Positions 1-32,015 of a stretch of DNA of 32,015 nucleotides are shown here, piece after piece. How positions within the stretch are numbered: the first letter of the stretch is position 1; each line of letters opens with the position of its first letter. The stretch is from the IMG/VR virus record IMGVR_UViG_2706794662_000017; one strand, written 5' to 3'. This DNA is from a virus. Taxonomy: Duplodnaviria > Heunggongvirae > Uroviricota > Caudoviricetes. The translations under genes and the position numbers were made by a program. Below the pieces are notes generated by a model. The model had not been told where the DNA came from, did no database searches, and saw only the letters and a list, made by a program, of their open reading frames with translations.

Positions 1-981
1 TTATAACGTCACTCCGCCTTTTAGTGGATTCAGAGCGACGGCATTTTGCAGATAGTCAGGCGCAAGGTGCGCATAGGCCATCGTCTGCTGAATGCTCGCA
101 TGTCCCAGAATCTGTTGCAGTGCGATTATATTGCCCCCATTCATCATGAAATGGCTTGCGAATGTATGCCGCAGGATGTGGGTTGCCTGATTGGGTGGTA
201 TATCAGGTTTCACTCTGCGTAAAATCCCGCAAAATTTCTCATAATCAACTTTGAATAATTTGGCGCTGGCCTCCTCTTTAACTTTTTTCTCCAGTTCCTC
301 AGAAATCGGCACGGTTCGCTTTTTACCGTTTTTGGTTTTCAGGAAGGTAACCCTGCAATTTGTAATCTGTGCTGGTTTTAGCGTGGCAACTTCCGTCCAT
401 CTTCCTCCAGTGCTCAGACATAAAAGCGCGACAAGTAAGTCATCACCAGCCAAAACATTTAACAGTTTTTCGATTTCTGCTTTTTCCAGGAACGTCATTT
501 CAGGGTTGGCCTCCGCCAGTGGCGGCAGTCCGTGAATTGGGTGTTGCCCGGAAAATTCATCCAATTGAATTAATTTTGTGAACATGCCGGATAATCTGTA
601 CATGTCACGGTTTATCGTTGCGGCACTGATACCATCACGTAGTCGCATGGAACGATAATCCATCAAAGCCCTTTTGCTCATCCTGCTCACTGGTATATCA
701 CCTATGCCGCTGATGGTTTTGAGTAGATGATTAAACTCTTTTGTTCCATGCTCGTGGTTTTGCCCGTGATATTTCCACCAGATGTCCAGCAACTCACTCA
801 AAGTCCGGCGGTCTGCTCGCTGGCCTCCCCATTCTTTCTGACTGGCATTGGCGATTGTGTATCGCTCAAATGCTAGTGCTTCAGCTTTTCTTTCGAATTT
901 CCTGCGGATGCGTTTTCCGTCGCGACCGCGAGGTCTAATGTCCACTTCATAGCGACCATCATCGAGCTTCTTAATTGCCAT
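1..981 (-). CDS. int: Tyrosine site-specific integrase (P2 Int-like)
   Basis: ORF 1..1011 minus; the P2 Int-like sequence begins at MAIKKLDDGRYEVDIRP (ATG 979-981), with GGAGG 9 nt upstream on the coding strand; C-terminal HxxR...Y catalytic region (ATHILRHTFASH...MAYAHL). Stop codon is at window position 1-3. Confidence 0.9.
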   Translation of the reverse strand: MAIKKLDDGRYEVDIRPRGRDGKRIRRKFERKAEALAFERYTIANASQKEWGGQRADRRTLSELLDIWWKYHGQNHEHGTKEFNHLLKTISGIGDIPVSRMSKRALMDYRSMRLRDGISAATINRDMYRLSGMFTKLIQLDEFSGQHPIHGLPPLAEANPEMTFLEKAEIEKLLNVLAGDDLLVALLCLSTGGRWTEVATLKPAQITNCRVTFLKTKNGKKRTVPISEELEKKVKEEASAKLFKVDYEKFCGILRRVKPDIPPNQATHILRHTFASHFMMNGGNIIALQQILGHASIQQTMAYAHLAPDYLQNAVALNPLKGGVTL

Positions 982-1050
982 AAGAAAGCCCTCCGGCGCT
1001 GTATTCACCATCTTGGTAGCAAATGGTGAAAATGTAATCTTTATATAGAG

Positions 1051-1344
1051 TTAGCCAATCCTTTTCGCGGAGTGGTTGGACTCTGTTGACTCTGGCCCAA
1101 TGTGCGCGAGAGCCGGTGCGATTTGTCCTGCGTCCGGCGCGGTTTTATCTGTCATAAGCCATAGAGCATATTTTTGGAATGTGGGATGCATAGTGATTTT
1201 TAGCAAAGCTGTGCCACCGGGTTCAAAGTTTCCTCCTTCATATTTTTTAAGTGTGCTTAGCGGTAACTCTATGATTTCACAGAATTTTGATTGGCTTAGC
1301 CCTTCAGCCTCACGCAAGGCCTTAATCTTTTCGCTTAATTTCAT
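1051..1344 (-). CDS. C: Immunity repressor C (P2 C-like, HTH)
   Basis: 97 aa, divergent from cox, position and size as P2 C; recognisable C-terminal half (QIAPALAHIGPE); putative HTH near N-terminus. Confidence 0.8.
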   Translation of the reverse strand: MKLSEKIKALREAEGLSQSKFCEIIELPLSTLKKYEGGNFEPGGTALLKITMHPTFQKYALWLMTDKTAPDAGQIAPALAHIGPESTESNHSAKRIG

Positions 1345-1402
1345 TTGACATGGTGCCTATATAGGGACTAAATTCCCTCAAAACTGGAACCTATATAGGT
1401 TC
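1344..1402. promoter_or_regulatory. Putative early promoter/operator region of the C-cox switch: TTGACA (1344-1349), TAAATT (1368-1373), two copies of CCTATATAGG (1355-1364, 1389-1398), the second inside an 18-bp perfect palindrome GGAACCTATATAGGTTCC (1385-1402)
   Basis: Read directly from the sequence; a -35/-10 pair at 18-nt spacing oriented towards cox, with the repeated element flanking the -10 as described for P2 C operators. Confidence 0.35.
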
Positions 1403-1465
1403 CATTGATTTGAGAATAAACCAGCGTCTAAACGGTTTTGAGTGGTTTAGAAAGGGCTGGATCCT

Positions 1466-1753
1466 ATGAGGGTACCATATATGGACGCTGAAAATTATGT
1501 GATTCAGTATCCGCTTGATGCGGTTCATGTGGATAAATTTGCTGATTTATTAGGGAAGCCAAAGACAGCCGTCAGTGAAATGGTGAAGGCAAATAAATTA
1601 CCAATTATTGAATTGCGTGATCCTTGCAAACCGAAGGCTCGTGCCGGTGAAAAATGGGTTTTCATTCCTGAGTTTAATCGCGCTGTACGTGAGGCGTTTT
1701 ATAACCGACCGGTTGAACAGCGTGATGCATGGCTTTTGTGGATGGGGTTGTGA
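1466..1753 (+). CDS. cox: Cox-like excisionase/transcriptional regulator
   Basis: About 90-95 aa, first rightward gene opposite C; start ambiguous between ATG 1466 and ATG 1481; C-terminal WLLWMGL resembles the P2 Cox C-terminus. Confidence 0.75.
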   Translation: MRVPYMDAENYVIQYPLDAVHVDKFADLLGKPKTAVSEMVKANKLPIIELRDPCKPKARAGEKWVFIPEFNRAVREAFYNRPVEQRDAWLLWMGL

Positions 1754-1755
1754 TT

Positions 1756-1926
1756 ATGAATGAGCCGCGTTGTATTGCTCAGTTATTGCGTAACGAAAGC
1801 CCTAGGGCGATTGACTTCACCATCACCCACGGGAAGGGTCGCAAGGGAATCATTATCCGCACCAAAAAACAGAGTCCGTTAAAAAAGGCTCTGACCTTTC
1901 TGAAAAGCCGGAGGGTCTGGAAATGA
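1756..1926 (+). CDS. Small hypothetical protein (P2 orf78 position)
   Basis: 56-aa ORF from ATG 1756, directly after the cox stop, ending where B starts; position matches P2 orf78. Confidence 0.4.
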   Translation: MNEPRCIAQLLRNESPRAIDFTITHGKGRKGIIIRTKKQSPLKKALTFLKSRRVWK

Positions 1927-2423
1927 CAGTGATGACGCTCAATCTCGTCGAAAAACAGCCAGCAGCTATGCGCCGGATAATTGGTAAGCATCTTGCCGTC
2001 CCTCGTTGGCAGGATACATGTGATTATTATAATCAGATGATGGAGCGCGAACGGCTAACAGTTTGCTTTCATGCGCAGTTAAAACAACGTCACGCAACGA
2101 TGCGTTTTGAAGAAATGAACGACGTCGAACGTGAACGGCTGGTTTGTGCAATTGATGAATTGCGTGGGGCATTCTCAAAACGCCGTCAGGTTGGCGCAAG
2201 TGAGTATGCATATATTAGTTTTTTAACAGTCAGTCAGCGTCGTACTTTATTTATGCATGCCGGATTGACTGAAAAAGAATTCAATCAGCCATACTGGCGA
2301 ATTAATGAAGAGTCATGTTACTGGCGTGATGCTTTATTCCGTGCATTACGTGAACTATTCAGTCTGTTTGAGTATGCACCGACAATTCTGACGTCGGTAA
2401 AACCAGAGCAATATTTGCATTAA
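1923..2423 (+). CDS. B: Replication protein B (P2 gpB-like)
   Basis: 166 aa, same size and position as P2 B; start overlaps the upstream stop. Confidence 0.8.
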   Translation: MTVMTLNLVEKQPAAMRRIIGKHLAVPRWQDTCDYYNQMMERERLTVCFHAQLKQRHATMRFEEMNDVERERLVCAIDELRGAFSKRRQVGASEYAYISFLTVSQRRTLFMHAGLTEKEFNQPYWRINEESCYWRDALFRALRELFSLFEYAPTILTSVKPEQYLH

Positions 2424-2486
2424 ATAATTAACCAGAGTTTTTAACGCACTTAATTGTGCGGGGCTTCTTTTTGCCTGGAGAAAGTC

Positions 2487-2711
2487 ATGCATACAGTTTC
2501 TGAAAATCAGTGCGGTAAATACGCATTACTGCTGCAACAGGCCAGAACCGAAGCACAGGCCGACGCTGCGACGCGCTTTTCTTCTCATCTTGACGCCATG
2601 ATTCGCCATATCACAAAGGCGGAGTTATCCCGCGTGGAGATAGTCGAGCTGCTCAGTCAGGAGTCGGAAAAATTTCACAATATCGGATTGTCTCGCGGGG
2701 AGGTGCTTTGA
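2487..2711 (+). CDS. Small hypothetical early protein (P2 orf80 position)
   Basis: ORF 2454..2711; the preferred start ATG 2487 has GGAG 7 nt upstream. Confidence 0.45.
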
Positions 2712-3010
2712 TGTCCTGTTCTCATTCAGTTGTATTACTGAATAACGCCTTAAAAATCGCCGTTATGAAAAATGGCGACTTGTCTCTTATTCAACTTTGT
2801 CTTGATAAAGAAAAACGCGACATCACTGAATCTGTTATCGCGATTTATCAGAATGAATTAAACCTCCTGTCTGATGTGGTCAATTTACTTGTTAAACGCG
2901 CTGTATTCCACAAGCAAATTTCCTCAGTGGATGAACTGACAAAATTAACGACAGAACTTGCCAGTTATTGCGCTGATGTATCCAGGAAACTTAACGATAA
3001 AAGGAGCTGA
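2708..3010 (+). CDS. Small hypothetical early protein (P2 orf81 position)
   Basis: 100-aa ORF, start overlapping the upstream stop (ATGA-type coupling). Confidence 0.45.
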
Positions 3011-3012
3011 TA

Positions 3013-3237
3013 ATGCCGGACAACATAGATTTTATTCAGGAACAACAGGCTGAATTACTGGAGCGCCAGATTAACGCGGCAAGGGTAAAACATTGCGGTG
3101 CTTCTGCGCTGGTTTGCGAAGAGTGTGACGCGCCAATTCCTGCTGCCCGTCGTGCGGCTTATCCGTCAGCCACGCGTTGTGTTTCCTGTCAGTCAGTCTT
3201 TGAAGCAAAAAACAAACATTACCGGAGAACGGCATGA
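3013..3237 (+). CDS. TraR/DksA-family C4 zinc-finger protein (P2 orf82 position)
   Basis: 74 aa containing CxxC...(17 aa)...CxxC (CEECDAPIPAARRAAYPSATRCVSCQ); AAAAGGAG RBS upstream. Confidence 0.6.
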   Translation: MPDNIDFIQEQQAELLERQINAARVKHCGASALVCEECDAPIPAARRAAYPSATRCVSCQSVFEAKNKHYRRTA

Positions 3238-3478
3238 GTATTCGTATTGAAATTGGCGAACGTTATGTCGTTACCAGTGACAGCTTCCAGTTTATTCTCC
3301 ACGAGAAAAAGAGAGCGGAAAGCGGTAAAAACGCCGGTCAGGAATGGCTAGCGGTGGTTGGTTATTACCCGAAATTAAGCCAGCTCGTTTCCGGCCTGAT
3401 GCATCACGATATTCTGACCGGAAGCGCAAAGTCTTTTGCTGATTTAAACGCGCAGGTTGAGCAACTCAGCAAGCGTTG
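3234..3478 (+). CDS. Hypothetical early protein (P2 orf83 position), 3' end lost in masked region
   Basis: ORF starts ATG 3234 and runs into the N-run at 3479; the true end is unknown. Confidence 0.4.
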
Positions 3479-3755
3479 NNNNNNNNNNNNNNNNNNNNNN
3501 NNNNNNNNNNNNNNNNNNNNNNNNNNNNNNNNNNNNNNNNNNNNNNNNNNNNNNNNNNNNNNNNNNNNNNNNNNNNNNNNNNNNNNNNNNNNNNNNNNNN
3601 NNNNNNNNNNNNNNNNNNNNNNNNNNNNNNNNNNNNNNNNNNNNNNNNNNNNNNNNNNNNNNNNNNNNNNNNNNNNNNNNNNNNNNNNNNNNNNNNNNNN
3701 NNNNNNNNNNNNNNNNNNNNNNNNNNNNNNNNNNNNNNNNNNNNNNNNNNNNNNN
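3479..3755. other. Run of N (277 nt, masked or unsequenced)
   Basis: Literal N characters; hides the orf83 end and the start of A. Confidence 1.
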
Positions 3756-5830
3756 TCCGGCGCAATAAAAGCCCGGTGCACGGGTTTTATTTCCTCACAT
3801 CCACTTTTCAGCGTCGTTTATGGCCGCGCATTGAGCGTGTGAATCAGCGCCATGAAATGAACACCGACGCGTCGATGCTGTTTCTGGCTGAGCGTGACCA
3901 CTATGCGCGCCTGCCGGGAATGAATGACAAGGAGCTGAAAAAGTTTGCCGCCCGTATCTCATCGCAGCTTTTCATGATGTATGAGGAACTCAGCGATGCC
4001 TGGGTGGATGCGCATGGCGAAAAAGAATCGCTGTTTACGGATGAGGCGCAGGCTCACCTCTATGGTCATGTTGCTGGCGCTGCACGTGCTTTCAATATTT
4101 CCCCTCTCTACTGGAAAAAATACCGTAAAGGACAGATGACCACGAGGCAGGCATATTCTGCCATTGCCCGTCTGTTTAACGATGAGTGGTGGATTAGTCA
4201 GCTTAAAGGCCAGCGTATGCGCTGGCATGAGGCGTTACTGATTGCTGTCGGGGAGGTCAATAAAGACCGTTCTCCTTATGCCAGTAAACATGCCATTCGT
4301 GATGTGCGTGCACGCCGCCAGGCAAATCTGGAATTTCTTAAATCGTGTGATCTCGAAAACAGGGAAACAGGCGAGCGCATCGACCTTATCAGTAAGGTGA
4401 TGGGCAGTATTTCTAATCCTGAAATTCGCCGGATGGAGCTGATGAACACCATTGCCGGTATTGAGCGTTACGCCGCCGCAGAAGGTGATGTGGGGATGTT
4501 TATCACGCTGACCGCGCCGTCAAAGTATCACCCGACACGTCAGGTTGGAAAAGGCGAAAGTAAAACCGTCCAGCTAAATCACGGCTGGAACGATGAGGCA
4601 TTTAATCCAAAGGATGCGCAGCGTTATCTCTGCCGTATCTGGAGCCTGATGCGCACGGCATTCAAGGATAATGATTTACAGGTCTACGGTTTGCGAGTCG
4701 TCGAGCCACACCACGACGGAACGCCGCACTGGCATATGATGCTTTTTTGTAATCCACGCCAGCGTAACCAGATTATCGAAATCATGCGTCGCTACGCGCT
4801 CAAAGAGGATGGCGACGAAAGAGGAGCTGCGCGAAACCGTTTTCAGGCAAAACATCTTAATCGGGGCGGTGCTGCGGGGTATATCGCGAAATACATCTCA
4901 AAAAATATCGACGGCTATGCACTGGATGGGCAGCTCGATAACGATAGCGGCAGACCGCTGAAAGATACTGCCGCGGCTGTTACCGCATGGGCGTCAACGT
5001 GGCGCATTCCGCAATTTAAAACGGTTGGCCTGCCGACAATGGGGGCTTACCGTGAACTACGCAAATTGCCTCGCGGCGTCAGCATTGCTGATGAGTTTGA
5101 CGAGCGCGTCGAGGCTGCACGCGCCGCCGCAGACAGTGGTGATTTTGCGCTGTATATCAGCGCGCAGGGTGGGGCAAATGTCCCGCGCGATTGTCAGACT
5201 GTCAGGGTCGCCCGTAGTCCGTCGGATGAAGTTAACGAGTACGAGGAAGAAGTCGAGAGAGTGGTCGGCATTTACGCGCCGCATCTCGGCGCGCGTCATA
5301 TTCATATCACCAGAACGACGGACTGGCGCATTGTTCCGAAAGTGCCGGTCGTTGAGCCTTTGACTTTAAAAAGCGGCATCGCCGCGCCTCGGAGTCCTGT
5401 CAATAACTGTGGAAAGCTCACTGGTGGTGATACTTCGTTACCGGCTCCCACACCTTCTGAGCACGCCGCAGCAGTGCTTAATCTGGTAGATGACGGTGTT
5501 ATCGAATGGAATGACCCGGAGGTTGTGAGGGCGCTCAGAGGTGCATTAAAACACGGACTGAGAAGACCAAACCGTCAGCAAAGAAACGGAAGCCCGTTAA
5601 AACCGCATGAAATAGCGCCATCGGCCAGACTGACCCGGTCGGAACGAATGCAAATTACCCGTATCCGCGTTGACCTTGCTCAGAACGGTATCAGGCCGCA
5701 GCGATGGGAGCTTGAGGTGCTGGCGCGTGGGGCAACCGTAAATTATGACGGGAAAAAATTCACTTACCCGCTCGCTGATGAGTGGTCGGGATTCTCAACA
5801 GTATTAGAGTCAAACTCAGTGAAGCGTTAA
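3545..5830 (+). CDS. A: Replication initiation protein A (P2 gpA-like rolling-circle nickase); start lies inside the masked region
   Basis: Readable portion 3756..5830 resembles P2 gpA as I recall it; HUH-type motif (TPHWHMM) and downstream tyrosine motif (YIAKYISK); start estimated assuming a P2-length protein and an exact-length N-run. Confidence 0.85.
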   Translation, partial: XXXXXXXXXXXXXXXXXXXXXXXXXXXXXXXXXXXXXXXXXXXXXXXXXXXXXXXXXXXXXXXXXXXXXXXRRNKSPVHGFYFLTSTFQRRLWPRIERVNQRHEMNTDASMLFLAERDHYARLPGMNDKELKKFAARISSQLFMMYEELSDAWVDAHGEKESLFTDEAQAHLYGHVAGAARAFNISPLYWKKYRKGQMTTRQAYSAIARLFNDEWWISQLKGQRMRWHEALLIAVGEVNKDRSPYASKHAIRDVRARRQANLEFLKSCDLENRETGERIDLISKVMGSISNPEIRRMELMNTIAGIERYAAAEGDVGMFITLTAPSKYHPTRQVGKGESKTVQLNHGWNDEAFNPKDAQRYLCRIWSLMRTAFKDNDLQVYGLRVVEPHHDGTPHWHMMLFCNPRQRNQIIEIMRRYALKEDGDERGAARNRFQAKHLNRGGAAGYIAKYISKNIDGYALDGQLDNDSGRPLKDTAAAVTAWASTWRIPQFKTVGLPTMGAYRELRKLPRGVSIADEFDERVEAARAAADSGDFALYISAQGGANVPRDCQTVRVARSPSDEVNEYEEEVERVVGIYAPHLGARHIHITRTTDWRIVPKVPVVEPLTLKSGIAAPRSPVNNCGKLTGGDTSLPAPTPSEHAAAVLNLVDDGVIEWNDPEVVRALRGALKHGLRRPNRQQRNGSPLKPHEIAPSARLTRSERMQITRIRVDLAQNGIRPQRWELEVLARGATVNYDGKKFTYPLADEWSGFSTVLESNSVKR

Positions 5831-5916
5831 CTCAATAAATATGAGTTTATAAGTTAGGCCTCGAGATTTTGTAGAAAGGGATGTATACTGAGTATCGTAT
5901 AGATTTGGAGTGAGTG

Positions 5917-6939
5917 ATGACTGTAAAGGTGATAGACCTTTTTTGTGGTGCTGGCGGATTAACTCATGGTTTGCAGCTTGCGGGGCTTGATGTCGTTGCA
6001 GGCATTGACCTTGAGGGGGAATGTAGGTTTCCCTATGAAAGAAACAATAAATCTAAGTTTATTGAGCAAGATATCGCTAAAGTAACAAAAGAGGAACTGC
6101 TGAGGCTTTATGGTGATGCGTCTGTAAAAGTATTGGCAGGATGCGCACCTTGCCAACCTTTTTCAAAATATACTCAAGGAAAAGATAAGGCTGATGATAA
6201 AAAATGGCCTCTTCTTTATGAGTTCGAACGTTTAATTCGCGAAGTATCTCCAGAAATCGTAACAATGGAGAACGTTCCTGATGTAACTAAACATAAAGTT
6301 TATAATGATTTTTATAATTCATTGTTAAAGTTGGGCTATTATGTTTGGGCGTCTAAGATTGATTGTGTCGAATATGGAATCCCACAAAACCGTTCCCGTC
6401 ATGTATTGTTGGCCTCAAAATTGGGGGCGATTGAGTTAGTAAAACGTGACGATGTTATTTTGAAAACAGTTAGAGATGCAATAGGAAATCTTCCTCCATT
6501 AGAAGATGGCCAAACAGATCCAAATGATATATTACATAGAGCCAGTAAATTAAATCCGATTAATAAAAAAAGAATTATACACTCTGTTCCTGGTGGTACA
6601 TGGAAGGACTGGCCGAAAGAGTTGGTTGCCGCTTGTCATATGAAATCCAGCGGTAAAGGGTATGCTAGTGTATATGGGCGCATGTCTTGGGATAAGCCAA
6701 GTCCAACAATTACAACTCTTTGTTATGGTTTCGGGAATGGGCGTTTTGGACATCCAGAACAGCATAGAGCGATTTCTCTTAGAGAGGCTGCTTTATTGCA
6801 AACTTTCCCGATGGATTATATTTTTGTAGAAGACAAAAACAAGTTTGTTATAAGAAGTATTGGGAAAATGATAGGTAATGCTGTTCCTGTGGAACTAGGA
6901 AAAGCAATTGGGCAATCAATCAAGAACCATTTAGAATGA
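5917..6939 (+). CDS. DNA (cytosine-5)-methyltransferase, complete, no adjacent restriction endonuclease recognised
   Basis: Motif I DLFCGAGG, motif IV PCQPFS (catalytic Cys), motif VI ENV, motif VIII QNRSR, motif X GNAVPV; ATG 5917 with GGAG 6 nt upstream; AT-rich relative to the phage backbone. Confidence 0.85.
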   Translation: MTVKVIDLFCGAGGLTHGLQLAGLDVVAGIDLEGECRFPYERNNKSKFIEQDIAKVTKEELLRLYGDASVKVLAGCAPCQPFSKYTQGKDKADDKKWPLLYEFERLIREVSPEIVTMENVPDVTKHKVYNDFYNSLLKLGYYVWASKIDCVEYGIPQNRSRHVLLASKLGAIELVKRDDVILKTVRDAIGNLPPLEDGQTDPNDILHRASKLNPINKKRIIHSVPGGTWKDWPKELVAACHMKSSGKGYASVYGRMSWDKPSPTITTLCYGFGNGRFGHPEQHRAISLREAALLQTFPMDYIFVEDKNKFVIRSIGKMIGNAVPVELGKAIGQSIKNHLE

Positions 6940-6945
6940 TAAAAT

Positions 6946-6962
6946 GGCCTGCTTTACAGGCC
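6946..6962. terminator. Hairpin GGCCTG-CTTTA-CAGGCC between convergent genes (possible bidirectional terminator)
   Basis: Perfect 6-bp stem with 5-nt loop, flanked by A/T-rich sequence, lying between the methyltransferase stop (6939) and the minus-strand gene stop (6969). Confidence 0.35.
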
Positions 6963-6968
6963 TTATAA

Positions 6969-7649
6969 CTATTGTTCTAAATATTCATTATTATTTATAT
7001 AGTGCTCTATATTATTCACGATAGCATCAAGATAGGCGATTACTTCTAATGAAATATTCTCTAAGTCCTGATATGAAACATTTTTTCCAATCTCAGCAAA
7101 TGATACATTGCCATGAGATAAATCATTACGATGTTGTTTAACAGTGGCTAATTTTTCACCATGTTTAGTGTGAGTGTAATCGGAATGTGTAGAAAAACCA
7201 TATATTTTCGATTTTTCTTTGATTTCCTCTCTATCAATATTTCCTGAGAATATTTTCTTTTTGTTGAACGTGCCATAAGATATACCGCAAGATATACCTT
7301 TGGTAAGGTGATTAACTAAACTTTCAACATTTACAGATTCATTTTTTAATCTTTTTAATATTTCTGACCTGAGATTTTTCCTGAGTTTGTCAAATTCTAC
7401 GTTTCTATCATAAATAGTCTCATGAATAAGGCAGATAGCTTCTCTCATTGTTGATTCAATGAGGTTATATAACAGTATATATACTGCTCCCTTTAGAGTT
7501 TTTCGTGATTGAGCAGTAATGGAGAACTTATGTTCTTTATCATCAGCTGATATCAGTTCTGCACCGGCATACTCAATAAATTTCAAAAGATCCAAATAGG
7601 CCAAGATCTCTCCTGACCTTTCGTCAAAATCCTCACGAAAACGATCCAT
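6969..7649 (-). CDS. Hypothetical 226-aa protein with C-terminal Rx4H motif (putative HEPN-like nuclease); second gene of a two-gene operon
   Basis: ATG 7647-7649 with AGAGGA RBS 5 nt upstream, located inside the 3' end of the upstream gene; R-N-D-L-S-H at residues 174-179 (nt 7113-7130); function is inferred from the motif only. Confidence 0.55.
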   Translation of the reverse strand: MDRFREDFDERSGEILAYLDLLKFIEYAGAELISADDKEHKFSITAQSRKTLKGAVYILLYNLIESTMREAICLIHETIYDRNVEFDKLRKNLRSEILKRLKNESVNVESLVNHLTKGISCGISYGTFNKKKIFSGNIDREEIKEKSKIYGFSTHSDYTHTKHGEKLATVKQHRNDLSHGNVSFAEIGKNVSYQDLENISLEVIAYLDAIVNNIEHYINNNEYLEQ

Positions 7650-7650
7650 G

Positions 7651-8793
7651 TTAATCCTCTAATAATTTATCCCGAACATATTCAATTCGTTCAATTACCT
7701 TCACGCGACTATTAGCTCCGTCGGAAGTGGTCAATCGTTTGAATTCTTCTGAGCTTAGCCAATCTAAGTTCTTGGGAACAAGGTCAGGGACTTCACGTAA
7801 TGCAAGTGCTGCGCCAACAGCGAGAGATTCGAATCTAACTCGAGGTGTAGATTTTGCAGTAATAGTTTTCTTGAATCCTGCTGGGAAATAGTTTTCAACA
7901 AAAGATAGAACATTAGCAAACTCTTGTTTCATTGAGTTTTGTTTAGTTTCGTCTATATCTCGATTTTCTGACATATAGTCATTTAGAAAATCCCGTACGG
8001 AATGATCAAAGTTCTTGTACTTATCTACGTAGGCAAAGAATCTTAATGTAAATTCTAACCGTTCATCTCGTTTTTCTTTAGTCTGAGATAAAGGTGCTAA
8101 TTCTTTAAATTTAGGTATTGTTGAGCATGGCTTAATAACCTGTGTATATAAATTTGTTGAACCAAGTTCTGATCCTTTACGGACTTCCATATCTTTCAAT
8201 ATATCGCTGCCAGAGTTAATACGCTCAAAAAGATCTCTACGGGTTTCTTCATTGCATTTAGAACTCAATTCTATAACGCGGACAGGAATTCTCATGAAAC
8301 GACGTTGACGTGATAATGGTAAATCTTGGAATTTGAAACCATTAAGGACGTCTAAAGATTTCAGGTCTTGTAAAACTAATTCATTTTGGATAAAAGCGTG
8401 TATAGTCCTAACTCGTTGTGAGCCATCAACAATCTCAATTCGCCCATCTAAATCGGGATCTTCGGAGAGAACATCTGCTATAAATATATATGGTATAGGA
8501 AAACCCAAAATCAAAGACTCTATCAATTTTGATTGTCTTTTTTCACTCCAAACAAAATCCCTTTGATAATCAGGAACAAAGAGTTCGTTAGTATCATCCT
8601 CTAATCCGTTATGATACTTATTAACTAATAACTCAACGGTAAATTCTTTGGTCTCAAAATCCACATCCTTTTGCTCAGCACGAATTTGCTCTTCAGCGTT
8701 TTGCTTTATCACCTCTAGCTGAGCAAGCAACTCTGCTCTTTTCTTGGCATTATCTTCATTTTCTAGTTGAGATTTTAAATCAATAATGTCCAT
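7651..8793 (-). CDS. DUF262 (ParB/Srx-like, GmrSD N-terminal-type) domain protein; first gene of a two-gene operon
   Basis: Signature motifs FVPDYQRDFVW, GFPIPYIF and IVDGSQRVRTI (DGQQR variant); preferred start ATG 8791-8793 with AGGGA RBS 7 nt upstream (the ORF track extends to a TTG at 8811); stop is 1 nt from the downstream gene start; no DUF1524/HNH-like C-terminal domain recognised. Confidence 0.75.
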   Translation of the reverse strand: MDIIDLKSQLENEDNAKKRAELLAQLEVIKQNAEEQIRAEQKDVDFETKEFTVELLVNKYHNGLEDDTNELFVPDYQRDFVWSEKRQSKLIESLILGFPIPYIFIADVLSEDPDLDGRIEIVDGSQRVRTIHAFIQNELVLQDLKSLDVLNGFKFQDLPLSRQRRFMRIPVRVIELSSKCNEETRRDLFERINSGSDILKDMEVRKGSELGSTNLYTQVIKPCSTIPKFKELAPLSQTKEKRDERLEFTLRFFAYVDKYKNFDHSVRDFLNDYMSENRDIDETKQNSMKQEFANVLSFVENYFPAGFKKTITAKSTPRVRFESLAVGAALALREVPDLVPKNLDWLSSEEFKRLTTSDGANSRVKVIERIEYVRDKLLED

Positions 8794-8978
8794 GTCTAGT
8801 TCCCTTAACAAGTGTTAAAAATTGAAGCGGATAGCATACCGCATAGATCATGAAAAATGCCATCATGTGCATGGATTTGCATGCGTCAGAAGTCGCTTTT
8901 ATTGTTAGTTATCACTAGCGCTGGCGTGCTCTTGGAGTGTTCATGCAACTGCATTAAAACCGCCCCATGAAGCGGGCG

Positions 8979-8997
8979 GGCGAGGCGGGGAAAGCAC
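8979..8997. other. cos: cos site, 19-nt cohesive-end sequence GGCGAGGCGGGGAAAGCAC
   Basis: Exact match to the P2 cohesive-end 19-mer as I recall it, located just upstream of Q where P2 cos lies. Confidence 0.6.
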
Positions 8998-9135
8998 TGC
9001 GCGCTGGCGGTGGTGCTGATTTTATTTTCCAGCGTCTCAGCGCGTCGTGACGGCGCTTAGTCTGCCCGTTGGGCGTTGGTGTGTCTGCGGGATTTTTTGT
9101 GCGGTGATGAGCGTGTGAGGGCGTGATGGCGGGGT

Positions 9136-9160
9136 GTAAAAAAGCCGCCCGCAGGCGGCG
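9136..9160 (-). terminator. Rho-independent terminator downstream of Q (minus strand)
   Basis: GC stem GCCGCC / GGCGGC (9144-9159) followed on the minus strand by a U-tract (plus-strand AAAAAA 9138-9143), directly 3' of the Q stop. Confidence 0.5.
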
Positions 9161-9164
9161 ATGT

Positions 9165-10199
9165 TCAGCCGTTGTCAGTGTCCAGTGAGTAGTTTTTAAA
9201 GCGGATGACCTCCTGACCGAGCCAGCCGTTTATCTCGCGGATCCTGTCCTGTAACGGGATAAGCTCATTGCGGACAAAGACCTTTGCCACTTTCTCAATA
9301 TCACCCAGCGACCCGACGTTCTCCGGCTTGCCCCCCATCAACTGAAAGGGGATGCGGTGCGCGTCCAGCAGGTCAGCGGCGCTGGCTTTTTTGATATTAA
9401 AAAAATCGTCCTTCGTTGCCACTTCACTGAGCGGGATAATTTTAATGCCGTCGGCTTTCCCCTGTGGGGCATAGAGAAACAGATTTTTAAAGTTATTGCG
9501 GCCTTTCGACTTAACCATGTTTTCGCGAAGCATTTCGATATCGTTGCGATCCTGCACGGCATCGGTGACGTACATGATGTATCCGGCATGTGCGCCGTTT
9601 TCGTAATACTTGCGGCGGAACAGCGTGGCCGACTCATTCAGCCATGCAGAGTTAAGGGCGCTGAGATATTCCGGCAGGCCGTACAGCTCCTGATTAATAT
9701 CAGGCTCCAGCAGGTGAAACACGGAGCCGGGCGCGAAGGCTGTCGGCTCGTTGAAGGACGGCACCCACCAGTAAACATCCTCCTCCACGCCACGACGGGT
9801 ATATTTGGCCGGTGAGGTTTCCAGTCTGATGACCTTACCGGTGGTGCTGTAACGCTTTTCCAGAAACGCATTACCGAACACCAGAAAATCCAGCACAAAA
9901 CGGCTGAAATCCTGCTGGGAAAGCCACGGGTGCGGGATAAACGTTGAAGCCAGAATATTACGTTTGACGTAAATCGGTGAGCTGTGATGCACGGCAGCAC
10001 GCAGGCTTTTTGCCAGACCGGTAAAGCTGACCGGCGGCTCATACCATCTGCCGTTACTGATGCACTCGACGTAATCCAGAATGTCACGGCGGTCGAGTAC
10101 CGGCACCGGCTCACCAAAGGTGAATGCTTCCATTTTCGGGGCGCTGGCGGTGATTGTTTTTGCCGCAGGTCGCGGTGTTTTCCCTTTTTTCTTGCTCAT
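9165..10199 (-). CDS. Q: Portal protein (P2 gpQ)
   Basis: 344 aa, near-identical to P2 gpQ as I recall it (MSKKKGKTP...SLDTDNG). Confidence 0.95.
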   Translation of the reverse strand: MSKKKGKTPRPAAKTITASAPKMEAFTFGEPVPVLDRRDILDYVECISNGRWYEPPVSFTGLAKSLRAAVHHSSPIYVKRNILASTFIPHPWLSQQDFSRFVLDFLVFGNAFLEKRYSTTGKVIRLETSPAKYTRRGVEEDVYWWVPSFNEPTAFAPGSVFHLLEPDINQELYGLPEYLSALNSAWLNESATLFRRKYYENGAHAGYIMYVTDAVQDRNDIEMLRENMVKSKGRNNFKNLFLYAPQGKADGIKIIPLSEVATKDDFFNIKKASAADLLDAHRIPFQLMGGKPENVGSLGDIEKVAKVFVRNELIPLQDRIREINGWLGQEVIRFKNYSLDTDNG

Positions 10200-11971
10200 C
10201 AGTAAAACTCCAGAATGGTGGATGTCAGCGGAGTGCTGATACCGGCGGTGAGTGGCTCATTTAACAGGGCGTGCATGGTTGCCCAGGCGAGGTCGGCGTG
10301 GCTGGCTTCCTCGCTGCGGCTGGCCTCATAGGTGGCACTGCGTCCGCTGCTGGTCATGGTCTTGCGGATAGCCATGAACGAGCTGGTGATGTCGGTGGCG
10401 CTGACGTCATATTCCAGACAGCCACGGCGGATGACGTCTTTGGCCTTGAGCACCATTGCGGTTTTCATTTCCGGCGTGTAGCGGATATCGCGCGCGGCGG
10501 GATAGAACGAGCGCACGAGCTGGAACACGCCGACACCGAGGCCGGTGGCATCAATACCGATGTATTCGACGTTGTATTTTTCGGTGAGTTTGCGGATGGA
10601 CTCCGCCTGGGTGGCAAAGTCCATGCCTTTCCACTGGTGACGCTCAAGTATTCTGAATTTGCCACCGGCCACCACCGGCGGTGCCAGCACCACGCATCCG
10701 GCGCTGTCGCCACGGTGTGACGGGTCGTAACCAATCCATACCGGGCGGGAGCCGAACGGATTTGCGGCAAACGGCGCGTAGTCTTCCCATTCTTCCAGCG
10801 TGTCGACCATGCAGCGTTGCAGCTCCTCGAACGGGAACACCGATACCTTGTCGTCAACAAATTCACACATGAACAGGTTTTTAAAATCGTCGGCGCTGTT
10901 TTCGCGTTTGAGCTGCTCAATGTCGAACAATGTGCAGCCGCCTTTCAGGGCGTCCTCAATGGTGACAATCTGCCGCCACTGGCCGTCCGCACAGAGAAGA
11001 CCACCGGCAAGGGCGTTATGACTGACGTCGATTTCCACACGTTCGGCGGCGCTGGCGCGTCCCCGGTTGAACAGTTCACCCGACCAGAACGGGTAGGCGT
11101 CGTGCGCCAGCGTGGACGGGGTGGAGAAATAGGTCGAGCGCAGGTGACTCTGTGAGGCCATACCTGATGCCACCTTACGCAGTACCTGAAAATTCGGGAT
11201 CCAGAAAATCTCGTCGACGTACAGGTCGCCGTTATGGCTCTGTGCGGTGTTGGAGTTGGTGCCGAGAAAAATCAGTTTTGCGCCGTTATTGCCCAGGACA
11301 ATCGGGTCACCGGTCAGGTCAACGTCAACCAGACGAGCAAAGGCGATGATGTATTCACGGAACACATACGCCTGCGTTTTACTGGCCGACAGAAAAATCT
11401 GGTTATGGCCGGTTTTCAGGGCGCGCAGCAGCGCCTCGCGGGAAAAATAAAACGTCGCGCCAATCTGGCGGGATTTCAGGATATCGCGGATGCGGTGCTC
11501 AAGCCCGGCACGATACCAGTGCAACTGATAGTCGAAAGACTGCTCAAAGAAAATCTGCTCCAGCTTTTCGATGGCCTCGTCACTGAAAAAATTCTTTTTC
11601 GGTTTGCGACGCCCGCCTTTGTTGCGGTTAGCGATGTTCGGATTAAGGTCTGCCTCGTTGCCGGTCTGGCTGTAGCGGTTTACCCGTGCCAGTCGTTCAA
11701 TCTGGCGTCCGAGCAGGTCAATTTCCTTGAAGTCACCGCCGGTTTTCTGCGGTTTGATGATGAGCTGGGTCAGCCGCGCTTCCAGACTCATTTCGACACG
11801 GCTGATGGGGGCAACACTGTCCCAGCCGTCGCGCTGTTTCCAGCTCTGCACCGTCGGGCGTTTCATCTGCAACATGGCGGCAATCTGCGGCACGGAAAAC
11901 CCCTGCCAGTACAGCAGCGCCGCCTGACGACGCGGGTCGTGTAAAAGAGTGGTGTCTGTGGTGATGGTCAT
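10199..11971 (-). CDS. P: Terminase large subunit/ATPase (P2 gpP)
   Basis: P2 gpP-like from MTITTDTTLLHD (ATG 11969-11971), 590 aa; the ORF track starts 10 codons earlier. Confidence 0.95.
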   Translation of the reverse strand: MTITTDTTLLHDPRRQAALLYWQGFSVPQIAAMLQMKRPTVQSWKQRDGWDSVAPISRVEMSLEARLTQLIIKPQKTGGDFKEIDLLGRQIERLARVNRYSQTGNEADLNPNIANRNKGGRRKPKKNFFSDEAIEKLEQIFFEQSFDYQLHWYRAGLEHRIRDILKSRQIGATFYFSREALLRALKTGHNQIFLSASKTQAYVFREYIIAFARLVDVDLTGDPIVLGNNGAKLIFLGTNSNTAQSHNGDLYVDEIFWIPNFQVLRKVASGMASQSHLRSTYFSTPSTLAHDAYPFWSGELFNRGRASAAERVEIDVSHNALAGGLLCADGQWRQIVTIEDALKGGCTLFDIEQLKRENSADDFKNLFMCEFVDDKVSVFPFEELQRCMVDTLEEWEDYAPFAANPFGSRPVWIGYDPSHRGDSAGCVVLAPPVVAGGKFRILERHQWKGMDFATQAESIRKLTEKYNVEYIGIDATGLGVGVFQLVRSFYPAARDIRYTPEMKTAMVLKAKDVIRRGCLEYDVSATDITSSFMAIRKTMTSSGRSATYEASRSEEASHADLAWATMHALLNEPLTAGISTPLTSTILEFY

Positions 11972-12144
11972 GAATACCTCGCCGTGATGAATACACGGCA
12001 AGGCTACTGAGTCGCGCCCCGCGATTCGCTAATGTGCTGTTGTGTCAGTGATAAACCATCCGGGACTGATGGCGGAGGATGCGCATCGTCGGGAAACTGA
12101 TGCCGACATGTGACTCCTCTAATCACTATTCAGGACTCCTGACA

Positions 12145-12999
12145 ATGGCAAAAAAAGTCTCAAAATTCTTTCGTATCGGCGTTGAGGGTGACACCTGTGA
12201 CGGGCGTGTCATCAGTGCGCAGGATATTCAGGAAATGGCCGAAACCTTTGACCCGCGTGTCTATGGTTGCCGCATTAACCTGGAACATCTGCGCGGCATC
12301 CTGCCTGACGGTATTTTTAAGCGTTATGGCGATGTGGCCGAACTGAAGGCCGAAAAGATTGACGATGATTCGGCGCTGAAAGGCAAATGGGCGCTGTTTG
12401 CGAAAATCACCCCGACCGATGACCTTATCGCGATGAACAAGGCCGCGCAGAAGGTCTACACCTCAATGGAAATTCAGCCGAACTTTGCCAACACCGGCAA
12501 ATGTTATCTGGTGGGTCTGGCCGTCACCGATGACCCGGCAAGCCTCGGCACGGAATACCTGGAATTCTGCCGCACGGCAAAACACAACCCCCTGAACCGC
12601 TTCAAATTAAGCCCTGAAAACCTGATTTCAGTGGCAACGCCTGTTGAGCTGGAATTTGAAGACCTGCCTGAAACCGTGTTCACCGCCCTGACCGAAAAGG
12701 TGAAATCCATTTTTGGCCGCAAACAGGCCAGCGATGATGCCCGTCTGAATGACGTGCATGAAGCGGTGACCGCTGTTGCTGAACATGTGCAGGAAAAACT
12801 GAGCGCCACTGAGCAGCGCCTCGCTGAGATGGAAACCGCCTTTTCTGCACTTAAGCAGGAGGTGACTGACAGGGCGGATGAAACCAGCCAGGCATTCACC
12901 CGCCTGAAAAACAGTCTCGACCACACCGAAAGTCTGACCCAGCAGCGCCGCAGCAAGGCCACCGGTGGTGGCGGTGACGCCCTGATGACGAACTGCTGA
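12145..12999 (+). CDS. O: Capsid scaffolding protein (P2 gpO)
   Basis: P2 gpO-like from MAKKVSKFFRIG (ATG 12145), 284 aa; the ORF track extends further upstream. Confidence 0.9.
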   Translation: MAKKVSKFFRIGVEGDTCDGRVISAQDIQEMAETFDPRVYGCRINLEHLRGILPDGIFKRYGDVAELKAEKIDDDSALKGKWALFAKITPTDDLIAMNKAAQKVYTSMEIQPNFANTGKCYLVGLAVTDDPASLGTEYLEFCRTAKHNPLNRFKLSPENLISVATPVELEFEDLPETVFTALTEKVKSIFGRKQASDDARLNDVHEAVTAVAEHVQEKLSATEQRLAEMETAFSALKQEVTDRADETSQAFTRLKNSLDHTESLTQQRRSKATGGGGDALMTNC

Positions 13000-13057
13000 C
13001 CGGCGTCAGTCAGTCCGGGAAAACCTTCACGATTAACCCTTAATTTCAGGAAAAACT

Positions 13058-14130
13058 ATGCGCCAGGAAACCCGCTTTAAATTTAATGCTTACCTGTCCC
13101 GTGTTGCCGAGCTGAACGGCATCGACGCCGGTGATGTGTCGAAAAAATTCACCGTTGAACCGTCGGTCACCCAGACCCTGATGAACACCATGCAGGAGTC
13201 CTCTGACTTTCTGACCCGCATCAACATTGTGCCGGTCAGTGAAATGAAAGGGGAAAAAATTGGCATCGGTGTCACCGGCTCCATCGCCAGCACCACCGAC
13301 ACCGCCGGTGGCACCGAGCGTCAGCCGAAGGACTTCTCGAAGCTGGCGTCAAACAAGTACGAATGCGACCAGGTTAACTTCGATTTTTATATCCGCTACA
13401 AAACGCTTGACCTGTGGGCGCGTTATCAGGATTTCCAGCTCCGTATCCGTAACGCCATTATCAAACGCCAGTCCCTTGATTTCATCATGGCCGGTTTTAA
13501 CGGCGTGAAGCGTGCCGAAACCTCTGACCGCAACAGTAATCCGATGCTGCAGGATGTGGCGGTCGGCTGGCTGCAGAAATACCGAATGAAGCCCCGGCGC
13601 GCGTGATGAGCAAGGTCACTGACGAGGAAGGCCGCACCACCTCTGAGGTTATCCGCGTGGGTAAGGGCGGTGATTATGTAAGCCTCGATGCACTGGTGAT
13701 GGATGCGACCAACAACCTGATTGAACCTTGGTATCAGGAAGACCCTGACCTTGTGGTGATTGTGGGGCGTCAGCTACTGGCGGACAAGTATTTCCCTATC
13801 GTCAACAAGGAGCAGGATAACAGCGAGATGCTGGCCGCTGACGTCATCATCAGCCAGAAACGCATCGGTAACCTGCCGGCGGTACGCGTCCCGTACTTCC
13901 CGGCGGATGCGATGCTCATCACGAAGCTGGAAAACCTGTCCATCTACTACATGGATGACAGCCATCGCCGCGTGATTGTGGAAAACCCGAAACTCGACCG
14001 CGTGGAGAACTACGAGTCAATGAACATTGATTACGTGGTGGAGGACTACGCCGCCGGTTGTCTGGTGGAAAAAATTAAGGTCGGTGATTTCTCCACACCG
14101 GCTAAAGCGACCGCAGAGCCGGGAGCGTAA
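13058..14130 (+). pseudogene. N: Major capsid protein gene (P2 gpN) split by a 1-nt frameshift near 13584-13585
   Basis: Two ORFs (13058..13606, frame 2; 13603..14130, frame 1) together give the 357-aa gpN; at the junction this sequence reads QKYRMKPRRA-stop, while the other frame reads NEAPARVMSKVT, matching the intact protein. Confidence 0.7.
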
Positions 14131-14133
14131 CCG

Positions 14134-14877
14134 ATGACGAGTCCCGCACAGCGCCACATGATGCGGGTCTCGGCAGCGATGACCGCGCAGCGGGAAGCCG
14201 CCCCGCTGCGACATGCAACTGTCTATGAGCAGATGCTGGTCAAGCTGGCCGCAGACCAGCGCACACTGAAAGCGATTTATTCAAAAGAGCTGAAGGCCGC
14301 GAAAAAACGCGAACTGCTGCCGTTCTGGTTGCCGTGGGTGAACGGCGTGCTGGAGCAGGGCAAAGGTGCACAGGATGACATTCTGATGACGGTCATGCTG
14401 TGGCGTCTGGATACCGGCGATATTGCCGGTGCGCTGGAGATTGCCCGTTATGCCCTGAAGTACGGTCTGACCATGCCGGGTAAACACCGCCGCACCCCGC
14501 CGTACATGTTCACCGAGGAGGTGGCGCTTGCGGCCATGCGCGCTCACGCTGCCGGTGAGTCTGTGGATCCCCGCCTGCTGACGGACACCCTCGAACTGAC
14601 CGCCACGGCTGACATGCCTGATGAAGTGCGCGCAAAGCTGCACAAAATCACCGGTCTGTTTCTGCGTGACGCTGGTGATGCCGCAGGTGCGCTGGTACAC
14701 CTGCAACGTGCGACACAGCTCGACTGTCAGGCAGGCGTCAAAAAAGAGATTGAACGACTGGAGCGGGAGCTGAAACCGAAGCCGGAGCCGCAGCCCAAAG
14801 CGGCCACCCGCACTCCGCGTAAGACCCGGAGCGTGACACCGGCAAAACGTGGACGCCCGAAAAAGAAAGCCAGTTAA
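14134..14877 (+). CDS. M: Terminase small subunit/endonuclease (P2 gpM)
   Basis: 247 aa, P2 gpM-like; lysine/proline-rich C-terminal tail. Confidence 0.9.
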   Translation: MTSPAQRHMMRVSAAMTAQREAAPLRHATVYEQMLVKLAADQRTLKAIYSKELKAAKKRELLPFWLPWVNGVLEQGKGAQDDILMTVMLWRLDTGDIAGALEIARYALKYGLTMPGKHRRTPPYMFTEEVALAAMRAHAAGESVDPRLLTDTLELTATADMPDEVRAKLHKITGLFLRDAGDAAGALVHLQRATQLDCQAGVKKEIERLERELKPKPEPQPKAATRTPRKTRSVTPAKRGRPKKKAS

Positions 14878-14976
14878 CAACCGAATGCGCCCCGCGCCAG
14901 GGCGGCACGCCGGTCAGTGACGGTGAATCACCTGACACTGCACCGGCGTCCACCGCCCGACTTTTCAGAGGTAGTC

Positions 14977-15486
14977 ATGATGACGCTGATTATTCCGCGA
15001 AAGGAGGCTCCCGTGTCCGGTGAGGGTACGGTGGTTATCCCGCAACCGGCAGGCGACGAGCCGGTGATTAAAAACACGTTCTTTTTTCCCGATATTGACC
15101 CGAAGCGCGTCCGGGAACGTATGCGCCTTGAGCAGACCGTCGCCCCCGCCCGTCTGCGTGAGGCCATCAAGTCAGGCATGGCGGAGACGAATGCGGAGCT
15201 GTACGAGTACCGCGAACAGAAAATTGCTGCCGGTTTTTCGCGTCTGGCTGACGTCCCGGCGGACGACATCGACGGTGAAAGCATCAAAGTTTTTTACTAC
15301 GAGCGCGCTGTGTGTGCGATGGCGACCGCGTCGCTTTATGAGCGTTACCGCGGCGTGGATGCCAGTGCCAAGGGCGACAAGAAGGCCGACAGCATTGACA
15401 GCACCATTGATGAGCTGTGGCGGGATATGCGCTGGGCGGTGGCGCGTATCCAGGACAAGCCGCGCTGCATCGTGAGTCAAATCTGA
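14977..15486 (+). CDS. L: Head completion protein (P2 gpL)
   Basis: P2 gpL-like from MMTLIIPRKEAP (ATG 14977), 169 aa. Confidence 0.9.
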   Translation: MMTLIIPRKEAPVSGEGTVVIPQPAGDEPVIKNTFFFPDIDPKRVRERMRLEQTVAPARLREAIKSGMAETNAELYEYREQKIAAGFSRLADVPADDIDGESIKVFYYERAVCAMATASLYERYRGVDASAKGDKKADSIDSTIDELWRDMRWAVARIQDKPRCIVSQI

Positions 15487-15689
15487 TGAAGACCTTTGCG
15501 CTACAGGGCGACACGCTCGACGCCATTTGTGTTCGGTATTACGGGCGCACTGAGGGCGTGGTCGAGGCCGTGCTCGCCGCAAATCCGGGACTGGCTGAAC
15601 TGGGGGCGGTGCTGCCACACGGCACCGCCGTCGAACTGCCCGACGTTCAGACCGCGCCCGTGGCTGAAACTGTCAATCTGTGGGAGTAA
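15486..15689 (+). CDS. X: Tail protein X (P2 gpX, LysM-like)
   Basis: 67 aa from MKTFALQGDTLDAICVRYYG, start overlapping the L stop. Confidence 0.85.
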   Translation: MKTFALQGDTLDAICVRYYGRTEGVVEAVLAANPGLAELGAVLPHGTAVELPDVQTAPVAETVNLWE

Positions 15690-15692
15690 CGC

Positions 15693-15974
15693 ATGACAGC
15701 AGAAGAAAAAAGCGTCCTGTCGCTTTTCATGATTGGGGTGCTGATTGTTGTCGGCAAGGTGCTTGCCGGTGGTGAACCCATCACTCCGCGTCTGTTTATC
15801 GGGCGCATGTTGCTCGGTGGTTTTGTCTCGATGGTTGCCGGTGTTGTTCTGGTGCAGTTTCCTGACCTGTCACTGCCTGCGGTGTGCGGCATCGGCTCCA
15901 TGCTGGGTATCGCCGGTTATCAGGTGATTGAGATTGCCATTCAGCGCCGCTTTAAGGGCAGGGGGAAACCGTAA
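15693..15974 (+). CDS. Y: Holin (P2 gpY)
   Basis: 93 aa with hydrophobic transmembrane stretches; position upstream of the endolysin. Confidence 0.85.
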   Translation: MTAEEKSVLSLFMIGVLIVVGKVLAGGEPITPRLFIGRMLLGGFVSMVAGVVLVQFPDLSLPAVCGIGSMLGIAGYQVIEIAIQRRFKGRGKP

Positions 15975-16471
15975 TGCCGGTAATTAGCACACATCAGAAT
16001 ATCGCCGCCTTTCTCGACATGCTGGCCGTGTCCGAAGGGACGGCGAATCATCCGCTGACGAAAAACCGGGGCTATGACGTGATAGTCACCGGACTGGACG
16101 GGAAGCCGGAAATCTTCACCGACTACAGTGACCACCCGTTCGCACATGGCCGACCGGCGAAGGTGTTTAACCGTCGCGGTGAAAAATCCACGGCCTCCGG
16201 TCGCTATCAGCAGCTTTACCTGTTCTGGCCGCACTACCGCAAACAGCTTGCCCTGCCGGATTTCAGTCCGTTGTCACAGGACAGGCTCGCCATTCAGTTG
16301 ATCCGCGAACGCGGTGCACTGGATGACATCCGGGCGGGACGCATTGAGCGCGCCATTTCACGCTGTCGCAATATCTGGGCGTCCCTGCCGGGTGCCGGTT
16401 ACGGTCAGCGTGAGCATTCACTGGAAAAACTGGTCACCGTCTGGCGCACCGCTGGCGGCGTACCGGCTTAA
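15974..16471 (+). CDS. K: Endolysin (P2 gpK)
   Basis: 165 aa, P2 gpK size and position. Confidence 0.9.
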   Translation: MPVISTHQNIAAFLDMLAVSEGTANHPLTKNRGYDVIVTGLDGKPEIFTDYSDHPFAHGRPAKVFNRRGEKSTASGRYQQLYLFWPHYRKQLALPDFSPLSQDRLAIQLIRERGALDDIRAGRIERAISRCRNIWASLPGAGYGQREHSLEKLVTVWRTAGGVPA

Positions 16472-16485
16472 ACGGAGTAAACACC

Positions 16486-16911
16486 ATGAAGAAATTATCC
16501 CTTTCACTGATGCTGAACGTGTCGCTGGCGCTGATGCTGGCACTGTCCCTGATTTACCCGCAGAGCGTGGCCGTCAGTTTTGTCGCTGCATGGGCGATTC
16601 TGGCGACGGTTATCTGTGTGATTGCCGGTGGTGTCGGCGTGTATGCCGCGGAGTATGTGCTGGAACGCTACGGGCGGGAGCTGCCGCCGGAATCGCTGGC
16701 CGTGAAGATTGTCACGTCGCTGTTTTTGCAGCCGGTGCCGTGGCGCAGACGGGCAGCGGCTCTGATGGTGATGGTGGCGACGTTTATCTCGCTGGTCGCT
16801 GCCGGGTGGATTTTTACCGCACTGATTTATCTCGTGGCATCGCTGTTTTTCCGGCTGATACGTACGGCCTGCCGTCAGCGTCTTGAGGGGCGGGAACCAT
16901 GTCAAAACTGA
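16486..16911 (+). CDS. lysA: Lysis timing protein LysA (membrane protein)
   Basis: 141 aa, strongly hydrophobic, P2 lysA size and position. Confidence 0.75.
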   Translation: MKKLSLSLMLNVSLALMLALSLIYPQSVAVSFVAAWAILATVICVIAGGVGVYAAEYVLERYGRELPPESLAVKIVTSLFLQPVPWRRRAAALMVMVATFISLVAAGWIFTALIYLVASLFFRLIRTACRQRLEGREPCQN

Positions 16912-17324
16912 TGATTGTGCTGGTTGTGTTGTTATCGCTGGCGGTGGCCGGTCTGTTTCTGGTGAAACACAAAAATGCCAGCCTGCGCGCCTTGCTGGAC
17001 AGGGCGAACAACGTCGCCAGTGAACAGCAGACGACCATCACCATGCTGAAAAACCAGCTTCATGTTGCCCTCACCAGGGCAGACAAAAACGAGCTGGCGC
17101 AGGTGGCACTGCGTCAGGAACTGGAGAACGCCGCGAAGCGTGAAGCTCAGCGCGAGAAAACCATCACGAGGTTACTTAATGAAAACGAAGATTTTCGCCG
17201 CTGGTACGGTGCTGACCTGCCTGATGCTGTGCGCCGGTTGCACCAGCGCACAGCCTGCGCAGACGCCAGTGATTGTCCACAACGCCTGCCCGAAAGTGAG
17301 CCTTTGCCCGATGCCGGGCAGTGA
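16899..17324 (+). CDS. lysB: Spanin inner-membrane subunit LysB (Rz-like)
   Basis: 141 aa, N-terminal transmembrane segment then coiled-coil-like region; P2 lysB size and position. Confidence 0.8.
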   Translation: MSKLMIVLVVLLSLAVAGLFLVKHKNASLRALLDRANNVASEQQTTITMLKNQLHVALTRADKNELAQVALRQELENAAKREAQREKTITRLLNENEDFRRWYGADLPDAVRRLHQRTACADASDCPQRLPESEPLPDAGQ

Positions 17325-17469
17325 CCCGCAGACGAACGGCGATTTAAGTGCTGATATCCGGCAGCTTGAGAACGCGCTGGCACGCTGTGCCAGCCAGGTA
17401 AAAATGATTAAACACTGTCAGGACGAAAACGATGCTCAAACCCGACAGCCTGCGCAGGGCGCTGACTGA
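17179..17469 (+). CDS. lysC: Spanin outer-membrane lipoprotein LysC (Rz1-like), embedded out of frame in lysB
   Basis: ATG 17179 inside lysB in another frame; signal peptide with lipobox (LMLCAGC); 96 aa as for P2 lysC. Confidence 0.65.
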   Translation: MKTKIFAAGTVLTCLMLCAGCTSAQPAQTPVIVHNACPKVSLCPMPGSDPQTNGDLSADIRQLENALARCASQVKMIKHCQDENDAQTRQPAQGAD

Positions 17470-17899
17470 TGCCGTCACGGTGCTGAAAACAAGCCCCGAG
17501 ATGCTGCGGATATTCGTGGATAACGGGAGTATTGCCTCCACACTGGCGACGTCGCTGTCATTCGAAAAGCGTTACACGCTCAACGTGATTGTGACCGACT
17601 TTACCGGTGATTTTGACCTGCTCATCGTGCCGGTGCTGGCGTGGCTGCGGGAAAATCAGCCCGACATCATGACCACCGACGAAGGCCAGAAAAAGGGCTT
17701 CACGTTTTATGCAGACATCAACAATGACAGCAGCTTTGATATCAGCATCAGCCTGATGCTGACCGAGCGCACGCTGGTCAGTGAGGTGGACGGCGCGCTG
17801 CATGTGAAGAATATCCCGGAACCTCCGCCGCCGGAGCCGGTCACCCGCCCGATGGAGCTTTATATCAATGGCGAACTGGTGAGTAAGTGGGATGAATGA
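17432..17899 (+). CDS. R: Tail completion protein R (P2 gpR)
   Basis: 155 aa, P2 gpR size and position. Confidence 0.9.
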   Translation: MLKPDSLRRALTDAVTVLKTSPEMLRIFVDNGSIASTLATSLSFEKRYTLNVIVTDFTGDFDLLIVPVLAWLRENQPDIMTTDEGQKKGFTFYADINNDSSFDISISLMLTERTLVSEVDGALHVKNIPEPPPPEPVTRPMELYINGELVSKWDE

Positions 17900-18422
17900 G
17901 TTTAAGCGTTTTGAAGACAGGCTGACCGGACTTATTGAGTCGCTGTCACCGTCAGGGCGTCGGCGACTGAGCGCCGAACTGGCGAAACGTCTGCGTCAGA
18001 GTCAGCAGCGTCGGGTGATGGCACAGAAAGCCCCGGACGGCACACCCTACGCACCACGCCAGCAGCAGAGCGCCAGAAAAAAGACCGGTCGCGTTAAGCG
18101 AAAAATGTTTGCGAAACTTATCACCAGTCGTTTTTTGCATATCCNNNNNNNNNNNNNNNNNNNNNNNNNNNNNNNNNNNNNNNNNNNNNNNNNNNNNNNN
18201 NNNNNNNNNNNNNNNNNNNNNNNNNNNNNNNNNNNNNNNNNNNNNNNNNNNNNNNNNNNNNNNNNNNNNNNNNNNNNNNNNNNNNNNNNNNNNNNNNNNN
18301 NNNNNNNNNNNNNNNNNNNNNNNNNNNNNNNNNNNNNNNNNNNNNNNNNNNNNNNNNNNNNNNNNNNNNNNNNNNNNNNNNNNNNNNNNNNNNNNNACCC
18401 GGCGGCATCCTTCCCGTTATGA
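17892..18422 (+). CDS. S: Tail completion protein S (P2 gpS); 3' part inside masked region
   Basis: N-terminal 84 aa readable and gpS-like; reading frame continues through the N-run to a stop overlapping the V start (ATGA); the true end could lie inside the N-run. Confidence 0.7.
   Translation: MNEFKRFEDRLTGLIESLSPSGRRRLSAELAKRLRQSQQRRVMAQKAPDGTPYAPRQQQSARKKTGRVKRKMFAKLITSRFLHIXXXXXXXXXXXXXXXXXXXXXXXXXXXXXXXXXXXXXXXXXXXXXXXXXXXXXXXXXXXXXXXXXXXXXXXXXXXXXXXXXXXXXPAASFPL
18145..18396. other. Run of N (252 nt, masked or unsequenced)
   Basis: Literal N characters inside S and upstream of V. Confidence 1.
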
Positions 18423-19054
18423 ACACTCTCGCAAATATTCAGGAACTCGCGCGCGCACTGCGCAACATGATCCGCACCGGCATTATCGTCGAAACCGACC
18501 TTAATGCCGGTCGCTGCCGTGTGCAGACCGGCGGCATGTGCACCGACTGGCTTCAGTGGCTGACCCATCGCGCCGGACGTTCGCGCACATGGTGGGCACC
18601 TTCCGTGGGGGAACAGGTGCTGATTCTGGCCGTAGGCGGTGAACTCGACACGGCGTTCGTTCTGCCGGGGATTTATTCCGGTGATAACCCCGCGCCGTCT
18701 GCGTCGGCGGATGCCCTGCATATCCGTTTCCCTGACGGGGCGGTGATTGAGTATGAACCTGAAACCAGTGCACTCACGGTAAGCGGAATTAAAACGGCCA
18801 GCGTGACGGCTTCTGATTCTGTTACTGCCACGGTGCCGGTGGTCACGGTGAAAGCATCAACCCGCGTCACTCTGGACACGCCGGAGGTGGTCTGCACAAA
18901 CAAGCTGATCACTGGCACGCTGGAAGTGCAGAAGGGCGGGACGATGCGCGGCAACATTGAACACACCGGCGGTGAACTCTCATCAAACGGGAAGGTACTG
19001 CATACCCATAAACACCCCGGCGACAGCGGCGGCACAACCGGGAGTCCTCTATGA
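18419..19054 (+). CDS. V: Baseplate spike protein (P2 gpV)
   Basis: 211 aa, P2 gpV size and position. Confidence 0.9.
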   Translation: MNTLANIQELARALRNMIRTGIIVETDLNAGRCRVQTGGMCTDWLQWLTHRAGRSRTWWAPSVGEQVLILAVGGELDTAFVLPGIYSGDNPAPSASADALHIRFPDGAVIEYEPETSALTVSGIKTASVTASDSVTATVPVVTVKASTRVTLDTPEVVCTNKLITGTLEVQKGGTMRGNIEHTGGELSSNGKVLHTHKHPGDSGGTTGSPL

Positions 19055-19398
19055 CAGCGCGTTATCTCGGAATGAATCGCAGTGATGGCCTGACTGTCTC
19101 TGACCTTGAGCATATCAGCCAGAGTATCGGCGATATCCTGCGCACGCCGGTCGGCTCACGGGTGATGCGTCGTGATTACGGCTCGTTGCTGGCGTCAATG
19201 ATTGACCAGCCGCAGACCCCGGCGCTTGAGTTGCAGATTAAGGTCGCCTGTTACATGGCCGTGCTGAAATGGGAAGCCCGCGTCACCCTGTCATCCGTCA
19301 CCACGGCGCGCAGCTTTGACGGGCGAATGACGGTCACGTTAACCGGCCAGCACAACGACACCGGCCAGCCACTTTCGTTAACCATCCCTGTGAGTTGA
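19051..19398 (+). CDS. W: Baseplate wedge protein (P2 gpW, gp25-like)
   Basis: 115 aa, P2 gpW size and position. Confidence 0.9.
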   Translation: MTARYLGMNRSDGLTVSDLEHISQSIGDILRTPVGSRVMRRDYGSLLASMIDQPQTPALELQIKVACYMAVLKWEARVTLSSVTTARSFDGRMTVTLTGQHNDTGQPLSLTIPVS

Positions 19399-19402
19399 AA
19401 CC

Positions 19403-20311
19403 ATGCCGATTATCGACCTGAACCAGCTACCCGCACCGGATGTGGTCGAGGAGCTGGACTTTGAAACCATTCTTGCCGAACGCAAGGCGACACTGATTTC
19501 CCTTTACCCGGAAGACCAGCAGGAGGCGGTCGCCCGTACCCTGACGCTGGAATCCGAGCCTCTCGTCAAACTGCTGGAGGAAAATGCTTATCGTGAGCTT
19601 ATCTGGCGTCAGCGTGTGAATGAGGCCGCACGGGCGGTAATGCTGGCCTGTGCCGCCGGTAATGACCTTGATGTGATTGGTGCCAATTACAACACCACGC
19701 GCCTGATTATCACCCCGGCAGATGATTCGACCCTCCCGCCGACACCGGCAGTGATGGAATCTGACACGGATTATCGTCTGCGTATTCAGCAGGCGTTTGA
19801 AGGTTTAAGCGTCGCCGGGTCGGTGGGGGCCTATCAGTATCATGGTCGCAGTGCCGACGGGCGTGTCGCGGATATTTCTGTAACCAGTCCGTCTCCGGCC
19901 TGCGTCACCATCTCTGTGCTGTCACGTGAAAATAACGGTGTCGCATCCGAAGACCTGCTGGCGGTGGTGCGTAACGCCCTTAATGGTGAGGACGTCAGGC
20001 CGGTGGCCGACCGCGTGACCGTGCAGTCTGCCGCCATCGTTGAATACCAGATAAACGCCACGCTTTACCTTTACCCTGGTCCCGAAAGCGAACCCATACG
20101 CGCTGCTGCCGTGAAAAAACTGGAAGCGTACATCACGGCACAGCACCGGCTGGGGCGCGACATCCGTCTGTCTGCCATTTATGCCGCTTTGCATGTGGAA
20201 GGCGTGCAGCGTGTCGAACTGACTGCACCGCTGGCCGACATCGTGCTCAACAGTACGCAGGCGTCTTTCTGTACCGAATACCGCGTCGTGACCGGAGGCT
20301 CGGATGAGTGA
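19403..20311 (+). CDS. J: Baseplate wedge protein (P2 gpJ)
   Basis: 302 aa, P2 gpJ size and position. Confidence 0.9.
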   Translation: MPIIDLNQLPAPDVVEELDFETILAERKATLISLYPEDQQEAVARTLTLESEPLVKLLEENAYRELIWRQRVNEAARAVMLACAAGNDLDVIGANYNTTRLIITPADDSTLPPTPAVMESDTDYRLRIQQAFEGLSVAGSVGAYQYHGRSADGRVADISVTSPSPACVTISVLSRENNGVASEDLLAVVRNALNGEDVRPVADRVTVQSAAIVEYQINATLYLYPGPESEPIRAAAVKKLEAYITAQHRLGRDIRLSAIYAALHVEGVQRVELTAPLADIVLNSTQASFCTEYRVVTGGSDE

Positions 20312-20834
20312 TTCGCGACTGCTGCCGACCGGCTCATCACCGCTTGAAGTTGCCGCCGCAAAAGCCTGTGCGGAAATTGAAAAAACGCCGGTCAGGATTC
20401 GTGAACTGTGGAACCCGGATACCTGTCCGGCAAATCTGCTGCCGTGGCTGGCGTGGGCGTTTTCGGTCGACAGGTGGGATGAAAAGTGGCCGGAAGCGAC
20501 AAAACGCGCCGTTATCCGCGATGCCTATTTCATCCACTGTCATAAAGGCACTATCGGCGCAATCCGGCGTGTGGTGGAGCCGCTCGGCTATCTCATCAAC
20601 GTGACGGAGTGGTGGGAAAACAGTGACCCGCCCGGCACCTTCCGGCTTGATATTGGTGTACTGGAAAGCGGCATCACAGAGGCAATGTATCAGGAAATGG
20701 AACGGCTTATTGCTGATGCCAAACCTGCAAGCCGTCATCTTATTGGCCTGAACATTACCCGGGACATTCCCGGCTACCTGTTCGCCGGTGGTGTGGCTTA
20801 CGACGGCGATGTAATTACGGTTTACCCCGGATAA
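20304..20834 (+). CDS. I: Baseplate protein (P2 gpI)
   Basis: 176 aa, P2 gpI size and position. Confidence 0.9.
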   Translation: MSDSRLLPTGSSPLEVAAAKACAEIEKTPVRIRELWNPDTCPANLLPWLAWAFSVDRWDEKWPEATKRAVIRDAYFIHCHKGTIGAIRRVVEPLGYLINVTEWWENSDPPGTFRLDIGVLESGITEAMYQEMERLIADAKPASRHLIGLNITRDIPGYLFAGGVAYDGDVITVYPG

Positions 20835-20844
20835 GTGAGGAATA

Positions 20845-23163
20845 ATGAGCACAAAATTCAGAACCGTTATCACCACTGCCGGTGCAGCAAAGCTGGCAGC
20901 GGCAACCGCACCGGGAGGGCGGAAGGTCAACATTACCACGATGGCCGTCGGGGATGGCGGTGGTAAATTGCCTGTCCCGGATGCCGGACAGACCGGGCTT
21001 ATCCACGAAGTCTGGCGACATACGCTGAACAAAATCAGCCAGGACAAACGAAACAGTAATTATATTATCGCAGAGCTGGTTATTCCGCCGGAGGTGGGCG
21101 GTTTCTGGATGCGTGAGCTTGGCCTGTACGATGATGCGGGAACGTTAATTGCCGTGGCGAACATGGCCGAAAGTTATAAGCCAGCTCTTGCCGAAGGCTC
21201 AGGGCGTTCGCAGACCTGTCGCATGGTCATCATCGTCAGCAGTGTGGCCTCGGTGGAGCTGACCATTGACACCACAACGGTGATGGCGACACAGGATTAC
21301 GTTGATGACAAAATTGCAGAGCACGAACAGTCACGACGTCACCCGGACGCCTCGCTGACCGCAAAAGGTTTTACTCAGTTAAGCAGTGCGACCAACAGCA
21401 CGTCTGAAACACTGGCCGCAACGCCGAAAGCGGTAAAGGCCGCCTATGACCTTGCTAACGGGAAATATACCGCACAGGACGCTACCACAGCTCGAAAAGG
21501 TCTTGTCCAGCTCAGTAGTGCCACCAACAGCACGTCTGAAACGCTTGCGGCAACGCCAAAGGCGGTTAAGACAGCGTATGACCTTGCTAACGGGAAATAC
21601 ACTGCACAGGACGCCACTACAGCGCGAAAAGGTCTTGTCCAGCTCAGTAGCGCCACCAACAGCGATTCTGAAACGCTTGCGGCAACACCAAAGGCGGTTA
21701 AGACAGCGTATGACCTTGCTAACGGGAAATACACTGCACAGGATGCCACCACAGCGCGAAAAGGTCTTGTCCAGCTAAGTAGTGCCATCAACAGCGATTC
21801 TGAAACGCTGGCCGCAACGCCAAAAGCAGTGAAGTCTGCCTATGACAATGCTGAAAAACGTCTTCAGAAAGATCAGAACGGTGCGGATATTCCGGGAAAG
21901 GATACCTTCACGAAAAATATCGGTGCCTGTCGTGCTTATAGCGGCGCTTTGAGCACTGAAGCCGGAAACTGGACAACCGCTCAGTTTATTGAATGGCTGG
22001 ATTCCCGTGGTGCATTTAATCATCCGTACTGGATGTGCAAAGGCTCCTGGTCATATGCAAATAACAAAATCATTACGGATACCGGATGTGGTGATATCCA
22101 CCTGGCTGGTTGTGTCGTCGAGGTCATGGGAACTAAATCTGCAATCACTATCCGAGTGACCACGCCAACAACATCAAGCGGTGGCGGTACAACCAGCGCG
22201 CAATTCACTTACATAAATCATGGGGACGGCTACTCCCCCGGCTGGCGTCGTGACTGGAATCGTCAGGGCGACTCAATGACCGGAACGATTAATCAGGATG
22301 GCGGAAGCCAGAATGCCTATATGTCTACGGCCTTATGTTCAGGCACCAGAGGCGGCAAAAAATATCTCAGAAAGTTTCGTGGTGGAGAAGGAGATACTAT
22401 CTGGCATGAAACAGTTCAGGGCGGGGTAATTCGCTGGGCGACAGGAAACAATGACGCTCAGGAAGAATTATCACTCAGCTCCGCTTATGGTCTCCGTTCA
22501 AGAGGTGAAATTACATCACTCAGTGCTAATGGTCTGCGCATTGCTTATGGCAATTATGGATTCTTTATCAGGAATGATGGCGGCAGCACATATTTAATGC
22601 TGACGGCCTCTGGCGATAAATTTGGGACATGGAACGGCTTAAGACCGCTGACTATCAATAACGCCAATGGCGGAGTGTCAATGGGGCATGGCCTGAGTGT
22701 TACAGGTGATATTGTCTCAAGTACCAAAGTACGTGCCGGTAGCGGGAAAAAGTTCACGGTCAGCAGCAGCAATACATCCACGAAGGAAGCCGCATTCAAT
22801 TTGTGGGGAAACTCAAGTCGTCCTGTGGTGGCTGAATTAGGTGATGATGCAGGCTGGCATTTTTACAGTCAGAGAAATACAGATAACAGCATCACTTTTG
22901 CTGTTAACGGGCAGGTATCACCATCTAACTATGGCAACTTTGATTCACGCTATGTCCGGGATATCCGGCTTGGTGGTGCTGCCACATACAAACCTGCGAA
23001 CAATGGTATGACATGGACACATCAGGCACCGTCCGGGTGTGTATATTCCGGCATTATTGTTCAGGATACCGGCTCAAACTCTGCCGATAACATTGGTGGC
23101 GTATATTACAGACCGGTGCAGAAATACATTAACGGGACTTGGTATAACGTGGCACAGGTATAA
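20845..23163 (+). CDS. H: Tail fibre protein (P2 gpH-like) with internal tandem repeats
   Basis: 772 aa; conserved gpH-like N-terminus (MSTKFRTVITTAGAAKLAAATAPGG); repeat block in the middle and a C-terminal region I do not recognise from P2. Confidence 0.9.
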   Translation: MSTKFRTVITTAGAAKLAAATAPGGRKVNITTMAVGDGGGKLPVPDAGQTGLIHEVWRHTLNKISQDKRNSNYIIAELVIPPEVGGFWMRELGLYDDAGTLIAVANMAESYKPALAEGSGRSQTCRMVIIVSSVASVELTIDTTTVMATQDYVDDKIAEHEQSRRHPDASLTAKGFTQLSSATNSTSETLAATPKAVKAAYDLANGKYTAQDATTARKGLVQLSSATNSTSETLAATPKAVKTAYDLANGKYTAQDATTARKGLVQLSSATNSDSETLAATPKAVKTAYDLANGKYTAQDATTARKGLVQLSSAINSDSETLAATPKAVKSAYDNAEKRLQKDQNGADIPGKDTFTKNIGACRAYSGALSTEAGNWTTAQFIEWLDSRGAFNHPYWMCKGSWSYANNKIITDTGCGDIHLAGCVVEVMGTKSAITIRVTTPTTSSGGGTTSAQFTYINHGDGYSPGWRRDWNRQGDSMTGTINQDGGSQNAYMSTALCSGTRGGKKYLRKFRGGEGDTIWHETVQGGVIRWATGNNDAQEELSLSSAYGLRSRGEITSLSANGLRIAYGNYGFFIRNDGGSTYLMLTASGDKFGTWNGLRPLTINNANGGVSMGHGLSVTGDIVSSTKVRAGSGKKFTVSSSNTSTKEAAFNLWGNSSRPVVAELGDDAGWHFYSQRNTDNSITFAVNGQVSPSNYGNFDSRYVRDIRLGGAATYKPANNGMTWTHQAPSGCVYSGIIVQDTGSNSADNIGGVYYRPVQKYINGTWYNVAQV
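21364..21852 (+). repeat. Tandem in-frame repeat inside H, ~3.7 copies of a 132-nt (44-aa) unit
   Basis: Unit starts at 21364, 21496, 21628 and 21760; encodes K/RGxxQLSSATNSxSETLAATPKAVKxAYDLANGKYTAQDATTA (phage tail-fibre repeat type). Confidence 0.85.
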
Positions 23164-23166
23164 TTT

Positions 23167-23694
23167 ATGCAGCATTTGATAAATATAACGGCAGGTAATC
23201 CAAAAACGGTTGAACAATATCAATTGACAAAGGACTTTGATGTTGTCTGGTTTTTTTCAGAAGATGGTAAGAACTGGTACGAAGAACAAAAGTATTTTGC
23301 TGATGACACGATAAAAATAGCGTACGACAAAGATAATATTATCCGCTATGTGGAAAAGGATGTGACAGCTATCAGACCGGATGGATTAAGTGTTGTTGAA
23401 GTGCCGGATATTACTGCTAACCGACGGGCGGACATTTCAGGGAACTGGATGTTTAAGGACTGTACAGTGATTAAACGAATTTATACGGCAGAGGAATTGC
23501 AGCAGCAGGCAGAAAATCGGAAAGCCAGACTTCTTGCAGATGCTGAATCCGTGATTTTGCCGCTGGAGCGCGCTGTCAGGCTGAATATGGCAACAGATGA
23601 GGAGCGCAGTCGACTGGAGGCATGGGAACGCTACAGTGTTCTGGTCAGTCGTGTGGATCCTGCAAATCCTGAATGGCCGGAAATGCCGCAATAA
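23167..23694 (+). CDS. G: Tail fibre assembly chaperone (P2 gpG)
   Basis: 175 aa; N- and C-termini (MQHL..., ...[13 protein letters not shown]) match P2 gpG as I recall it. Confidence 0.85.
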
Positions 23695-23776
23695 GTTGTA
23701 TGAGCTCTGGTGTGAGCTTACATATCTATGGCACAGAGTAAAGCCTAATCTGAGAGTCCGCTCTGTGCCAGAAGTA

Positions 23777-23805
23777 GACGCACAAGGTGGGCGTGTCTTT
23801 TTCTT
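23777..23805 (+). terminator. Putative rho-independent terminator after the V-G late operon
   Basis: GC-rich imperfect hairpin GACGCAC...GGCGTGTC followed by TTTTTCTT on the plus strand, between the G stop and the convergent cargo gene. Confidence 0.35.
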
Positions 23806-23808
23806 AAG

Positions 23809-25227
23809 CTACATCGGGCTCTTATATGGGGAATGAGAGTTTTTGAAACGCGGTTCTTCATGCTTCGGACTGTAAATTCTTGCATGATTATCTATCACAA
23901 CTTTACTTCCAAGAATATCTCGAGCTTCTCCTAACGACCACACAGTAGAAAGATCATTAGTCAAATTTCGATAGAGAGCACGAAACCCCTTGGGTTTTTT
24001 AAGATCATATAAGAAATCAGGAACTTTAACTTTAAAATTAAAGGTCGGTAGTTTCGGAAGGGAATTAATAGCCGCAACAGTATTGTATACATGTACAAGC
24101 TTAGTTACAGGTACACCTTGTCTAGTCTTGAGCCCATACTTAGTTCGAATATAATCTGATTCTTTCGATACTTCAGTAAGCAATGCTCTTACTGACTTAT
24201 TAGCTTGAGGCAATTCATTTTCATCAAACAAGCGCTTTATTTCTCGCATTTTCTCACGGGCCCTTACAAATTCGTTGTTGTCCCTTATGTTATAAGCAGC
24301 TTCAACAATACAACTTGGATCACCAGTTTCTTTTGCGAGCCATGCCGAAAATAAAGGAAGCGAAGTTGCTGTTGCTACAGCTTTACCACCAGAATGAATA
24401 TCAATGAGATCATGACTTAACGAAGTGGAAAAGTTTTCTACAATATGTTTAGCATAGTCAAAACCATACTGACAGTTTTGGCTTAAATATGTCTGTTGAT
24501 ACGCCTGACGTAATGGATATAAAAAAGTATCTGCTTGAAGGTACTTAGCTGTGAGAGAATAAAATACTGCCCGATTAGCCAGCCATACAAGCGAAGCCAC
24601 GAATGCTTTGATTGCATCTGATGCTTCACCAGCAGATGTGCCATCCCCCCATTTTGCTCCGGGAACTTTGTACCCCTTGCGAATAGGGTTGCCAAATCGA
24701 TCGAGAAGTTCAACATCGCCATTTGTTCTATTACCAGACTCAGCAGCATCACGCAGTTCTGAAAAAATGGCAGCAGCAATGTTACCATATTTTTCAAACT
24801 CCTTACCTCCATCAGATAAGTTCTTCAGTGTTAGATGATAAACACTTGAACTAATGTCCCATGTACATATGATATGTGTCTGAAGAAGTTCAATTAGTTT
24901 TTTAAAATCGTCATTAACAAATGTTCCACCACGAATTTTAGGTTTCAATGCATCAGATATTTTTTTTGCTTCACTTTCAATTTCATCCAACCCATATTGT
25001 GCTTTATCAAGAAATAATATCTCTCTGAAACTTGAAATCCTACTCCCACGGTACTCTGGAATATAATCATCAACCGCGATAACGTGATCATAGAACAAAA
25101 TAGACTGTATATAGTTCTCAAATGCTATTATGTCTGTATCTACTGAGTCCTTCGATCTTGTTTTTACTTTCCCCTCGATTCTTTGGACTGCAGTTAGAGT
25201 TGAATTATCAATCAGTGCGTATGTCAT
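23809..25227 (-). CDS. Hypothetical 472-aa protein, AT-rich cargo gene at the P2 Z/fun variable locus; function unknown
   Basis: Long uninterrupted minus-strand ORF antisense to both flanking late operons; ATG 25225-25227 with AAGGAA RBS 5 nt upstream; no P2 structural counterpart; no catalytic motif recognised with confidence. Confidence 0.7.
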   Translation of the reverse strand: MTYALIDNSTLTAVQRIEGKVKTRSKDSVDTDIIAFENYIQSILFYDHVIAVDDYIPEYRGSRISSFREILFLDKAQYGLDEIESEAKKISDALKPKIRGGTFVNDDFKKLIELLQTHIICTWDISSSVYHLTLKNLSDGGKEFEKYGNIAAAIFSELRDAAESGNRTNGDVELLDRFGNPIRKGYKVPGAKWGDGTSAGEASDAIKAFVASLVWLANRAVFYSLTAKYLQADTFLYPLRQAYQQTYLSQNCQYGFDYAKHIVENFSTSLSHDLIDIHSGGKAVATATSLPLFSAWLAKETGDPSCIVEAAYNIRDNNEFVRAREKMREIKRLFDENELPQANKSVRALLTEVSKESDYIRTKYGLKTRQGVPVTKLVHVYNTVAAINSLPKLPTFNFKVKVPDFLYDLKKPKGFRALYRNLTNDLSTVWSLGEARDILGSKVVIDNHARIYSPKHEEPRFKNSHSPYKSPM

Positions 25228-25496
25228 TTACATTCCTTAAATAAAAAACATTAATGGTTGCTCCAAAAATACTAGCAACCTTATTTCAGTGAAGTCAATT
25301 TTTTAACATTAATCATTTACACACGCTTGAAAAGTGATCGCTGAAAATGGCATTTACTACATTATCAAAGTTCCCATCGAAGATAATCGAAATTTTTCCC
25401 GGTAGCAGATATCGTGAGATTTAACGCTTTTCGCTCATAGCAGGCTGTCAGATTTGATAGCGTTTGGGCTATGTAAACTGTCAGTCGGAAAATGAG

Positions 25497-25514
25497 TGTG
25501 TACAAATCAGGACA
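25497..25514 (+). promoter_or_regulatory. TGT-N12-ACA dyad, candidate Ogr-dependent late promoter element upstream of FI
   Basis: Exact TGT(25497-25499)-N12-ACA(25512-25514) about 125 nt upstream of the FI start; a dyad of this form centred near -55 is the reported P2 late promoter element. Confidence 0.3.
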
Positions 25515-25545
25515 TGCGGGCGAATTGCCCGCATTTTCTTTATCT
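25514..25545 (+). other. Perfect palindrome ATGCGGGCGAATTGCCCGCAT followed by TTTTCTTT (terminator-like hairpin, or a binding site)
   Basis: 8-bp stem with 5-nt loop plus T-rich tract, read directly; role unclear because it lies between the putative late promoter dyad and FI. Confidence 0.3.
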
Positions 25546-25637
25546 GTTGTTTCATCCACTGACCAGCCAGGTCAAATAGCGTCTCATGCACTGCCCAACA
25601 GAAAATAGTTGCACCCATTAACCACGGAGTTAAACGG

Positions 25638-26828
25638 ATGAGTGACTATCATCACGGCGTGCAGGTGCTGGAGATTAACGACGGCACCCGCGTCATTTCC
25701 ACCGTATCCACTGCCATTGTCGGCATGGTCTGCACGGCCAGCGATGCGGATGCGGAAACCTTCCCCCTCAATAAACCGGTGCTGATTACCAATGTGCAGA
25801 GCGCAATTGCAAAGGCCGGTAAAAAAGGCACGCTGGCGGCATCGTTGCAGGCCATCGCCGACCAGTCAAAACCGGTCACCGTTGTCGTGCGTGTGGAAGA
25901 CGGCACCGGCGACGACGAGGAAACGAAACTCGCGCAGACCGTTTCCAATATCATCGGCACCACCGACGAAAACGGTCAGTACACCGGACTGAAAGCCCTG
26001 CTGGCGGCGGAGTCGGTAACCGGTGTTAAACCGCGTATTCTCGGCGTGCCGGGACTGGACACCAAAGAGGTGGCTGTTGCACTGGCATCAGTCTGTCAGA
26101 AGCTGCGCGCTTTCGGGTATATCAGCGCATGGGGCTGTAAGACCGTTTCCGAGGTGAAAGCCTACCGTCAGAATTTCAGCCAGCGTGAGCTGATGGTCAT
26201 CTGGCCGGATTTCCTCGCATGGGATACGGTCGCCAGTACCACCGCCACCGCGTATGCCACCGCCCGTGCGCTGGGTCTGCGCGCTAAAATCGACCAGGAG
26301 CAGGGCTGGCATAAAACGCTGTCCAACGTCGGGGTGAACGGTGTTACCGGCATCAGCGCGTCCGTATTCTGGGATTTGCAGGAGTCCGGCACCGATGCTG
26401 ACCTGCTTAACGAGTCAGGCGTCACAACGCTGATTCGCCGTGACGGTTTCCGCTTCTGGGGTAACCGTACCTGCTCTGATGACCCGCTGTTCCTCTTTGA
26501 AAACTACACCCGCACCGCGCAGGTGCTGGCCGACACGATGGCTGAGGCGCACATGTGGGCGGTGGACAAGCCCATCACCGCAACGCTGATTCGCGACATC
26601 GTTGACGGCATCAATGCCAAATTCCGTGAGCTGAAAACAAACGGCTATATCGTGGATGCGACCTGCTGGTTCAGCGAAGAATCCAACGATGCGGAAACCC
26701 TCAAGGCCGGAAAACTGTATATCGACTACGACTATACCCCGGTGCCTCCTCTTGAAAACCTGACCCTGCGCCAGCGTATTACCGATAAATACCTGGCAAA
26801 TCTGGTCACCTCGGTTAACAGCAATTAA
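25638..26828 (+). CDS. FI: Tail sheath protein (P2 gpFI)
   Basis: 396 aa, P2 gpFI size and position. Confidence 0.95.
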   Translation: MSDYHHGVQVLEINDGTRVISTVSTAIVGMVCTASDADAETFPLNKPVLITNVQSAIAKAGKKGTLAASLQAIADQSKPVTVVVRVEDGTGDDEETKLAQTVSNIIGTTDENGQYTGLKALLAAESVTGVKPRILGVPGLDTKEVAVALASVCQKLRAFGYISAWGCKTVSEVKAYRQNFSQRELMVIWPDFLAWDTVASTTATAYATARALGLRAKIDQEQGWHKTLSNVGVNGVTGISASVFWDLQESGTDADLLNESGVTTLIRRDGFRFWGNRTCSDDPLFLFENYTRTAQVLADTMAEAHMWAVDKPITATLIRDIVDGINAKFRELKTNGYIVDATCWFSEESNDAETLKAGKLYIDYDYTPVPPLENLTLRQRITDKYLANLVTSVNSN

Positions 26829-26840
26829 GGAGCCTGACCG

Positions 26841-27359
26841 ATGGCAATGCCGCGCAAACTCAAGTTAATGAACGTCTTTCTGAACGGCTACAGCTATCAG
26901 GGCGTTGCAAAGTCCGTCACGCTGCCAAAACTGACCCGTAAACTCGAAAACTATCGCGGTGCGGGGATGAACGGAAGCGCACCGGTAGACCTCGGCCTTG
27001 ATGACGATGCGCTGTCAATGGAGTGGTCGCTCGGGGGCTTCCCGGATTCGGTTATCTGGGAGCTTTACGCCGCAACCGGTGTGGATGCCGTGCCGATTCG
27101 TTTTGCAGGCTCTTACCAGCGTGACGATACCGGCGAAACGGTGGCCGTAGAGGTGGTCATGCGTGGCCGTCAGAAAGAAATCGACACCGGCGAGGGTAAA
27201 CAGGGAGAAGACACCGAGTCGAAAATCTCCGTGGTCTGCACCTATTTCCGGCTGACGATGGACGGTAAGGAGCTGGTCGAAATCGACACCATCAACATGA
27301 TTGAGAAGGTGAACGGCGTCGACCGGCTGGAGCAACACCGCCGCAATATCGGCCTGTAA
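26841..27359 (+). CDS. FII: Tail tube protein (P2 gpFII)
   Basis: 172 aa, P2 gpFII size and position. Confidence 0.95.
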   Translation: MAMPRKLKLMNVFLNGYSYQGVAKSVTLPKLTRKLENYRGAGMNGSAPVDLGLDDDALSMEWSLGGFPDSVIWELYAATGVDAVPIRFAGSYQRDDTGETVAVEVVMRGRQKEIDTGEGKQGEDTESKISVVCTYFRLTMDGKELVEIDTINMIEKVNGVDRLEQHRRNIGL

Positions 27360-27415
27360 TTTTCATCCGGTCAGCCTGGCTGACCGGTTAACCCCGATTC
27401 AGAAGTGAGAAAACC

Positions 27416-27691
27416 ATGAACAAAGAAAATGTGATTACCCTGGACAATCCGGTCAAGCGTGGTGAGCAGGTTATCGAACAGGTCACGCTGATGAAACCCA
27501 GTGCGGGGACGCTGCGCGGTGTCAGTCTGGCTGCGGTCGCAAACTCAGAAGTCGATGCACTGATTAAGGTGCTGCCGCGCATGACGGCACCGATGCTGAC
27601 CGAGCAGGAAGTCGCCGCGCTGGAACTGCCTGACCTTGTGGCGCTGGCCGGTAAGGTGGTCGGTTTTTTGTCGCCGAACTCGGTGCAGTGA
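27416..27691 (+). CDS. E: Tail assembly chaperone E (P2 gpE)
   Basis: 91 aa; ends shortly after the T6G slippery site. Confidence 0.9.
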   Translation: MNKENVITLDNPVKRGEQVIEQVTLMKPSAGTLRGVSLAAVANSEVDALIKVLPRMTAPMLTEQEVAALELPDLVALAGKVVGFLSPNSVQ

Positions 27692-27843
27692 CGCTTCCGA
27701 AAAATCTGTCGGTCGATGACCTGATGGCGGATGTGGCAGTGATATTTCACTGGCCGCCATCAGAACTGTATCCCATGAGCCTGACCGAACTCATCACATG
27801 GCGCGAAAAGGCGCTCAGGCGAAGCGGAAACACGAATGAGTAA
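27416..27843 (+). CDS. E': Tail assembly chaperone E+E', made by -1 programmed ribosomal frameshift
   Basis: After a -1 slip at TTTTTTG the reading frame continues as FFVAELGAVTLPKNLSVDDLMADVAVIFHWPPSELYPMSLTELITWREKALRRSGNTNE to a TAA at 27841-27843, overlapping the T start. Confidence 0.8.
27664..27670 (+). promoter_or_regulatory. -1 frameshift slippery heptamer TTTTTTG
   Basis: Six T then G in the X XXY YYZ arrangement at the 3' end of E; the equivalent site is known in P2 E/E+E' and the lambda G/GT analogue. Confidence 0.8.
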
Positions 27844-30058
27844 CAATGTAAAATTACAGGTATTGCTCAGGGCTGTTGACCAGGCGTCCCGCCCGTTTAA
27901 ATCCATCCGCAGAGCGAGTAAGTTGCTGTCGGGGGATATCCGGGAAACACAAAAATCACTGCGCGAGCTGAACGGTCACGCATCCCGTATTGAGGGATTC
28001 CGCAAGACCAGTGCACAGCTCGCCGTGACTGGTCATGCACTTGAAAAGGCACGGCAGGAGGCCGAAGCCCTTGCCACACAGTTTAAAAACACCGAACGCC
28101 CGACCCGTGCTCAGGCGAAAGTGCTGGAATCCGCAAAGCGTGCGGCGGAGGACTTACAGGCGAAATATAACCGCCTGACAGATTCCGTTAAACGCCAGCA
28201 GCGGGAACTGGCCGCTGTGGGAATTAATACCCGCAATCTTGCACATGATGAGCAGGGACTGAAAAACCGTATCAGTGAAACCACCGCCCAGCTTAACCGG
28301 CAGCGTGACGCGCTGGCGCGTGTCAGTGCGCAACAGGCAAAACTTAACGCAGTCAAACAGCGTTATCAGGCCGGAAAGGAACTGGCCGGAAATATGGCCT
28401 CAGTGGGCGCTGCCGGTGTGGGGATTGCTGCTGCGGGAACGATAGCCGGAGTTAAGCTGCTGATGCCAGGTTATGAGTTTGCGCAGAAAAACTCAGAATT
28501 GCAGGCTGTGCTCGGTGTGGCAAAAGACTCCGCCGAAATGGCTGCACTCCGCAAGCAGGCGCGCCAGCTCGGTGACAACACCGCCGCCTCAGCGGATGAT
28601 GCGGNNNNNNNNNNNNNNNNNNNNNNNNNNNNNNNNNNNNNNNNNNNNNNNNNNNNNNNNNNNNNNNNNNNNNNNNNNNNNNNNNNNNNNNNNNNNNNNN
28701 NNNNNNNNNNNNNNNNNNNNNNNNNNNNNNNNNNNNNNNNNNNNNNNNNNNNNNNNNNNNNNNNNNNNNNNNNNNNNNNNNNNNNNNNNNNNNNNNNNNN
28801 NNNNNNNNNNNNNNNNNNNNNNNNNNNNNNNNNNNNNNNNNNNNNNNNNNNNNNAGAAATGCAGGCCAGCTTTGAGAAAAACCGGCTCGGTACTGCCCAG
28901 CAGGCCGAATACATGAAAACCATTTTCGGGGAGGAGGCCAGCTCAGCCGCCGCTGTGCTGATGACTGCCGCGTCAACCGGAAAGCTGGACAAACTGACCG
29001 CTGCGTTTAAAGCCTCAGACGGGAAGACCGCAGAGCTGGTAAATATCATGCAGGACAACCTCGGCGGTGACTTTAAGGAGTTTCAGTCCGCTTATGAGGC
29101 GGTGGGGACAGACCTGTTTGACCAGCAGGAAGGCGCGCTACGTAAGCTCACGCAGACGGCCACAAAGTATGTGTTAAAACTCGACGGCTGGGTACAGAAA
29201 AACAAATCACTGGCGTCAACCATTGGCCTCATTGCCGGTGGCGCGCTGGCGCTGACTGGCATCATCGGTGCAATTGGTCTTGTAGCCTGGCCGGTTATCA
29301 CCGGCATCAATGCCATCATCGCGGCAGCAGGCGCAATGGGGGCAATCTTCACGACGGTTGGTAGTGCCGTTATGACGGCCATCGGGGCGATTAGCTGGCC
29401 GGTTGTGGCTGTGGTGGCCGCCATTGTCGCCGGGGCGTTGCTTATCCGTAAATACTGGGAGCCTGTCAGCGCATTCTTTGGCGGTGTGGTTGAAGGGCTG
29501 AAAGCGGCATTTGCGCCGGTGGGGGAGCTGTTCACGCCACTGAAACCGGTGTTTGACTGGCTGGGCGAAAAGTTACAGGCTGCGTGGCAGTGGTTTAAAA
29601 ACCTGATTGCCCCGGTCAAAGCCACCCAGGACACCCTGAACCGTTGCCGTGACACGGGCGTCATGTTCGGGCAGGCACTGGCTGACGCGCTGATGCTGCC
29701 GCTTAATGCGTTCAACAAATTGCGCAGCGGCATTGACTGGGTACTGGAAAAGCTCGGGGTCATCAACAAAGAGTCAGACACACTTGACCAGACCGCCGCC
29801 AGAACTCATGCCGCCACGTATGGCACCGGTGGTTATATTCCGGCGACCAGCTCTTATGCAGGCTATCAGGCTTATCAGCCGGTCACGGCACCGGCTGGCC
29901 GCTCTTATGTGGACCAGAGTAAAAACGAATATCACATCAGCCTGACGGGTGGTACTGCACCGGGGACACAGCTTGACCGCCAGTTACAGGATGCGCTCGA
30001 AAAATACGAGCGGGATAAACGTGCGCGCGCCCGTGCCAGCATGATGCATGACGGTTAA
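27836..30058 (+). CDS. T: Tail tape measure protein (P2 gpT); internal 250-nt masked region
   Basis: 740-codon ORF; coiled-coil-rich N-terminus and Gly/Ala-rich hydrophobic central region; frame maintained across the N-run. Confidence 0.9.
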   Translation: MSNNVKLQVLLRAVDQASRPFKSIRRASKLLSGDIRETQKSLRELNGHASRIEGFRKTSAQLAVTGHALEKARQEAEALATQFKNTERPTRAQAKVLESAKRAAEDLQAKYNRLTDSVKRQQRELAAVGINTRNLAHDEQGLKNRISETTAQLNRQRDALARVSAQQAKLNAVKQRYQAGKELAGNMASVGAAGVGIAAAGTIAGVKLLMPGYEFAQKNSELQAVLGVAKDSAEMAALRKQARQLGDNTAASADDAXXXXXXXXXXXXXXXXXXXXXXXXXXXXXXXXXXXXXXXXXXXXXXXXXXXXXXXXXXXXXXXXXXXXXXXXXXXXXXXXXXXXEMQASFEKNRLGTAQQAEYMKTIFGEEASSAAAVLMTAASTGKLDKLTAAFKASDGKTAELVNIMQDNLGGDFKEFQSAYEAVGTDLFDQQEGALRKLTQTATKYVLKLDGWVQKNKSLASTIGLIAGGALALTGIIGAIGLVAWPVITGINAIIAAAGAMGAIFTTVGSAVMTAIGAISWPVVAVVAAIVAGALLIRKYWEPVSAFFGGVVEGLKAAFAPVGELFTPLKPVFDWLGEKLQAAWQWFKNLIAPVKATQDTLNRCRDTGVMFGQALADALMLPLNAFNKLRSGIDWVLEKLGVINKESDTLDQTAARTHAATYGTGGYIPATSSYAGYQAYQPVTAPAGRSYVDQSKNEYHISLTGGTAPGTQLDRQLQDALEKYERDKRARARASMMHDG
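28605..28854. other. Run of N (250 nt, masked or unsequenced)
   Basis: Literal N characters inside T. Confidence 1.
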
Positions 30059-30072
30059 GGAGGTGACGAAAA

Positions 30073-30552
30073 ATGATGCTCGCGTTAGGTATGTTTGTTT
30101 TTATGCGCCAGACGCTGCCACACCAGACCATGCAGCGTGAATCAGATTATCGCTGGCCGTCAAATTCCCGTATCGGTAAACGGGATGCCTATCAGTTTCT
30201 CGGTGTAGGTGAGGAGAACATCACACTTGCCGGTGTGCTTTATCCCGAACTGACTGGCGGAAAGCTGACGATGACCACGCTCAGACTGATGGCAGAGGAA
30301 GGCCGGGCGTGGCCGTTGCTGGATGGCACCGGCATGATTTACGGCATGTATGTCATCAGCAAGGTGAGTGAAACAGGGAGTATTTTCTTTGCAGACGGCA
30401 CACCACGGAAAATTGATTTTACGCTGTCGCTCACCCGCGTTGATGAGTCACTGGCCGCGCTTTATGGCGATATCGGTAAACAGGCGGAATCGCTCATCGG
30501 TAAGGCTGGCAGTATGGCGACTAAATTCACGGGTATGACGGGGGCGGGATAA
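30073..30552 (+). CDS. U: Tail protein U (P2 gpU)
   Basis: 159 aa; AAGGAGG RBS upstream. Confidence 0.9.
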   Translation: MMLALGMFVFMRQTLPHQTMQRESDYRWPSNSRIGKRDAYQFLGVGEENITLAGVLYPELTGGKLTMTTLRLMAEEGRAWPLLDGTGMIYGMYVISKVSETGSIFFADGTPRKIDFTLSLTRVDESLAALYGDIGKQAESLIGKAGSMATKFTGMTGAG

Positions 30553-31715
30553 TGCTGGATGCGCTGACATTTGATGCAGGCAGTACGCTGACGCCGGATT
30601 ACATGCTGATGCTCGACAGCAGGGATATTACCGGCAATATCAGCGACCGTCTGATGAGCATGACCCTGACGGATAACCGGGGCTTTGAGGCTGACCAGCT
30701 TGATATTGAACTGAACGATGCCGACGGGCAGGTCGGGCTGCCGGTTCGTGGCGCTGTCCTGACGGTGTATATCGGCTGGAAAGGTTTTGCCCTGGTATGC
30801 AAAGGGAAATTTACCGTTGATGAGGTTGAACACCGGGGCGCGCCGGATGTGGTCACCATCCGCGCCCGGAGTGCAGATTTTCGCGGGACGCTCAATTCCC
30901 GCCGTGAAGGCTCATGGCATGACATTACGCTCGGTGCGATTGTTGAGGCGATAGCCTCCCGTAACAGGCTGGAAGCCAGTGTCGCTCCGTCACTGGCCGG
31001 AATAAAAATTCCACACATCGACCAGTCGCAGGAGTCTGATGCGAAATTCCTGACCCGTCTTGCTGAACGCAACGGCGGCGAGGTGTCGGTAAAAATGGGA
31101 AAACTGCTGTTTCTCAAAGCGGGGCAGGGGGTGACGGCCAGCGGTAAAAAAATCCCGCAGATTACCATCACCCGCAGCGACGGCGACCGTCATCATTTTG
31201 CGATTGCTGACCGTGGAGCTTACACCGGCGTAACGGCAAAGTGGTTACACACCAAAGACCCGAAGCCGCAAAAGCAGAAGGTAAAACTGAAACGCAAAAA
31301 GAAAGAAAAACACCTGCGCGCACTGGAGCACCCGAAAGCGAAACCGGTCACGCAGAAGAAAGCGCCAAAAGTACCGGAAGCGCGCGAAGGTGAATACATG
31401 GCCGGTGAAGCTGACAACGTTTTTGCCCTGACCACGGTATATGCCACAAAAGCGCAGGCCATGCGCGCCGCTCAGGCGAAGTGGGATAAACTGCAACGGG
31501 GTGTAGCGGAGTTCTCCATCAGCCTGGCTACCGGTCGTGCAGATATTTACACGGAAACACCGGTTAAAGTGTCAGGCTTTAAGCGCGTCATAGACGAGCA
31601 GGACTGGACCATCACTAAGGTGACACATTGTCTCAATAATAGCGGCTTCACGACGTCCTTGGAGCTTGAGGTAAGGCTTTCTGATGTGGAGTACGAAACA
31701 GAAGATGATGAGTGA
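30552..31715 (+). CDS. D: Tail protein D (P2 gpD)
   Basis: 387 aa, start overlapping the U stop; P2 gpD size and position. Confidence 0.9.
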   Translation: MLDALTFDAGSTLTPDYMLMLDSRDITGNISDRLMSMTLTDNRGFEADQLDIELNDADGQVGLPVRGAVLTVYIGWKGFALVCKGKFTVDEVEHRGAPDVVTIRARSADFRGTLNSRREGSWHDITLGAIVEAIASRNRLEASVAPSLAGIKIPHIDQSQESDAKFLTRLAERNGGEVSVKMGKLLFLKAGQGVTASGKKIPQITITRSDGDRHHFAIADRGAYTGVTAKWLHTKDPKPQKQKVKLKRKKKEKHLRALEHPKAKPVTQKKAPKVPEAREGEYMAGEADNVFALTTVYATKAQAMRAAQAKWDKLQRGVAEFSISLATGRADIYTETPVKVSGFKRVIDEQDWTITKVTHCLNNSGFTTSLELEVRLSDVEYETEDDE

Positions 31716-31796
31716 CGTGGTTTATTTATCTGTTTGTTTTATAAGGATAAATTAACTAAAATGGCACCATCAACAAAACCGGAAGAGGTGCTCGCG

Positions 31797-32015
31797 ATGT
31801 TTCATTGTCCTTTATGCCAGCATGCCGCACATGCGCGTACAAGTCGCTATATCACTGACACGACAAAAGAGCGTTATCACCAGTGCCAGAACGTGAATTG
31901 CAGCGCCACGTTCATCACTTATGAGTCGGTACAGCGATACATCGTGAAGCCGGGAGAAGTCCACGCCGTAAGGCCGCACCCGTTGCCGTCAGGGCAGCAA
32001 ATTATGTGGATGTGA
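31797..32015 (+). CDS. ogr: Late gene transcriptional activator Ogr (zinc-finger)
   Basis: 72 aa from MFHCPLCQHAAHARTSRY, with CxxC...CxxxxC cysteines; matches P2 Ogr as I recall it. The ORF track starts 21 codons upstream; the stop is at the window end. Confidence 0.85.
   Translation: MFHCPLCQHAAHARTSRYITDTTKERYHQCQNVNCSATFITYESVQRYIVKPGEVHAVRPHPLPSGQQIMWM

Follow-up and report, generated by a model that had tools for sequence, protein, structure and literature searches.

A methyltransferase, DUF262 and HEPN gene triad as cargo of the P2-family hotspot between gene A and cos

The locus between replication gene A and cos/portal gene Q of P2 is published as 'P2 defence hotspot #1' (Rousset 2022, PMC9122126; Vassallo 2022, PMC9519451), with Odegrip 2006, as cited in PMC9519451, as an earlier source for its variability; the hotspot survey covered 18,150 loci with 1,650 arrangements (PMC9122126). 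Several described systems bear on the cargo considered here. An association of a MAE_28990 HEPN protein with a ParB-like protein and a DNA methylase was described by Anantharaman et al. in 2013 (PMC3710099, Table 1), a computational description only, with no name, phenotype, or mechanism. PD-T4-2, a pair of DUF262 and HEPN proteins from Escherichia coli ECOR65, protects against phage T4 as a clone as well as in the strain it comes from (PMC9519451). Menshen consists of NsnABC, with NsnA proposed to be a DNA sensor (Millman 2022, as described in PMC12065111). Finally, in GmrSD, BrxU, and SspE, DUF262 acts as a modification sensor and NTPase, and DUF1524 does the cutting (PMC12065111, PMC10952713).

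Here, we analysed a 32,015-nt stretch of DNA (hereafter, the window) from a caudoviricete (IMG/VR record IMGVR_UViG_2706794662_000017), in which the slot between A and cos is filled by three genes, predicted to encode a C5-cytosine methyltransferase (MTase), a HEPN protein, and a DUF262/ParB-like protein. The slot, the cargo arrangement, and the gene association are all already published, so that nothing is new in this locus as a genome feature: Rousset Table S5A lists the same domain arrangement under WP_000351260, WP_001697730, and WP_000373633 (PMC9122126), and an E. coli copy (H27), 97.5% identical to the island, is annotated with these very accessions.

Variable cargo of the P2 hotspot

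The features of the locus, from left to right, are as follows.

5811–5830, plus strand: left recombination junction, where the cargo provides the final ~7 codons and the stop of gene A; homology to P2 and the relatives L005 and L006 stops at 5810
5831–5916, plus strand: MTase leader, with a promoter-like TCGAGA-17-TATACT (5861–5889; 9/12 match) and GGAG
5917–6939, plus strand: predicted C5-cytosine DNA methyltransferase, 340 aa (Pfam PF00145, 3.4e-58; TIGR00675, 1.5e-37)
6946–6962, no strand assigned: GC-rich hairpin GGCCTGctttaCAGGCC within the 29 nt that separate the stop codons of the convergent MTase and HEPN genes
6969–7649, minus strand: predicted MAE_28990-family HEPN protein, 226 aa (PF18737, 5.8e-29)
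7651–8793, minus strand: predicted DUF262/ParB-like NTPase-type protein, 380 aa (PF03235, 8.2e-26)
8794–8866, minus strand: cargo-specific region upstream of the DUF262–HEPN operon, delimited by homology comparison, with weak 8/12 promoter matches
8867–8978, no strand assigned: P2-family backbone adjoining cos, outside the cargo and conserved in relatives
8979–8997, plus strand: cos 19-mer GGCGAGGCGGGGAAAGCAC, identical to cosL and cosR annotated in the P2 record

The first-pass annotation had placed an AT-rich island at 5831–8978, in the tin/old slot. The slot is indeed that of P2 orf91–tin–old, with orf91 replaced as well, and the alignment with P2 and related prophages defined a swapped segment with shared flanks and a differing interior: the flanks are 93–96% identical to P2, with a GPA domain upstream (1.5e-123) and a portal domain downstream, and nothing in the interior resembles P2. 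P2, L005, L006, and phage P24B2 each hold different content in this slot. Had all related prophages carried the same genes here, the notion of a replacement would have lost its ground; in fact, of 5,426 complete E. coli genomes, 2,176 have the flanks and just 9 have the full island. Recombination that replaced orf91–tin–old brought in this segment, which is variable cargo of the known P2-family hotspot flanked by gene A and cos/portal gene Q.

The boundaries proposed in that annotation stand in part. The stop codon of A does end at 5830 and the cos 19-mer does lie at 8979–8997, but the real junctions are 20 nt inside A and ~110 bp before cos. Given that homology to P2 and other-cargo relatives stops at 5810, the last 20 nt of A are cargo-derived, and the C-terminus of A reads ...LESNSVKR* in the window and ...MEWT* in P2. 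Homology with the relative L002, in which the same module sits after orf91 and a hypothetical gene, begins at 5818. On the right side, the relatives differ in where homology sets in again (8867, 8920, or 8950). Thus, the exchanged segment spans ~5811–8866 (3,056 bp). A GTGCATG-N4-TTGCATG motif at 8866–8885 is common to the relatives regardless of cargo, and a GC-rich hairpin at 8960–8979 lies beside cos. No repeats bracket the island, only short direct and inverted repeats at chance level, so that a transposon-like or site-specific insertion is unsupported; an Rfam search of 5500–9300 gave no match at E <= 0.1.

The AT-rich character of the island is borne out by sliding-window G+C and third-position G+C (GC3), both low relative to the flanks. 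By exact count, 5831–8978 is 36.4% G+C against 51.4% for the whole window, and the island is the lowest-GC 3.1-kb stretch of the window; gene A, portal gene Q, and terminase gene P have 53.1%, 53.2%, and 57.2%, respectively. The exchanged segment has 35.9% and the rest of the window 53.1% (chi-square = 324, p = 2e-72), and the sliding-window fraction is 0.31–0.40 over 5751–9000 and 0.51–0.61 to the left and right. GC3 is 28.9% (MTase), 25.6% (HEPN), and 27.0% (DUF262) in the cargo genes and 54.1% (A), 64.9% (Q), and 71.2% (P) outside. The earlier hand counts, ~32% for 7021–7080 and ~68% for 10261–10320 in the terminase gene, come to 31.7% and 68.3% exactly, and uniformity, the outcome that would have counted against an island, is clearly not what the composition displays (36% versus 53%). 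The orf91–tin–old segment of P2 itself has 35.1% G+C, and AT-richness is therefore not peculiar to the present cargo. Further G+C dips at 3479–3755, 18145–18396, and 28605–28854 were dismissed as islands, being masked N-runs. Separately, a second genuine AT-rich segment lies at about 23.7–25.6 kb.

Compared with the P2 locus, position, conserved flanks, and a small (3.06 kb), AT-rich, exchangeable cargo are shared, as is a defence-type operon reading away from cos, like old–tin. The differences from P2 itself are the gene content, the missing orf91, and the loss of the native last codons of A, and nothing differs in kind. Every property by which the hotspot is recognised is present, namely, the position from A to cos/Q, conserved flanks with variable content, and a small defence-type locus (~1–5 kb).

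Predicted proteins and expression signals

The MTase carries all catalytic motifs: I (F9xGxG), IV (P78-C79-Q80), VI (E118-N-V), VIII (Q157xRxR), and X (G320-N-A-V). It also matches DrmMII/MTase_II in PADLOC (about 1e-90) and M.HaeIII in the PDB (8e-22), similarities too distant for a recognition sequence to be transferred from either. The HEPN protein has an intact Rx4H motif (R174-N-D-L-S-H179), further matches PF18735 (RiboL-PSP-HEPN; 8e-09, 36 bits), and is predicted to be an RNase effector. With all three components, family PF18737, and the Rx4H motif in common, the locus corresponds to the same predicted system as the Anantharaman 2013 operon.

The DUF262 protein, for which a role as DNA sensor is predicted, contains motifs I (Q77-R78..W82), II (D123-G-S-Q-R127), and III (F189-E-R-I-N193), with nearly all motif residues invariant in homologue alignments; its structure prediction is of only moderate quality (pLDDT 77.5, pTM 0.50), and the motif loops score below 50. 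No DUF1524/HNH, PD-(D/E)xK, GIY-YIG, or PLD nuclease domain and no other Pfam match was found in this protein. It shares with GmrSD, BrxU, and SspE the N-terminal DUF262 with the QRxxxW, DGxQR, and FxxxN motifs. Unlike those systems, it has a separate, presumably RNA-acting HEPN effector in place of a DUF1524/HNH domain, and the linked modification would be 5-methylcytosine (5mC) rather than phosphorothioate or phage hypermodification; membership in that group was rejected on the absence of DUF1524.

The best PADLOC match of the DUF262 protein is NsnA (1.7e-54), residues 17–380 aligning with profile positions 25–376 of 385, and this full-length alignment points, by homology, to a ParB-DUF262 plus ParBDB DNA-binding architecture. 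Neither an NsnB ABC-ATPase (AAA_15/DUF3696) nor an NsnC inPIN effector is among the three sizeable ORFs of the island, and membership in Menshen was rejected accordingly: the effector here is a HEPN protein instead of NsnC, and a methyltransferase is added. The match to PD-T4-2_A (PADLOC PDLC04027; 2.5e-35, positions 55–356 of 363) is weaker. What the pair shares with PD-T4-2 is a two-gene core found in E. coli, in which a DUF262 protein that lacks a nuclease domain precedes a small HEPN protein from one and the same Pfam clan; the cloned PD-T4-2 region, however, consists of two ORFs (about 1.5 kb) without a methyltransferase, the pair here measures 1.8 kb, and the DUF262 protein of the island resembles NsnA more than PD-T4-2_A. 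In PADLOC, the HEPN protein matches no family at E <= 0.01, PD-T4-2_B included, and its homologues from P24B2 and Mcat32 match nothing at E <= 0.001. Because the PD-T4-2_B model misses the HEPN protein, membership in PD-T4-2 was rejected, and homology to this sole tested relative is only partial.

The MTase gene is convergent with an operon of DUF262 followed by HEPN, in which the DUF262 stop lies 1 nt from the HEPN ATG (GAGGAtTAAcATG), a spacing that implies translational coupling. The intact frames and ribosome-binding sites reported for all three genes are there, in that the ORFs (340, 226, and 380 aa) are full length relative to RefSeq homologues and each is preceded by a Shine–Dalgarno-like sequence: GGAG (5905–5908) 8 nt before the MTase ATG at 5917, AAGGGA before the DUF262 ATG at 8793 on the minus strand, and GAGGA, within the end of the DUF262 gene, ahead of the HEPN ATG. 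In the interval from the end of A to the MTase ATG, no terminator-like site was found, and read-through from the early operon into the MTase gene may therefore occur. The promoter of the DUF262–HEPN operon presumably lies within 8794–8866. Terminator-like sites are enriched (7 found versus 2.1 expected) and include, besides a P2 tQ-type terminator near 9144–9159, the hairpin at 6946–6962 between the convergent genes, a candidate bidirectional terminator. That the cargo would be expressed from the prophage, as the first-pass annotation proposed, is an inference, the promoter-like matches being weak (9/12 upstream of the MTase gene, 8/12 upstream of DUF262).

The promoter scan yielded 8 promoter-like sites versus 10.1 expected, which is not above chance, and such chance-level matches would be compatible with silent or decaying passenger DNA that has no current function. 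Yet all three frames are full length, every catalytic motif is conserved, identical alleles of the island genes occur on about 680–800 contigs from several Enterobacteriaceae genera, and synteny is conserved across phyla, so we regard mere passenger status as very improbable.

The module across taxa and its possible function

Our reading, which we consider about as likely to be right as wrong, is that the cargo is an anti-phage module for inter-virus competition, in which the DUF262 protein senses foreign DNA, the HEPN protein cuts RNA, and the MTase marks resident DNA. Like old and tin in P2, the module would be expressed in the lysogen. The DUF262/ParB-like protein, nuclease-less but with intact NTPase motifs and an NsnA-type C-terminal DNA-binding domain, would scan DNA like the DUF262 of GmrSD, BrxU, and SspE and, upon recognition of foreign DNA, would switch on its HEPN partner. 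The Rx4H RNase would then cut cellular or phage RNA, leading to translation arrest and abortive infection. The MTase would place 5mC on resident DNA, chromosome and prophage alike, and this methylation might let the sensor tell resident from incoming DNA or might tune it against autoimmunity. The result would be a modification-linked system with RNA, not DNA, as the target of the effector. The defence function, like each mechanistic step, is one that we infer; no experimental study of the MTase, DUF262, and HEPN triad was found in the literature searched.

In all 86 loci compared, from taxa that include Enterobacterales, Vibrio, Methylococcales, Cyanobacteria, a Bacteroidales MAG, and Acidobacteria, the DUF262 gene directly precedes the HEPN gene. 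Among the 82 loci evaluable for an orthologous C5-MTase (HMM score >450; 4 were not evaluable), 39 have it adjacent, in three gene arrangements, 1 (L026) retains only a remnant, and 42 have none. On the DUF262 tree, whose deep branches all carry the MTase and which includes a 35-taxon clade without it, MTase presence requires 2 changes, compared with a mean of 24.8 and a minimum of 18 in shuffles. Hence the MTase appears to be ancestral and to have been lost twice; since the DUF262–HEPN pair outlives its loss, it looks like an ancestral accessory rather than an indispensable antidote. Phage P24B2 has the same architecture in this hotspot, and Moraxella Mcat phages have it next to their repressor gene, the DUF262 proteins being 43–45% identical. 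Between P24B2 and the island, the MTases are 72–76% identical, DUF262 45%, and HEPN 30%, so that the architecture has been retained though the components were shuffled; the P24B2 MTase gene is frameshifted in a G8 run. The loci include phages as well as neighbourhoods with resolvase- or XisA-type recombinase genes. These comparisons show a single conserved, mobile three-gene module.

The same distribution could, conversely, reflect a DUF262–HEPN pair that is an autonomous, type IV-like system sensing hypermodified or otherwise foreign phage DNA, in the manner of PD-T4-2 with T4, with a functionally separate MTase that serves the mobile element, for example by shielding phage or prophage DNA from host type II restriction once it has been transferred, or that has an epigenetic role. 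Indeed, the pair persists after MTase decay and lacks the MTase in 42 of 82 evaluable loci, PD-T4-2 functions with two genes, the MTase and the pair have discordant phylogenies in P24B2, and Rousset Table S6 places a Vibrio locus of DUF262, DUF262/DndB, and HEPN_MAE_28990 under 'Type-IV restriction' (PMC9122126). Nevertheless, the adjacency of one orthologous MTase family in at least four phyla and three gene orders, with two losses against at least 18 in shuffles, is hard to account for without functional coupling, and a 5mC writer beside a cytosine-modification sensor risks self-triggering unless the two are co-adapted. We therefore consider full autonomy of the pair possible, if on the unlikely side.

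In a classical restriction–modification (R-M) system, the DUF262/ParB-like protein would be an endonuclease acting on unmethylated DNA, the MTase would protect, and HEPN would be a second-line, PrrC-like suicide RNase, set free once restriction has failed (Anantharaman et al. 2013). The 'ParB nuclease' label and layered defence were proposed in that work (PMC3710099), the convergent layout of MTase and 'nuclease' is typical of type II R-M, the MTase component is matched by PF00145 and its motifs (a predicted activity), and the DUF262 domain weakly matches REase_II (PADLOC PDLC03418, 9.4e-06). However, the protein has no recognised nuclease domain beyond DUF262 and aligns over its full length with NsnA, which lacks a nuclease, and characterised DUF262 relatives are NTPases and sensors in which DUF1524 cuts. 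Furthermore, a type II restriction component is expected not to persist without its MTase, and repeated MTase loss with the pair intact, as seen in the 42 loci, in L026 with its remnant, and in P24B2 with its frameshift, is unexpected for a true restriction enzyme, which makes this reading improbable.

R-M modules can act as addiction elements, and a cassette that stabilises the prophage or cargo instead of fending off phages is conceivable as well: loss of the element would dilute methylation or an antitoxin-like partner, upon which the HEPN toxin would kill the cell. Many HEPN proteins are toxins of toxin–antitoxin systems, SO_3166 and HEPN/MNT toxins are among the top structural matches of the island HEPN protein, and the module rides on phages and adjoins resolvase- or XisA-type recombinase genes. 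Against this stand a slot and neighbours dominated by validated anti-phage systems, a closest tested relative that defends against T4, and the tolerance of the pair to MTase loss. Addiction and defence are not mutually exclusive, but as the function of the module, addiction seems to us quite improbable.

Returning to the defence module that we favour, the strict logic of methylation protecting self is disfavoured because the pair survives MTase loss and because the two PD-T4-2 genes, cloned by themselves, are tolerated and functional. A more specific version, which we judge unlikely at present, would make the triad a distinct defence family, in which 5mC is read by a nuclease-less DUF262/ParBDB NTPase, the 5mC counterpart of SspE, that gates a HEPN RNase, the MTase-less pairs being modification-independent derivatives.

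As a genome feature, the island is ordinary, one more filled P2 anti-phage hotspot with a cargo that a published table already includes. What it still offers is a lead to a triad that was predicted in 2013 and is found widely, in Enterobacteriaceae, Cyanobacteria, Acidobacteria, and Bacteroidota and also on E. coli and Moraxella temperate phages. Comparison offers a handle on this triad, with an MTase apparently ancestral and twice lost, and with components shuffled but architecture kept. The triad bears on the possible control of an RNase effector by a DNA-modification mark.

The island between gene A and cos

The first-pass annotation described an AT-rich island between replication gene A and cos of this P2-like prophage, and exact computation bears this out: 5831-8978 contains 36.4% G+C compared with 51.4% for the whole window and 53.1%, 53.2%, and 57.2% for the flanking genes A (replication), Q (portal), and P (terminase), respectively. 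In a 500-nt sliding window, G+C is 0.55-0.57 within gene A, drops to 0.31-0.40 at ~5750-9000, and is back at 0.51-0.61 in the portal and terminase genes; third-codon-position G+C agrees, with 26-29% in the three island genes versus 54-71% in the flanking genes. The hand counts of two sampled lines were accurate (exact values, 31.7% and 68.3%), and the uniform G+C that the annotation had named as contrary evidence was not observed, the segment 5811-8866 having 35.9% G+C versus 53.1% in the remaining window (chi-square 324, p = 2e-72). The cargo of P2 itself is equally AT-rich (35.1% G+C). Three further G+C dips were rejected as islands, being masked N-runs at 3479-3755, 18145-18396, and 28605-28854 (277, 252, and 250 nt), the first of which breaks gene A (3476-5830).

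Genes of the island
5917-6939, plus strand: C5-cytosine methyltransferase (MTase), 340 aa (PF00145, 3.4e-58; TIGR00675)
6969-7649, minus strand: MAE_28990-family HEPN protein, 226 aa (family match, 5.8e-29)
7651-8793, minus strand: DUF262/GmrSD_N protein, 380 aa (DUF262 match, 8.2e-26)

The sites taken as the limits of the island are both real: the stop codon of gene A ends at 5830, and positions 8979-8997 carry a 19-mer that matches the annotated cosL and cosR of the P2 record exactly. As exact limits of exchange they do not hold, the true segment being ~5811-8866. When window positions 5300-9499 were compared by BLASTN with P2 and three E. coli prophages carrying different cargo, the left flank was 93-95% identical up to 5810, where similarity ended, to resume at 8867 (locus L005), 8920 (locus L006), or 8950 (P2). 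Base-level alignments show that the final seven codons of A (...ESNSVKR*) are supplied by the incoming segment; in P2-type genomes, A ends ...EWT*, overlapping the orf91 start. On the right, the stretch from 8867 to 8978, ~110 bp adjoining cos on its left, belongs to the family backbone. The alignments thus uphold a cargo swap at the P2 locus, the interior being dissimilar between conserved flanks, with a small adjustment of its boundaries. In E. coli strain GN04592 (locus L002, 3119-6821), the module is 89% identical and lies after orf91 (DUF3850) and a small gene for a hypothetical protein. This locus becomes homologous to the window at 5818, an independent marker of the module's left end, and, given that orf91 and the hypothetical gene are kept, the module can add to resident cargo and not just replace it. 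No direct or inverted repeats bracketing the island and no Rfam match in its region were found, and the segment appears to have been exchanged by recombination in the conserved flanks, not by transposition.

The backbone left of cos also contains the element GTGCATG-N4-TTGCATG (8866-8885, ~95-110 bp from cos), whose core, GCAT...GCAT, is kept in P2 and all compared prophages with any cargo. It possibly forms part of the packaging signal or of an element preceding the cargo promoter.

Occurrence of the island and other hotspot cargo

Related prophages do differ in cargo at this locus: the island flanks match 2,176 of the 5,426 complete E. coli genomes, whereas only nine carry the entire island (eight ~97.5% identical, one 89%), and the slot in other relatives holds, among other contents, orf91-tin-old or orf91 with hypothetical genes. 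Rousset et al. 2022 (PMC9122126) described the gpA-gpQ locus beside cos as a hotspot where 18,150 E. coli loci show 1,650 arrangements, many anti-phage, and the same place has been named P2 defence hotspot #1 (Vassallo et al. 2022, PMC9519451). The accessions for the present arrangement in the supplementary table of Rousset et al. are those annotated in the 97.5%-identical island of E. coli 2014EL-1345-2; that paper gives no sign of the arrangement being tested, and DUF262 does not appear in its table of tested systems. Thus, the feature is already known, as the textbook variable locus of P2, as a published defence hotspot, and as an arrangement in a supplementary table, and the association of the three genes was described in 2013. 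Literature searches on the names of the families and on combinations of their domains turned up no paper testing the three-gene form. The island is almost certainly hotspot cargo.

The window's exact protein alleles carry the label 'MULTISPECIES Enterobacteriaceae', each occurring on about 680-800 contigs, with Shigella sonnei and E. coli as named sources and cluster members from Salmonella and Klebsiella. The same architecture is found at the same hotspot in phage P24B2 and beside the repressor gene in the Mcat phages of Moraxella catarrhalis, the DUF262 protein in both being only 43-45% identical to that of the window.

Several further settings were observed. In Brasilonema bromeliae (QMEB01000152, 3910-8362), the triad adjoins an XisA/XisC-type recombinase gene, with nitrogenase-family (Oxidored_nitro) genes on either side of the block, and may therefore be carried as cargo by a DNA excision element of the heterocyst type. 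A resolvase gene lies beside the module in Vibrio jasicida. In Providencia vermicola (4857-7727), the triad, which adjoins a DUF4145 (HEPN-related) gene, lies away from gene A, within 4 kb of further P2-like genes (Ogr/Delta and gpD); therefore, the module uses more than one slot in P2-related elements.

The window contains a second genuine AT-rich island (23700-25630, G+C 0.34-0.42), with the tail-fibre assembly gene (23167-23694) on one side and the tail sheath gene (25638-26828) on the other. This is the P2 Z/fun position, a second defence-enriched locus according to Vassallo et al. 2022 (PMC9519451).

Single ORF of the second island
23809-25227, minus strand: 472 aa, annotated 'hypothetical protein'

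This ORF has no match in Pfam, PADLOC, or PDB and a full-length match to phrog_13435 ('unknown function'). It is present in only 7 of the 5,426 complete E. coli genomes, its flanks matching 1,686, and none of the seven records is among the nine carrying the MTase-DUF262-HEPN island. The second island may be the more novel of the two.

Linkage of the methyltransferase to the DUF262-HEPN pair

All three genes encode intact signature motifs. The MTase has the complete set I, IV (P78-C79-Q80), VI, VIII, and X; motifs QR..W, DGSQR, and FERIN of the DUF262 protein are conserved among homologues, with almost all residues invariant; and the HEPN protein retains the conserved R174xxxxH179. It is therefore very improbable that the island is silent DNA. 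DUF262 and HEPN form an operon, with a single nucleotide between the DUF262 stop and the HEPN start codon and GAGGA within the DUF262 3' end, and a GC-rich hairpin lies in the 29 nt that separate the stop codons of the convergent MTase and HEPN genes. Both proteins of the pair fall in PHROGs phage families of unknown function.

We collected 86 loci encoding HEPN relatives, 80 from a one-genome-per-species scan (395 relatives confirmed) and 6 from contig look-ups. A DUF262 gene lies directly upstream of HEPN in all 86; orthologous MTases were called at an HMM score above 450.

MTase at the 86 loci
Orthologous C5-MTase adjacent: 39 loci
Of these, convergent, just downstream of HEPN: 36
Of these, co-directional downstream: 1
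Of these, upstream: 2
MTase remnant only: 1 locus
No MTase: 42 loci
Contig end too near to judge: 4 loci

No conserved alternative neighbour is common to the MTase-less loci. The main rival explanation is that the pair acts autonomously as a type IV-like system, with the MTase separately serving the mobile element. A neighbour-joining tree built from 75 DUF262 proteins accounts for MTase presence with only 2 changes (mean of 24.8 and minimum of 18 for shuffled states): all deep branches have the MTase, which is absent from one 35-taxon clade, mostly cyanobacterial, and from a small nested clade (L026/L027), where L026 retains a remnant. We read the MTase as ancestral and selected to stay linked, yet no obligatory antidote; separate service to the mobile element is unlikely, although the foremost of the rivals, and an addiction cassette is far less probable.

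Cross-taxon identity is 30-41% for HEPN, the fastest diverging, 43-60% for DUF262, and 50-76% for the MTase. P24B2 combines an MTase 72-76% identical to that of the window with DUF262 at 45% and HEPN at 30%, and we read the triad as a stably inherited three-gene module with exchangeable parts. A +1 frameshift within eight consecutive G's, at PGG codons, splits the P24B2 MTase gene (NC_049387; ~2021-3041 of the collected locus, on its minus strand); seven G's would keep the frame, and the window sequence, CCTGGTGGT, lacks any such run. The adjacent DUF262 and HEPN genes are intact. The frameshift reflects either sequencing error in the homopolymer or an on/off switch by strand slippage.

A possible sensor-to-RNase defence

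The DUF262 protein matches the PADLOC profile of NsnA, a Menshen component, over its whole length (1.7e-54) and that of PD-T4-2_A more weakly (2.5e-35). The published Menshen analysis (PMC12065111) presents NsnA as a DNA sensor made up of ParB-DUF262 and ParBDB and lists PD-T4-2 separately, as a DUF262 system still uncharacterised. PD-T4-2, likewise a DUF262-HEPN pair, protects against T4 both cloned and in its native strain (PMC9519451), and HEPN RNases linked to restriction-modification systems have been proposed as a further line of defence (Anantharaman et al.). No DUF1524/HNH domain was found in the DUF262 protein among domain and PADLOC profile matches, and classical restriction-modification with this protein as the endonuclease is improbable, if marginally less so than an addiction cassette.

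We tentatively favour a modification-linked scheme. By analogy with GmrSD, BrxU, and SspE, the DUF262 protein would bind and scan DNA and hydrolyse NTP and, because it has no nuclease domain, would hand the signal to its translationally coupled HEPN partner; the Rx4H protein would then cut RNA and arrest the infected cell, and the MTase would mark resident DNA, so that the sensor either avoids self or is tuned by the mark. Whether or not this scheme holds, the cargo probably has an anti-phage function.

Follow-up and report, generated by a model that had tools for sequence, protein, structure and literature searches.

The window, a stretch of 32,015 nucleotides of DNA, is a P2-like (Peduovirus-type) prophage with the gene order int-C-cox-...-A, cargo, cos-Q-P. 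An integrase gene on the minus strand (1-1011) and a C-type repressor gene are followed by cox and an early operon that ends with the gene for replication endonuclease A at position 5830 (plus strand). On the other side of the cargo lie the P2 cos 19-mer GGCGAGGCGGGGAAAGCAC (8980-8998, plus strand), which is the conserved right-hand border of the cargo slot, the portal gene Q (9165-10199, minus strand) and then the terminase gene P. Approximately 2,170 E. coli genomes share the conserved flank at about 8855-9164. An earlier note on this DNA had proposed a cargo island at this position, and base composition bears this out: the stretch bounded by gene A and cos/Q has a GC content of 0.34-0.37, as opposed to about 0.55 for the phage backbone. 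Three genes occupy this low-GC stretch. They code for a C5-methylase, a HEPN protein of the MAE_28990 family and a DUF262/GmrSD_N protein. Additional GC dips at about 3.5, 18.2 and 28.7 kb were considered as further cargo and discarded, since they correspond to runs of N of approximately 250 bases each. Vassallo et al. 2022 and Rousset et al. 2022 described P2 defence hotspot 1, whose mark is variable genes between A and the portal gene Q, and this is where the three genes lie. Experiments have established the A-Q slot of P2-like prophages as a reservoir of anti-phage systems (PMC9519451). Methylase or DUF262 cargo is not mentioned in the Rousset 2022 hotspot paper.

The first cargo gene encodes a complete C5-cytosine DNA methyltransferase of 340 residues (5917-6939, plus strand; PF00145, TIGR00675). 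The open reading frame begins at 5914 or 5917, and the annotations of homologous RefSeq records use ATG 5917 (340 residues). The PF00145 profile aligns to residues 5-337 over model positions 2-323 of 324 (E = 3.4e-58) with a score of 198 bits (cut-off 22), and NCBIfam model TIGR00675 (dcm) scores 130 bits (cut-off 100.65). Among the PADLOC models, DrmMII scores highest (302 bits), followed by MTase_II (296 bits). In agreement with the earlier note, the translation contains all canonical motifs in order. These are the AdoMet-binding motif I, DLFCGAGG (5935-5958, residues 7-14), motif IV, GCAPCQPFS (6139-6165), with the codon for the catalytic Cys79 at 6151-6153, motif VI, ENV (6268-6276, residues 118-120), motif VIII, QNRSR (6385-6399, residues 157-161), and the segment from motif IX, RAISLREAALLQTFP, through motif X, GNAVPV (6766-6891, residues 284-298 and 320-325). 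The target-recognition region spans 6409-6765 (residues ~165-283). The motif residues are invariant in an alignment of 15 relatives with 60-87% identity, and identical copies of the protein are encoded on 754 Enterobacteriaceae contigs. Taken by itself, this is an ordinary enzyme of a known family.

The 86 bases upstream of this gene (5831-5916, plus strand) contain a GGAG sequence at 5908-5911, five bases 5' of the ATG, and a weak sigma-70-like site, TCGAGA-17-TATACT (5861-5889, 9 of 12 matching positions), of a kind that is not more frequent in this region than in shuffled sequences. We found no terminator-like site 3' of gene A, so that read-through from the early operon may be possible. 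A methylase on the same strand as gene A, directly downstream and with no predicted terminator in between, could be expressed early in the lytic cycle. This arrangement fits an alternative in which the methylase serves the P2-like phage in anti-restriction or epigenetic regulation, and shares the slot with an independent pair of genes. Solitary phage-borne methylases are common. Moreover, the gene is convergent, and not co-transcribed, with its two neighbours, which are both encoded on the minus strand as the earlier note described. Between the convergent stop codons lies a hairpin with a stem of 6-7 bp (GGCCTG...CAGGCC, 6946-6962). Folding energies on both strands identify this hairpin as real, with -10.8 kcal/mol (z -2.7) on the plus strand and -12.3 kcal/mol (z -3.5) on the minus strand. 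A terminator scan classified it as terminator-like on the minus strand only.

The gene adjoining the hairpin encodes a HEPN protein of 226 residues (6969-7649, minus strand) that belongs to the MAE_28990 family (PF18737, E = 5.8e-29, 102 bits). It contains the Rx4H motif RNDLSH (7113-7130, minus strand). Both R174 and H179 of this motif are invariant in 15 homologues, and so are the N-terminal residues Y61, N62 and E65 (YNxxE). The PADLOC models, including PD-T4-2_B, gave no match to this protein at E <= 0.01, and a PDB profile search with the HEPN alignment returned no meaningful match. The protein is predicted to be an RNase effector. The second gene of the pair codes for a DUF262/ParB-like NTPase protein (GmrSD_N) of 380 residues (7651-8793, minus strand; PF03235, E = 8e-26). 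The longest reading frame starts with TTG at 8811, and RefSeq homologues start at ATG 8793. A single nucleotide separates its stop codon from the HEPN start, as expected if the two genes form an operon. Two invariant motifs of the ParB/DGQQR-type NTPases are present, PDYQR (8560-8574, minus strand) and DGSQR (8413-8427, minus strand).

PADLOC matched the DUF262 protein to NsnA over its full length (183.6 bits) and to PD-T4-2_A (120 bits). According to the domain analysis in the Menshen study, a full-length match to NsnA implies a ParB-DUF262 domain followed by a helical ParBDB DNA-binding domain. Consistent with this architecture, the N-terminal domain is alpha/beta in an AlphaFold model (pLDDT 85), and the C-terminal half consists entirely of helices. 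A fold search of the PDB with this model gave weak matches throughout (best E = 0.014), with ParB CTPase domains and BrxU at the top. There were no matches at E <= 0.001, no nuclease fold appeared at any level, and none of the matches identified the C-terminal domain. We predict that this protein is a DNA sensor. The earlier note had also stated that no restriction endonuclease gene is adjacent to the methylase, and indeed neither neighbour carries a recognised Pfam domain of a restriction endonuclease fold. A classical Type II restriction-modification system can be dismissed, since PD-(D/E)XK, HNH, GIY-YIG and PLD Pfam domains are absent from the neighbouring proteins. The sole hint of such an enzyme is a weak match of the PADLOC model REase_II to the N-terminal domain of the DUF262 protein (E = 9e-6).

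Several characterised systems contain relatives of this pair. PD-T4-2 from E. coli ECOR65 has been validated as a defence against T4 (Vassallo et al. 2022) and consists of a DUF262 protein and a HEPN protein of the RiboL-PSP type. Like the pair in the window, it combines DUF262 with HEPN; the DUF262 protein of the window matches PD-T4-2_A, and the two HEPN families PF18735 and PF18737 both match the HEPN protein of the window. In contrast to the window, PD-T4-2 includes no methylase, and NsnA is a better-scoring model for the DUF262 protein of the window than PD-T4-2_A. We rejected an assignment of the pair to PD-T4-2 because PD-T4-2_B is not matched by the HEPN protein (PADLOC). The Menshen system (NsnABC) shares with the window only the NsnA-like sensor; the window contains a HEPN protein where Menshen has the NsnB ABC-ATPase and the effector NsnC. 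Neither an ATPase gene nor a third gene of this kind was found within 5831-8860, which excludes Menshen. Among the characterised DUF262 enzymes, GmrSD and BrxU target cytosines that carry a modification, m5C included. SspE senses DNA phosphorothioate, which triggers its NTPase. These three proteins also begin with a ParB-like DUF262 NTPase with a DGQQR-type motif, and BrxU is among the top fold matches, all of which are weak (best E = 0.014). They are modification-dependent or phosphorothioate-sensing and, unlike the protein in the window, have no paired C5-methylase. The window protein matches GmrSD_N only and lacks a DUF1524 HNH nuclease, and is therefore not of the GmrSD, BrxU or SspE type.

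After assigning the three genes, we turned to the question as to whether they belong together. Starting from the DUF262 protein, we collected 80 metagenome loci and 80 IMG/VR loci (41-100% identity; the best 80 of more than 500 matches), and searched all open reading frames, called naively, with profile models for the methylase, HEPN and DUF262 proteins. Since triads supplied the sequences of the query alignment, the outcome describes this DUF262 subfamily and not DUF262 proteins in general. Within these best-match sets, of which the IMG/VR loci are highly redundant, a HEPN gene follows DUF262 at 156 of the 160 loci. A methylase of the same family, defined by an arbitrary threshold of at least 400 bits, accompanies the pair at 125 of the 160 best-match loci, about 140 of which are informative. 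Another six of the 160 loci in these sets carry the same methylase family cut by a contig end, and at 20 of the 160 the flank is too short to judge. Three of the 160 best-match loci have adequate flanks on both sides and no methylase. The remaining six of the 160 carry a C5-methylase of a different family (PF00145), which in two cases is fused to Vsr. All six replacements in the best-match sets are of the C5-cytosine type and none is an adenine methylase. The earlier note had considered the co-residence of a DNA modifier with a DUF262 module as unusual; the opposite holds for this DUF262/HEPN subfamily, where a methylase is the rule (125 of ~140 informative loci in the best-match sets).

The triads occur in two gene orders. 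One is the convergent order of the window; the other is co-directional, MT-DUF262-HEPN, and was found at 30 metagenome loci and on one viral contig. At the co-directional loci that we checked, for example L139-L141, there are overlaps of 14 and 26 nucleotides between the genes. Such collinear triads also occur on non-viral metagenome contigs. Dereplication left 79 triads with less than 90% identity. Among these, the identities of the DUF262 and HEPN proteins co-vary with r = 0.83, and those of the methylase and the DUF262 protein with r = 0.42, a value that none of 999 permutations reached in a Mantel test.

The linkage can also be read from the side of the methylase. For this purpose, we took one genome per species for the best 80 of more than 500 methylase matches (55-86% identity), called open reading frames naively around each locus, clustered the neighbours and annotated them with Pfam and PADLOC. 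Fifteen of these best 80 methylases (of more than 500) have HEPN and DUF262 genes immediately downstream in the convergent order of the window. The most frequent partner in this sample of the best 80 of more than 500 is class 1 DISARM, with DrmD and DrmMI, in some cases together with Vsr (35/80). Among the same best 80 of more than 500, about 12 adjoin a paraMORC3-type GHKL protein of ~650 residues, four a DrmA-like helicase, and 14 no recognised partner. Unrelated outer flanks surround the 15 pair-linked loci, which were found in Tatumella, Kluyvera, several Halomonadaceae (Halomonas), Neptuniibacter, Acinetobacter, Marinobacter, Pelistega, a betaproteobacterial MAG and the cyanobacterium Caldora. 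In E. coli, nine of 5,426 complete genomes contain the cargo, and all nine carry the three genes together. Other P2/186-like prophages and phage P24B2 encode methylases with 71-73% identity to that of the window, next to diverged HEPN and DUF262 genes of their own. The methylase gene of P24B2 is frameshifted, and the adjoining pair is intact.

These observations bear directly on the choice left by the earlier note, which had allowed for either an orphan methylase or one tied to the neighbouring pair. The triad spans Gamma- and Betaproteobacteria and a cyanobacterium, and it is found in prophage and non-prophage settings. As judged from these genomic comparisons, this distribution strongly favours a methylase that would act with the pair. 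Linkage in both search directions, two gene orders and co-variation together make a pattern that an orphan methylase in a shared slot cannot explain. A phage methylase that happened to share the slot would also have to be reconciled with the overlapping co-directional genes, the distant phyla and non-phage contexts, the co-inheritance of methylase and DUF262 protein, and the nine out of nine cargo-bearing E. coli genomes with all three genes. We consider the orphan reading as strongly disfavoured and highly improbable, so that of the two options in the earlier note the pair-tied one stands, on linkage from either gene in varied contexts, and the other falls. The methylase is very probably a functional component of a triad with the DUF262 and HEPN proteins.

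A MAE_28990-HEPN/ParB(DUF262)/DNA methylase operon was predicted from gene neighbourhoods by Anantharaman, Makarova, Burroughs, Koonin and Aravind in 2013 (PMC3710099, Table 1) as a bacterial, restriction-modification-linked arrangement. All elements of this prediction recur here: a MAE_28990 HEPN protein with an Rx4-6H motif (RNDLSH, with R174 and H179 invariant), a ParB-like (DUF262) gene at a distance of one nucleotide within the same operon, and a DNA methylase in the neighbourhood that is conserved across taxa (125 of ~140 informative loci in the best-match sets). In contrast to the present analysis, the prediction consists of a single table line, with no experiment, name or specificity. 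Within the literature that we searched, the family name MAE_28990 appears in PMC3710099 only, and we found no paper that names or experimentally tests the three-gene module. The module is a member of this computationally predicted kind. To this the present analysis adds the quantified linkage, the two gene orders and the placement in the P2 prophage hotspot.

The other partners of the methylase family provide a context for its function. The best PADLOC model for the methylase is DrmMII, an accessory component of class 1 DISARM in Serratia sp. SCBI, and 35 of its best 80 relatives (of more than 500) lie directly upstream of DrmD and DrmMI. The cargo of the window contains no drmA, drmB, drmC, drmD or drmMI, which eliminates DISARM itself as a description of the module. 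For class 1 DISARM, an off-switch role of methylation by DrmMI and DrmMII has been reported, and MTCGAK cytosine methylation in Serratia SCBI is reported to reduce DNA targeting (bioRxiv 10.1101/2021.12.28.474362). Escherichia phage PhiR44_1 offers another parallel: in the same P2 slot, it combines Dcm of the same methylase family (55% identity) with a convergent effector of the defence type. Here the effector differs, as it is a paraMORC3 protein, a GHKL ATPase fused to a nuclease of the restriction endonuclease fold (Shedu-related). Nuclease proteins of the paraMORC3 type have been described as restriction-modification-linked (PMC2292703). In a neighbour-joining tree calculated without support values, the triad-, DISARM- and paraMORC3-linked methylases are interleaved. 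On this rough tree, the methylase appears to be a module that has been swapped among effectors.

The sequence that this methylase may recognise can be narrowed only in part. Its target-recognition region is as conserved as the catalytic core, with 55-63% identity to triad-, DISARM- and paraMORC3-linked relatives. Equal conservation across three partner types suggests that the family shares one target. A PDB sequence search with the methylase returned M.HaeIII (E = 8e-22), DNMT1 and M.HhaI, all of which align to the catalytic core only, and thus revealed no characterised match for the target-recognition region. A literature search found no published methylome of this enzyme, and the numbers of TCGA, CCWGG and similar sites that the window contains gave no pointer to specificity. 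The motif MTCGAK of the Serratia SCBI DrmMII is no more than a lead for the target of this methylase.

How might these three proteins work together? Our main reading is a defence module that resembles restriction-modification, with the methylase as the modification component, and we assign a probability of roughly 0.5-0.6 to this mechanism as a whole. The methylase would place m5C on a short motif across the DNA of the lysogen, prophage included, as a mark of self. The DUF262 protein, with its ParB-type NTPase domain and C-terminal helical DNA-binding domain, would bind DNA and read the state of cytosine methylation at the expense of NTP hydrolysis. Unmethylated incoming DNA would cause it to activate the co-translated HEPN RNase, and this enzyme would then cut RNA and block phage growth, possibly by abortive infection. 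The window contains an intact methylase, an intact Rx4H motif in the HEPN protein and intact DGQQR-type NTPase motifs, and the linkage of the three genes is nearly obligate. We infer that the effector is the HEPN protein rather than the DUF262 protein, and that the triad defends against phage. By analogy, methylation would signify "self, do not fire". Indirect support for this meaning comes from the company of the methylase family in other loci, where it partners class 1 DISARM, with methylation as off switch, and paraMORC3. The most specific element of the scheme, a restriction arm that is not a DNase and in which a ParB-type NTPase reads cytosine methylation and switches on a HEPN RNase, is a tentative proposal. 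Since methylase families have been exchanged and yet are always of the C5 type, such a sensor would read m5C status rather than a fixed site.

Two sets of observations complicate the reading of methylation as a mark of self. First, the characterised DUF262 enzymes sense modified, not unmodified, DNA. In the Menshen study, where solitary methylases were observed beside some of the Menshen loci, the authors asked whether DUF262 proteins may target unmodified DNA. Second, PD-T4-2 defends against T4 with no methylase, so that in principle a DUF262/HEPN pair can do without this enzyme, and the three methylase-less loci together with the frameshift in P24B2 would be unexpected if the pair were lethal in the absence of methylation. 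An alternative is a mechanism similar to that of SspE, in which host m5C would be required to activate or position the DUF262 NTPase and would not protect against it; a pair that has lost its methylase would then be inert, not toxic. GmrSD, BrxU and SspE all recognise modified DNA, the replacement methylases are invariably of the C5 type (6/6 in the best-match sets), as expected for a partner that reads 5-methylcytosine, and the few loci with an absent or frameshifted methylase have kept an intact pair. This alternative is at odds with the service of the same methylase family in class 1 DISARM, where methylation is the reported off switch, and with its linkage to paraMORC3 nucleases. Also unlike SspE, GmrSD and BrxU, the pair has no DUF1524/HNH domain (Pfam). 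On balance we regard activation by host methylation as unlikely.

Many restriction-modification systems act by post-segregational killing. The triad could likewise be an addiction module that mainly stabilises the prophage in this way, with defence as a secondary function or none. The combination of methylase and effector and their tight linkage would fit this role equally well, and the cargo travels on a mobile element. Three observations argue for defence instead: the A-Q slot is the established anti-phage reservoir introduced above (PMC9519451), collinear triads occur on non-viral metagenome contigs, and each component has relatives in validated defence systems. Addiction as the main function is accordingly a rather improbable explanation.

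A defence module in which the methylase provides the modification would have consequences beyond this prophage. The triad is carried by P2-like prophages of E. coli, Shigella, Salmonella and Klebsiella, and identical copies of its proteins are found on roughly 680-800 contigs each. If the proposed mechanism is correct, a ParB-like NTPase would couple DNA methylation to an RNase effector, and thereby to a response that targets RNA and may be abortive. One methylase family would then serve as the self-marking part for at least three effector sets, namely DISARM, paraMORC3/Shedu-like nucleases and DUF262-HEPN. Lysogens that harbour the triad would have an additional m5C methylome, and with it an additional barrier to phage therapy and plasmid transfer.

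On its cos side, the P2 cargo slot between replication gene A and portal gene Q is bordered by an exact match to the P2 cohesive-end 19-mer GGCGAGGCGGGGAAAGCAC (window 8980-8998). Around this site, positions ~8855-9164 form a conserved flank that also occurs in approximately 2,170 of the 5,426 E. coli genomes available as complete sequences. Dips in GC content at window 3479-3755, 18145-18396 and 28605-28854 were considered as further cargo and rejected. These dips are only apparent and are caused by runs of 277, 252 and 250 N bases, which break up the sequence of the orf82-like/A region, of tail gene S and of the tape-measure region, respectively. A second low-GC island (GC ~0.38) is occupied by a 472-aa ORF on the minus strand (23809-25227), flanked by tail-fibre genes (20845-23694) and the sheath gene FI (25638-26828). 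This position corresponds to P2 Z/fun, known as hotspot 2 (Vassallo 2022). Since searches of Pfam, PADLOC and NCBIfam returned zero matches for this ORF, we regard it as an unannotated candidate defence gene.

The DUF262 and HEPN genes also occur together without a nearby methylase. In three metagenome loci (L113, 5914-7814; L110; L148) the pair is intact, and no methylase lies closer than about 5 kb. The pair in L113 sits between very large genes on the same strand (1392, 595, 1331 and 402 aa), one of which carries Helicase_C, and is possibly nested inside a larger system.

Outside the enterobacteria, the methylase's closest relatives are encoded directly 5' of (Vsr) + DrmD + DrmMI (loci L019, L022, L027, L038, L044 and about 30 others). 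This arrangement is class 1 DISARM in which DrmMII is an accessory component. Among the best 80 loci from the methylase search, 6 contain a short HTH_17 gene (cluster c10) ahead of the methylase, and the DISARM-linked examples of this group include L066, L067 and L074.

A second lineage of the triad is found in the same P2 slot of an isolated P2-like phage, Peduovirus P24B2 (L242; NC_049387, 4001-6902). Its methylase, DUF262 and HEPN proteins are 73%, 45% and 29% identical to those of the window. The P24B2 methylase contains a +1 frameshift near residue 226, which is either a natural methylase knockout or a sequencing error; the DUF262/HEPN pair is intact. In Escherichia phage PhiR44_1 (L243; PV340563, 4004-7052), the same slot holds a "Dcm" methylase, 55% identical to the window methylase, convergent with a paraMORC3 GHKL-nuclease protein. 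The methylase family is therefore reused with a different effector within one hotspot.

Follow-up and report, generated by a model that had tools for sequence, protein, structure and literature searches.

Comparative genomics first pointed to operons in which a MAE_28990 gene is found together with a ParB gene and a DNA methylase gene, and the HEPN protein was proposed to be the RNase arm of restriction-modification (R-M) systems, with its partner termed a 'ParB nuclease' (Anantharaman et al. 2013; PMC3710099). Within the literature searched this is the only paper that mentions MAE_28990. PD-T4-2 from E. coli ECOR65, listed as 'DUF262, HEPN', is an anti-T4 system that has been validated both natively and in K-12, and its second protein PD-T4-2B is assigned by HHpred to PF18735 (97.8%) and PF18737 (96.9%). 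The same study reported PD-lambda-5, a 'ParB/HEPN, methyltransferase' system called a compacted RM+Abi, and four of its systems sit in the P2 hotspot considered here, which is dedicated to defence cargo (Vassallo et al. 2022). The main text of Rousset 2022, which deals with the P2 and P4 hotspots, makes no mention of DUF262.

In the characterised DUF262 enzymes the DUF262 domain serves as an NTPase or sensor and DUF1524 carries out the cleavage. SspE is a DUF262 protein that is coupled to a host-installed DNA modification, and DARNA is a HEPN tRNase that is activated by DNA. According to papers from 2025 and 2026, the DUF262 systems that are devoid of DUF1524 (PD-T4-2, Menshen and Dazbog) are still mechanistically uncharacterised. 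Judged by its gene order and protein families, the cassette described below is of a known kind, namely the triad recognised by comparative genomics in 2013, and it resembles PD-T4-2.

The island between P2 gene A and cos

The window is the whole stretch of viral DNA that was analysed, 32,015 nucleotides in length. P2 gene A ends at position 5830 and the portal gene (9165-10199) follows after the 19-mer at 8979-8997, which we take to be the P2 cos sequence. This places the island between A and cos, as the preliminary description had located it. The features of the cos-proximal part are as follows.

8979..8997, plus strand: P2 cos site GGCGAGGCGGGGAAAGCAC, an exact 19-nt match with 0 expected by chance, which bounds the hotspot
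8794..8978, minus strand: untranslated leader of the DUF262-HEPN operon with its presumed promoter region, a putative role
7651..8793, minus strand: DUF262 gene, 380 aa from the ATG at 8793, predicted DNA sensor/regulator
7656..7660, minus strand: ribosome-binding site GAGGA of the HEPN gene, read from the sequence inside the last DUF262 codons
6969..7649, minus strand: HEPN gene of the MAE_28990 family, 226 aa with an ATG start, predicted RNase effector

The G+C content is 0.317 for the HEPN gene, 0.358 for the DUF262 gene and 0.360 for the whole island versus 0.53-0.57 in the flanking genes A, Q and P, which speaks for the horizontal acquisition suggested earlier. The estimate of about one-third G+C for the pair holds, but 55-70% overstates the flanks, as no 500-nt stretch of the window exceeds 0.62. 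In E. coli at least four diverged alleles of the cassette compete for this P2 hotspot, and the three that were seen besides the version in the window all carry the methyltransferase gene.

The DUF262 ORF (7651-8811, minus strand) comprises 386 aa if translated from a TTG start and 380 aa from the ATG at 8793, which is preceded by AAGGGA; the 380-aa form is the one chosen by PGAP in E. coli. Its TAA stop codon occupies 7653-7651, which leaves 1 nt before the HEPN ATG at 7649. Coordinates and sequence thus agree with the first account of two minus-strand genes of 380 and 226 aa, the second with its ribosome-binding site inside the first. Across related genomes, for which neighbourhoods were counted in 80 loci and motifs and junctions in 83, a DUF262 gene of the same orientation directly precedes the HEPN gene in all 80, and the junction measures between -8 and +6 nt in 73 of 83. 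This obligatory adjacency and tight spacing are consistent with an operon under translational coupling, as had been proposed. Neither ORF is a product of chance, to judge from the strong full-length family matches of both and their hundreds of homologues. No ORF in the leader reaches 50 aa, and no promoter is claimed because a scan upstream of the operon returned 8 sites where 11.4 are expected, none of them above chance.

The DUF262 and HEPN proteins

The motifs by which the two proteins are recognised map to the following positions.

8548..8565, minus strand: QRDFVW, DUF262 motif I, with Q77, R78 and W82 invariant in the DUF262 alignments
8413..8427, minus strand: DGSQR, DUF262 motif II, NTP-binding, with D123, G124, Q126 and R127 invariant
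7113..7130, minus strand: RNDLSH (R174-x4-H179), the HEPN catalytic motif, near-invariant in the alignment

GmrSD_N/DUF262 (PF03235) is the sole Pfam domain of the 380-aa protein (E 7.7e-26, residues 58-206). Pfam recognises no DNase domain in it and matches DUF1524/HNH in neither of the two proteins even at E<=1, in line with the earlier reading of a DUF262 protein that lacks the fused DUF1524 nuclease. Besides the QRDFVW and DGSQR signatures already noted the protein carries FERINSG, and the NTPase motifs QRxxxW, DGxQR and FxxxN are conserved, with QRxxxW and DGxQR each carried by 77 of 83 loci. NCBIfam scans returned no match for either protein, and since sequence-profile searches of the PDB gave marginal matches alone for the DUF262 protein (E about 0.006) and none for the HEPN protein, a fold comparison was needed. 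The predicted structure of the DUF262 protein is of moderate confidence (pLDDT 77, pTM 0.50; low at the motif loops) and its best fold matches are BrxU and SspE. The protein is an NTPase of ParB/GmrS type with an NsnA-like architecture, having a coiled coil at the N-terminus and a helical domain of DNA-binding type at the C-terminus. NsnA is also its best PADLOC model (1.6e-54; residues 25-374 aligned to positions 23-376 of a 385-position profile), and PD-T4-2_A matches at E 2.4e-35 (residues 73-372 aligned to positions 55-356 of 363), both over the full length.

The HEPN protein matches PF18737 (HEPN_MAE_28990) over its full length (102.2 bits, gathering cutoff 26.8, E 5.8e-29; residues 5-223 aligned to positions 6-211 of the 211 in the profile), and PF18735 as well (8e-9). 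This match and the HEPN fold bear out the identity first assigned from the R-x4-H motif, which lies exactly where it had been placed. In the HEPN alignment R174, N175, D176, L177, H179 and G180 hardly vary, and R-N-x-L-[AS]-H is found in 80 of 83 loci. The protein matches no PADLOC model at E<=1, including PD-T4-2_B, and likewise four other DUF262-linked HEPN partners have no PADLOC match.

The top fold matches of the HEPN protein are HEPN toxins of toxin-antitoxin pairs, and the order of an upstream regulator and a downstream HEPN gene, in overlapping genes, is like that of the MNT-HEPN modules. The pair could accordingly be an addiction module, with HEPN as the toxin and the DUF262 protein as its antitoxin, that stabilises the island or the prophage and for which phage defence is not primary; some standalone DUF262-HEPN pairs do lie between housekeeping genes. 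Such a role is very unlikely to be the main one here, as the invariant DUF262 motifs suggest an enzyme that senses and not a simple antidote, native protection against T4 is known from the relative PD-T4-2 and the location is a hotspot for defence cargo. The minimal nucleotidyltransferase partner of the HEPN-MNT modules is absent, the upstream gene being DUF262. Toxin-antitoxin function and abortive infection need not exclude each other.

A C5-methyltransferase as the third gene

The remaining part of the island contains a gene on the opposite strand that converges on the pair.

5914..6939, plus strand: C5-cytosine DNA methyltransferase, 341 aa, convergent with the HEPN gene across a 29-nt spacer
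6946..6962, no strand: G+C-rich hairpin GGCCTGTAAAGCAGGCC followed by a T-rich tail, candidate shared terminator

The methyltransferase matches Pfam PF00145 over its full length (E 3.4e-58) and TIGR00675 too, and the motifs FCGAGG, PCQ (with the catalytic Cys80), ENV, QNRSR and GNAV can be discerned. The terminator, called by consensus match only, lies in the convergent spacer between the methyltransferase and HEPN genes. Of the 80 loci, 35 have a full methylase orthologue next to the pair, 32 of them in the convergent orientation seen in the window, and in E. coli genomes with the pair it is present in 9 of 9, JNE120442 and CFSAN064036 among them; 40 of the 80 loci are without a methylase although their flanks extend at least 1.2 kb on both sides. 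The methylase-linked state spans gammaproteobacterial, cyanobacterial, acidobacterial and Bacteroidales genomes, is paraphyletic/ancestral in a neighbour-joining tree, and is characterised by a gap of about 18 nt or by convergent gene overlap. Pairwise distances correlate with r=0.96 between the DUF262 protein and the methyltransferase and 0.88 between the DUF262 and HEPN proteins. On this comparative evidence the methylase is ancestrally linked to the pair and co-evolves with it, and what had been described as a two-gene system is inherited as a unit of three genes. Residues 200-300 of the methyltransferase, the target-recognition region, are the best conserved part of the protein (0.75-0.92), and therefore the cassette probably marks one fixed sequence; the alignment to M.HaeIII, the nearest solved enzyme, covers the catalytic core only.

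This linkage bears on a type IV-like reading, in which the DUF262 protein, as in GmrSD and BrxU, detects hmC and glucosyl-hmC, the hypermodified cytosines of T-even-type phages, and then triggers HEPN, while the methylase is independent cargo, for instance an anti-restriction function for P2 DNA. The fold matches to BrxU and SspE would suit it, as would the selection of PD-T4-2 on T4, systems so selected generally protecting against T2 and T6 as well, and the sufficiency of two genes for PD-T4-2 together with the many loci that have the pair without a methylase. We nevertheless regard it as unlikely, since the methylase linkage is ancestral, taxonomically wide, co-evolving with DUF262 and physically close, since a conserved target-recognition region is unexpected for unrelated cargo and since the methylase is retained by every diverged version of the cassette at the P2 hotspot of E. 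coli.

The methylase has also been lost. One derived cyanobacterial clade has lost it and kept the pair, and in two loci (L016 and L017) it has decayed next to an intact pair. The decay in these loci, the 40 of 80 loci without a methylase and the function of PD-T4-2 as two genes in K-12 indicate that self-tolerance cannot depend strictly on methylation, barring an unlinked methylase. In phage P24B2 the methylase is frameshifted, which was considered as a proof of dispensability and rejected as weak: E. coli 2023CK-01509 carries this cassette with the methylase intact, and the frameshift may be peculiar to the phage record or stem from a sequencing error.

These losses also weigh on a type II-like R-M system following the 2013 model, in which the DUF262/ParB-like protein cuts unmethylated sites and HEPN is a second-line suicidal RNase for when restriction fails. 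The two-tier logic and the 'ParB nuclease' were proposed in PMC3710099, the PADLOC REase_II model PDLC03418 has a weak match to the DUF262 protein (E 9e-6), the DefenseFinder-type label 'RM_Type_II__Type_II_REases' is attached to a DUF262 homologue from a Vibrio phage record, and the linked methylase has its conserved target-recognition region. Such a system is quite unlikely, given that repeated loss or decay of the methylase next to an intact pair would be lethal with a true restriction enzyme, that Pfam detects no DNase domain and that cleavage by characterised DUF262 proteins resides in DUF1524.

A proposed function and its implications

We think it rather likely that the three genes form an anti-phage cassette carried as P2 hotspot cargo, in which a DUF262 NTPase controls a HEPN RNase and the methylase marks self. 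The DUF262 and HEPN proteins would form a complex in which the RNase is kept inactive by DUF262, and the latter would read the state of the DNA through NTP binding or hydrolysis. Resident DNA would be identified by the cassette's own 5mC mark, whereas incoming DNA without the mark, or with a different cytosine chemistry, would switch DUF262 and free the HEPN dimer, which would then cut RNA (tRNA or mRNA), stop translation and abort the infection. This amounts to the logic of restriction-modification with an RNA-cutting effector, of the kind of PD-T4-2 and PD-lambda-5; what is known of the protein families is the basis for the RNA substrate, for the formation of a complex and for how the regulation runs. 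The methylase would act as a modulator and not as an absolute antidote, because lineages without it keep the pair.

A stronger version, that the cassette represents a distinct R-M class in which a ParB/DUF262 NTPase reads a 5-methylcytosine self-mark at one conserved target and HEPN answers unmarked or foreign DNA by cutting RNA and not DNA, is possible but doubtful; the methylase-free clade would then reflect a later switch to another trigger. If true, an abortive RNase would be controlled by epigenetic discrimination of self from non-self.

As a DUF262 system devoid of DUF1524, the cassette is compact and native to E. coli; its predicted sensor, its effector and its candidate self-marking enzyme are encoded by three separate small genes and can thus easily be separated genetically. 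If the methylase gates the RNase, epigenetic marking is linked to abortive infection; if it does not, the cassette simply adds to the hotspot cargo of the PD-T4-2-like kind. Present annotation pipelines will probably fail to label it correctly, given that PADLOC has no model for the HEPN protein and that in one phage record a DUF262 homologue is labelled as a type II REase.

Comparison with known systems

Like GmrSD, BrxU and SspE the cassette has an N-terminal DUF262 NTPase fold with the QRxxxW, DGxQR and FxxxN motifs. Those enzymes carry a DUF1524/HNH DNase, whereas the effector in the window is a separate HEPN protein and the predicted target is therefore RNA and not DNA. As in type II R-M systems a cognate methyltransferase is present (PF00145, with all catalytic motifs). 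Menshen (NsnABC) shares the NsnA-type ParB-DUF262 protein with a helical C-terminal domain, and an RNase effector is predicted in both systems, but Menshen employs the ABC ATPase NsnB and the inPIN effector NsnC, while in the window HEPN is directly in the effector position. Neither NsnB nor NsnC is found in the island, where the only genes beside DUF262 are those for HEPN and the methyltransferase, which do not match these models.

PD-T4-2 and PD-lambda-5, which lie on the WGS contigs QOYX01000002 and QOWS01000001, were compared by way of PADLOC HMMs and the authors' HHpred tables. PD-lambda-5 is likewise a compact prophage module that combines a ParB-superfamily domain, HEPN and a methyltransferase, and its logic is the one proposed here. 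It differs in having a fused ParBc-HEPN protein and a D12/Dam-type N6-adenine methylase, as opposed to separate proteins, DUF262 and a C5 enzyme in the window, and no sequence relationship was detected between the two.

PD-T4-2 shares the two-gene operon of DUF262 and HEPN, with HEPN downstream and of the same HEPN_RiboL-PSP/HEPN_MAE_28990 clade, and is also mobile-element cargo in E. coli. PD-T4-2B is shorter, at about 165 aa (both PD-T4-2 ORFs span 1540 bp) compared with 226 aa in the window, the PD-T4-2_B model does not match the window HEPN, the DUF262 protein scores better on NsnA than on PD-T4-2_A, and the cloned PD-T4-2 region has no methylase whereas the island has a C5-methyltransferase. 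Phage records were also searched for a true PD-T4-2; those of Klebsiella phage ST16-OXA48phi5.4 and Vibrio phage PE004 contain other DUF262 and HEPN pairs, and neither HEPN partner matches the PD-T4-2_B model.

The MAE_28990 operon class shows no structural difference from the cassette: both have the same HEPN family with its Rx4H motif, a ParB-superfamily (DUF262) gene and an adjacent methylase, an exact triad of which the window copy resides in a P2 prophage hotspot. The partner described as a ParB nuclease in 2013 would today rather be seen as an NTPase or sensor. The 2013 arrangement is present here because the C5-methyltransferase converges on the pair, and with a full-length HEPN_MAE_28990 protein in that arrangement the preliminary description of an undescribed system cannot be upheld. 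The triad was predicted in 2013, PD-T4-2 has been validated as 'DUF262, HEPN' and matches the pair at the level of architecture and family, and PGAP has names for both proteins.

A three-gene island at the A-cos hotspot

Gene A ends at 5830, the 19-mer at 8979-8997 exactly matches P2 cos and the portal gene follows, which places the island in the A-cos (tin/old) hotspot, as the preliminary description had proposed. It comprises:

5914-6939, plus strand: C5-cytosine methyltransferase gene, convergent with the HEPN gene
6969-7649, minus strand: HEPN gene, a 226-aa ORF
7651-8811, minus strand: DUF262 gene, an ORF encoding 380 aa counted from the ATG at 8793

The ATG at 8793 is also the start chosen by PGAP in E. 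coli genomes. A single nucleotide separates the DUF262 stop codon (7653-7651) from the HEPN ATG (7649), and the GAGGA ribosome-binding site of the HEPN gene lies inside the final codons of the DUF262 gene; this arrangement is as first described. The convergent methylase and HEPN genes are separated by a 29-nt spacer that contains a hairpin. The low G+C content noted earlier is borne out (36% for the island; HEPN 31.7%, DUF262 35.8%, methylase 38.8%), but the flanks, put at up to 70%, were overstated, with 53-57% in the A, Q and P genes. Three N-masked runs in the window, at 3479-3755 (277 nt, within gene A), 18145-18396 (252 nt) and 28605-28854 (250 nt), account for apparent drops in its G+C profile.

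The 380-aa protein carries the DUF262 signatures QRDFVW, DGSQR and FERINSG and a DUF262/GmrSD_N domain (E 7.7e-26). Pfam detected no DUF1524 domain in it, in agreement with the preliminary description. The PADLOC models NsnA of Menshen (1.6e-54) and PD-T4-2_A (2.4e-35) match over its whole length, and it therefore has an NsnA-type architecture of a ParB-DUF262 domain and a helical C-terminal domain. BrxU and SspE are the best fold matches of its structure model, which is of moderate confidence (pLDDT 77).

The 226-aa protein, earlier called HEPN-like from its motif, matches Pfam HEPN_MAE_28990 over its full length (102 bits, cutoff 26.8) and HEPN_RiboL-PSP more weakly, and its AlphaFold model, built with 26 homologues, is confident (pLDDT 90.4, pTM 0.86). 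The RNDLSH motif lies exactly where claimed, at nt 7113-7130, and R174, N175, D176, L177, H179 and G180 hardly vary across a family alignment in which identity falls to ~35%. In a large protein library the family forms ~1,735 clusters at 50% identity, nearly all of standalone proteins of 210-250 aa.

Linkage of the methylase to the pair

A HEPN-family profile found relatives in 474 species-representative genomes, from which the best 80 loci were analysed. The DUF262 gene is immediately upstream of HEPN on the same strand in all 80, and in 73 of 83 loci the HEPN start lies -8 to +6 nt from the DUF262 stop, a tight spacing that is consistent with translational coupling. An orthologue of the window methylase (50-86% identical) adjoins the pair in 35 of the 80 loci, in 32 of these convergently and downstream of HEPN with a median gap of ~18 nt. 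One locus retains only an 83-aa methylase remnant, four are not classifiable for methylase presence and in 40, each with 1.2 kb or more of flank to either side, the methylase is absent. Methylase-free pairs stand alone among housekeeping genes (aconitase B, ClpB, CobN, BrkB).

In a neighbour-joining tree of concatenated DUF262 and HEPN the methylase-linked loci include the phage outgroups and gammaproteobacterial, acidobacterial, Bacteroidales and one cyanobacterial lineage, and the methylase-free pairs comprise one derived cyanobacterial clade and sporadic losses; the tree shows methylase linkage to be the ancestral state. Pairwise distances of DUF262 correlate with those of the methylase at r = 0.96 and with those of HEPN, the fastest-evolving member (mean distance 0.51 versus 0.37 for DUF262 and 0.35 for the methylase), at 0.88. 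Methylase, DUF262 and HEPN are inherited together. The linkage, the tree and the distance correlation argue for a unit of three genes rather than two, and the boundary drawn in the preliminary description was one gene short. Beside this joint inheritance, it appears unlikely that the pair is a type IV-like sensor of hypermodified DNA to which the methylase is unrelated, even with half of the loci methylase-free.

The methylase has a full set of catalytic motifs. Its most conserved part across phyla is the variable target-recognition region (residues ~200-300), from which the cassette would probably mark one fixed sequence. Such an enzyme would also suit a true type II restriction-modification system in which the DUF262 protein cuts the DNA, a reading we consider quite unlikely.

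In two sister cyanobacterial loci inside the methylase-linked clade, L016 (8716-8964) and L017 (Dolichospermum and Aphanizomenon), the methylase is an 83-aa remnant or gone and DUF262 and HEPN are full-length, a natural example of tolerated methylase loss. Six methylase-free cyanobacterial loci (L039, L062, L068, L072, L076, L078; five Microcoleus, one Oscillatoriales) align to DUF262 only over residues ~30-197 and lack the C-terminal helical domain, as only ~136 nt are left before the HEPN start. A ~2 kb insertion apparently interrupts the DUF262 gene of L082 (4813-5076 and 7111-7974). Such short or broken genes could have decayed once the methylase had been lost, or they could represent a more compact architecture.

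Occurrence in E. coli and phages

Of 5,426 complete E. coli genomes, 9 carry the pair in the version seen in the window, always with the methylase and always within a P2-like prophage, with the replication endonuclease gene on one side and the portal gene on the other. The same hotspot holds three further diverged three-gene versions, in strain GN04592 (~89% DNA identity), in strain 5735 and in 2023CK-01509 together with phage P24B2. The window and P24B2 share 96% DNA identity in gene A and ~70% in the methylase gene, and no DNA similarity in the DUF262/HEPN pair. Across the P24B2/2023CK-01509 lineage, identity to the window is 72-76% for the methylase and, at the protein level, 45% for DUF262 and 30% for HEPN. 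These values could point to unequal rates or to an exchange of modules at the hotspot. The methylase is frameshifted near residue 227 in the Peduovirus P24B2 record (L083, 2021-3041) and intact (348 aa) in the equivalent prophage of 2023CK-01509 (L088, 2433-3479). In E. coli F95 (L089, 2812-7190) a related C5-methylase occupies the same place in the P2 hotspot, but IS2 and a 609-aa 'ATP-binding protein' follow it where the HEPN-DUF262 pair would be. Either another methylase-linked system or a cassette that was disrupted may be present there.

Another cassette version is found in Moraxella phages Mcat24-32. More distant pairs, in which DUF262 accompanies a RiboL-PSP-type HEPN but no methylase is present, are carried by a Klebsiella P2-like phage (ST16-OXA48phi5.4; L085, 2363-4266), among tail genes and apparently at hotspot #2, and by Vibrio phages, including 10N.286.55.C7_PE004 (L086, 2309-4580). 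The DUF262 gene of the latter record is labelled 'RM_Type_II__Type_II_REases', and automated pipelines may thus misname such proteins restriction enzymes.

The window's own hotspot #2 (P2 Z/fun), between the tail-fibre assembly and tail sheath genes, is a second low-GC patch (36-39%) with a 472-aa ORF (23809-25227, minus strand). PGAP calls it a 'hypothetical protein', and searches of Pfam and PADLOC gave no match and only PHROG 13435 (unknown function) was found. It occurs in 7 of 5,426 E. coli genomes, and none of the six carriers listed has the hotspot-1 cassette. We regard this ORF as an orphan defence candidate, possibly of greater novelty than the DUF262-HEPN cassette.

Proposed mechanism and relation to known systems

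The DUF262 NTPase motifs, the HEPN Rx4H motif and the C5-methylase are all intact in the window, and the earlier reading, a defence candidate with separate sensor and effector at a known hotspot, is judged correct. The DUF262 domains of GmrSD, BrxU and SspE combine NTP binding and hydrolysis with sensing of DNA modification status, and HEPN domains with an RNxxxH motif are dimeric RNases that are off until triggered. Partly from this family knowledge, the most likely mechanism is a DNA-state-gated RNase: DUF262 and HEPN would form a complex holding the predicted RNase, and contact of DUF262 with DNA that is missing the cassette's 5mC mark or bears foreign cytosine chemistry would license this RNase. 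Cutting of RNA would then arrest translation and abort the infection. What counts as self would be defined by the methylase. The methylase cannot be an absolute antidote, given the large methylase-free clade, the decay in L016/L017 with intact partners and the tolerance of PD-T4-2 alone in K-12. A plain toxin-antitoxin module is a very improbable description of the cassette.

The identity of the locus with GmrSD was rejected owing to the lack of DUF1524, and with Menshen as neither NsnB nor NsnC is present. It is not PD-T4-2 by the PADLOC definition either: the PD-T4-2_B model has no match, PD-T4-2B has only ~165 aa compared to 226 aa, and the cloned PD-T4-2, unlike the window cassette, included no methylase. 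PD-T4-2 ('DUF262, HEPN') came from ECOR65, where its deletion from the native strain restored T4 plaquing, and the cloned pair protected K-12; HHpred assigned PD-T4-2B to HEPN_RiboL-PSP (97.8%) and HEPN_MAE_28990 (96.9%) (Vassallo et al. 2022). At the family level the window pair is therefore related to PD-T4-2. Papers of 2023, 2025 and 2026 call PD-T4-2 uncharacterised or list it without a mechanism, and our literature search found no study on the methylase-linked DUF262-HEPN subfamily. The remaining interest is mechanistic, namely whether an epigenetic mark gates an RNase.

HEPN RNases linked to restriction-modification systems were proposed to serve, like PrrC, as a second and suicidal line of defence (Anantharaman et al. 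2013; PMC3710099). All four features of the MAE_28990 class are present in the window cassette. The term 'undescribed' in the preliminary description thus does not hold: the cassette is a new member of a class predicted in 2013 and is related to a system validated in 2022.

Follow-up and report, generated by a model that had tools for sequence, protein, structure and literature searches.

The P2-like prophage described here (the window, that is, the whole stretch of 32,015 nucleotides that was analysed) carries a major capsid gene N that has lost a single C and is a pseudogene of the P2 gpN family. Alignments to intact relatives, the distribution of the deletion among public Shigella sonnei assemblies and a near-isogenic prophage with an intact N were analysed together. 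We consider the frameshift very probably a genuine inherited mutation, supporting the reading of the prophage as capsid-defective, and we suggest with high confidence that, with the loss of N, a prophage in a young host clone has taken an early and ordinary step towards decay.

The prophage and its capsid gene

The positions below are those of the window.

1-32015, + strand: whole prophage, P2-like (Peduovirus-type), from int to ogr, between cpxP and fieF in S. sonnei
9165-10199, - strand: Q, portal, of the same length as in intact relatives
10199-11971, - strand: P, large terminase, of the same length as in intact relatives
12145-12999, + strand: O, scaffold/protease, of the same length as in intact relatives
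13058-14130, + strand: gene N, P2-family major capsid, homologue of the P2 gene, between O and M
13058-13606, + strand: 5' fragment of N, 182 aa, made of 176 native codons and 6 out-of-frame codons (MKPRRA)
13584-13585, + strand: site of the 1-nt deletion, from alignments to intact relatives
13604-13606, + strand: TGA stop of the 5' fragment, from the ORF list
13606-14130, + strand: 3' fragment of N, 174 aa, whose ATG at 13606 is the native Met184, with the native stop
14134-14877, + strand: M, small terminase subunit, intact, directly 3' of N

A first-pass annotation of this DNA had described N as encoded in two frames, 13058..13606 and 13603..14130, and the ORF list gives exactly these. The C-terminus of the 5' fragment is ...GWLQKYRMKPRRA followed by the stop, so that the product ends QKYRMKPRRA; the 3' ORF can be started at 13603 (GTG, 175 aa) or at 13606 (ATG, 174 aa) and opens with (M)MSKVTDEEG. 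The annotation had further placed the loss of a single nucleotide at about 13584/13585. Alignment with three intact relatives puts the absent base precisely there and identifies it as a C (junction TACCG[C]AATGAA); codon 176 was turned from CGC to CGA by the deletion, and the frame is shifted after it. The intact junction, with the base C included, is TACCGCAATGAA. The junction 31-mers are GCTGCAGAAATACCGAATGAAGCCCCGGCG for the deleted form and GCTGCAGAAATACCGCAATGAAGCCCCGGCG for the intact form.

With the C restored, N encodes 357 aa and reads QKYR-NEAPARV-MSKVT, the protein that the annotation had expected, and 66 public contigs, under the names E. coli or "MULTISPECIES Enterobacteriaceae", encode exactly this repaired protein. 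N measures 1073 nt in the window and 1074 nt in all of the listed relatives, which comprise 97 records from phages and 1,540 from complete E. coli genomes. The C is present in all of the records that matched the junction query, 97/97 from phages and 1,475/1,475 from complete E. coli genomes. The latter set consists of genomes filed as E. coli only, with S. sonnei outside it, so that finding the deletion in 0 of 1,475 complete E. coli records was expected.

The PF05125 profile (Phage_cap_P2) matched the 5' fragment at profile positions 1-170 (E = 2.5e-73) and the 3' fragment at profile positions 178-327 (E = 6.7e-69); since the two matches occupy consecutive profile positions, they represent one gene cut in two. 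N agrees with the family in its sequence match and in the O-N-M synteny, and the single ORF of about 357 codons is missing. As in P2, the gene order is Q-P / O-N-M-L, and the 357-codon length of N is the same once the C is restored; in contrast to P2 gpN (PDB 7jw1), the ORF of the window is cut at codon 176 and no full fold is encoded.

The remainder of the prophage is well preserved. No coding indels relative to intact prophages were detected in the rest of the head module (9165..12999), the int, C, cox, B, A, Q, P, O, M, and L genes are all full length, and no tail or lysis gene is damaged. Over 20777-28604 and 28855-32015 the window matches S. sonnei 53G at 100% identity, and one base, at 3350, differs within 1-17649 outside the gap.

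An exact look-up of the integrase matched almost no S. sonnei contigs, as other assemblies start the protein later (326 vs 336 aa). The tail-fibre gene H (20845-23163) contains a 132-nt tandem repeat at 21385-21846 (3.5 copies, 89% identity). In the S. sonnei draft CXAP01 the H protein has 728 vs 772 aa, which is 44 aa and exactly one repeat unit shorter, reflecting either real copy-number variation or short-read collapse. A cluster of small indels relative to the E. coli relatives lies at 8946-9068, a non-coding stretch between the cargo island and Q; in P2, the cos site lies in this stretch.

Ancestry of the deletion and the question of domestication

The exact 182-aa product of the deleted gene is indexed in 540 blocks of a public assembly collection, on contigs from less than 2 kb to more than 1 Mb. 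By exact look-up, this fragment was found on 396 contigs named S. sonnei and the 174-aa fragment on 377 contigs, originating from NCBI, UniRef, and Logan assemblies of public sequencing runs. The source names include "major capsid protein [Shigella sonnei]" and "capsid s domain protein [Shigella sonnei 53G]", and the longest contig with the exact fragments is the finished 53G chromosome (4,988,504 bp). The deletion is borne by hundreds of S. sonnei contigs and is therefore inherited in the lineage, not private to one isolate. Comparison with the same prophage in related strains, as the first-pass annotation had proposed, detected the deleted junction in three independent S. sonnei assemblies: CXAP01 (L005, an Illumina draft of the Holt-2012 accession series), 53G (L030, HE616528.1), and the complete genome CP179990.1 (L031). 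The intact junction was found in 8/8 other fetched prophage loci covering the site.

Searching with the cargo HEPN protein, we found two further copies of this prophage in which N is intact (357 aa), one in CP065611.1 (L026/L008) and one in the NCTC assembly UFZL01 (L027/L009). Both share with the window the insertion site, the cargo and the N bases, and differ from it in the presence of the C and thus in the intact N. In CP065611.1, the cargo and the cpxP|fieF insertion site are the same as in the window, and the N gene equals that of the window at all 1073 shared bases, plus the C. The UFZL01 gene calls contain many additional frameshifts, which are suspected to be assembly errors.

Over about 28.4 kb, the window and the CP065611.1 prophage are separated by 6 SNPs:

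3138: just upstream of A
9613: in Q, R/H
10286: in P, synonymous
10845: in P, V/A
21492: in H, synonymous
31187: in D, synonymous

The right host flank of CP065611.1, on the other hand, has diverged from 53G by about 0.4%, evenly spread, and its host therefore belongs to a lineage other than the S. sonnei clone. Such a pattern implies that a nearly identical, presumably viable phage would have recently entered different Escherichia/Shigella hosts. The 6 SNPs, set against the flank divergence of about 0.4%, indicate that the C was lost in the S. sonnei line once the phage had lysogenised it. Published Shigella clock rates underlie our timing estimate (PMC7979695); the 6 SNPs in 28 kb would correspond very roughly to 100 to 200 years of separation, a figure with a wide Poisson error. 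The intact-allele accession CSQ12471.1 belongs to the same series as S. sonnei entries, and some S. sonnei isolates may keep an intact N.

The same prophage carries additional insertion sequences (IS) in other S. sonnei strains. The CP179990.1 copy has an IS21 in the portal gene Q (4808-7524 of locus L031), and in the loci L029 and L032 IS630 copies (7681-8712 and 16763-17794 of these loci) replace int and cut the late region away. In 53G (L010), an IS4 lies immediately to the right of ogr (11503-12831 of that locus), and in the locus L011 IS4 and IS630 interrupt the Z/fun cargo gene (439-4476 of that locus). These IS21, IS630, and IS4 lesions look haphazard and fit decay in progress. The prophage resembles the cryptic prophages of Shigella and E. 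coli that point lesions and IS elements have inactivated: here too an essential morphogenetic gene was killed by a single, clonally fixed lesion, and IS21, IS630, and IS4 were added in the same prophage of other S. sonnei strains. In contrast to the cryptic prophages, the stage is very early, with one lesion and the other genes at full length.

A more degraded relative was observed in GCA_019840975.1 (L028), whose host is E. albertii by CpxP identity. Its int has been joined to a shortened A gene, and the early genes that lie between the two (C, cox, B and neighbours) have been lost, as have Q through T; the methylase-HEPN-DUF262 cargo and E'-U-D-ogr are kept.

The following cargo genes were detected in the tin/old and Z/fun hotspots of the window.

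5914-6939, + strand: C5 DNA methylase, tin/old hotspot (DrmMII/MTase_II, 1e-90)
6969-7649, - strand: HEPN_MAE_28990 protein, tin/old hotspot (Pfam/PADLOC)
7651-8811, - strand: DUF262/GmrSD_N protein, tin/old hotspot (PADLOC NsnA, 1.7e-54; PD-T4-2_A, 2.5e-35)
23809-25227, - strand: intact 472-aa ORF, Z/fun hotspot, between G and FI

All tin/old and Z/fun ORFs are full in the window, in agreement with the earlier claim that the cargo islands are intact. The tin/old island (5914-8811) occurs also in P2-like prophages of E. coli, E. fergusonii, and E. albertii, and its sequence makes it a candidate anti-phage island. The 472-aa Z/fun ORF, which has no Pfam/PADLOC match, is common to the E. coli prophages EC6622 and 3359.

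P2 hotspots are reservoirs of anti-phage systems (PMC9122126), and PD-T4-2 protects its native strain against T4 (PMC9519451); intact cargo akin to anti-phage systems in known hotspots therefore makes a benefit plausible. Together with the wholly intact tail and lysis genes, these observations favor an alternative in which the capsid defect represents domestication, with the prophage selected for its defence cargo or for headless tails (tailocin). The E. albertii remnant, having lost most early and structural genes and kept the cargo, is a single, suggestive case on the same side. We nevertheless consider domestication unlikely, as only 6 SNPs in about 28 kb lie between the S. sonnei copy and the copy with the intact N, and because so few substitutions separate the copies, drift suffices for an otherwise intact prophage. 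At Shigella clock rates (PMC7979695), a neutral prophage would probably have had too little time to decay further and should still be undamaged save for one or a few hits, and adaptive retention for the cargo, which does not appear to be needed to explain the pattern, is not supported. The cargo-retaining loci were located via a cargo protein search, which introduces an ascertainment bias, and in L011, one of the S. sonnei strains, IS elements disrupt the Z/fun cargo gene.

R-type tailocins derived from P2-like tails, for instance R-pyocins, resemble this prophage: the contractile-tail and lysis module is intact, and a functional capsid gene is absent. Established tailocins have, however, lost their head, replication, and integration genes, whereas these genes are still present here and only N is broken. 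P2-type prophages are classically not SOS-inducible, which would limit the release of tails and makes mitomycin C induction a weak test in this case. We know of no killing activity for this prophage. The more specific proposal that the capsid-less prophage is maintained as an immobilised anti-phage carrier (DUF262, HEPN, and C5 methylase), possibly also as a tailocin source, appears very doubtful. If domestication were true, the N frameshift would be its first, selected step, and P4-like satellites would be denied a capsid supply. Our preferred reading is that of ordinary prophage decay.

Sequencing error, recoding, and the capsid fold

The first-pass annotation had offered a sequencing error as an alternative to a real lesion. 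The window does come from a scaffolded draft: the three N-runs at 3479-3755, 18145-18396, and 28605-28854, which the annotation had taken as the mark of a draft assembly, are confirmed as scaffold gaps and are not masked features. They are wrongly sized (277, 252, and 250 N, where ungapped assemblies of this prophage have 243, 244, and 475 bases), and the genes under them (A, S, and the tape-measure gene T) are intact in the ungapped S. sonnei assemblies CXAP01 and 53G (L010). An error of sequencing or assembly in a low-quality draft, with a true N that is intact, is nevertheless hardly credible and the alternative is dropped: the identical deletion is present in the finished 53G chromosome, in the Holt-2012 Illumina isolate and in the complete CP179990.1 genome, and the exact truncated proteins occur on hundreds of contigs, Logan assemblies included.

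The immediate context of the deletion (CCG[C]AAT) is not a homopolymer, and no run of at least 5 identical bases was found in 13500-13620. In about 23 kb of alignment to intact prophages, no coding indel other than the N deletion is out of frame; the remaining small indels are those of the one intergenic stretch at 8946-9068 and a 12-nt insertion at 16530, which is in frame. The lesion spans several assemblies and technologies, without an error-prone context or stray indels nearby.

The exact junction pattern gave 0 matches each in genome_contigs and metagenome_contigs, which carries little weight: the collection includes one genome per species and, as Shigella falls within E. coli in GTDB, S. 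sonnei is missing from it. In IMG/VR, the sole match of the junction pattern was the source contig of the window itself, which is not independent. A 182-aa "E. coli" member of the cluster (P0006) was considered as a second frameshift and rejected, as it has the native sequence and is partial at a contig end.

The repaired gpN is about 98% identical to the P2 gpN of PDB 7jw1, aligned over 1-357. The structure of P2 gpN has the HK97 fold, with an N-arm, an E-loop, a P-domain with the spine helix alpha3, and an A-domain (PMC7552001). The sir loop (residues 183-224) begins where alpha4 ends in the P-domain and extends to the end of alpha5 in the A-domain; it includes M184, a functionally sensitive sir site (PMC7552001). 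The frameshift swaps residues 177-182 and then terminates the chain, cutting it at the end of the P-domain helix alpha4. The N-terminal product keeps the N-arm, E-loop, spine helix, and alpha4, but the entire A-domain and the C-terminal portion of the P-domain are missing from it. Because the break at 177-183 cuts through the HK97 fold, neither fragment contains all of it.

N is essential to head assembly of both P2 and P4, and the prophage thus carries an inactivating lesion in an essential gene, with gpN cut at the boundary of the P-domain and the A-domain. With the gpN fold broken, no procapsid and no infectious particles are expected. As predicted from sequence, the prophage should produce neither heads nor infectious particles, and should not be a capsid donor for P4-like satellites; the claim of the first-pass annotation that the prophage, if the lesion is real, cannot make capsids is supported to this extent by the cut in the gpN fold. 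If S. sonnei has another intact N of the P2 type elsewhere in its genome, the defect could be complemented in trans.

A working capsid might also be obtained from the two ORFs by decoding, either by a -1 frameshift within 13585-13603, by transcriptional slippage, or by reinitiation at TGATG followed by assembly of the fragments. The downstream frame of N is indeed -1 relative to the upstream frame, the stop of the first ORF overlaps the ATG of the second (TGATG, 13604-13608), the two fragments span all native residues except 7 (177-183), and P2 employs a programmed -1 frameshift elsewhere, in E/E+E'. The signals for recoding are, however, missing: no X_XXY_YYZ heptamer in register was detected in the open overlap 13540-13603 (recoding ALTERNATIVES), the overlap being bounded by the last upstream stop in the -1 frame (13537) and by 13604, and no Shine-Dalgarno motif was detected in the 20 nt before the ATG at 13606. 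Transcriptional slippage has no support, as there is no homopolymer of at least 5 bases. The two-frame arrangement is not conserved, N being a single ORF in every relative. The likeness to E/E+E' (two overlapping ORFs of a late operon, with the downstream one in the -1 frame) is superficial, as N has neither a slippery site nor conservation. TGATG at 13604-13608 has the geometry of translational coupling and is a chance product of the native ...R-V-M-S... sequence. In addition, the cut lies inside the P-domain, which in the HK97 fold is built from both fragments (PMC7552001), and the first residue of the C-terminal fragment, M184, is itself the functionally sensitive sir site (PMC7552001). Decoding of the two ORFs to a working capsid has therefore almost nothing to recommend it: programmed frameshifting, transcriptional slippage, and a Shine-Dalgarno-driven restart are dismissed for want of signals and conservation, and low-level restart with complementation by fragments is very unlikely.

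Proposed course and meaning of the lesion

We propose the following course for the decay of N. A P2-like phage would have lysogenised the S. sonnei line between cpxP and fieF, and one C in codon 176 of N would have been lost spontaneously after lysogeny. A large clone to which strain 53G belongs would then have become fixed for the deleted allele. Translation would stop after 176 native and 6 aberrant residues, and the downstream 174 codons would be translated at most inefficiently, by restart at TGATG. With no complete HK97 fold, there would be no procapsid, and consequently neither infectious particles nor donation of capsids to P4.

A literature search found no description of this S. sonnei P2-like prophage or of its N defect. 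Public annotation already shows the lesion in the form of two CDSs, and in at least one complete genome, CP179990.1, no gene product is recorded across the N region. Salmonella phage SEN34 is P2-like. Svab et al. 2017 described a 31-kb prophage, 75/02pp10, called "intact" by PHAST and closest to Salmonella phage SEN34. This prophage may be the same element; CXAP01 is absent from Table 1 of Svab et al. 2017. Calls of "intact" prophages by gene-content tools can overlook single-base lesions. For annotation, the two "capsid" CDSs in S. sonnei genomes are best handled as one pseudogene.

S. sonnei is a pathogen known for accumulating pseudogenes and IS elements. The general significance of the N lesion is small; by comparison with a near-isogenic intact copy, it records the initial lesion in the decay of a P2-like prophage in a young clone of such a pathogen. 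The 31-mer at the junction offers a simple clonal marker for placement on the S. sonnei phylogeny. For the biology of the host, our results predict that this prophage would not serve as a helper for P4-like satellites in S. sonnei.

Follow-up and report, generated by a model that had tools for sequence, protein, structure and literature searches.

A copy-number-variable 132-nucleotide repeat array and a modular distal half in tail fibre gene H of a P2-like prophage

The window, by which we mean the whole stretch of 32,015 nucleotides that was analysed (IMG/VR virus record IMGVR_UViG_2706794662_000017), contains a tail fibre gene and its chaperone gene in a P2-type setting. The open reading frames between 18419 and 23694 follow the order V-W-J-I-H-G of the late operon, as in P2 (gpH/gpG, NC_001895) and in the RefSeq annotation of the prophage in the closed E. 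coli genome BS15R-A; genes for an integrase, gpA and the tail sheath are also present in the window, and 3' of G there is one 472-aa ORF followed by the sheath gene. The two genes and the attachment domain are located as follows:

20845..23163, + strand: gene H, P2-type tail fibre protein of 772 aa, assigned from the ORF, synteny and the Pfam families PF12571, PF03406 and PF21446
20845..21297, + strand: N-terminal tail-collar / baseplate-attachment domain of H, aa 1-151 (Phage_tail_fib, PF12571, E 2.8e-58)
23167..23694, + strand: gene G, tail fibre assembly chaperone of 175 aa (Caudo_TAP, PF02413, E 2.8e-33; PHROG 136)

Because synteny and domains both match, we identify the pair as P2 H and G, and we consider it highly probable that the locus belongs to an intact P2-like (Peduovirus-type) prophage and that H is a trimeric tail fibre; this judgement covers our explanation as a whole, that is, the identity of the locus, the repeat array, its copy-number polymorphism and the modular distal half, along with the steps of recombination, length setting and joining that we propose below. 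In a Pfam scan the PF12571 match spans the full profile length, and the attachment domain is 94-99% identical to P2 H at the nucleotide level, a degree of identity that holds over the N-terminal 240 aa. A PDB search with the N-terminal domain alone gave no match. By homology to P2 H, to H of phage P88 (PMC5285337) and to Mu S (PDB 5yvq), the protein would form the virion tail fibre and bind the host receptor. Along gene H the GC content drops from 0.59 to 0.49 and then to 0.40.

A tandem array of four units separates the baseplate-attachment domain from the distal domains:

21361..21492, + strand: repeat unit 1, 44 aa, AKGFTQLSSATNSTSETLAATPKAVKAAYDLANGKYTAQDATTA; 81.8% nt identity to unit 2; first PF03406 stretch
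21493..21624, + strand: repeat unit 2, 44 aa; missing from the 728-aa, three-copy allele of locus L028
21625..21756, + strand: repeat unit 3, 44 aa; 94.7% nt identity to unit 2
21757..21846, + strand: repeat unit 4, partial, first 30 aa; runs into the 'DNAEKRLQKDQNGADIP' junction common to Mu fibre protein S

An earlier note on this DNA had described about 3.7 in-frame copies of a 132-nt unit in H, and this description holds, with three 44-aa units and a fourth of 30 aa inside the 772-aa ORF. Tandem Repeats Finder reports a period of 132 nt and 3.5 copies over 21385-21846 (89% matches, no indels, score 686), a direct-repeat search finds three 226-nt copies at 132-nt spacing over 21363-21852, and the array is the sole direct repeat of at least 40 nt in the window. 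The Pfam family Phage_fiber_2 (PF03406), a repeat of ~42 aa, scores 257.3 bits in H against a cut-off of 22, in four stretches, the best of which (aa 170-210) covers profile positions 1-41 of 42. What did not stand up is the claim that all units are near-identical: only units 2 and 3 are (~95% nt identity, 7 nt differences, longest in-register exact run 56 nt), while identity between units ranges from 78 to 95% (7-29 differing positions), with units 3 and 4 at 86.7% across their common 90 nt. The 24 nt differences between units 1 and 2 amount to 15 synonymous and 4 non-synonymous codon changes; since 15 of the 19 differing codons are synonymous, the protein sequence of the unit is under constraint. 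Two ORFs within the array (21446-21778 on the + strand, 21444-21791 on the - strand) were dismissed as periodic read-through artefacts.

Unit 4 and the junction align with residues 99-174 of the Mu S chains 5yvq and 8ju3, and a PDB search with the array alone returned only such single-unit Mu S chains, and no structure with more than one Phage_fiber_2 unit. An AlphaFold2 monomer prediction for aa 152-353 (linker and array; 13-row alignment), a segment of a fibre that is an intertwined trimer, gave a low-confidence model, with a mean pLDDT of 46 and a pTM of 0.23. Our literature search for the structure or copy-number variation of PF03406 yielded domain listings and one modelling paper from 2021, which treats the family as being without a solved structure, and no account of either subject.

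It is very unlikely that the four-copy array is an assembly artefact in which near-identical repeats have been collapsed or expanded. In favour of such an artefact, identity between units 2 and 3 reaches 95%, and many public homologues are 'partial' proteins that end inside gene H, which indicates that short-read assemblies often break there. However, the units are distinguishable, because 7-29 positions differ between them, and the closed genome BS15R-A differs by at most 1 nt over the array and the upstream gene. A further locus (L013) is 100% identical where it was compared, in each of the four units as well as over 516 nt at the 5' end and 1275 nt at the 3' end, and the identical 772-aa protein is found on 772 public contigs under the name 'MULTISPECIES: tail fiber protein [Enterobacteriaceae]'. 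At least 80% of H plus G lies in one place in 146 complete E. coli genomes; among the matches listed (40 of those 146) the alignment is gapless over all 2850 nt, with one over 2849.

P2 H is 669 aa long, as the earlier note had stated, against 772 aa here; two additional units account for 88 aa of the 103-aa excess, and a longer distal part for the other 15. To call the array expanded is apt relative to P2, which has two motif copies, but not among close relatives, where four copies are the commonest state (33 of 64 distinct proteins). Alignment with relatives shows that copy number is not identical across all of them: P2 has two copies, P37 and fiAA91-ss three, and vB_YpM_46 four, while the range is 2-6 among 120 database proteins and 1-5 among 112 loci, these sets being database clusters and IMG/VR contigs and hence non-independent samples. 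In six allelic series, 772/728 and 764/720 among them, the downstream sequence is the same and successive lengths are exactly 44 aa apart, and the flanks of the 728-aa L028 allele are 99.6% and 98.7% identical to the window. For a BLAST query across the array, the spans in the closed E. coli genomes H147, H150 and H152-154 imply one or two units fewer (among the matches listed, 60 of 2396 records; these are spans, not a clean unit count). The array is a genuine and stable part of a widespread allele, and its copy number is polymorphic in the family.

As to how units change, recombination or slippage had both been proposed. Recombinational gain and loss is supported by the one-unit alleles on near-identical flanks, whereas classical slipped-strand mispairing is not indicated for a unit of 132 nt. 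Since the window and L028 differ in copy number on near-identical flanks, events within the array take place without module exchange. The units are patchworks of each other: among alleles with the window-type C-terminus the divergence between units 2 and 3 ranges from 0 to 20 nt, and the central segment of unit 2, which carries unit-3-type polymorphisms in the window, is of unit-1 type in two other 772-aa alleles examined (L052, L072) and partly so in another (L057). Judged from these sequences, unequal homologous recombination or gene conversion would explain the patchworks better than slipped-strand mispairing. We suggest that neighbouring units recombine unequally or convert one another, so that units would be gained, lost and homogenised, and the 56-nt exact run of units 2 and 3 should suffice for such recombination. 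Each unit would add a fixed increment to the proximal shaft, with fibre length set by copy number; such an effect on fibre length is plausible. The conserved repeat may in addition provide the homology at which distal modules of P2-, Mu- and lambda-type fibres are joined.

Downstream of the array, the following features make up the distal half of H and the adjoining part of G:

21844..22305, + strand: first part of the middle module, aa 334-487; a homologue of the variable portion of S', the fibre protein of Mu G(-)
22462..22656, + strand: T4 gp34-type trimerisation domain, aa 540-604 (Gp34_trimer, PF21446, E 4.7e-24; PDB 4uxe, 5nxh)
22933..22968, + strand: conserved motif FDSRYVRDIRLG, aa 697-708; left crossover point of the tip/chaperone cassette
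22969..23103, + strand: variable tip segment, aa 709-753; aligns with the P88 hypervariable region HR2 (P88 aa 716-746)
23104..23163, + strand: conserved C-terminal end YRPVQKYINGTWYNVAQV and stop codon; last 16 aa identical in four phages
23167..23550, + strand: N-terminal domain of G, variable, aa 1 to ~128; forms the right side of the cassette

The region 21900-23163 had been thought to be unlike P2 H and to represent a swapped receptor-binding domain matched to G, and both statements are true in part. The stretch 21800-22750 is unrelated to P2 and the tip at 22950-23100 is divergent, but 22750-22950 retains ~72% identity, with 13-16 differences in each 50 nt, and the 16 C-terminal residues are the same as in P2. 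Distal exchange is supported, as is a tip that travels with its chaperone; the region is nonetheless not one single swapped domain, and consists of at least two independently exchanged modules and conserved segments common to P2. In the middle module, aa 334-487 match residues 177-332 of PDB 8ju3 (phmmer, domain E 1.8e-69) and are 96-100% identical at the nucleotide level to the Yersinia phages P37 and vB_YpM_46; the C-terminus of Mu S is matched by aa 544-771 (E 1.4e-41). Read from the sequence, the distal half of H is modular, with a Mu S'/S-related middle block and a tip/chaperone cassette that is moved as one piece.

Comparison with known systems places this H among several mosaics. P2 gpH/gpG shares the W-J-I-H-G locus, the Phage_fiber_2 units, the FDSRYV..RLG motif and the last 16 aa of H, as well as a 175-aa G with a conserved C-terminal third; it differs in that the second of its two motif copies is truncated after KAVKT, its middle region is unrelated, its tip is divergent, and its G has a different N-terminal domain (75% aa identity overall). 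H of vB_YpM_46 (764 aa), of the BS15R-A prophage (764 aa) and of P37 (720 aa) has the same N-terminus and the same Mu S'/S-related middle module, and the first two have the same four-copy array, unlike P37 with its three units; BS15R-A differs from the window by only ~10 nt over 20845-22900. In all three, nevertheless, the tip is near the P2 type and G has an N-terminal domain of P2 type, giving a dense block of differences at 22930-23550. Conversely, fiAA91-ss (NC_022750) has the same tip and G cassette, with 94-99% nt identity in 90-nt bins from 23005 and 87% in the boundary bin 22915-23004, but its H is 692 aa long, with three units, and has another middle region, unrelated over nt 22250-22900. 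Mu S (gp49, PDB 5yvq with the chaperone Tfa) and S' (PDB 8ju3) have a Phage_fiber_2 unit followed by the same 'DNA..RL.KD.NGADIP' junction as here, as well as Tfa-type chaperones; in contrast to the window, Mu has a single unit and an invertible G segment that switches two fibre and chaperone sets, and neither an invertase nor an alternative set is present in the window. P88 and pro147 (PMC5285337) encode H homologues of P2-like phages with hypervariable C-terminal regions; P88 (genus Xuanwuvirus) differs in having three units, another N-terminal sequence, and an invertase with an alternative fibre set.

The cassette of ~620 nt (22930-23550) comprises the H tip and the N-terminal domain of the chaperone. 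BS15R-A and vB_YpM_46 begin to differ from the window at ~22930-22950, which is also where identity to fiAA91-ss starts, and the dense differences stop at ~23550. The motif at the left border is kept in P2, P37, P88 and Mu S. The 16 residues at the C-terminus of H, identical in P2, P37, vB_YpM_46 and fiAA91-ss, are conserved in Mu S as well. Between these conserved parts, the tip segment is of the fiAA91-ss type, and it is here that the GC content falls to 0.40. Swapping the P88 tip region HR2 alters host range (PMC5285337), and by alignment with that region aa 709-753 are the probable determinant of receptor specificity. G shows 93% aa identity to its fiAA91-ss counterpart and 75-77% to those of P2, P37 and vB_YpM_46. 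In the Mu chaperone a variable N-terminal domain binds the fibre tip, while trimerisation is driven by a conserved C-terminal one (PMC9608196); G, with its variable N-terminal part and conserved C-terminal third, shows a pattern that agrees with this. In all of 72 H-G pairs (35/35 and 37/37) the type of the H tip goes with that of the G N-terminal domain. Since the H tip and G lie next to each other, part of this agreement could be due to linkage and not to functional matching.

A different way of looking at the array is to regard the repeat chiefly as a conserved recombination adaptor, and not as a spacer that sets length, for module swaps among P2-like, Mu-like and lambdoid phages, with copy-number differences as neutral by-products. 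Module junctions do fall within units, P2 diverging straight after the KAVKT of unit 2 and the Mu-S-type junction following the KAVKS of the last unit; the unit also occurs in Mu S, once, and the P2-type junction always comes with two copies. Among the matches listed, the repeat is found at ~87% nt identity in 'prophage tail fiber N-terminal domain' genes including stfR, the Rac prophage side tail fibre, which we take to be lambdoid. That copy-number differences are neutral by-products fits poorly with a copy number that differs between the window and L028 where both flanks are near-identical, and with a strong synonymous bias by which the protein sequence of every unit is maintained. We regard this reading as possible, if somewhat unlikely; it is compatible with our main explanation of a recombining, length-setting array and does not exclude it.

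The repeats might themselves be adhesive and bind surface polysaccharide, copy number tuning avidity rather than length, but this is quite improbable: the array adjoins the baseplate-attachment domain and is distant from the distal tip, its sequence is nearly invariant across phages of E. coli, Yersinia, Citrobacter and Enterobacter, and host range in P88 has been traced to the tip segment instead of the repeats (PMC5285337). Least likely of all, to the point of being barely conceivable, is a contingency (phase-variation) locus in which slipped-strand mispairing toggles fibre expression. A tandem repeat in a surface-interaction gene would suit such a locus; however, 132 nt is 3 x 44, so that all copy numbers seen (2-6) keep the frame and a complete C-terminus, the units are 5-22% diverged and not perfect short repeats, and an invertase, flanking inverted repeats or a second direct repeat are absent. 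Among the alleles compared, no population was seen in which a copy-number change shifts the frame or abolishes H. Two other diversifying systems were rejected as candidates: an invertible segment of the Mu G / P1 C type, as there are no meaningful inverted repeats in 20500-26000 and no alternative fibre set 3' of G, and a diversity-generating retroelement of the BPP-1 Mtd type, as the window has no second direct repeat of at least 40 nt besides the 132-nt array. No reverse transcriptase was detected when H, G and seven further ORFs of the window were scanned against Pfam.

The repeat family, tail-fibre mosaicism and this very protein have already been catalogued, and the protein, like this type of repeat and module shuffling, is frequent in public genomes of E. 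coli and Shigella; as a discovery the locus matters little. It is of some practical use as a natural map of where P2-type fibres may be cut and rejoined, namely within the 44-aa units, at the FDSRYV..RLG motif and near residue 128 of G, with the tip having to move together with the N-terminal domain of its chaperone. These cut points and the tip/chaperone pairing could be useful for host-range engineering of P2-like phages and tailocins, and the allelic series of 2-6 units is a ready test set for the relation of shaft length to adsorption.

Copy number correlates negatively with distal length (Spearman -0.52), which is a hint only, since the sequences are related. One could speculate that copy number is selected to hold fibre length within a working range after distal swaps, a shorter distal part going with more units; we think this rather unlikely, and if it were true, the array would be an adjustable spacer that lets otherwise mismatched modules work.

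The 772-aa ORF at 20845-23163 (+) is gene H of a complete P2-like prophage, and gene G comes next: the ORFs ahead of it correspond to P2 V, W, J and I, and the window also carries a phage integrase, the P2 replication protein gpA and tail sheath genes. The Pfam assignments were as follows.

Pfam domains of H and G
H aa 1-151: tail-collar fibre N-terminal domain, PF12571, E 2.8e-58
H, four stretches: Phage_fiber_2, PF03406, curated as "phage tail fibre repeat", 257 bits (cut-off 22)
H aa 540-604: T4 gp34-type trimerisation domain, PF21446
23167-23694, the ORF next after H: G, Caudo_TAP tail-fibre assembly chaperone

H is a widespread, well-annotated allele of a textbook mosaic gene, and its repeat family is already curated; the exact protein is public on 772 contigs under the name "MULTISPECIES: tail fiber protein [Enterobacteriaceae]". 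P2 H has 669 aa, as the earlier note had stated, and of the 103 residues by which the window's protein exceeds it, 88 come from two additional repeat units and 15 from a slightly longer distal part. The GC content declines along the gene, from 0.59 through 0.49 to 0.40.

Tandem Repeats Finder places the array at 21385-21846 (132-nt period, 3.5 copies, 89% matches, 0 indels, score 686), while a direct repeat search returned three 226-nt copies at 132-nt spacing in 21363-21852, and no other direct repeats of at least 40 nt in the 32-kb window. The array is in frame within the H ORF, with units defined at the protein level.

Repeat units of H
start 21361 (+): unit 1, full, 44 aa
start 21493 (+): unit 2, full, 44 aa
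start 21625 (+): unit 3, full, 44 aa
start 21757 (+): unit 4, partial; first 30 residues kept, then unlike sequence

The original estimate of about 3.7 copies was thus accurate, but the units are less uniform than it implied: units 2 and 3 differ at 7 nt (94.7% identity, longest in-register exact run 56 nt), units 3 and 4 at 12 nt of the 90 in common (86.7%), and units 1 and 2 at 24 nt (81.8%), with 15 synonymous and 4 non-synonymous codon changes. Since synonymous changes are in excess between units, the comparison shows the protein sequence of every unit to be under constraint. Two ORFs of 110-115 aa inside the array, 21444-21791 (-) and 21446-21778 (+), owe their existence solely to the periodicity of the repeat and its lack of stop codons, and are not genes to annotate.

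When unit counts are compared across related H genes, copy number is found to vary widely, from 2 to 6.

Motif copies in H and its relatives
P2: 2
P37 and fiAA91-ss: 3 each
vB_YpM_46: 4
best 120 database proteins: 2 to 6
64 distinct complete H alleles (IMG/VR, GTDB, phage records): 2 (n=17), 3 (n=9), 4 (n=33), 5 (n=5)

The array, which had been called expanded, is so only relative to the two copies of P2; among relatives four copies is the commonest state. Several allele series step by exactly 44 aa with the same downstream sequence (772/728, 764/720, 736/692, 749/705, 709/665/621 and 701/657 aa), and the window's unit 2 is missing from the 728-aa allele of locus L028, whose two flanks match the window at 99.6% and 98.7% identity. 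Among alleles with the window's type of C-terminus, the divergence of units 2 and 3 lies anywhere between 0 nt (L031) and 20 nt (L035), and the centre of the window's unit 2 carries unit-3-type polymorphisms where loci L052 and L072 have the unit-1 type and L057 is intermediate. These patterns are those expected when unequal homologous recombination and gene conversion act within the array, and it is from them that we infer the mechanism. In the 736-aa allele of L031 (IMGVR_UViG_3300045988_127872), units 2 and 3 are identical over all 132 nt, pointing to duplication or conversion in the very recent past. Across the 64 distinct H alleles from L001-L116, copy number shows a weak negative correlation with the length of protein that follows the array (Spearman -0.52, p about 1e-5; -0.35 without the two-copy class); as the sequences are related and not independent, this is no more than a lead, a hint of length compensation between array and distal part.

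Other origins for the array and its variation were considered. An assembly artefact appears very unlikely, given that an IMG/VR contig (L013) is 100% identical to the window over the regions compared, that 146 complete E. coli genomes hold no less than 80% of H+G at a single site, with 40 of them listed as gapless full-length alignments (2850 nt, one 2849; 97-98% identity), and that the closed E. coli BS15R-A genome departs from the window at ~10 nt over 20845-22900, at most 1 of these within the array. A phase-variation switch is rejected because all copy numbers keep the reading frame intact, and a diversity-generating retroelement is excluded because a second repeat copy is absent. An invertible fibre segment of the Mu, P1 or P88 type is likewise excluded; the window contains no invertase, alternative fibre set or flanking inverted repeats.

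E. coli short-read assemblies are routinely broken within H, probably owing to fibre modules common to several prophages of one genome, and relatives of H among the 120 public protein matches are mostly "partial" entries ending at varied points of the mosaic distal half. An enterobacterial H of P2 type (74-85% aa identity) is also present in three GTDB genome records that bear the labels Chryseobacterium sp. 18061, Vagococcus sp. WN89Y and Collinsella MAG (L105, L111, L113); contamination or misbinning of these assemblies is the likeliest explanation.

Binned nucleotide identity between the window and the four comparison phages plus BS15R-A divides H and G as follows.

Module map of H and G
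20845 to about 21565: N-terminus and first units; P2-like, 89-99%
21900-22915: middle module; P37 and vB_YpM_46 96-100%, P2 mostly unrelated, 63-79% from about 22735
22750-22950: pre-tip segment; P2 about 72% identical, 13-16 differences per 50 nt, conserved FDSRYVRDIRLG motif at end
22930-23550: H aa 696-772 and G aa 1 to about 128; fiAA91-ss near-identical, 1-4 differences per 50 nt; BS15R-A, vB_YpM_46 and P2 densely different
23550 onwards: remainder of G; conserved in all compared

What had been described as one divergent C-terminal domain is, on these alignments, several separate pieces. Two stretches have solved matches in phage Mu: for residues 334-487, in the middle module, it is the G(-) fibre protein S' (PDB 8ju3; domain E 1.8e-69), and for residues 544-771 the fibre protein S (PDB 5yvq; E 1.4e-41).

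Among 72 H-G pairs, the window's tip type occurs with its own G N-terminal type in 35/35 cases and other tip types with the other G type in 37/37, while the C-terminal part of G forms one single cluster. Both features fit the published model of the Mu chaperone, where the variable N-terminal domain binds the tip and the conserved C-terminal domain drives trimerisation (PMC9608196). Physical adjacency of tip and G also contributes to this co-occurrence, so the association falls short of proving functional matching. In phage P88, experimental replacement of hypervariable region HR2 altered host range (PMC5285337), and it is with this region that the window's variable tip segment, aa 709-753, aligns. 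Pairing and alignment together support, for the ~620-nt cassette and not for the whole of 21900-23163, the proposal that the receptor-binding part was swapped and is matched to G. Over 20845-23694, BS15R-A (NZ_CP063349.1) shows ~10 nt differences from the window up to 22900, dense differences in 22930-23550 and near-identity afterwards; this is an unusually clean natural cassette swap on one backbone.

The order of domains, the polymorphic array, the boundaries between modules and the linkage of tip and chaperone are established, and a working of the fibre can be proposed around them. The fibre would be a trimer whose proximal shaft is made of the units, each adding a fixed length; G may nucleate folding, starting at the C-terminal tip; and the tip, by its homology to Mu and P2 fibres, would bind the cell surface, probably LPS. 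LPS is the receptor of P2. Mu fibres bind it as well (PMC11915804). A PDB search found no solved structure with more than one Phage_fiber_2 unit, and in a 2021 modelling paper the family counted as structurally unsolved (PMC8078820). An AlphaFold monomer model of the array region reached only pLDDT 46 and was uninformative. Mu S contains the unit once; it recurs, with an nt identity of about 87%, in genes whose annotation reads 'prophage tail fiber N-terminal domain', including stfR (the Rac prophage side tail fibre), which we take to be lambdoid. Together with the location of module junctions inside repeat units, this suggests that the repeat probably also provides homology for distal-module exchange between phage families, an idea of which Haggård-Ljungquist et al. 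(1992) and Sandmeier (1994) are reportedly early sources.

The earlier observation is thus confirmed and its interpretation partly supported. The 2-6-unit allelic series and the tip/chaperone cassette with its sharp boundaries make neat examples and are of use in engineering; a specialist would not be surprised by them.

Elsewhere in the window, a cargo block at 5914-8811, downstream of gpA (3476-5830), looks like a defence or modification island in the old/tin slot of P2.

Genes of the cargo block
5914-6939 (+): C-5 cytosine DNA methylase
6969-7649 (-): HEPN_MAE_28990 protein
7651-8811 (-): GmrSD_N/DUF262 protein

Between G and the sheath gene lies an AT-rich ORF of 472 aa, 23809-25227 (-), with a GC content of 0.33-0.39 compared to about 0.55-0.59 in its neighbours; in P2 this slot is occupied by fun(Z) instead. 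It has no Pfam or PADLOC match, its sole match being PHROG 13435 ('unknown function'). We regard it as a candidate lysogenic-conversion or anti-phage cargo gene; the exact protein is found on at least 1000 contigs of E. coli and Shigella sonnei.

Follow-up and report, generated by a model that had tools for sequence, protein, structure and literature searches.

In P2-like prophages, the site between the tail fibre assembly gene G and the tail sheath gene FI, known as the Z/fun position, receives compact, AT-rich cargo that is swapped between near-identical prophages. Vassallo 2022 called it the 'second defence-enriched locus' and obtained from it three validated systems in addition to fun (PMC9519451). 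Moura de Sousa et al. likewise place a defence hotspot among the tail genes of P2 (PMC13586616). Egorov et al. describe the Z/fun hotspot as 'mixed purpose', with receptor-binding-protein swaps and invertases alongside defence-like genes, and report that ~90% of phage hotspot cargo families are unannotated (bioRxiv 10.1101/2024.10.15.618418). Because the hotspot is of mixed purpose, location by itself is no proof of defence. The DUF4238 protein of Rousset 2022 (PMC9122126) offers a second point of comparison: like the gene described here, it is one-protein prophage-hotspot cargo with no recognisable catalytic domain and with homologues outside prophages. The two differ in that the DUF4238 gene lies in the gpA-gpQ hotspot and the present gene in G-FI, that their sequences are unrelated, that no Pfam DUF covers the present protein, and that the latter is only a candidate for defence.

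The locus under study lies in a 32,015-nucleotide stretch of viral DNA (IMGVR_UViG_2706794662_000017), referred to here as the window, which is a P2-like prophage of E. coli. Positions 23695-25637 of the window are 100% identical to E. coli 89-3156, where the cargo gene is annotated as a hypothetical protein. The features of the region and of its two core flanking genes are as follows.

23167..23694, plus strand: tail fibre assembly protein (P2 G), the left core gene, as annotated in E. coli 89-3156
23729..23770, plus strand: 10-bp perfect inverted repeat forming a stable hairpin (arms 23729-23738 and 23761-23770; dG -19.8, z -3.65)
23776..23806, no strand assigned: short hairpin (23776-23798) flanked by runs of A and T, where the G and cargo genes converge; travels with the cassette
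~23780..25425, no strand assigned: foreign cassette of ~1.65 kb (promoter region, gene and 3' hairpin), delimited by flank homology and the GC step
23809..25227, minus strand: cargo ORF, 472 aa, with an ATG start and the stop codon within the coordinates
25233..25238, minus strand: Shine-Dalgarno sequence AAGGAA of the cargo ORF, 5 nt before the ATG
25269..25298, minus strand: sigma-70-type promoter-like site (TTGACT, 18-nt spacer, TAGTAT, extended-10 TG)
25509..25539, plus strand: G+C-rich stable hairpin followed by a T-run, upstream of FI (dG -17.9, z -4.53)
25638..26828, plus strand: tail sheath (P2 FI), the right core gene, as annotated in E. coli 89-3156

The limits of the cassette were set by comparison with three P2-like genomes that carry other cargo at this site, namely Wphi (orf44), P2_2H1 (FIG00644420) and E. 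coli A23 (a DUF4145 protein). Backbone homology stops at ~23775-23779 and restarts at ~25425-25431, and these two breaks give the cassette its size of ~1.65 kb. A step in GC content at ~23800 and again at ~25400 coincides with them. The first-pass annotation had proposed single-gene cargo at the G-FI exchange site, which is borne out both by the published account of the site (PMC9519451) and by the presence of different cargo there in Wphi, P2_2H1 and A23. Among complete E. coli genomes the flanks were found in 1017 of 5426; this particular cargo was found in 7, at the same site every time. A combined DNA and protein search of a phage collection recovered the cargo from none of 50,697 isolated phage genomes, and distant copies were located on four plasmids.

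These boundaries also separate the features of the cassette from those of the phage backbone. The inverted repeat at 23729-23770, just 3' of G, is kept in P2-like phages with other cargo and, since homology to Wphi, P2_2H1 and A23 extends to ~23775-23779, it belongs to the P2 backbone. The first-pass annotation was right that a perfect repeat is present, but not in treating it as a feature of the cargo. Its terminator-like hairpin after G is present, T-run included, but weak: the 23776-23798 hairpin has a dG of -6.4 and a z of -0.09 in the window copy, no stabler than shuffled sequences. Relatives have a better 8-bp stem (GGACGCAC/GTGCGTCC), and the element at 23776-23806 looks like a bidirectional terminator. 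On the other side of the cassette, the 25509-25539 hairpin is conserved backbone flank common to Wphi and P2_2H1.

Within the cassette, the 472-aa ORF is a genuine gene on which purifying selection acts. Together, its 472 uninterrupted codons at 38% GC, the hundreds of full-length homologues and a dN/dS of 0.06-0.17 against close homologues place it far beyond chance. The ORF call and the flank annotation agree on its position on the minus strand between G and FI, as originally read from the DNA, and the AAGGAA ribosome-binding site noted at the same time lies where expected before the start codon. The Lonsdalea copy has the same AAGGAA, the Pantoea copy GAGGGG. The gene is indeed AT-rich, with a GC content of 0.38 against 0.52 for the remainder of the window and a step at both ends of the cassette. 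The upstream region attributed to it contains the promoter-like site at 25269-25298, which was found as a consensus match only, such sites being no commoner in the region than in shuffled sequence; ~200 nt around it are conserved in the Lonsdalea and Pantoea cassettes. The encoded protein is predicted from its properties to be soluble, with a mass of 53 kDa, a pI of 8.6 and no transmembrane segment.

The cassette is not confined to P2-like prophages. From ~210 nt upstream to ~50 nt downstream of the gene, it recurs in Lonsdalea, Pantoea and Serratia at non-P2 loci, with a nucleotide identity of 81-90%. These non-P2 copies carry stretches of 15-65 nt that correspond to the P2 backbone of phages with other cargo. 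The carry-over is longest in the island of Pantoea Cy-640: homology there runs over window positions 25458-23713 and so brings the backbone inverted repeat along with the cassette; the others have progressively less of it. For distant relatives the nucleotide homology does not reach beyond the ORF, and the upstream DNA is unconserved outside close relatives. This pattern is consistent with short-homology recombination between the P2-type hotspot and other elements, a process that has been described for hotspot cargo in general terms (PMC13586616). Scraps of P2 backbone in an ICE and in integrase islands would represent a sequence-level example of hotspot cargo shuttling between element types.

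Loci carrying the gene were also searched for signs of other modes of mobility. Terminal inverted repeats scored above shuffled controls at only 2 of 47 loci, which does not go beyond chance. With no such repeats, one copy per genome and no transposase or recombinase Pfam domain, a transposon or insertion sequence was ruled out. The search for an RNA partner gave no Rfam match of note, no tandem repeats and an upstream fold z of 0.03. An RNA-dependent system resembling a retron, a DRT or a type III toxin-antitoxin pair was ruled out in turn by the lack of a reverse transcriptase domain and of a structured or repeated ncRNA.

At the protein level, a search of 5.8 billion proteins returned 282 matches. 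Of the 120 listed, the majority have a length of exactly 472 aa, at 51-100% identity; among these listed matches the named ones are all 'hypothetical' and none bears a Pfam domain. Their hosts include Pantoea, Serratia, Pectobacterium, Acinetobacter, Halomonas, Vibrio, Psychrobacter, Desulfotalea, Citrifermentans and Ca. Tenderia. When 1.84 billion cluster representatives were searched exhaustively with a profile, only 325 proteins came back, with full-length members of ~440-485 aa, shorter fragments among the remainder and no longer multi-domain relatives. Proteins of ~459 aa make up a further large clade, found chiefly in Alphaproteobacteria. The 472-aa protein is the founder of a closed family of ~460-475 aa that spans many phyla.

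This family has no counterpart among the annotated or solved proteins that were searched. The protein matches phrog_13435 (PHROGs v4) over its full length (E 9.6e-294, positions 1-472 of 472), and since that group has neither function nor category, membership is functionally uninformative. Pfam, NCBIfam and PADLOC-DB v2.0.0 gave nothing at E<=10, the last including its Abi, PD-T4, PD-T7, PD-Lambda and PDC candidate models. Extending the Pfam search to 74 diverse members, the 10 most divergent members and 25 N-terminal domains produced scattered noise only, and three profiles run against PDB sequences retrieved only coiled-coil or designed-repeat noise. The first-pass annotation had recognised no conserved domain, and apart from the PHROG match these searches, together with the fold comparison below, came back equally empty. 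Its one hint, an R-x5-H pattern near the C-terminus, fared less well: R448 and H456 are present, but both residues vary across the family. A HEPN assignment found no Pfam match in 84 full-length members and no R-x4-6-H in consensus sequences or conserved columns. No sequence similarity links the protein to the Fun-like 'lysogenic conversion protein', Wphi orf44, the DUF4145 protein or FIG00644420 (best E 0.035 by blastp and profile hmmsearch against five other G-FI alleles), and it differs from the other inspected alleles at this site in being larger, at 472 aa, and on the opposite strand. Literature searches with the accession, the PHROG identifier and the Desulfotalea locus tag returned 0 matches; the accession is also absent from the DefensePredictor supplementary text files, which is weak evidence.

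An AlphaFold2 model was built from a deep alignment (pLDDT 80.4, pTM 0.85). In it, residues 1-137 make up a highly conserved alpha/beta domain at the N-terminus, the middle is helical and includes a long hairpin (318-364), and the tail packs into a C-terminal part of several strands. Compared with solved structures, the model gave no significant fold match. The close clade is conserved from the initial MTYALIDN to the C-terminal KSPM, and a K-x-P-M tail is near-invariant family-wide. Across 74 sequences with identity down to 21%, the invariant or near-invariant positions are D7, T10, R16, G19, D32, E37, D47, D53, D54, Y55, R63, W123, S128, R219, Y223, P238, R240, P291, R324 and G433. In the model, the acidic residues D7, D32, E37, D47 and D53/D54 occupy helix 2 and positions at or near the ends of the first strands; the invariant arginines (R16, R63, R219, R240, R324) are found in the N-terminal domain and beyond it.

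The arrangement of these acidic and arginine residues hints at a metal-dependent phosphoryl-transfer site. It resembles that of PIN-like and Toprim/OLD-type folds, which are metal-dependent nuclease folds found in defence systems, in combining an alpha/beta domain, acidic residues near strand ends and arginines, and the order of elements is broadly PIN-like, so that the residue pattern may serve as a lead; unlike in those folds, there is no sequence or fold match and the later acidic positions expected of PIN are unconserved. The site is proposed as putative, since neither PIN nor Toprim nor any other fold gave a match. Two more specific identities were tried and set aside. A Pol-beta-type nucleotidyltransferase, suggested by G19-x10-D30-x-D32, was ruled out since D30 and D32 sit in a confident helix and not in a strand, and a serine-recombinase-like N-terminus was ruled out for lack of a conserved in-register serine nucleophile and of any model match.

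Genomic neighborhood analysis covered 45 loci, with one genome scanned per species, and a single copy of the gene was found per genome. The loci span Gammaproteobacteria, Nitrospira, Cyanobium, Verrucomicrobia, Chloroflexi, Clostridia, Bacteroidota, Leptospirales and about a dozen Pseudomonas species, and the E. coli and Nitrospira copies share 73% identity. The GC content of the gene is below that of its flanks in 45 of 48 loci, by a mean of 8.5 points. P2 structural genes were absent from all 51 other loci. When neighbours were clustered, the most widespread family occurred in 5 of 44 loci, all five of them Pseudomonas. As no neighbour family exceeds that count, a conserved partner gene was ruled out and the gene is a standalone unit.

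Anti-phage genes usually adjoin the gene. In Pseudomonas it sits in variable islands with Hachiman, PIN_8, AAA_13, DUF4365 plus SMC/AAA_23, and ResIII proteins. The Pectobacterium copy has a HEPN_Toprim/RiboL-PSP protein 120 bp upstream, with TacA, CcdAB and an SMC/AAA_15 module also present. The Pantoea copy lies in an integrase/relaxase island with an OLD-family nuclease, and the Mesorhizobium copy in a serine-recombinase island with a PLD and AAA_11/12 helicase pair and a RelA/SpoT-domain gene. MksBEF adjoins the gene in Desulfotalea, a TrwC fragment lies near it in Citrifermentans, and in Serratia it is located amid ICE transfer genes, with IS3 copies present. The defence-island neighbours are of the Hachiman, OLD, HEPN-Toprim, Wadjet-like and Mokosh-like types, and the PADLOC models that recur among the 150 nearest ORFs are HamB, type IV REase, type I MTase, AriA, AbiL, mad3 and PbeA. 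In Acinetobacter and Methylorubrum the gene is inserted between housekeeping genes, as a lone islet without a defence neighbour. Patchy occurrence, foreign GC content and variable neighbourhoods rich in known defence and mobility genes, the richness being judged from raw occurrences, place the gene among the accessory genes borne by defence islands and mobile elements.

We therefore favour, as the probable explanation, that the cassette is a new single-protein defence against phages or other mobile genetic elements, expressed in the lysogen and mobile as a one-gene unit. As the protein has no PADLOC, Pfam, NCBIfam or solved-structure match, both the defence reading and the catalytic reading draw on genomic context and residue patterns. 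P2-type hotspot cargo of unknown function has repeatedly yielded new immune systems once tested. The other hotspot of the same prophage also speaks for defence, since it holds recognisable defence cargo, a GmrSD_N/NsnA-like protein with a HEPN protein, in addition to a C5 methylase. Most likely, the cassette would be transcribed in the lysogen from its own sigma-70-type promoter, independently of the late operons, and the protein would, again most likely, protect on its own against other phages or mobile elements. In such a mechanism D7, D32, E37, D47 and D53/D54, together with R16, R63, R219, R240 and R324, would form the metal-dependent phosphoryl-transfer site of a nuclease, a phosphodiesterase or a nucleotide-processing enzyme. 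The helical middle and the C-terminal beta-rich part with its K-x-P-M tail may restrain this enzyme and sense infection, and activation could halt phage replication, possibly at a cost to the cell. Support for the catalytic site comes from the persistence of the invariant acidic and arginine residues down to 21% identity and from the N-terminal alpha/beta domain in the model.

Some observations point the other way. The family keeps 50-90% identity and a constant length across phyla, and many fast-evolving immune sensors are less conserved end-to-end than this. The hotspot carries non-defence cargo too, and some copies are the lone islets of Acinetobacter and Methylorubrum. A bolder version of the defence reading is possible but tentative: the protein may represent a new single-protein immune family, spread over many bacterial phyla by horizontal transfer, whose effector chemistry or sensing is unlike nuclease, NADase, membrane and nucleotide-depletion modules, with the K-x-P-M tail and the acidic pocket as part of the mechanism.

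Among the alternatives, there is a small chance that the protein is a counter-defence or inter-element competition factor, which would aid its carrier element by disabling host immunity or a rival and would give the cell no protection. The gene does ride several kinds of mobile element, as the Serratia copy amid ICE transfer genes illustrates, and since defence and anti-defence genes co-localise, the neighbourhood cannot separate the two functions. Anti-defence genes have been recorded in 28 of 1511 P2 prophages, a minority (PMC13586616). Many copies of the present gene, however, have no recognisable mobile element around them and sit in defence islands of the chromosome or in lone islets, and its orientation away from the late operons and its own predicted promoter fit expression in the lysogen better than expression during infection. 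Anti-defence genes are also common in virulent phages, and the complete absence of this gene from the isolated phage genomes searched speaks against such a role.

Only slightly less probable is a non-immune accessory gene of the lysogenic conversion kind, that is, an enzyme or regulator with some other condition-specific benefit that uses the same exchange site. The mixed purpose of the Z/fun hotspot, the large unannotated share of phage hotspot cargo, the strong, enzyme-like conservation and the copies between housekeeping genes would all suit it. Yet the patchy, single-copy distribution over many phyla, with GC below that of the flanks in nearly all loci, argues against a niche-specific metabolic role; the gene never shares an operon with genes of metabolism or transport, and its recurrent neighbours are defence and toxin-antitoxin genes. 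A slight chance is left for some explanation beyond the four considered. Least probable is a selfish mobility or addiction gene, either a new transposase or recombinase or a post-segregational killing toxin: the cassette does move as a unit with its scraps of P2 backbone, and the acidic residues at the N-terminus might in principle make up a site of the DDE/DEDD type, but the gene is without terminal inverted repeats, single-copy in every sampled genome, unmatched by any transposase, integrase or resolvase model, and unaccompanied by a conserved antitoxin-like ORF or RNA, with distant nucleotide homology ending at the ORF.

Returning to the favoured reading of a single-protein defence, the gene stands out for its breadth and conservation, for having no assignable family or fold despite a confident model, for its one-gene architecture and for its defence neighbours. 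It is a clean candidate, with one gene in a ~1.7 kb cassette, a native promoter-like site and hundreds of homologues from Enterobacteria to Bacteroidota. If it proves protective against phages, it would constitute a widespread new defence family missed by current annotation tools, and both its fold and its active site would be new objects of study.

Elsewhere in the window, further AT-rich pockets are apparent only and correspond to masked runs of N.

Some homologues of the cargo gene outside P2-like phages carry what look like traces of its hotspot. In loci of Pantoea, Lonsdalea and Serratia that are not P2-like, the cassette is accompanied by 15-65 nt of P2 backbone, defined here as sequence also present in P2-like phages holding other cargo at this site. 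The stretches and the loci that carry them (L-numbers, each in its own coordinates) are as follows.

Window 23713-23779: backbone stretch beside the cassette
Window 25425-25458: backbone stretch beside the cassette
L057:9769-11515: non-P2 locus, cassette with backbone scraps
L008:9784-11468: non-P2 locus, cassette with backbone scraps
L022:9781-11471: non-P2 locus, cassette with backbone scraps
L055:9780-11436: non-P2 locus, cassette with backbone scraps

The scrap in Pantoea Cy-640 includes the whole inverted-repeat hairpin that follows G. These remnants look like the footprint of cargo shuttling between a P2-type hotspot and an ICE or integrase islands.

The last four residues of the cargo protein, KSPM (window 23809-23823), are invariant among its close relatives (the close clade); the family as a whole retains K-x-P-M at 80% or more. 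In the structure model this tail is packed as a terminal strand. Such strict conservation at the extreme end of a protein is unusual. The homologue in Pantoea sp. Eser, a stink-bug symbiont, ends in PHLRVQ in place of KSPM, and its reading frame (L022:10001-11415) spans 1415 nt, which is not a multiple of three; this copy is therefore probably frameshifted or decaying in the symbiont genome.

The homologues from Pseudomonas spp. (L028-L038, L046) form a clade at about 36% identity. In contrast to nearly all other loci, the GC content of their flanks is roughly that of the gene itself, which suggests that the gene has long resided in Pseudomonas, within defence islands of varying content. In 4-5 species of the genus, the region upstream of the homologue encodes a 1321-aa DUF4365 protein and a 958-aa SMC_N/AAA_23 protein. 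In Pectobacterium brasiliense, the gene for a HEPN_Toprim_N + HEPN_RiboL-PSP protein (L053/L054:8646-9881) precedes the homologue by 120 bp and has the same orientation. This is the sole candidate seen for a two-gene arrangement; neighbour clustering did not find this protein conserved at other homologue loci.

On the FI side of the cassette, some 100 nt before FI, the conserved backbone contains a very stable hairpin (window 25509-25539; dG -17.9, z -4.5) with a T-run after it. Because all other G-FI alleles inspected lie on the plus strand, this hairpin may insulate the FI late promoter against read-through from plus-strand cargo.

The second P2 hotspot of the same prophage, on the gpA-gpQ side (window 5914-8811), holds recognisable defence cargo.

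5914-6939, plus strand: C5 cytosine DNA methylase
6969-7649, minus strand: HEPN_MAE_28990 protein
7651-8811, minus strand: GmrSD_N protein (PADLOC NsnA, E 1.7e-54; PD-T4-2_A, E 2.5e-35)

Two apparent AT-rich pockets in the window's composition profile (GC 0.26-0.31) are false, since they coincide with runs of about 250 N (18145-18396 and 28605-28854) inside core genes, namely the virion morphogenesis and tape measure genes; they are masked data and carry no biological signal. A third pocket, within 3501-4000, is probably also an N run.
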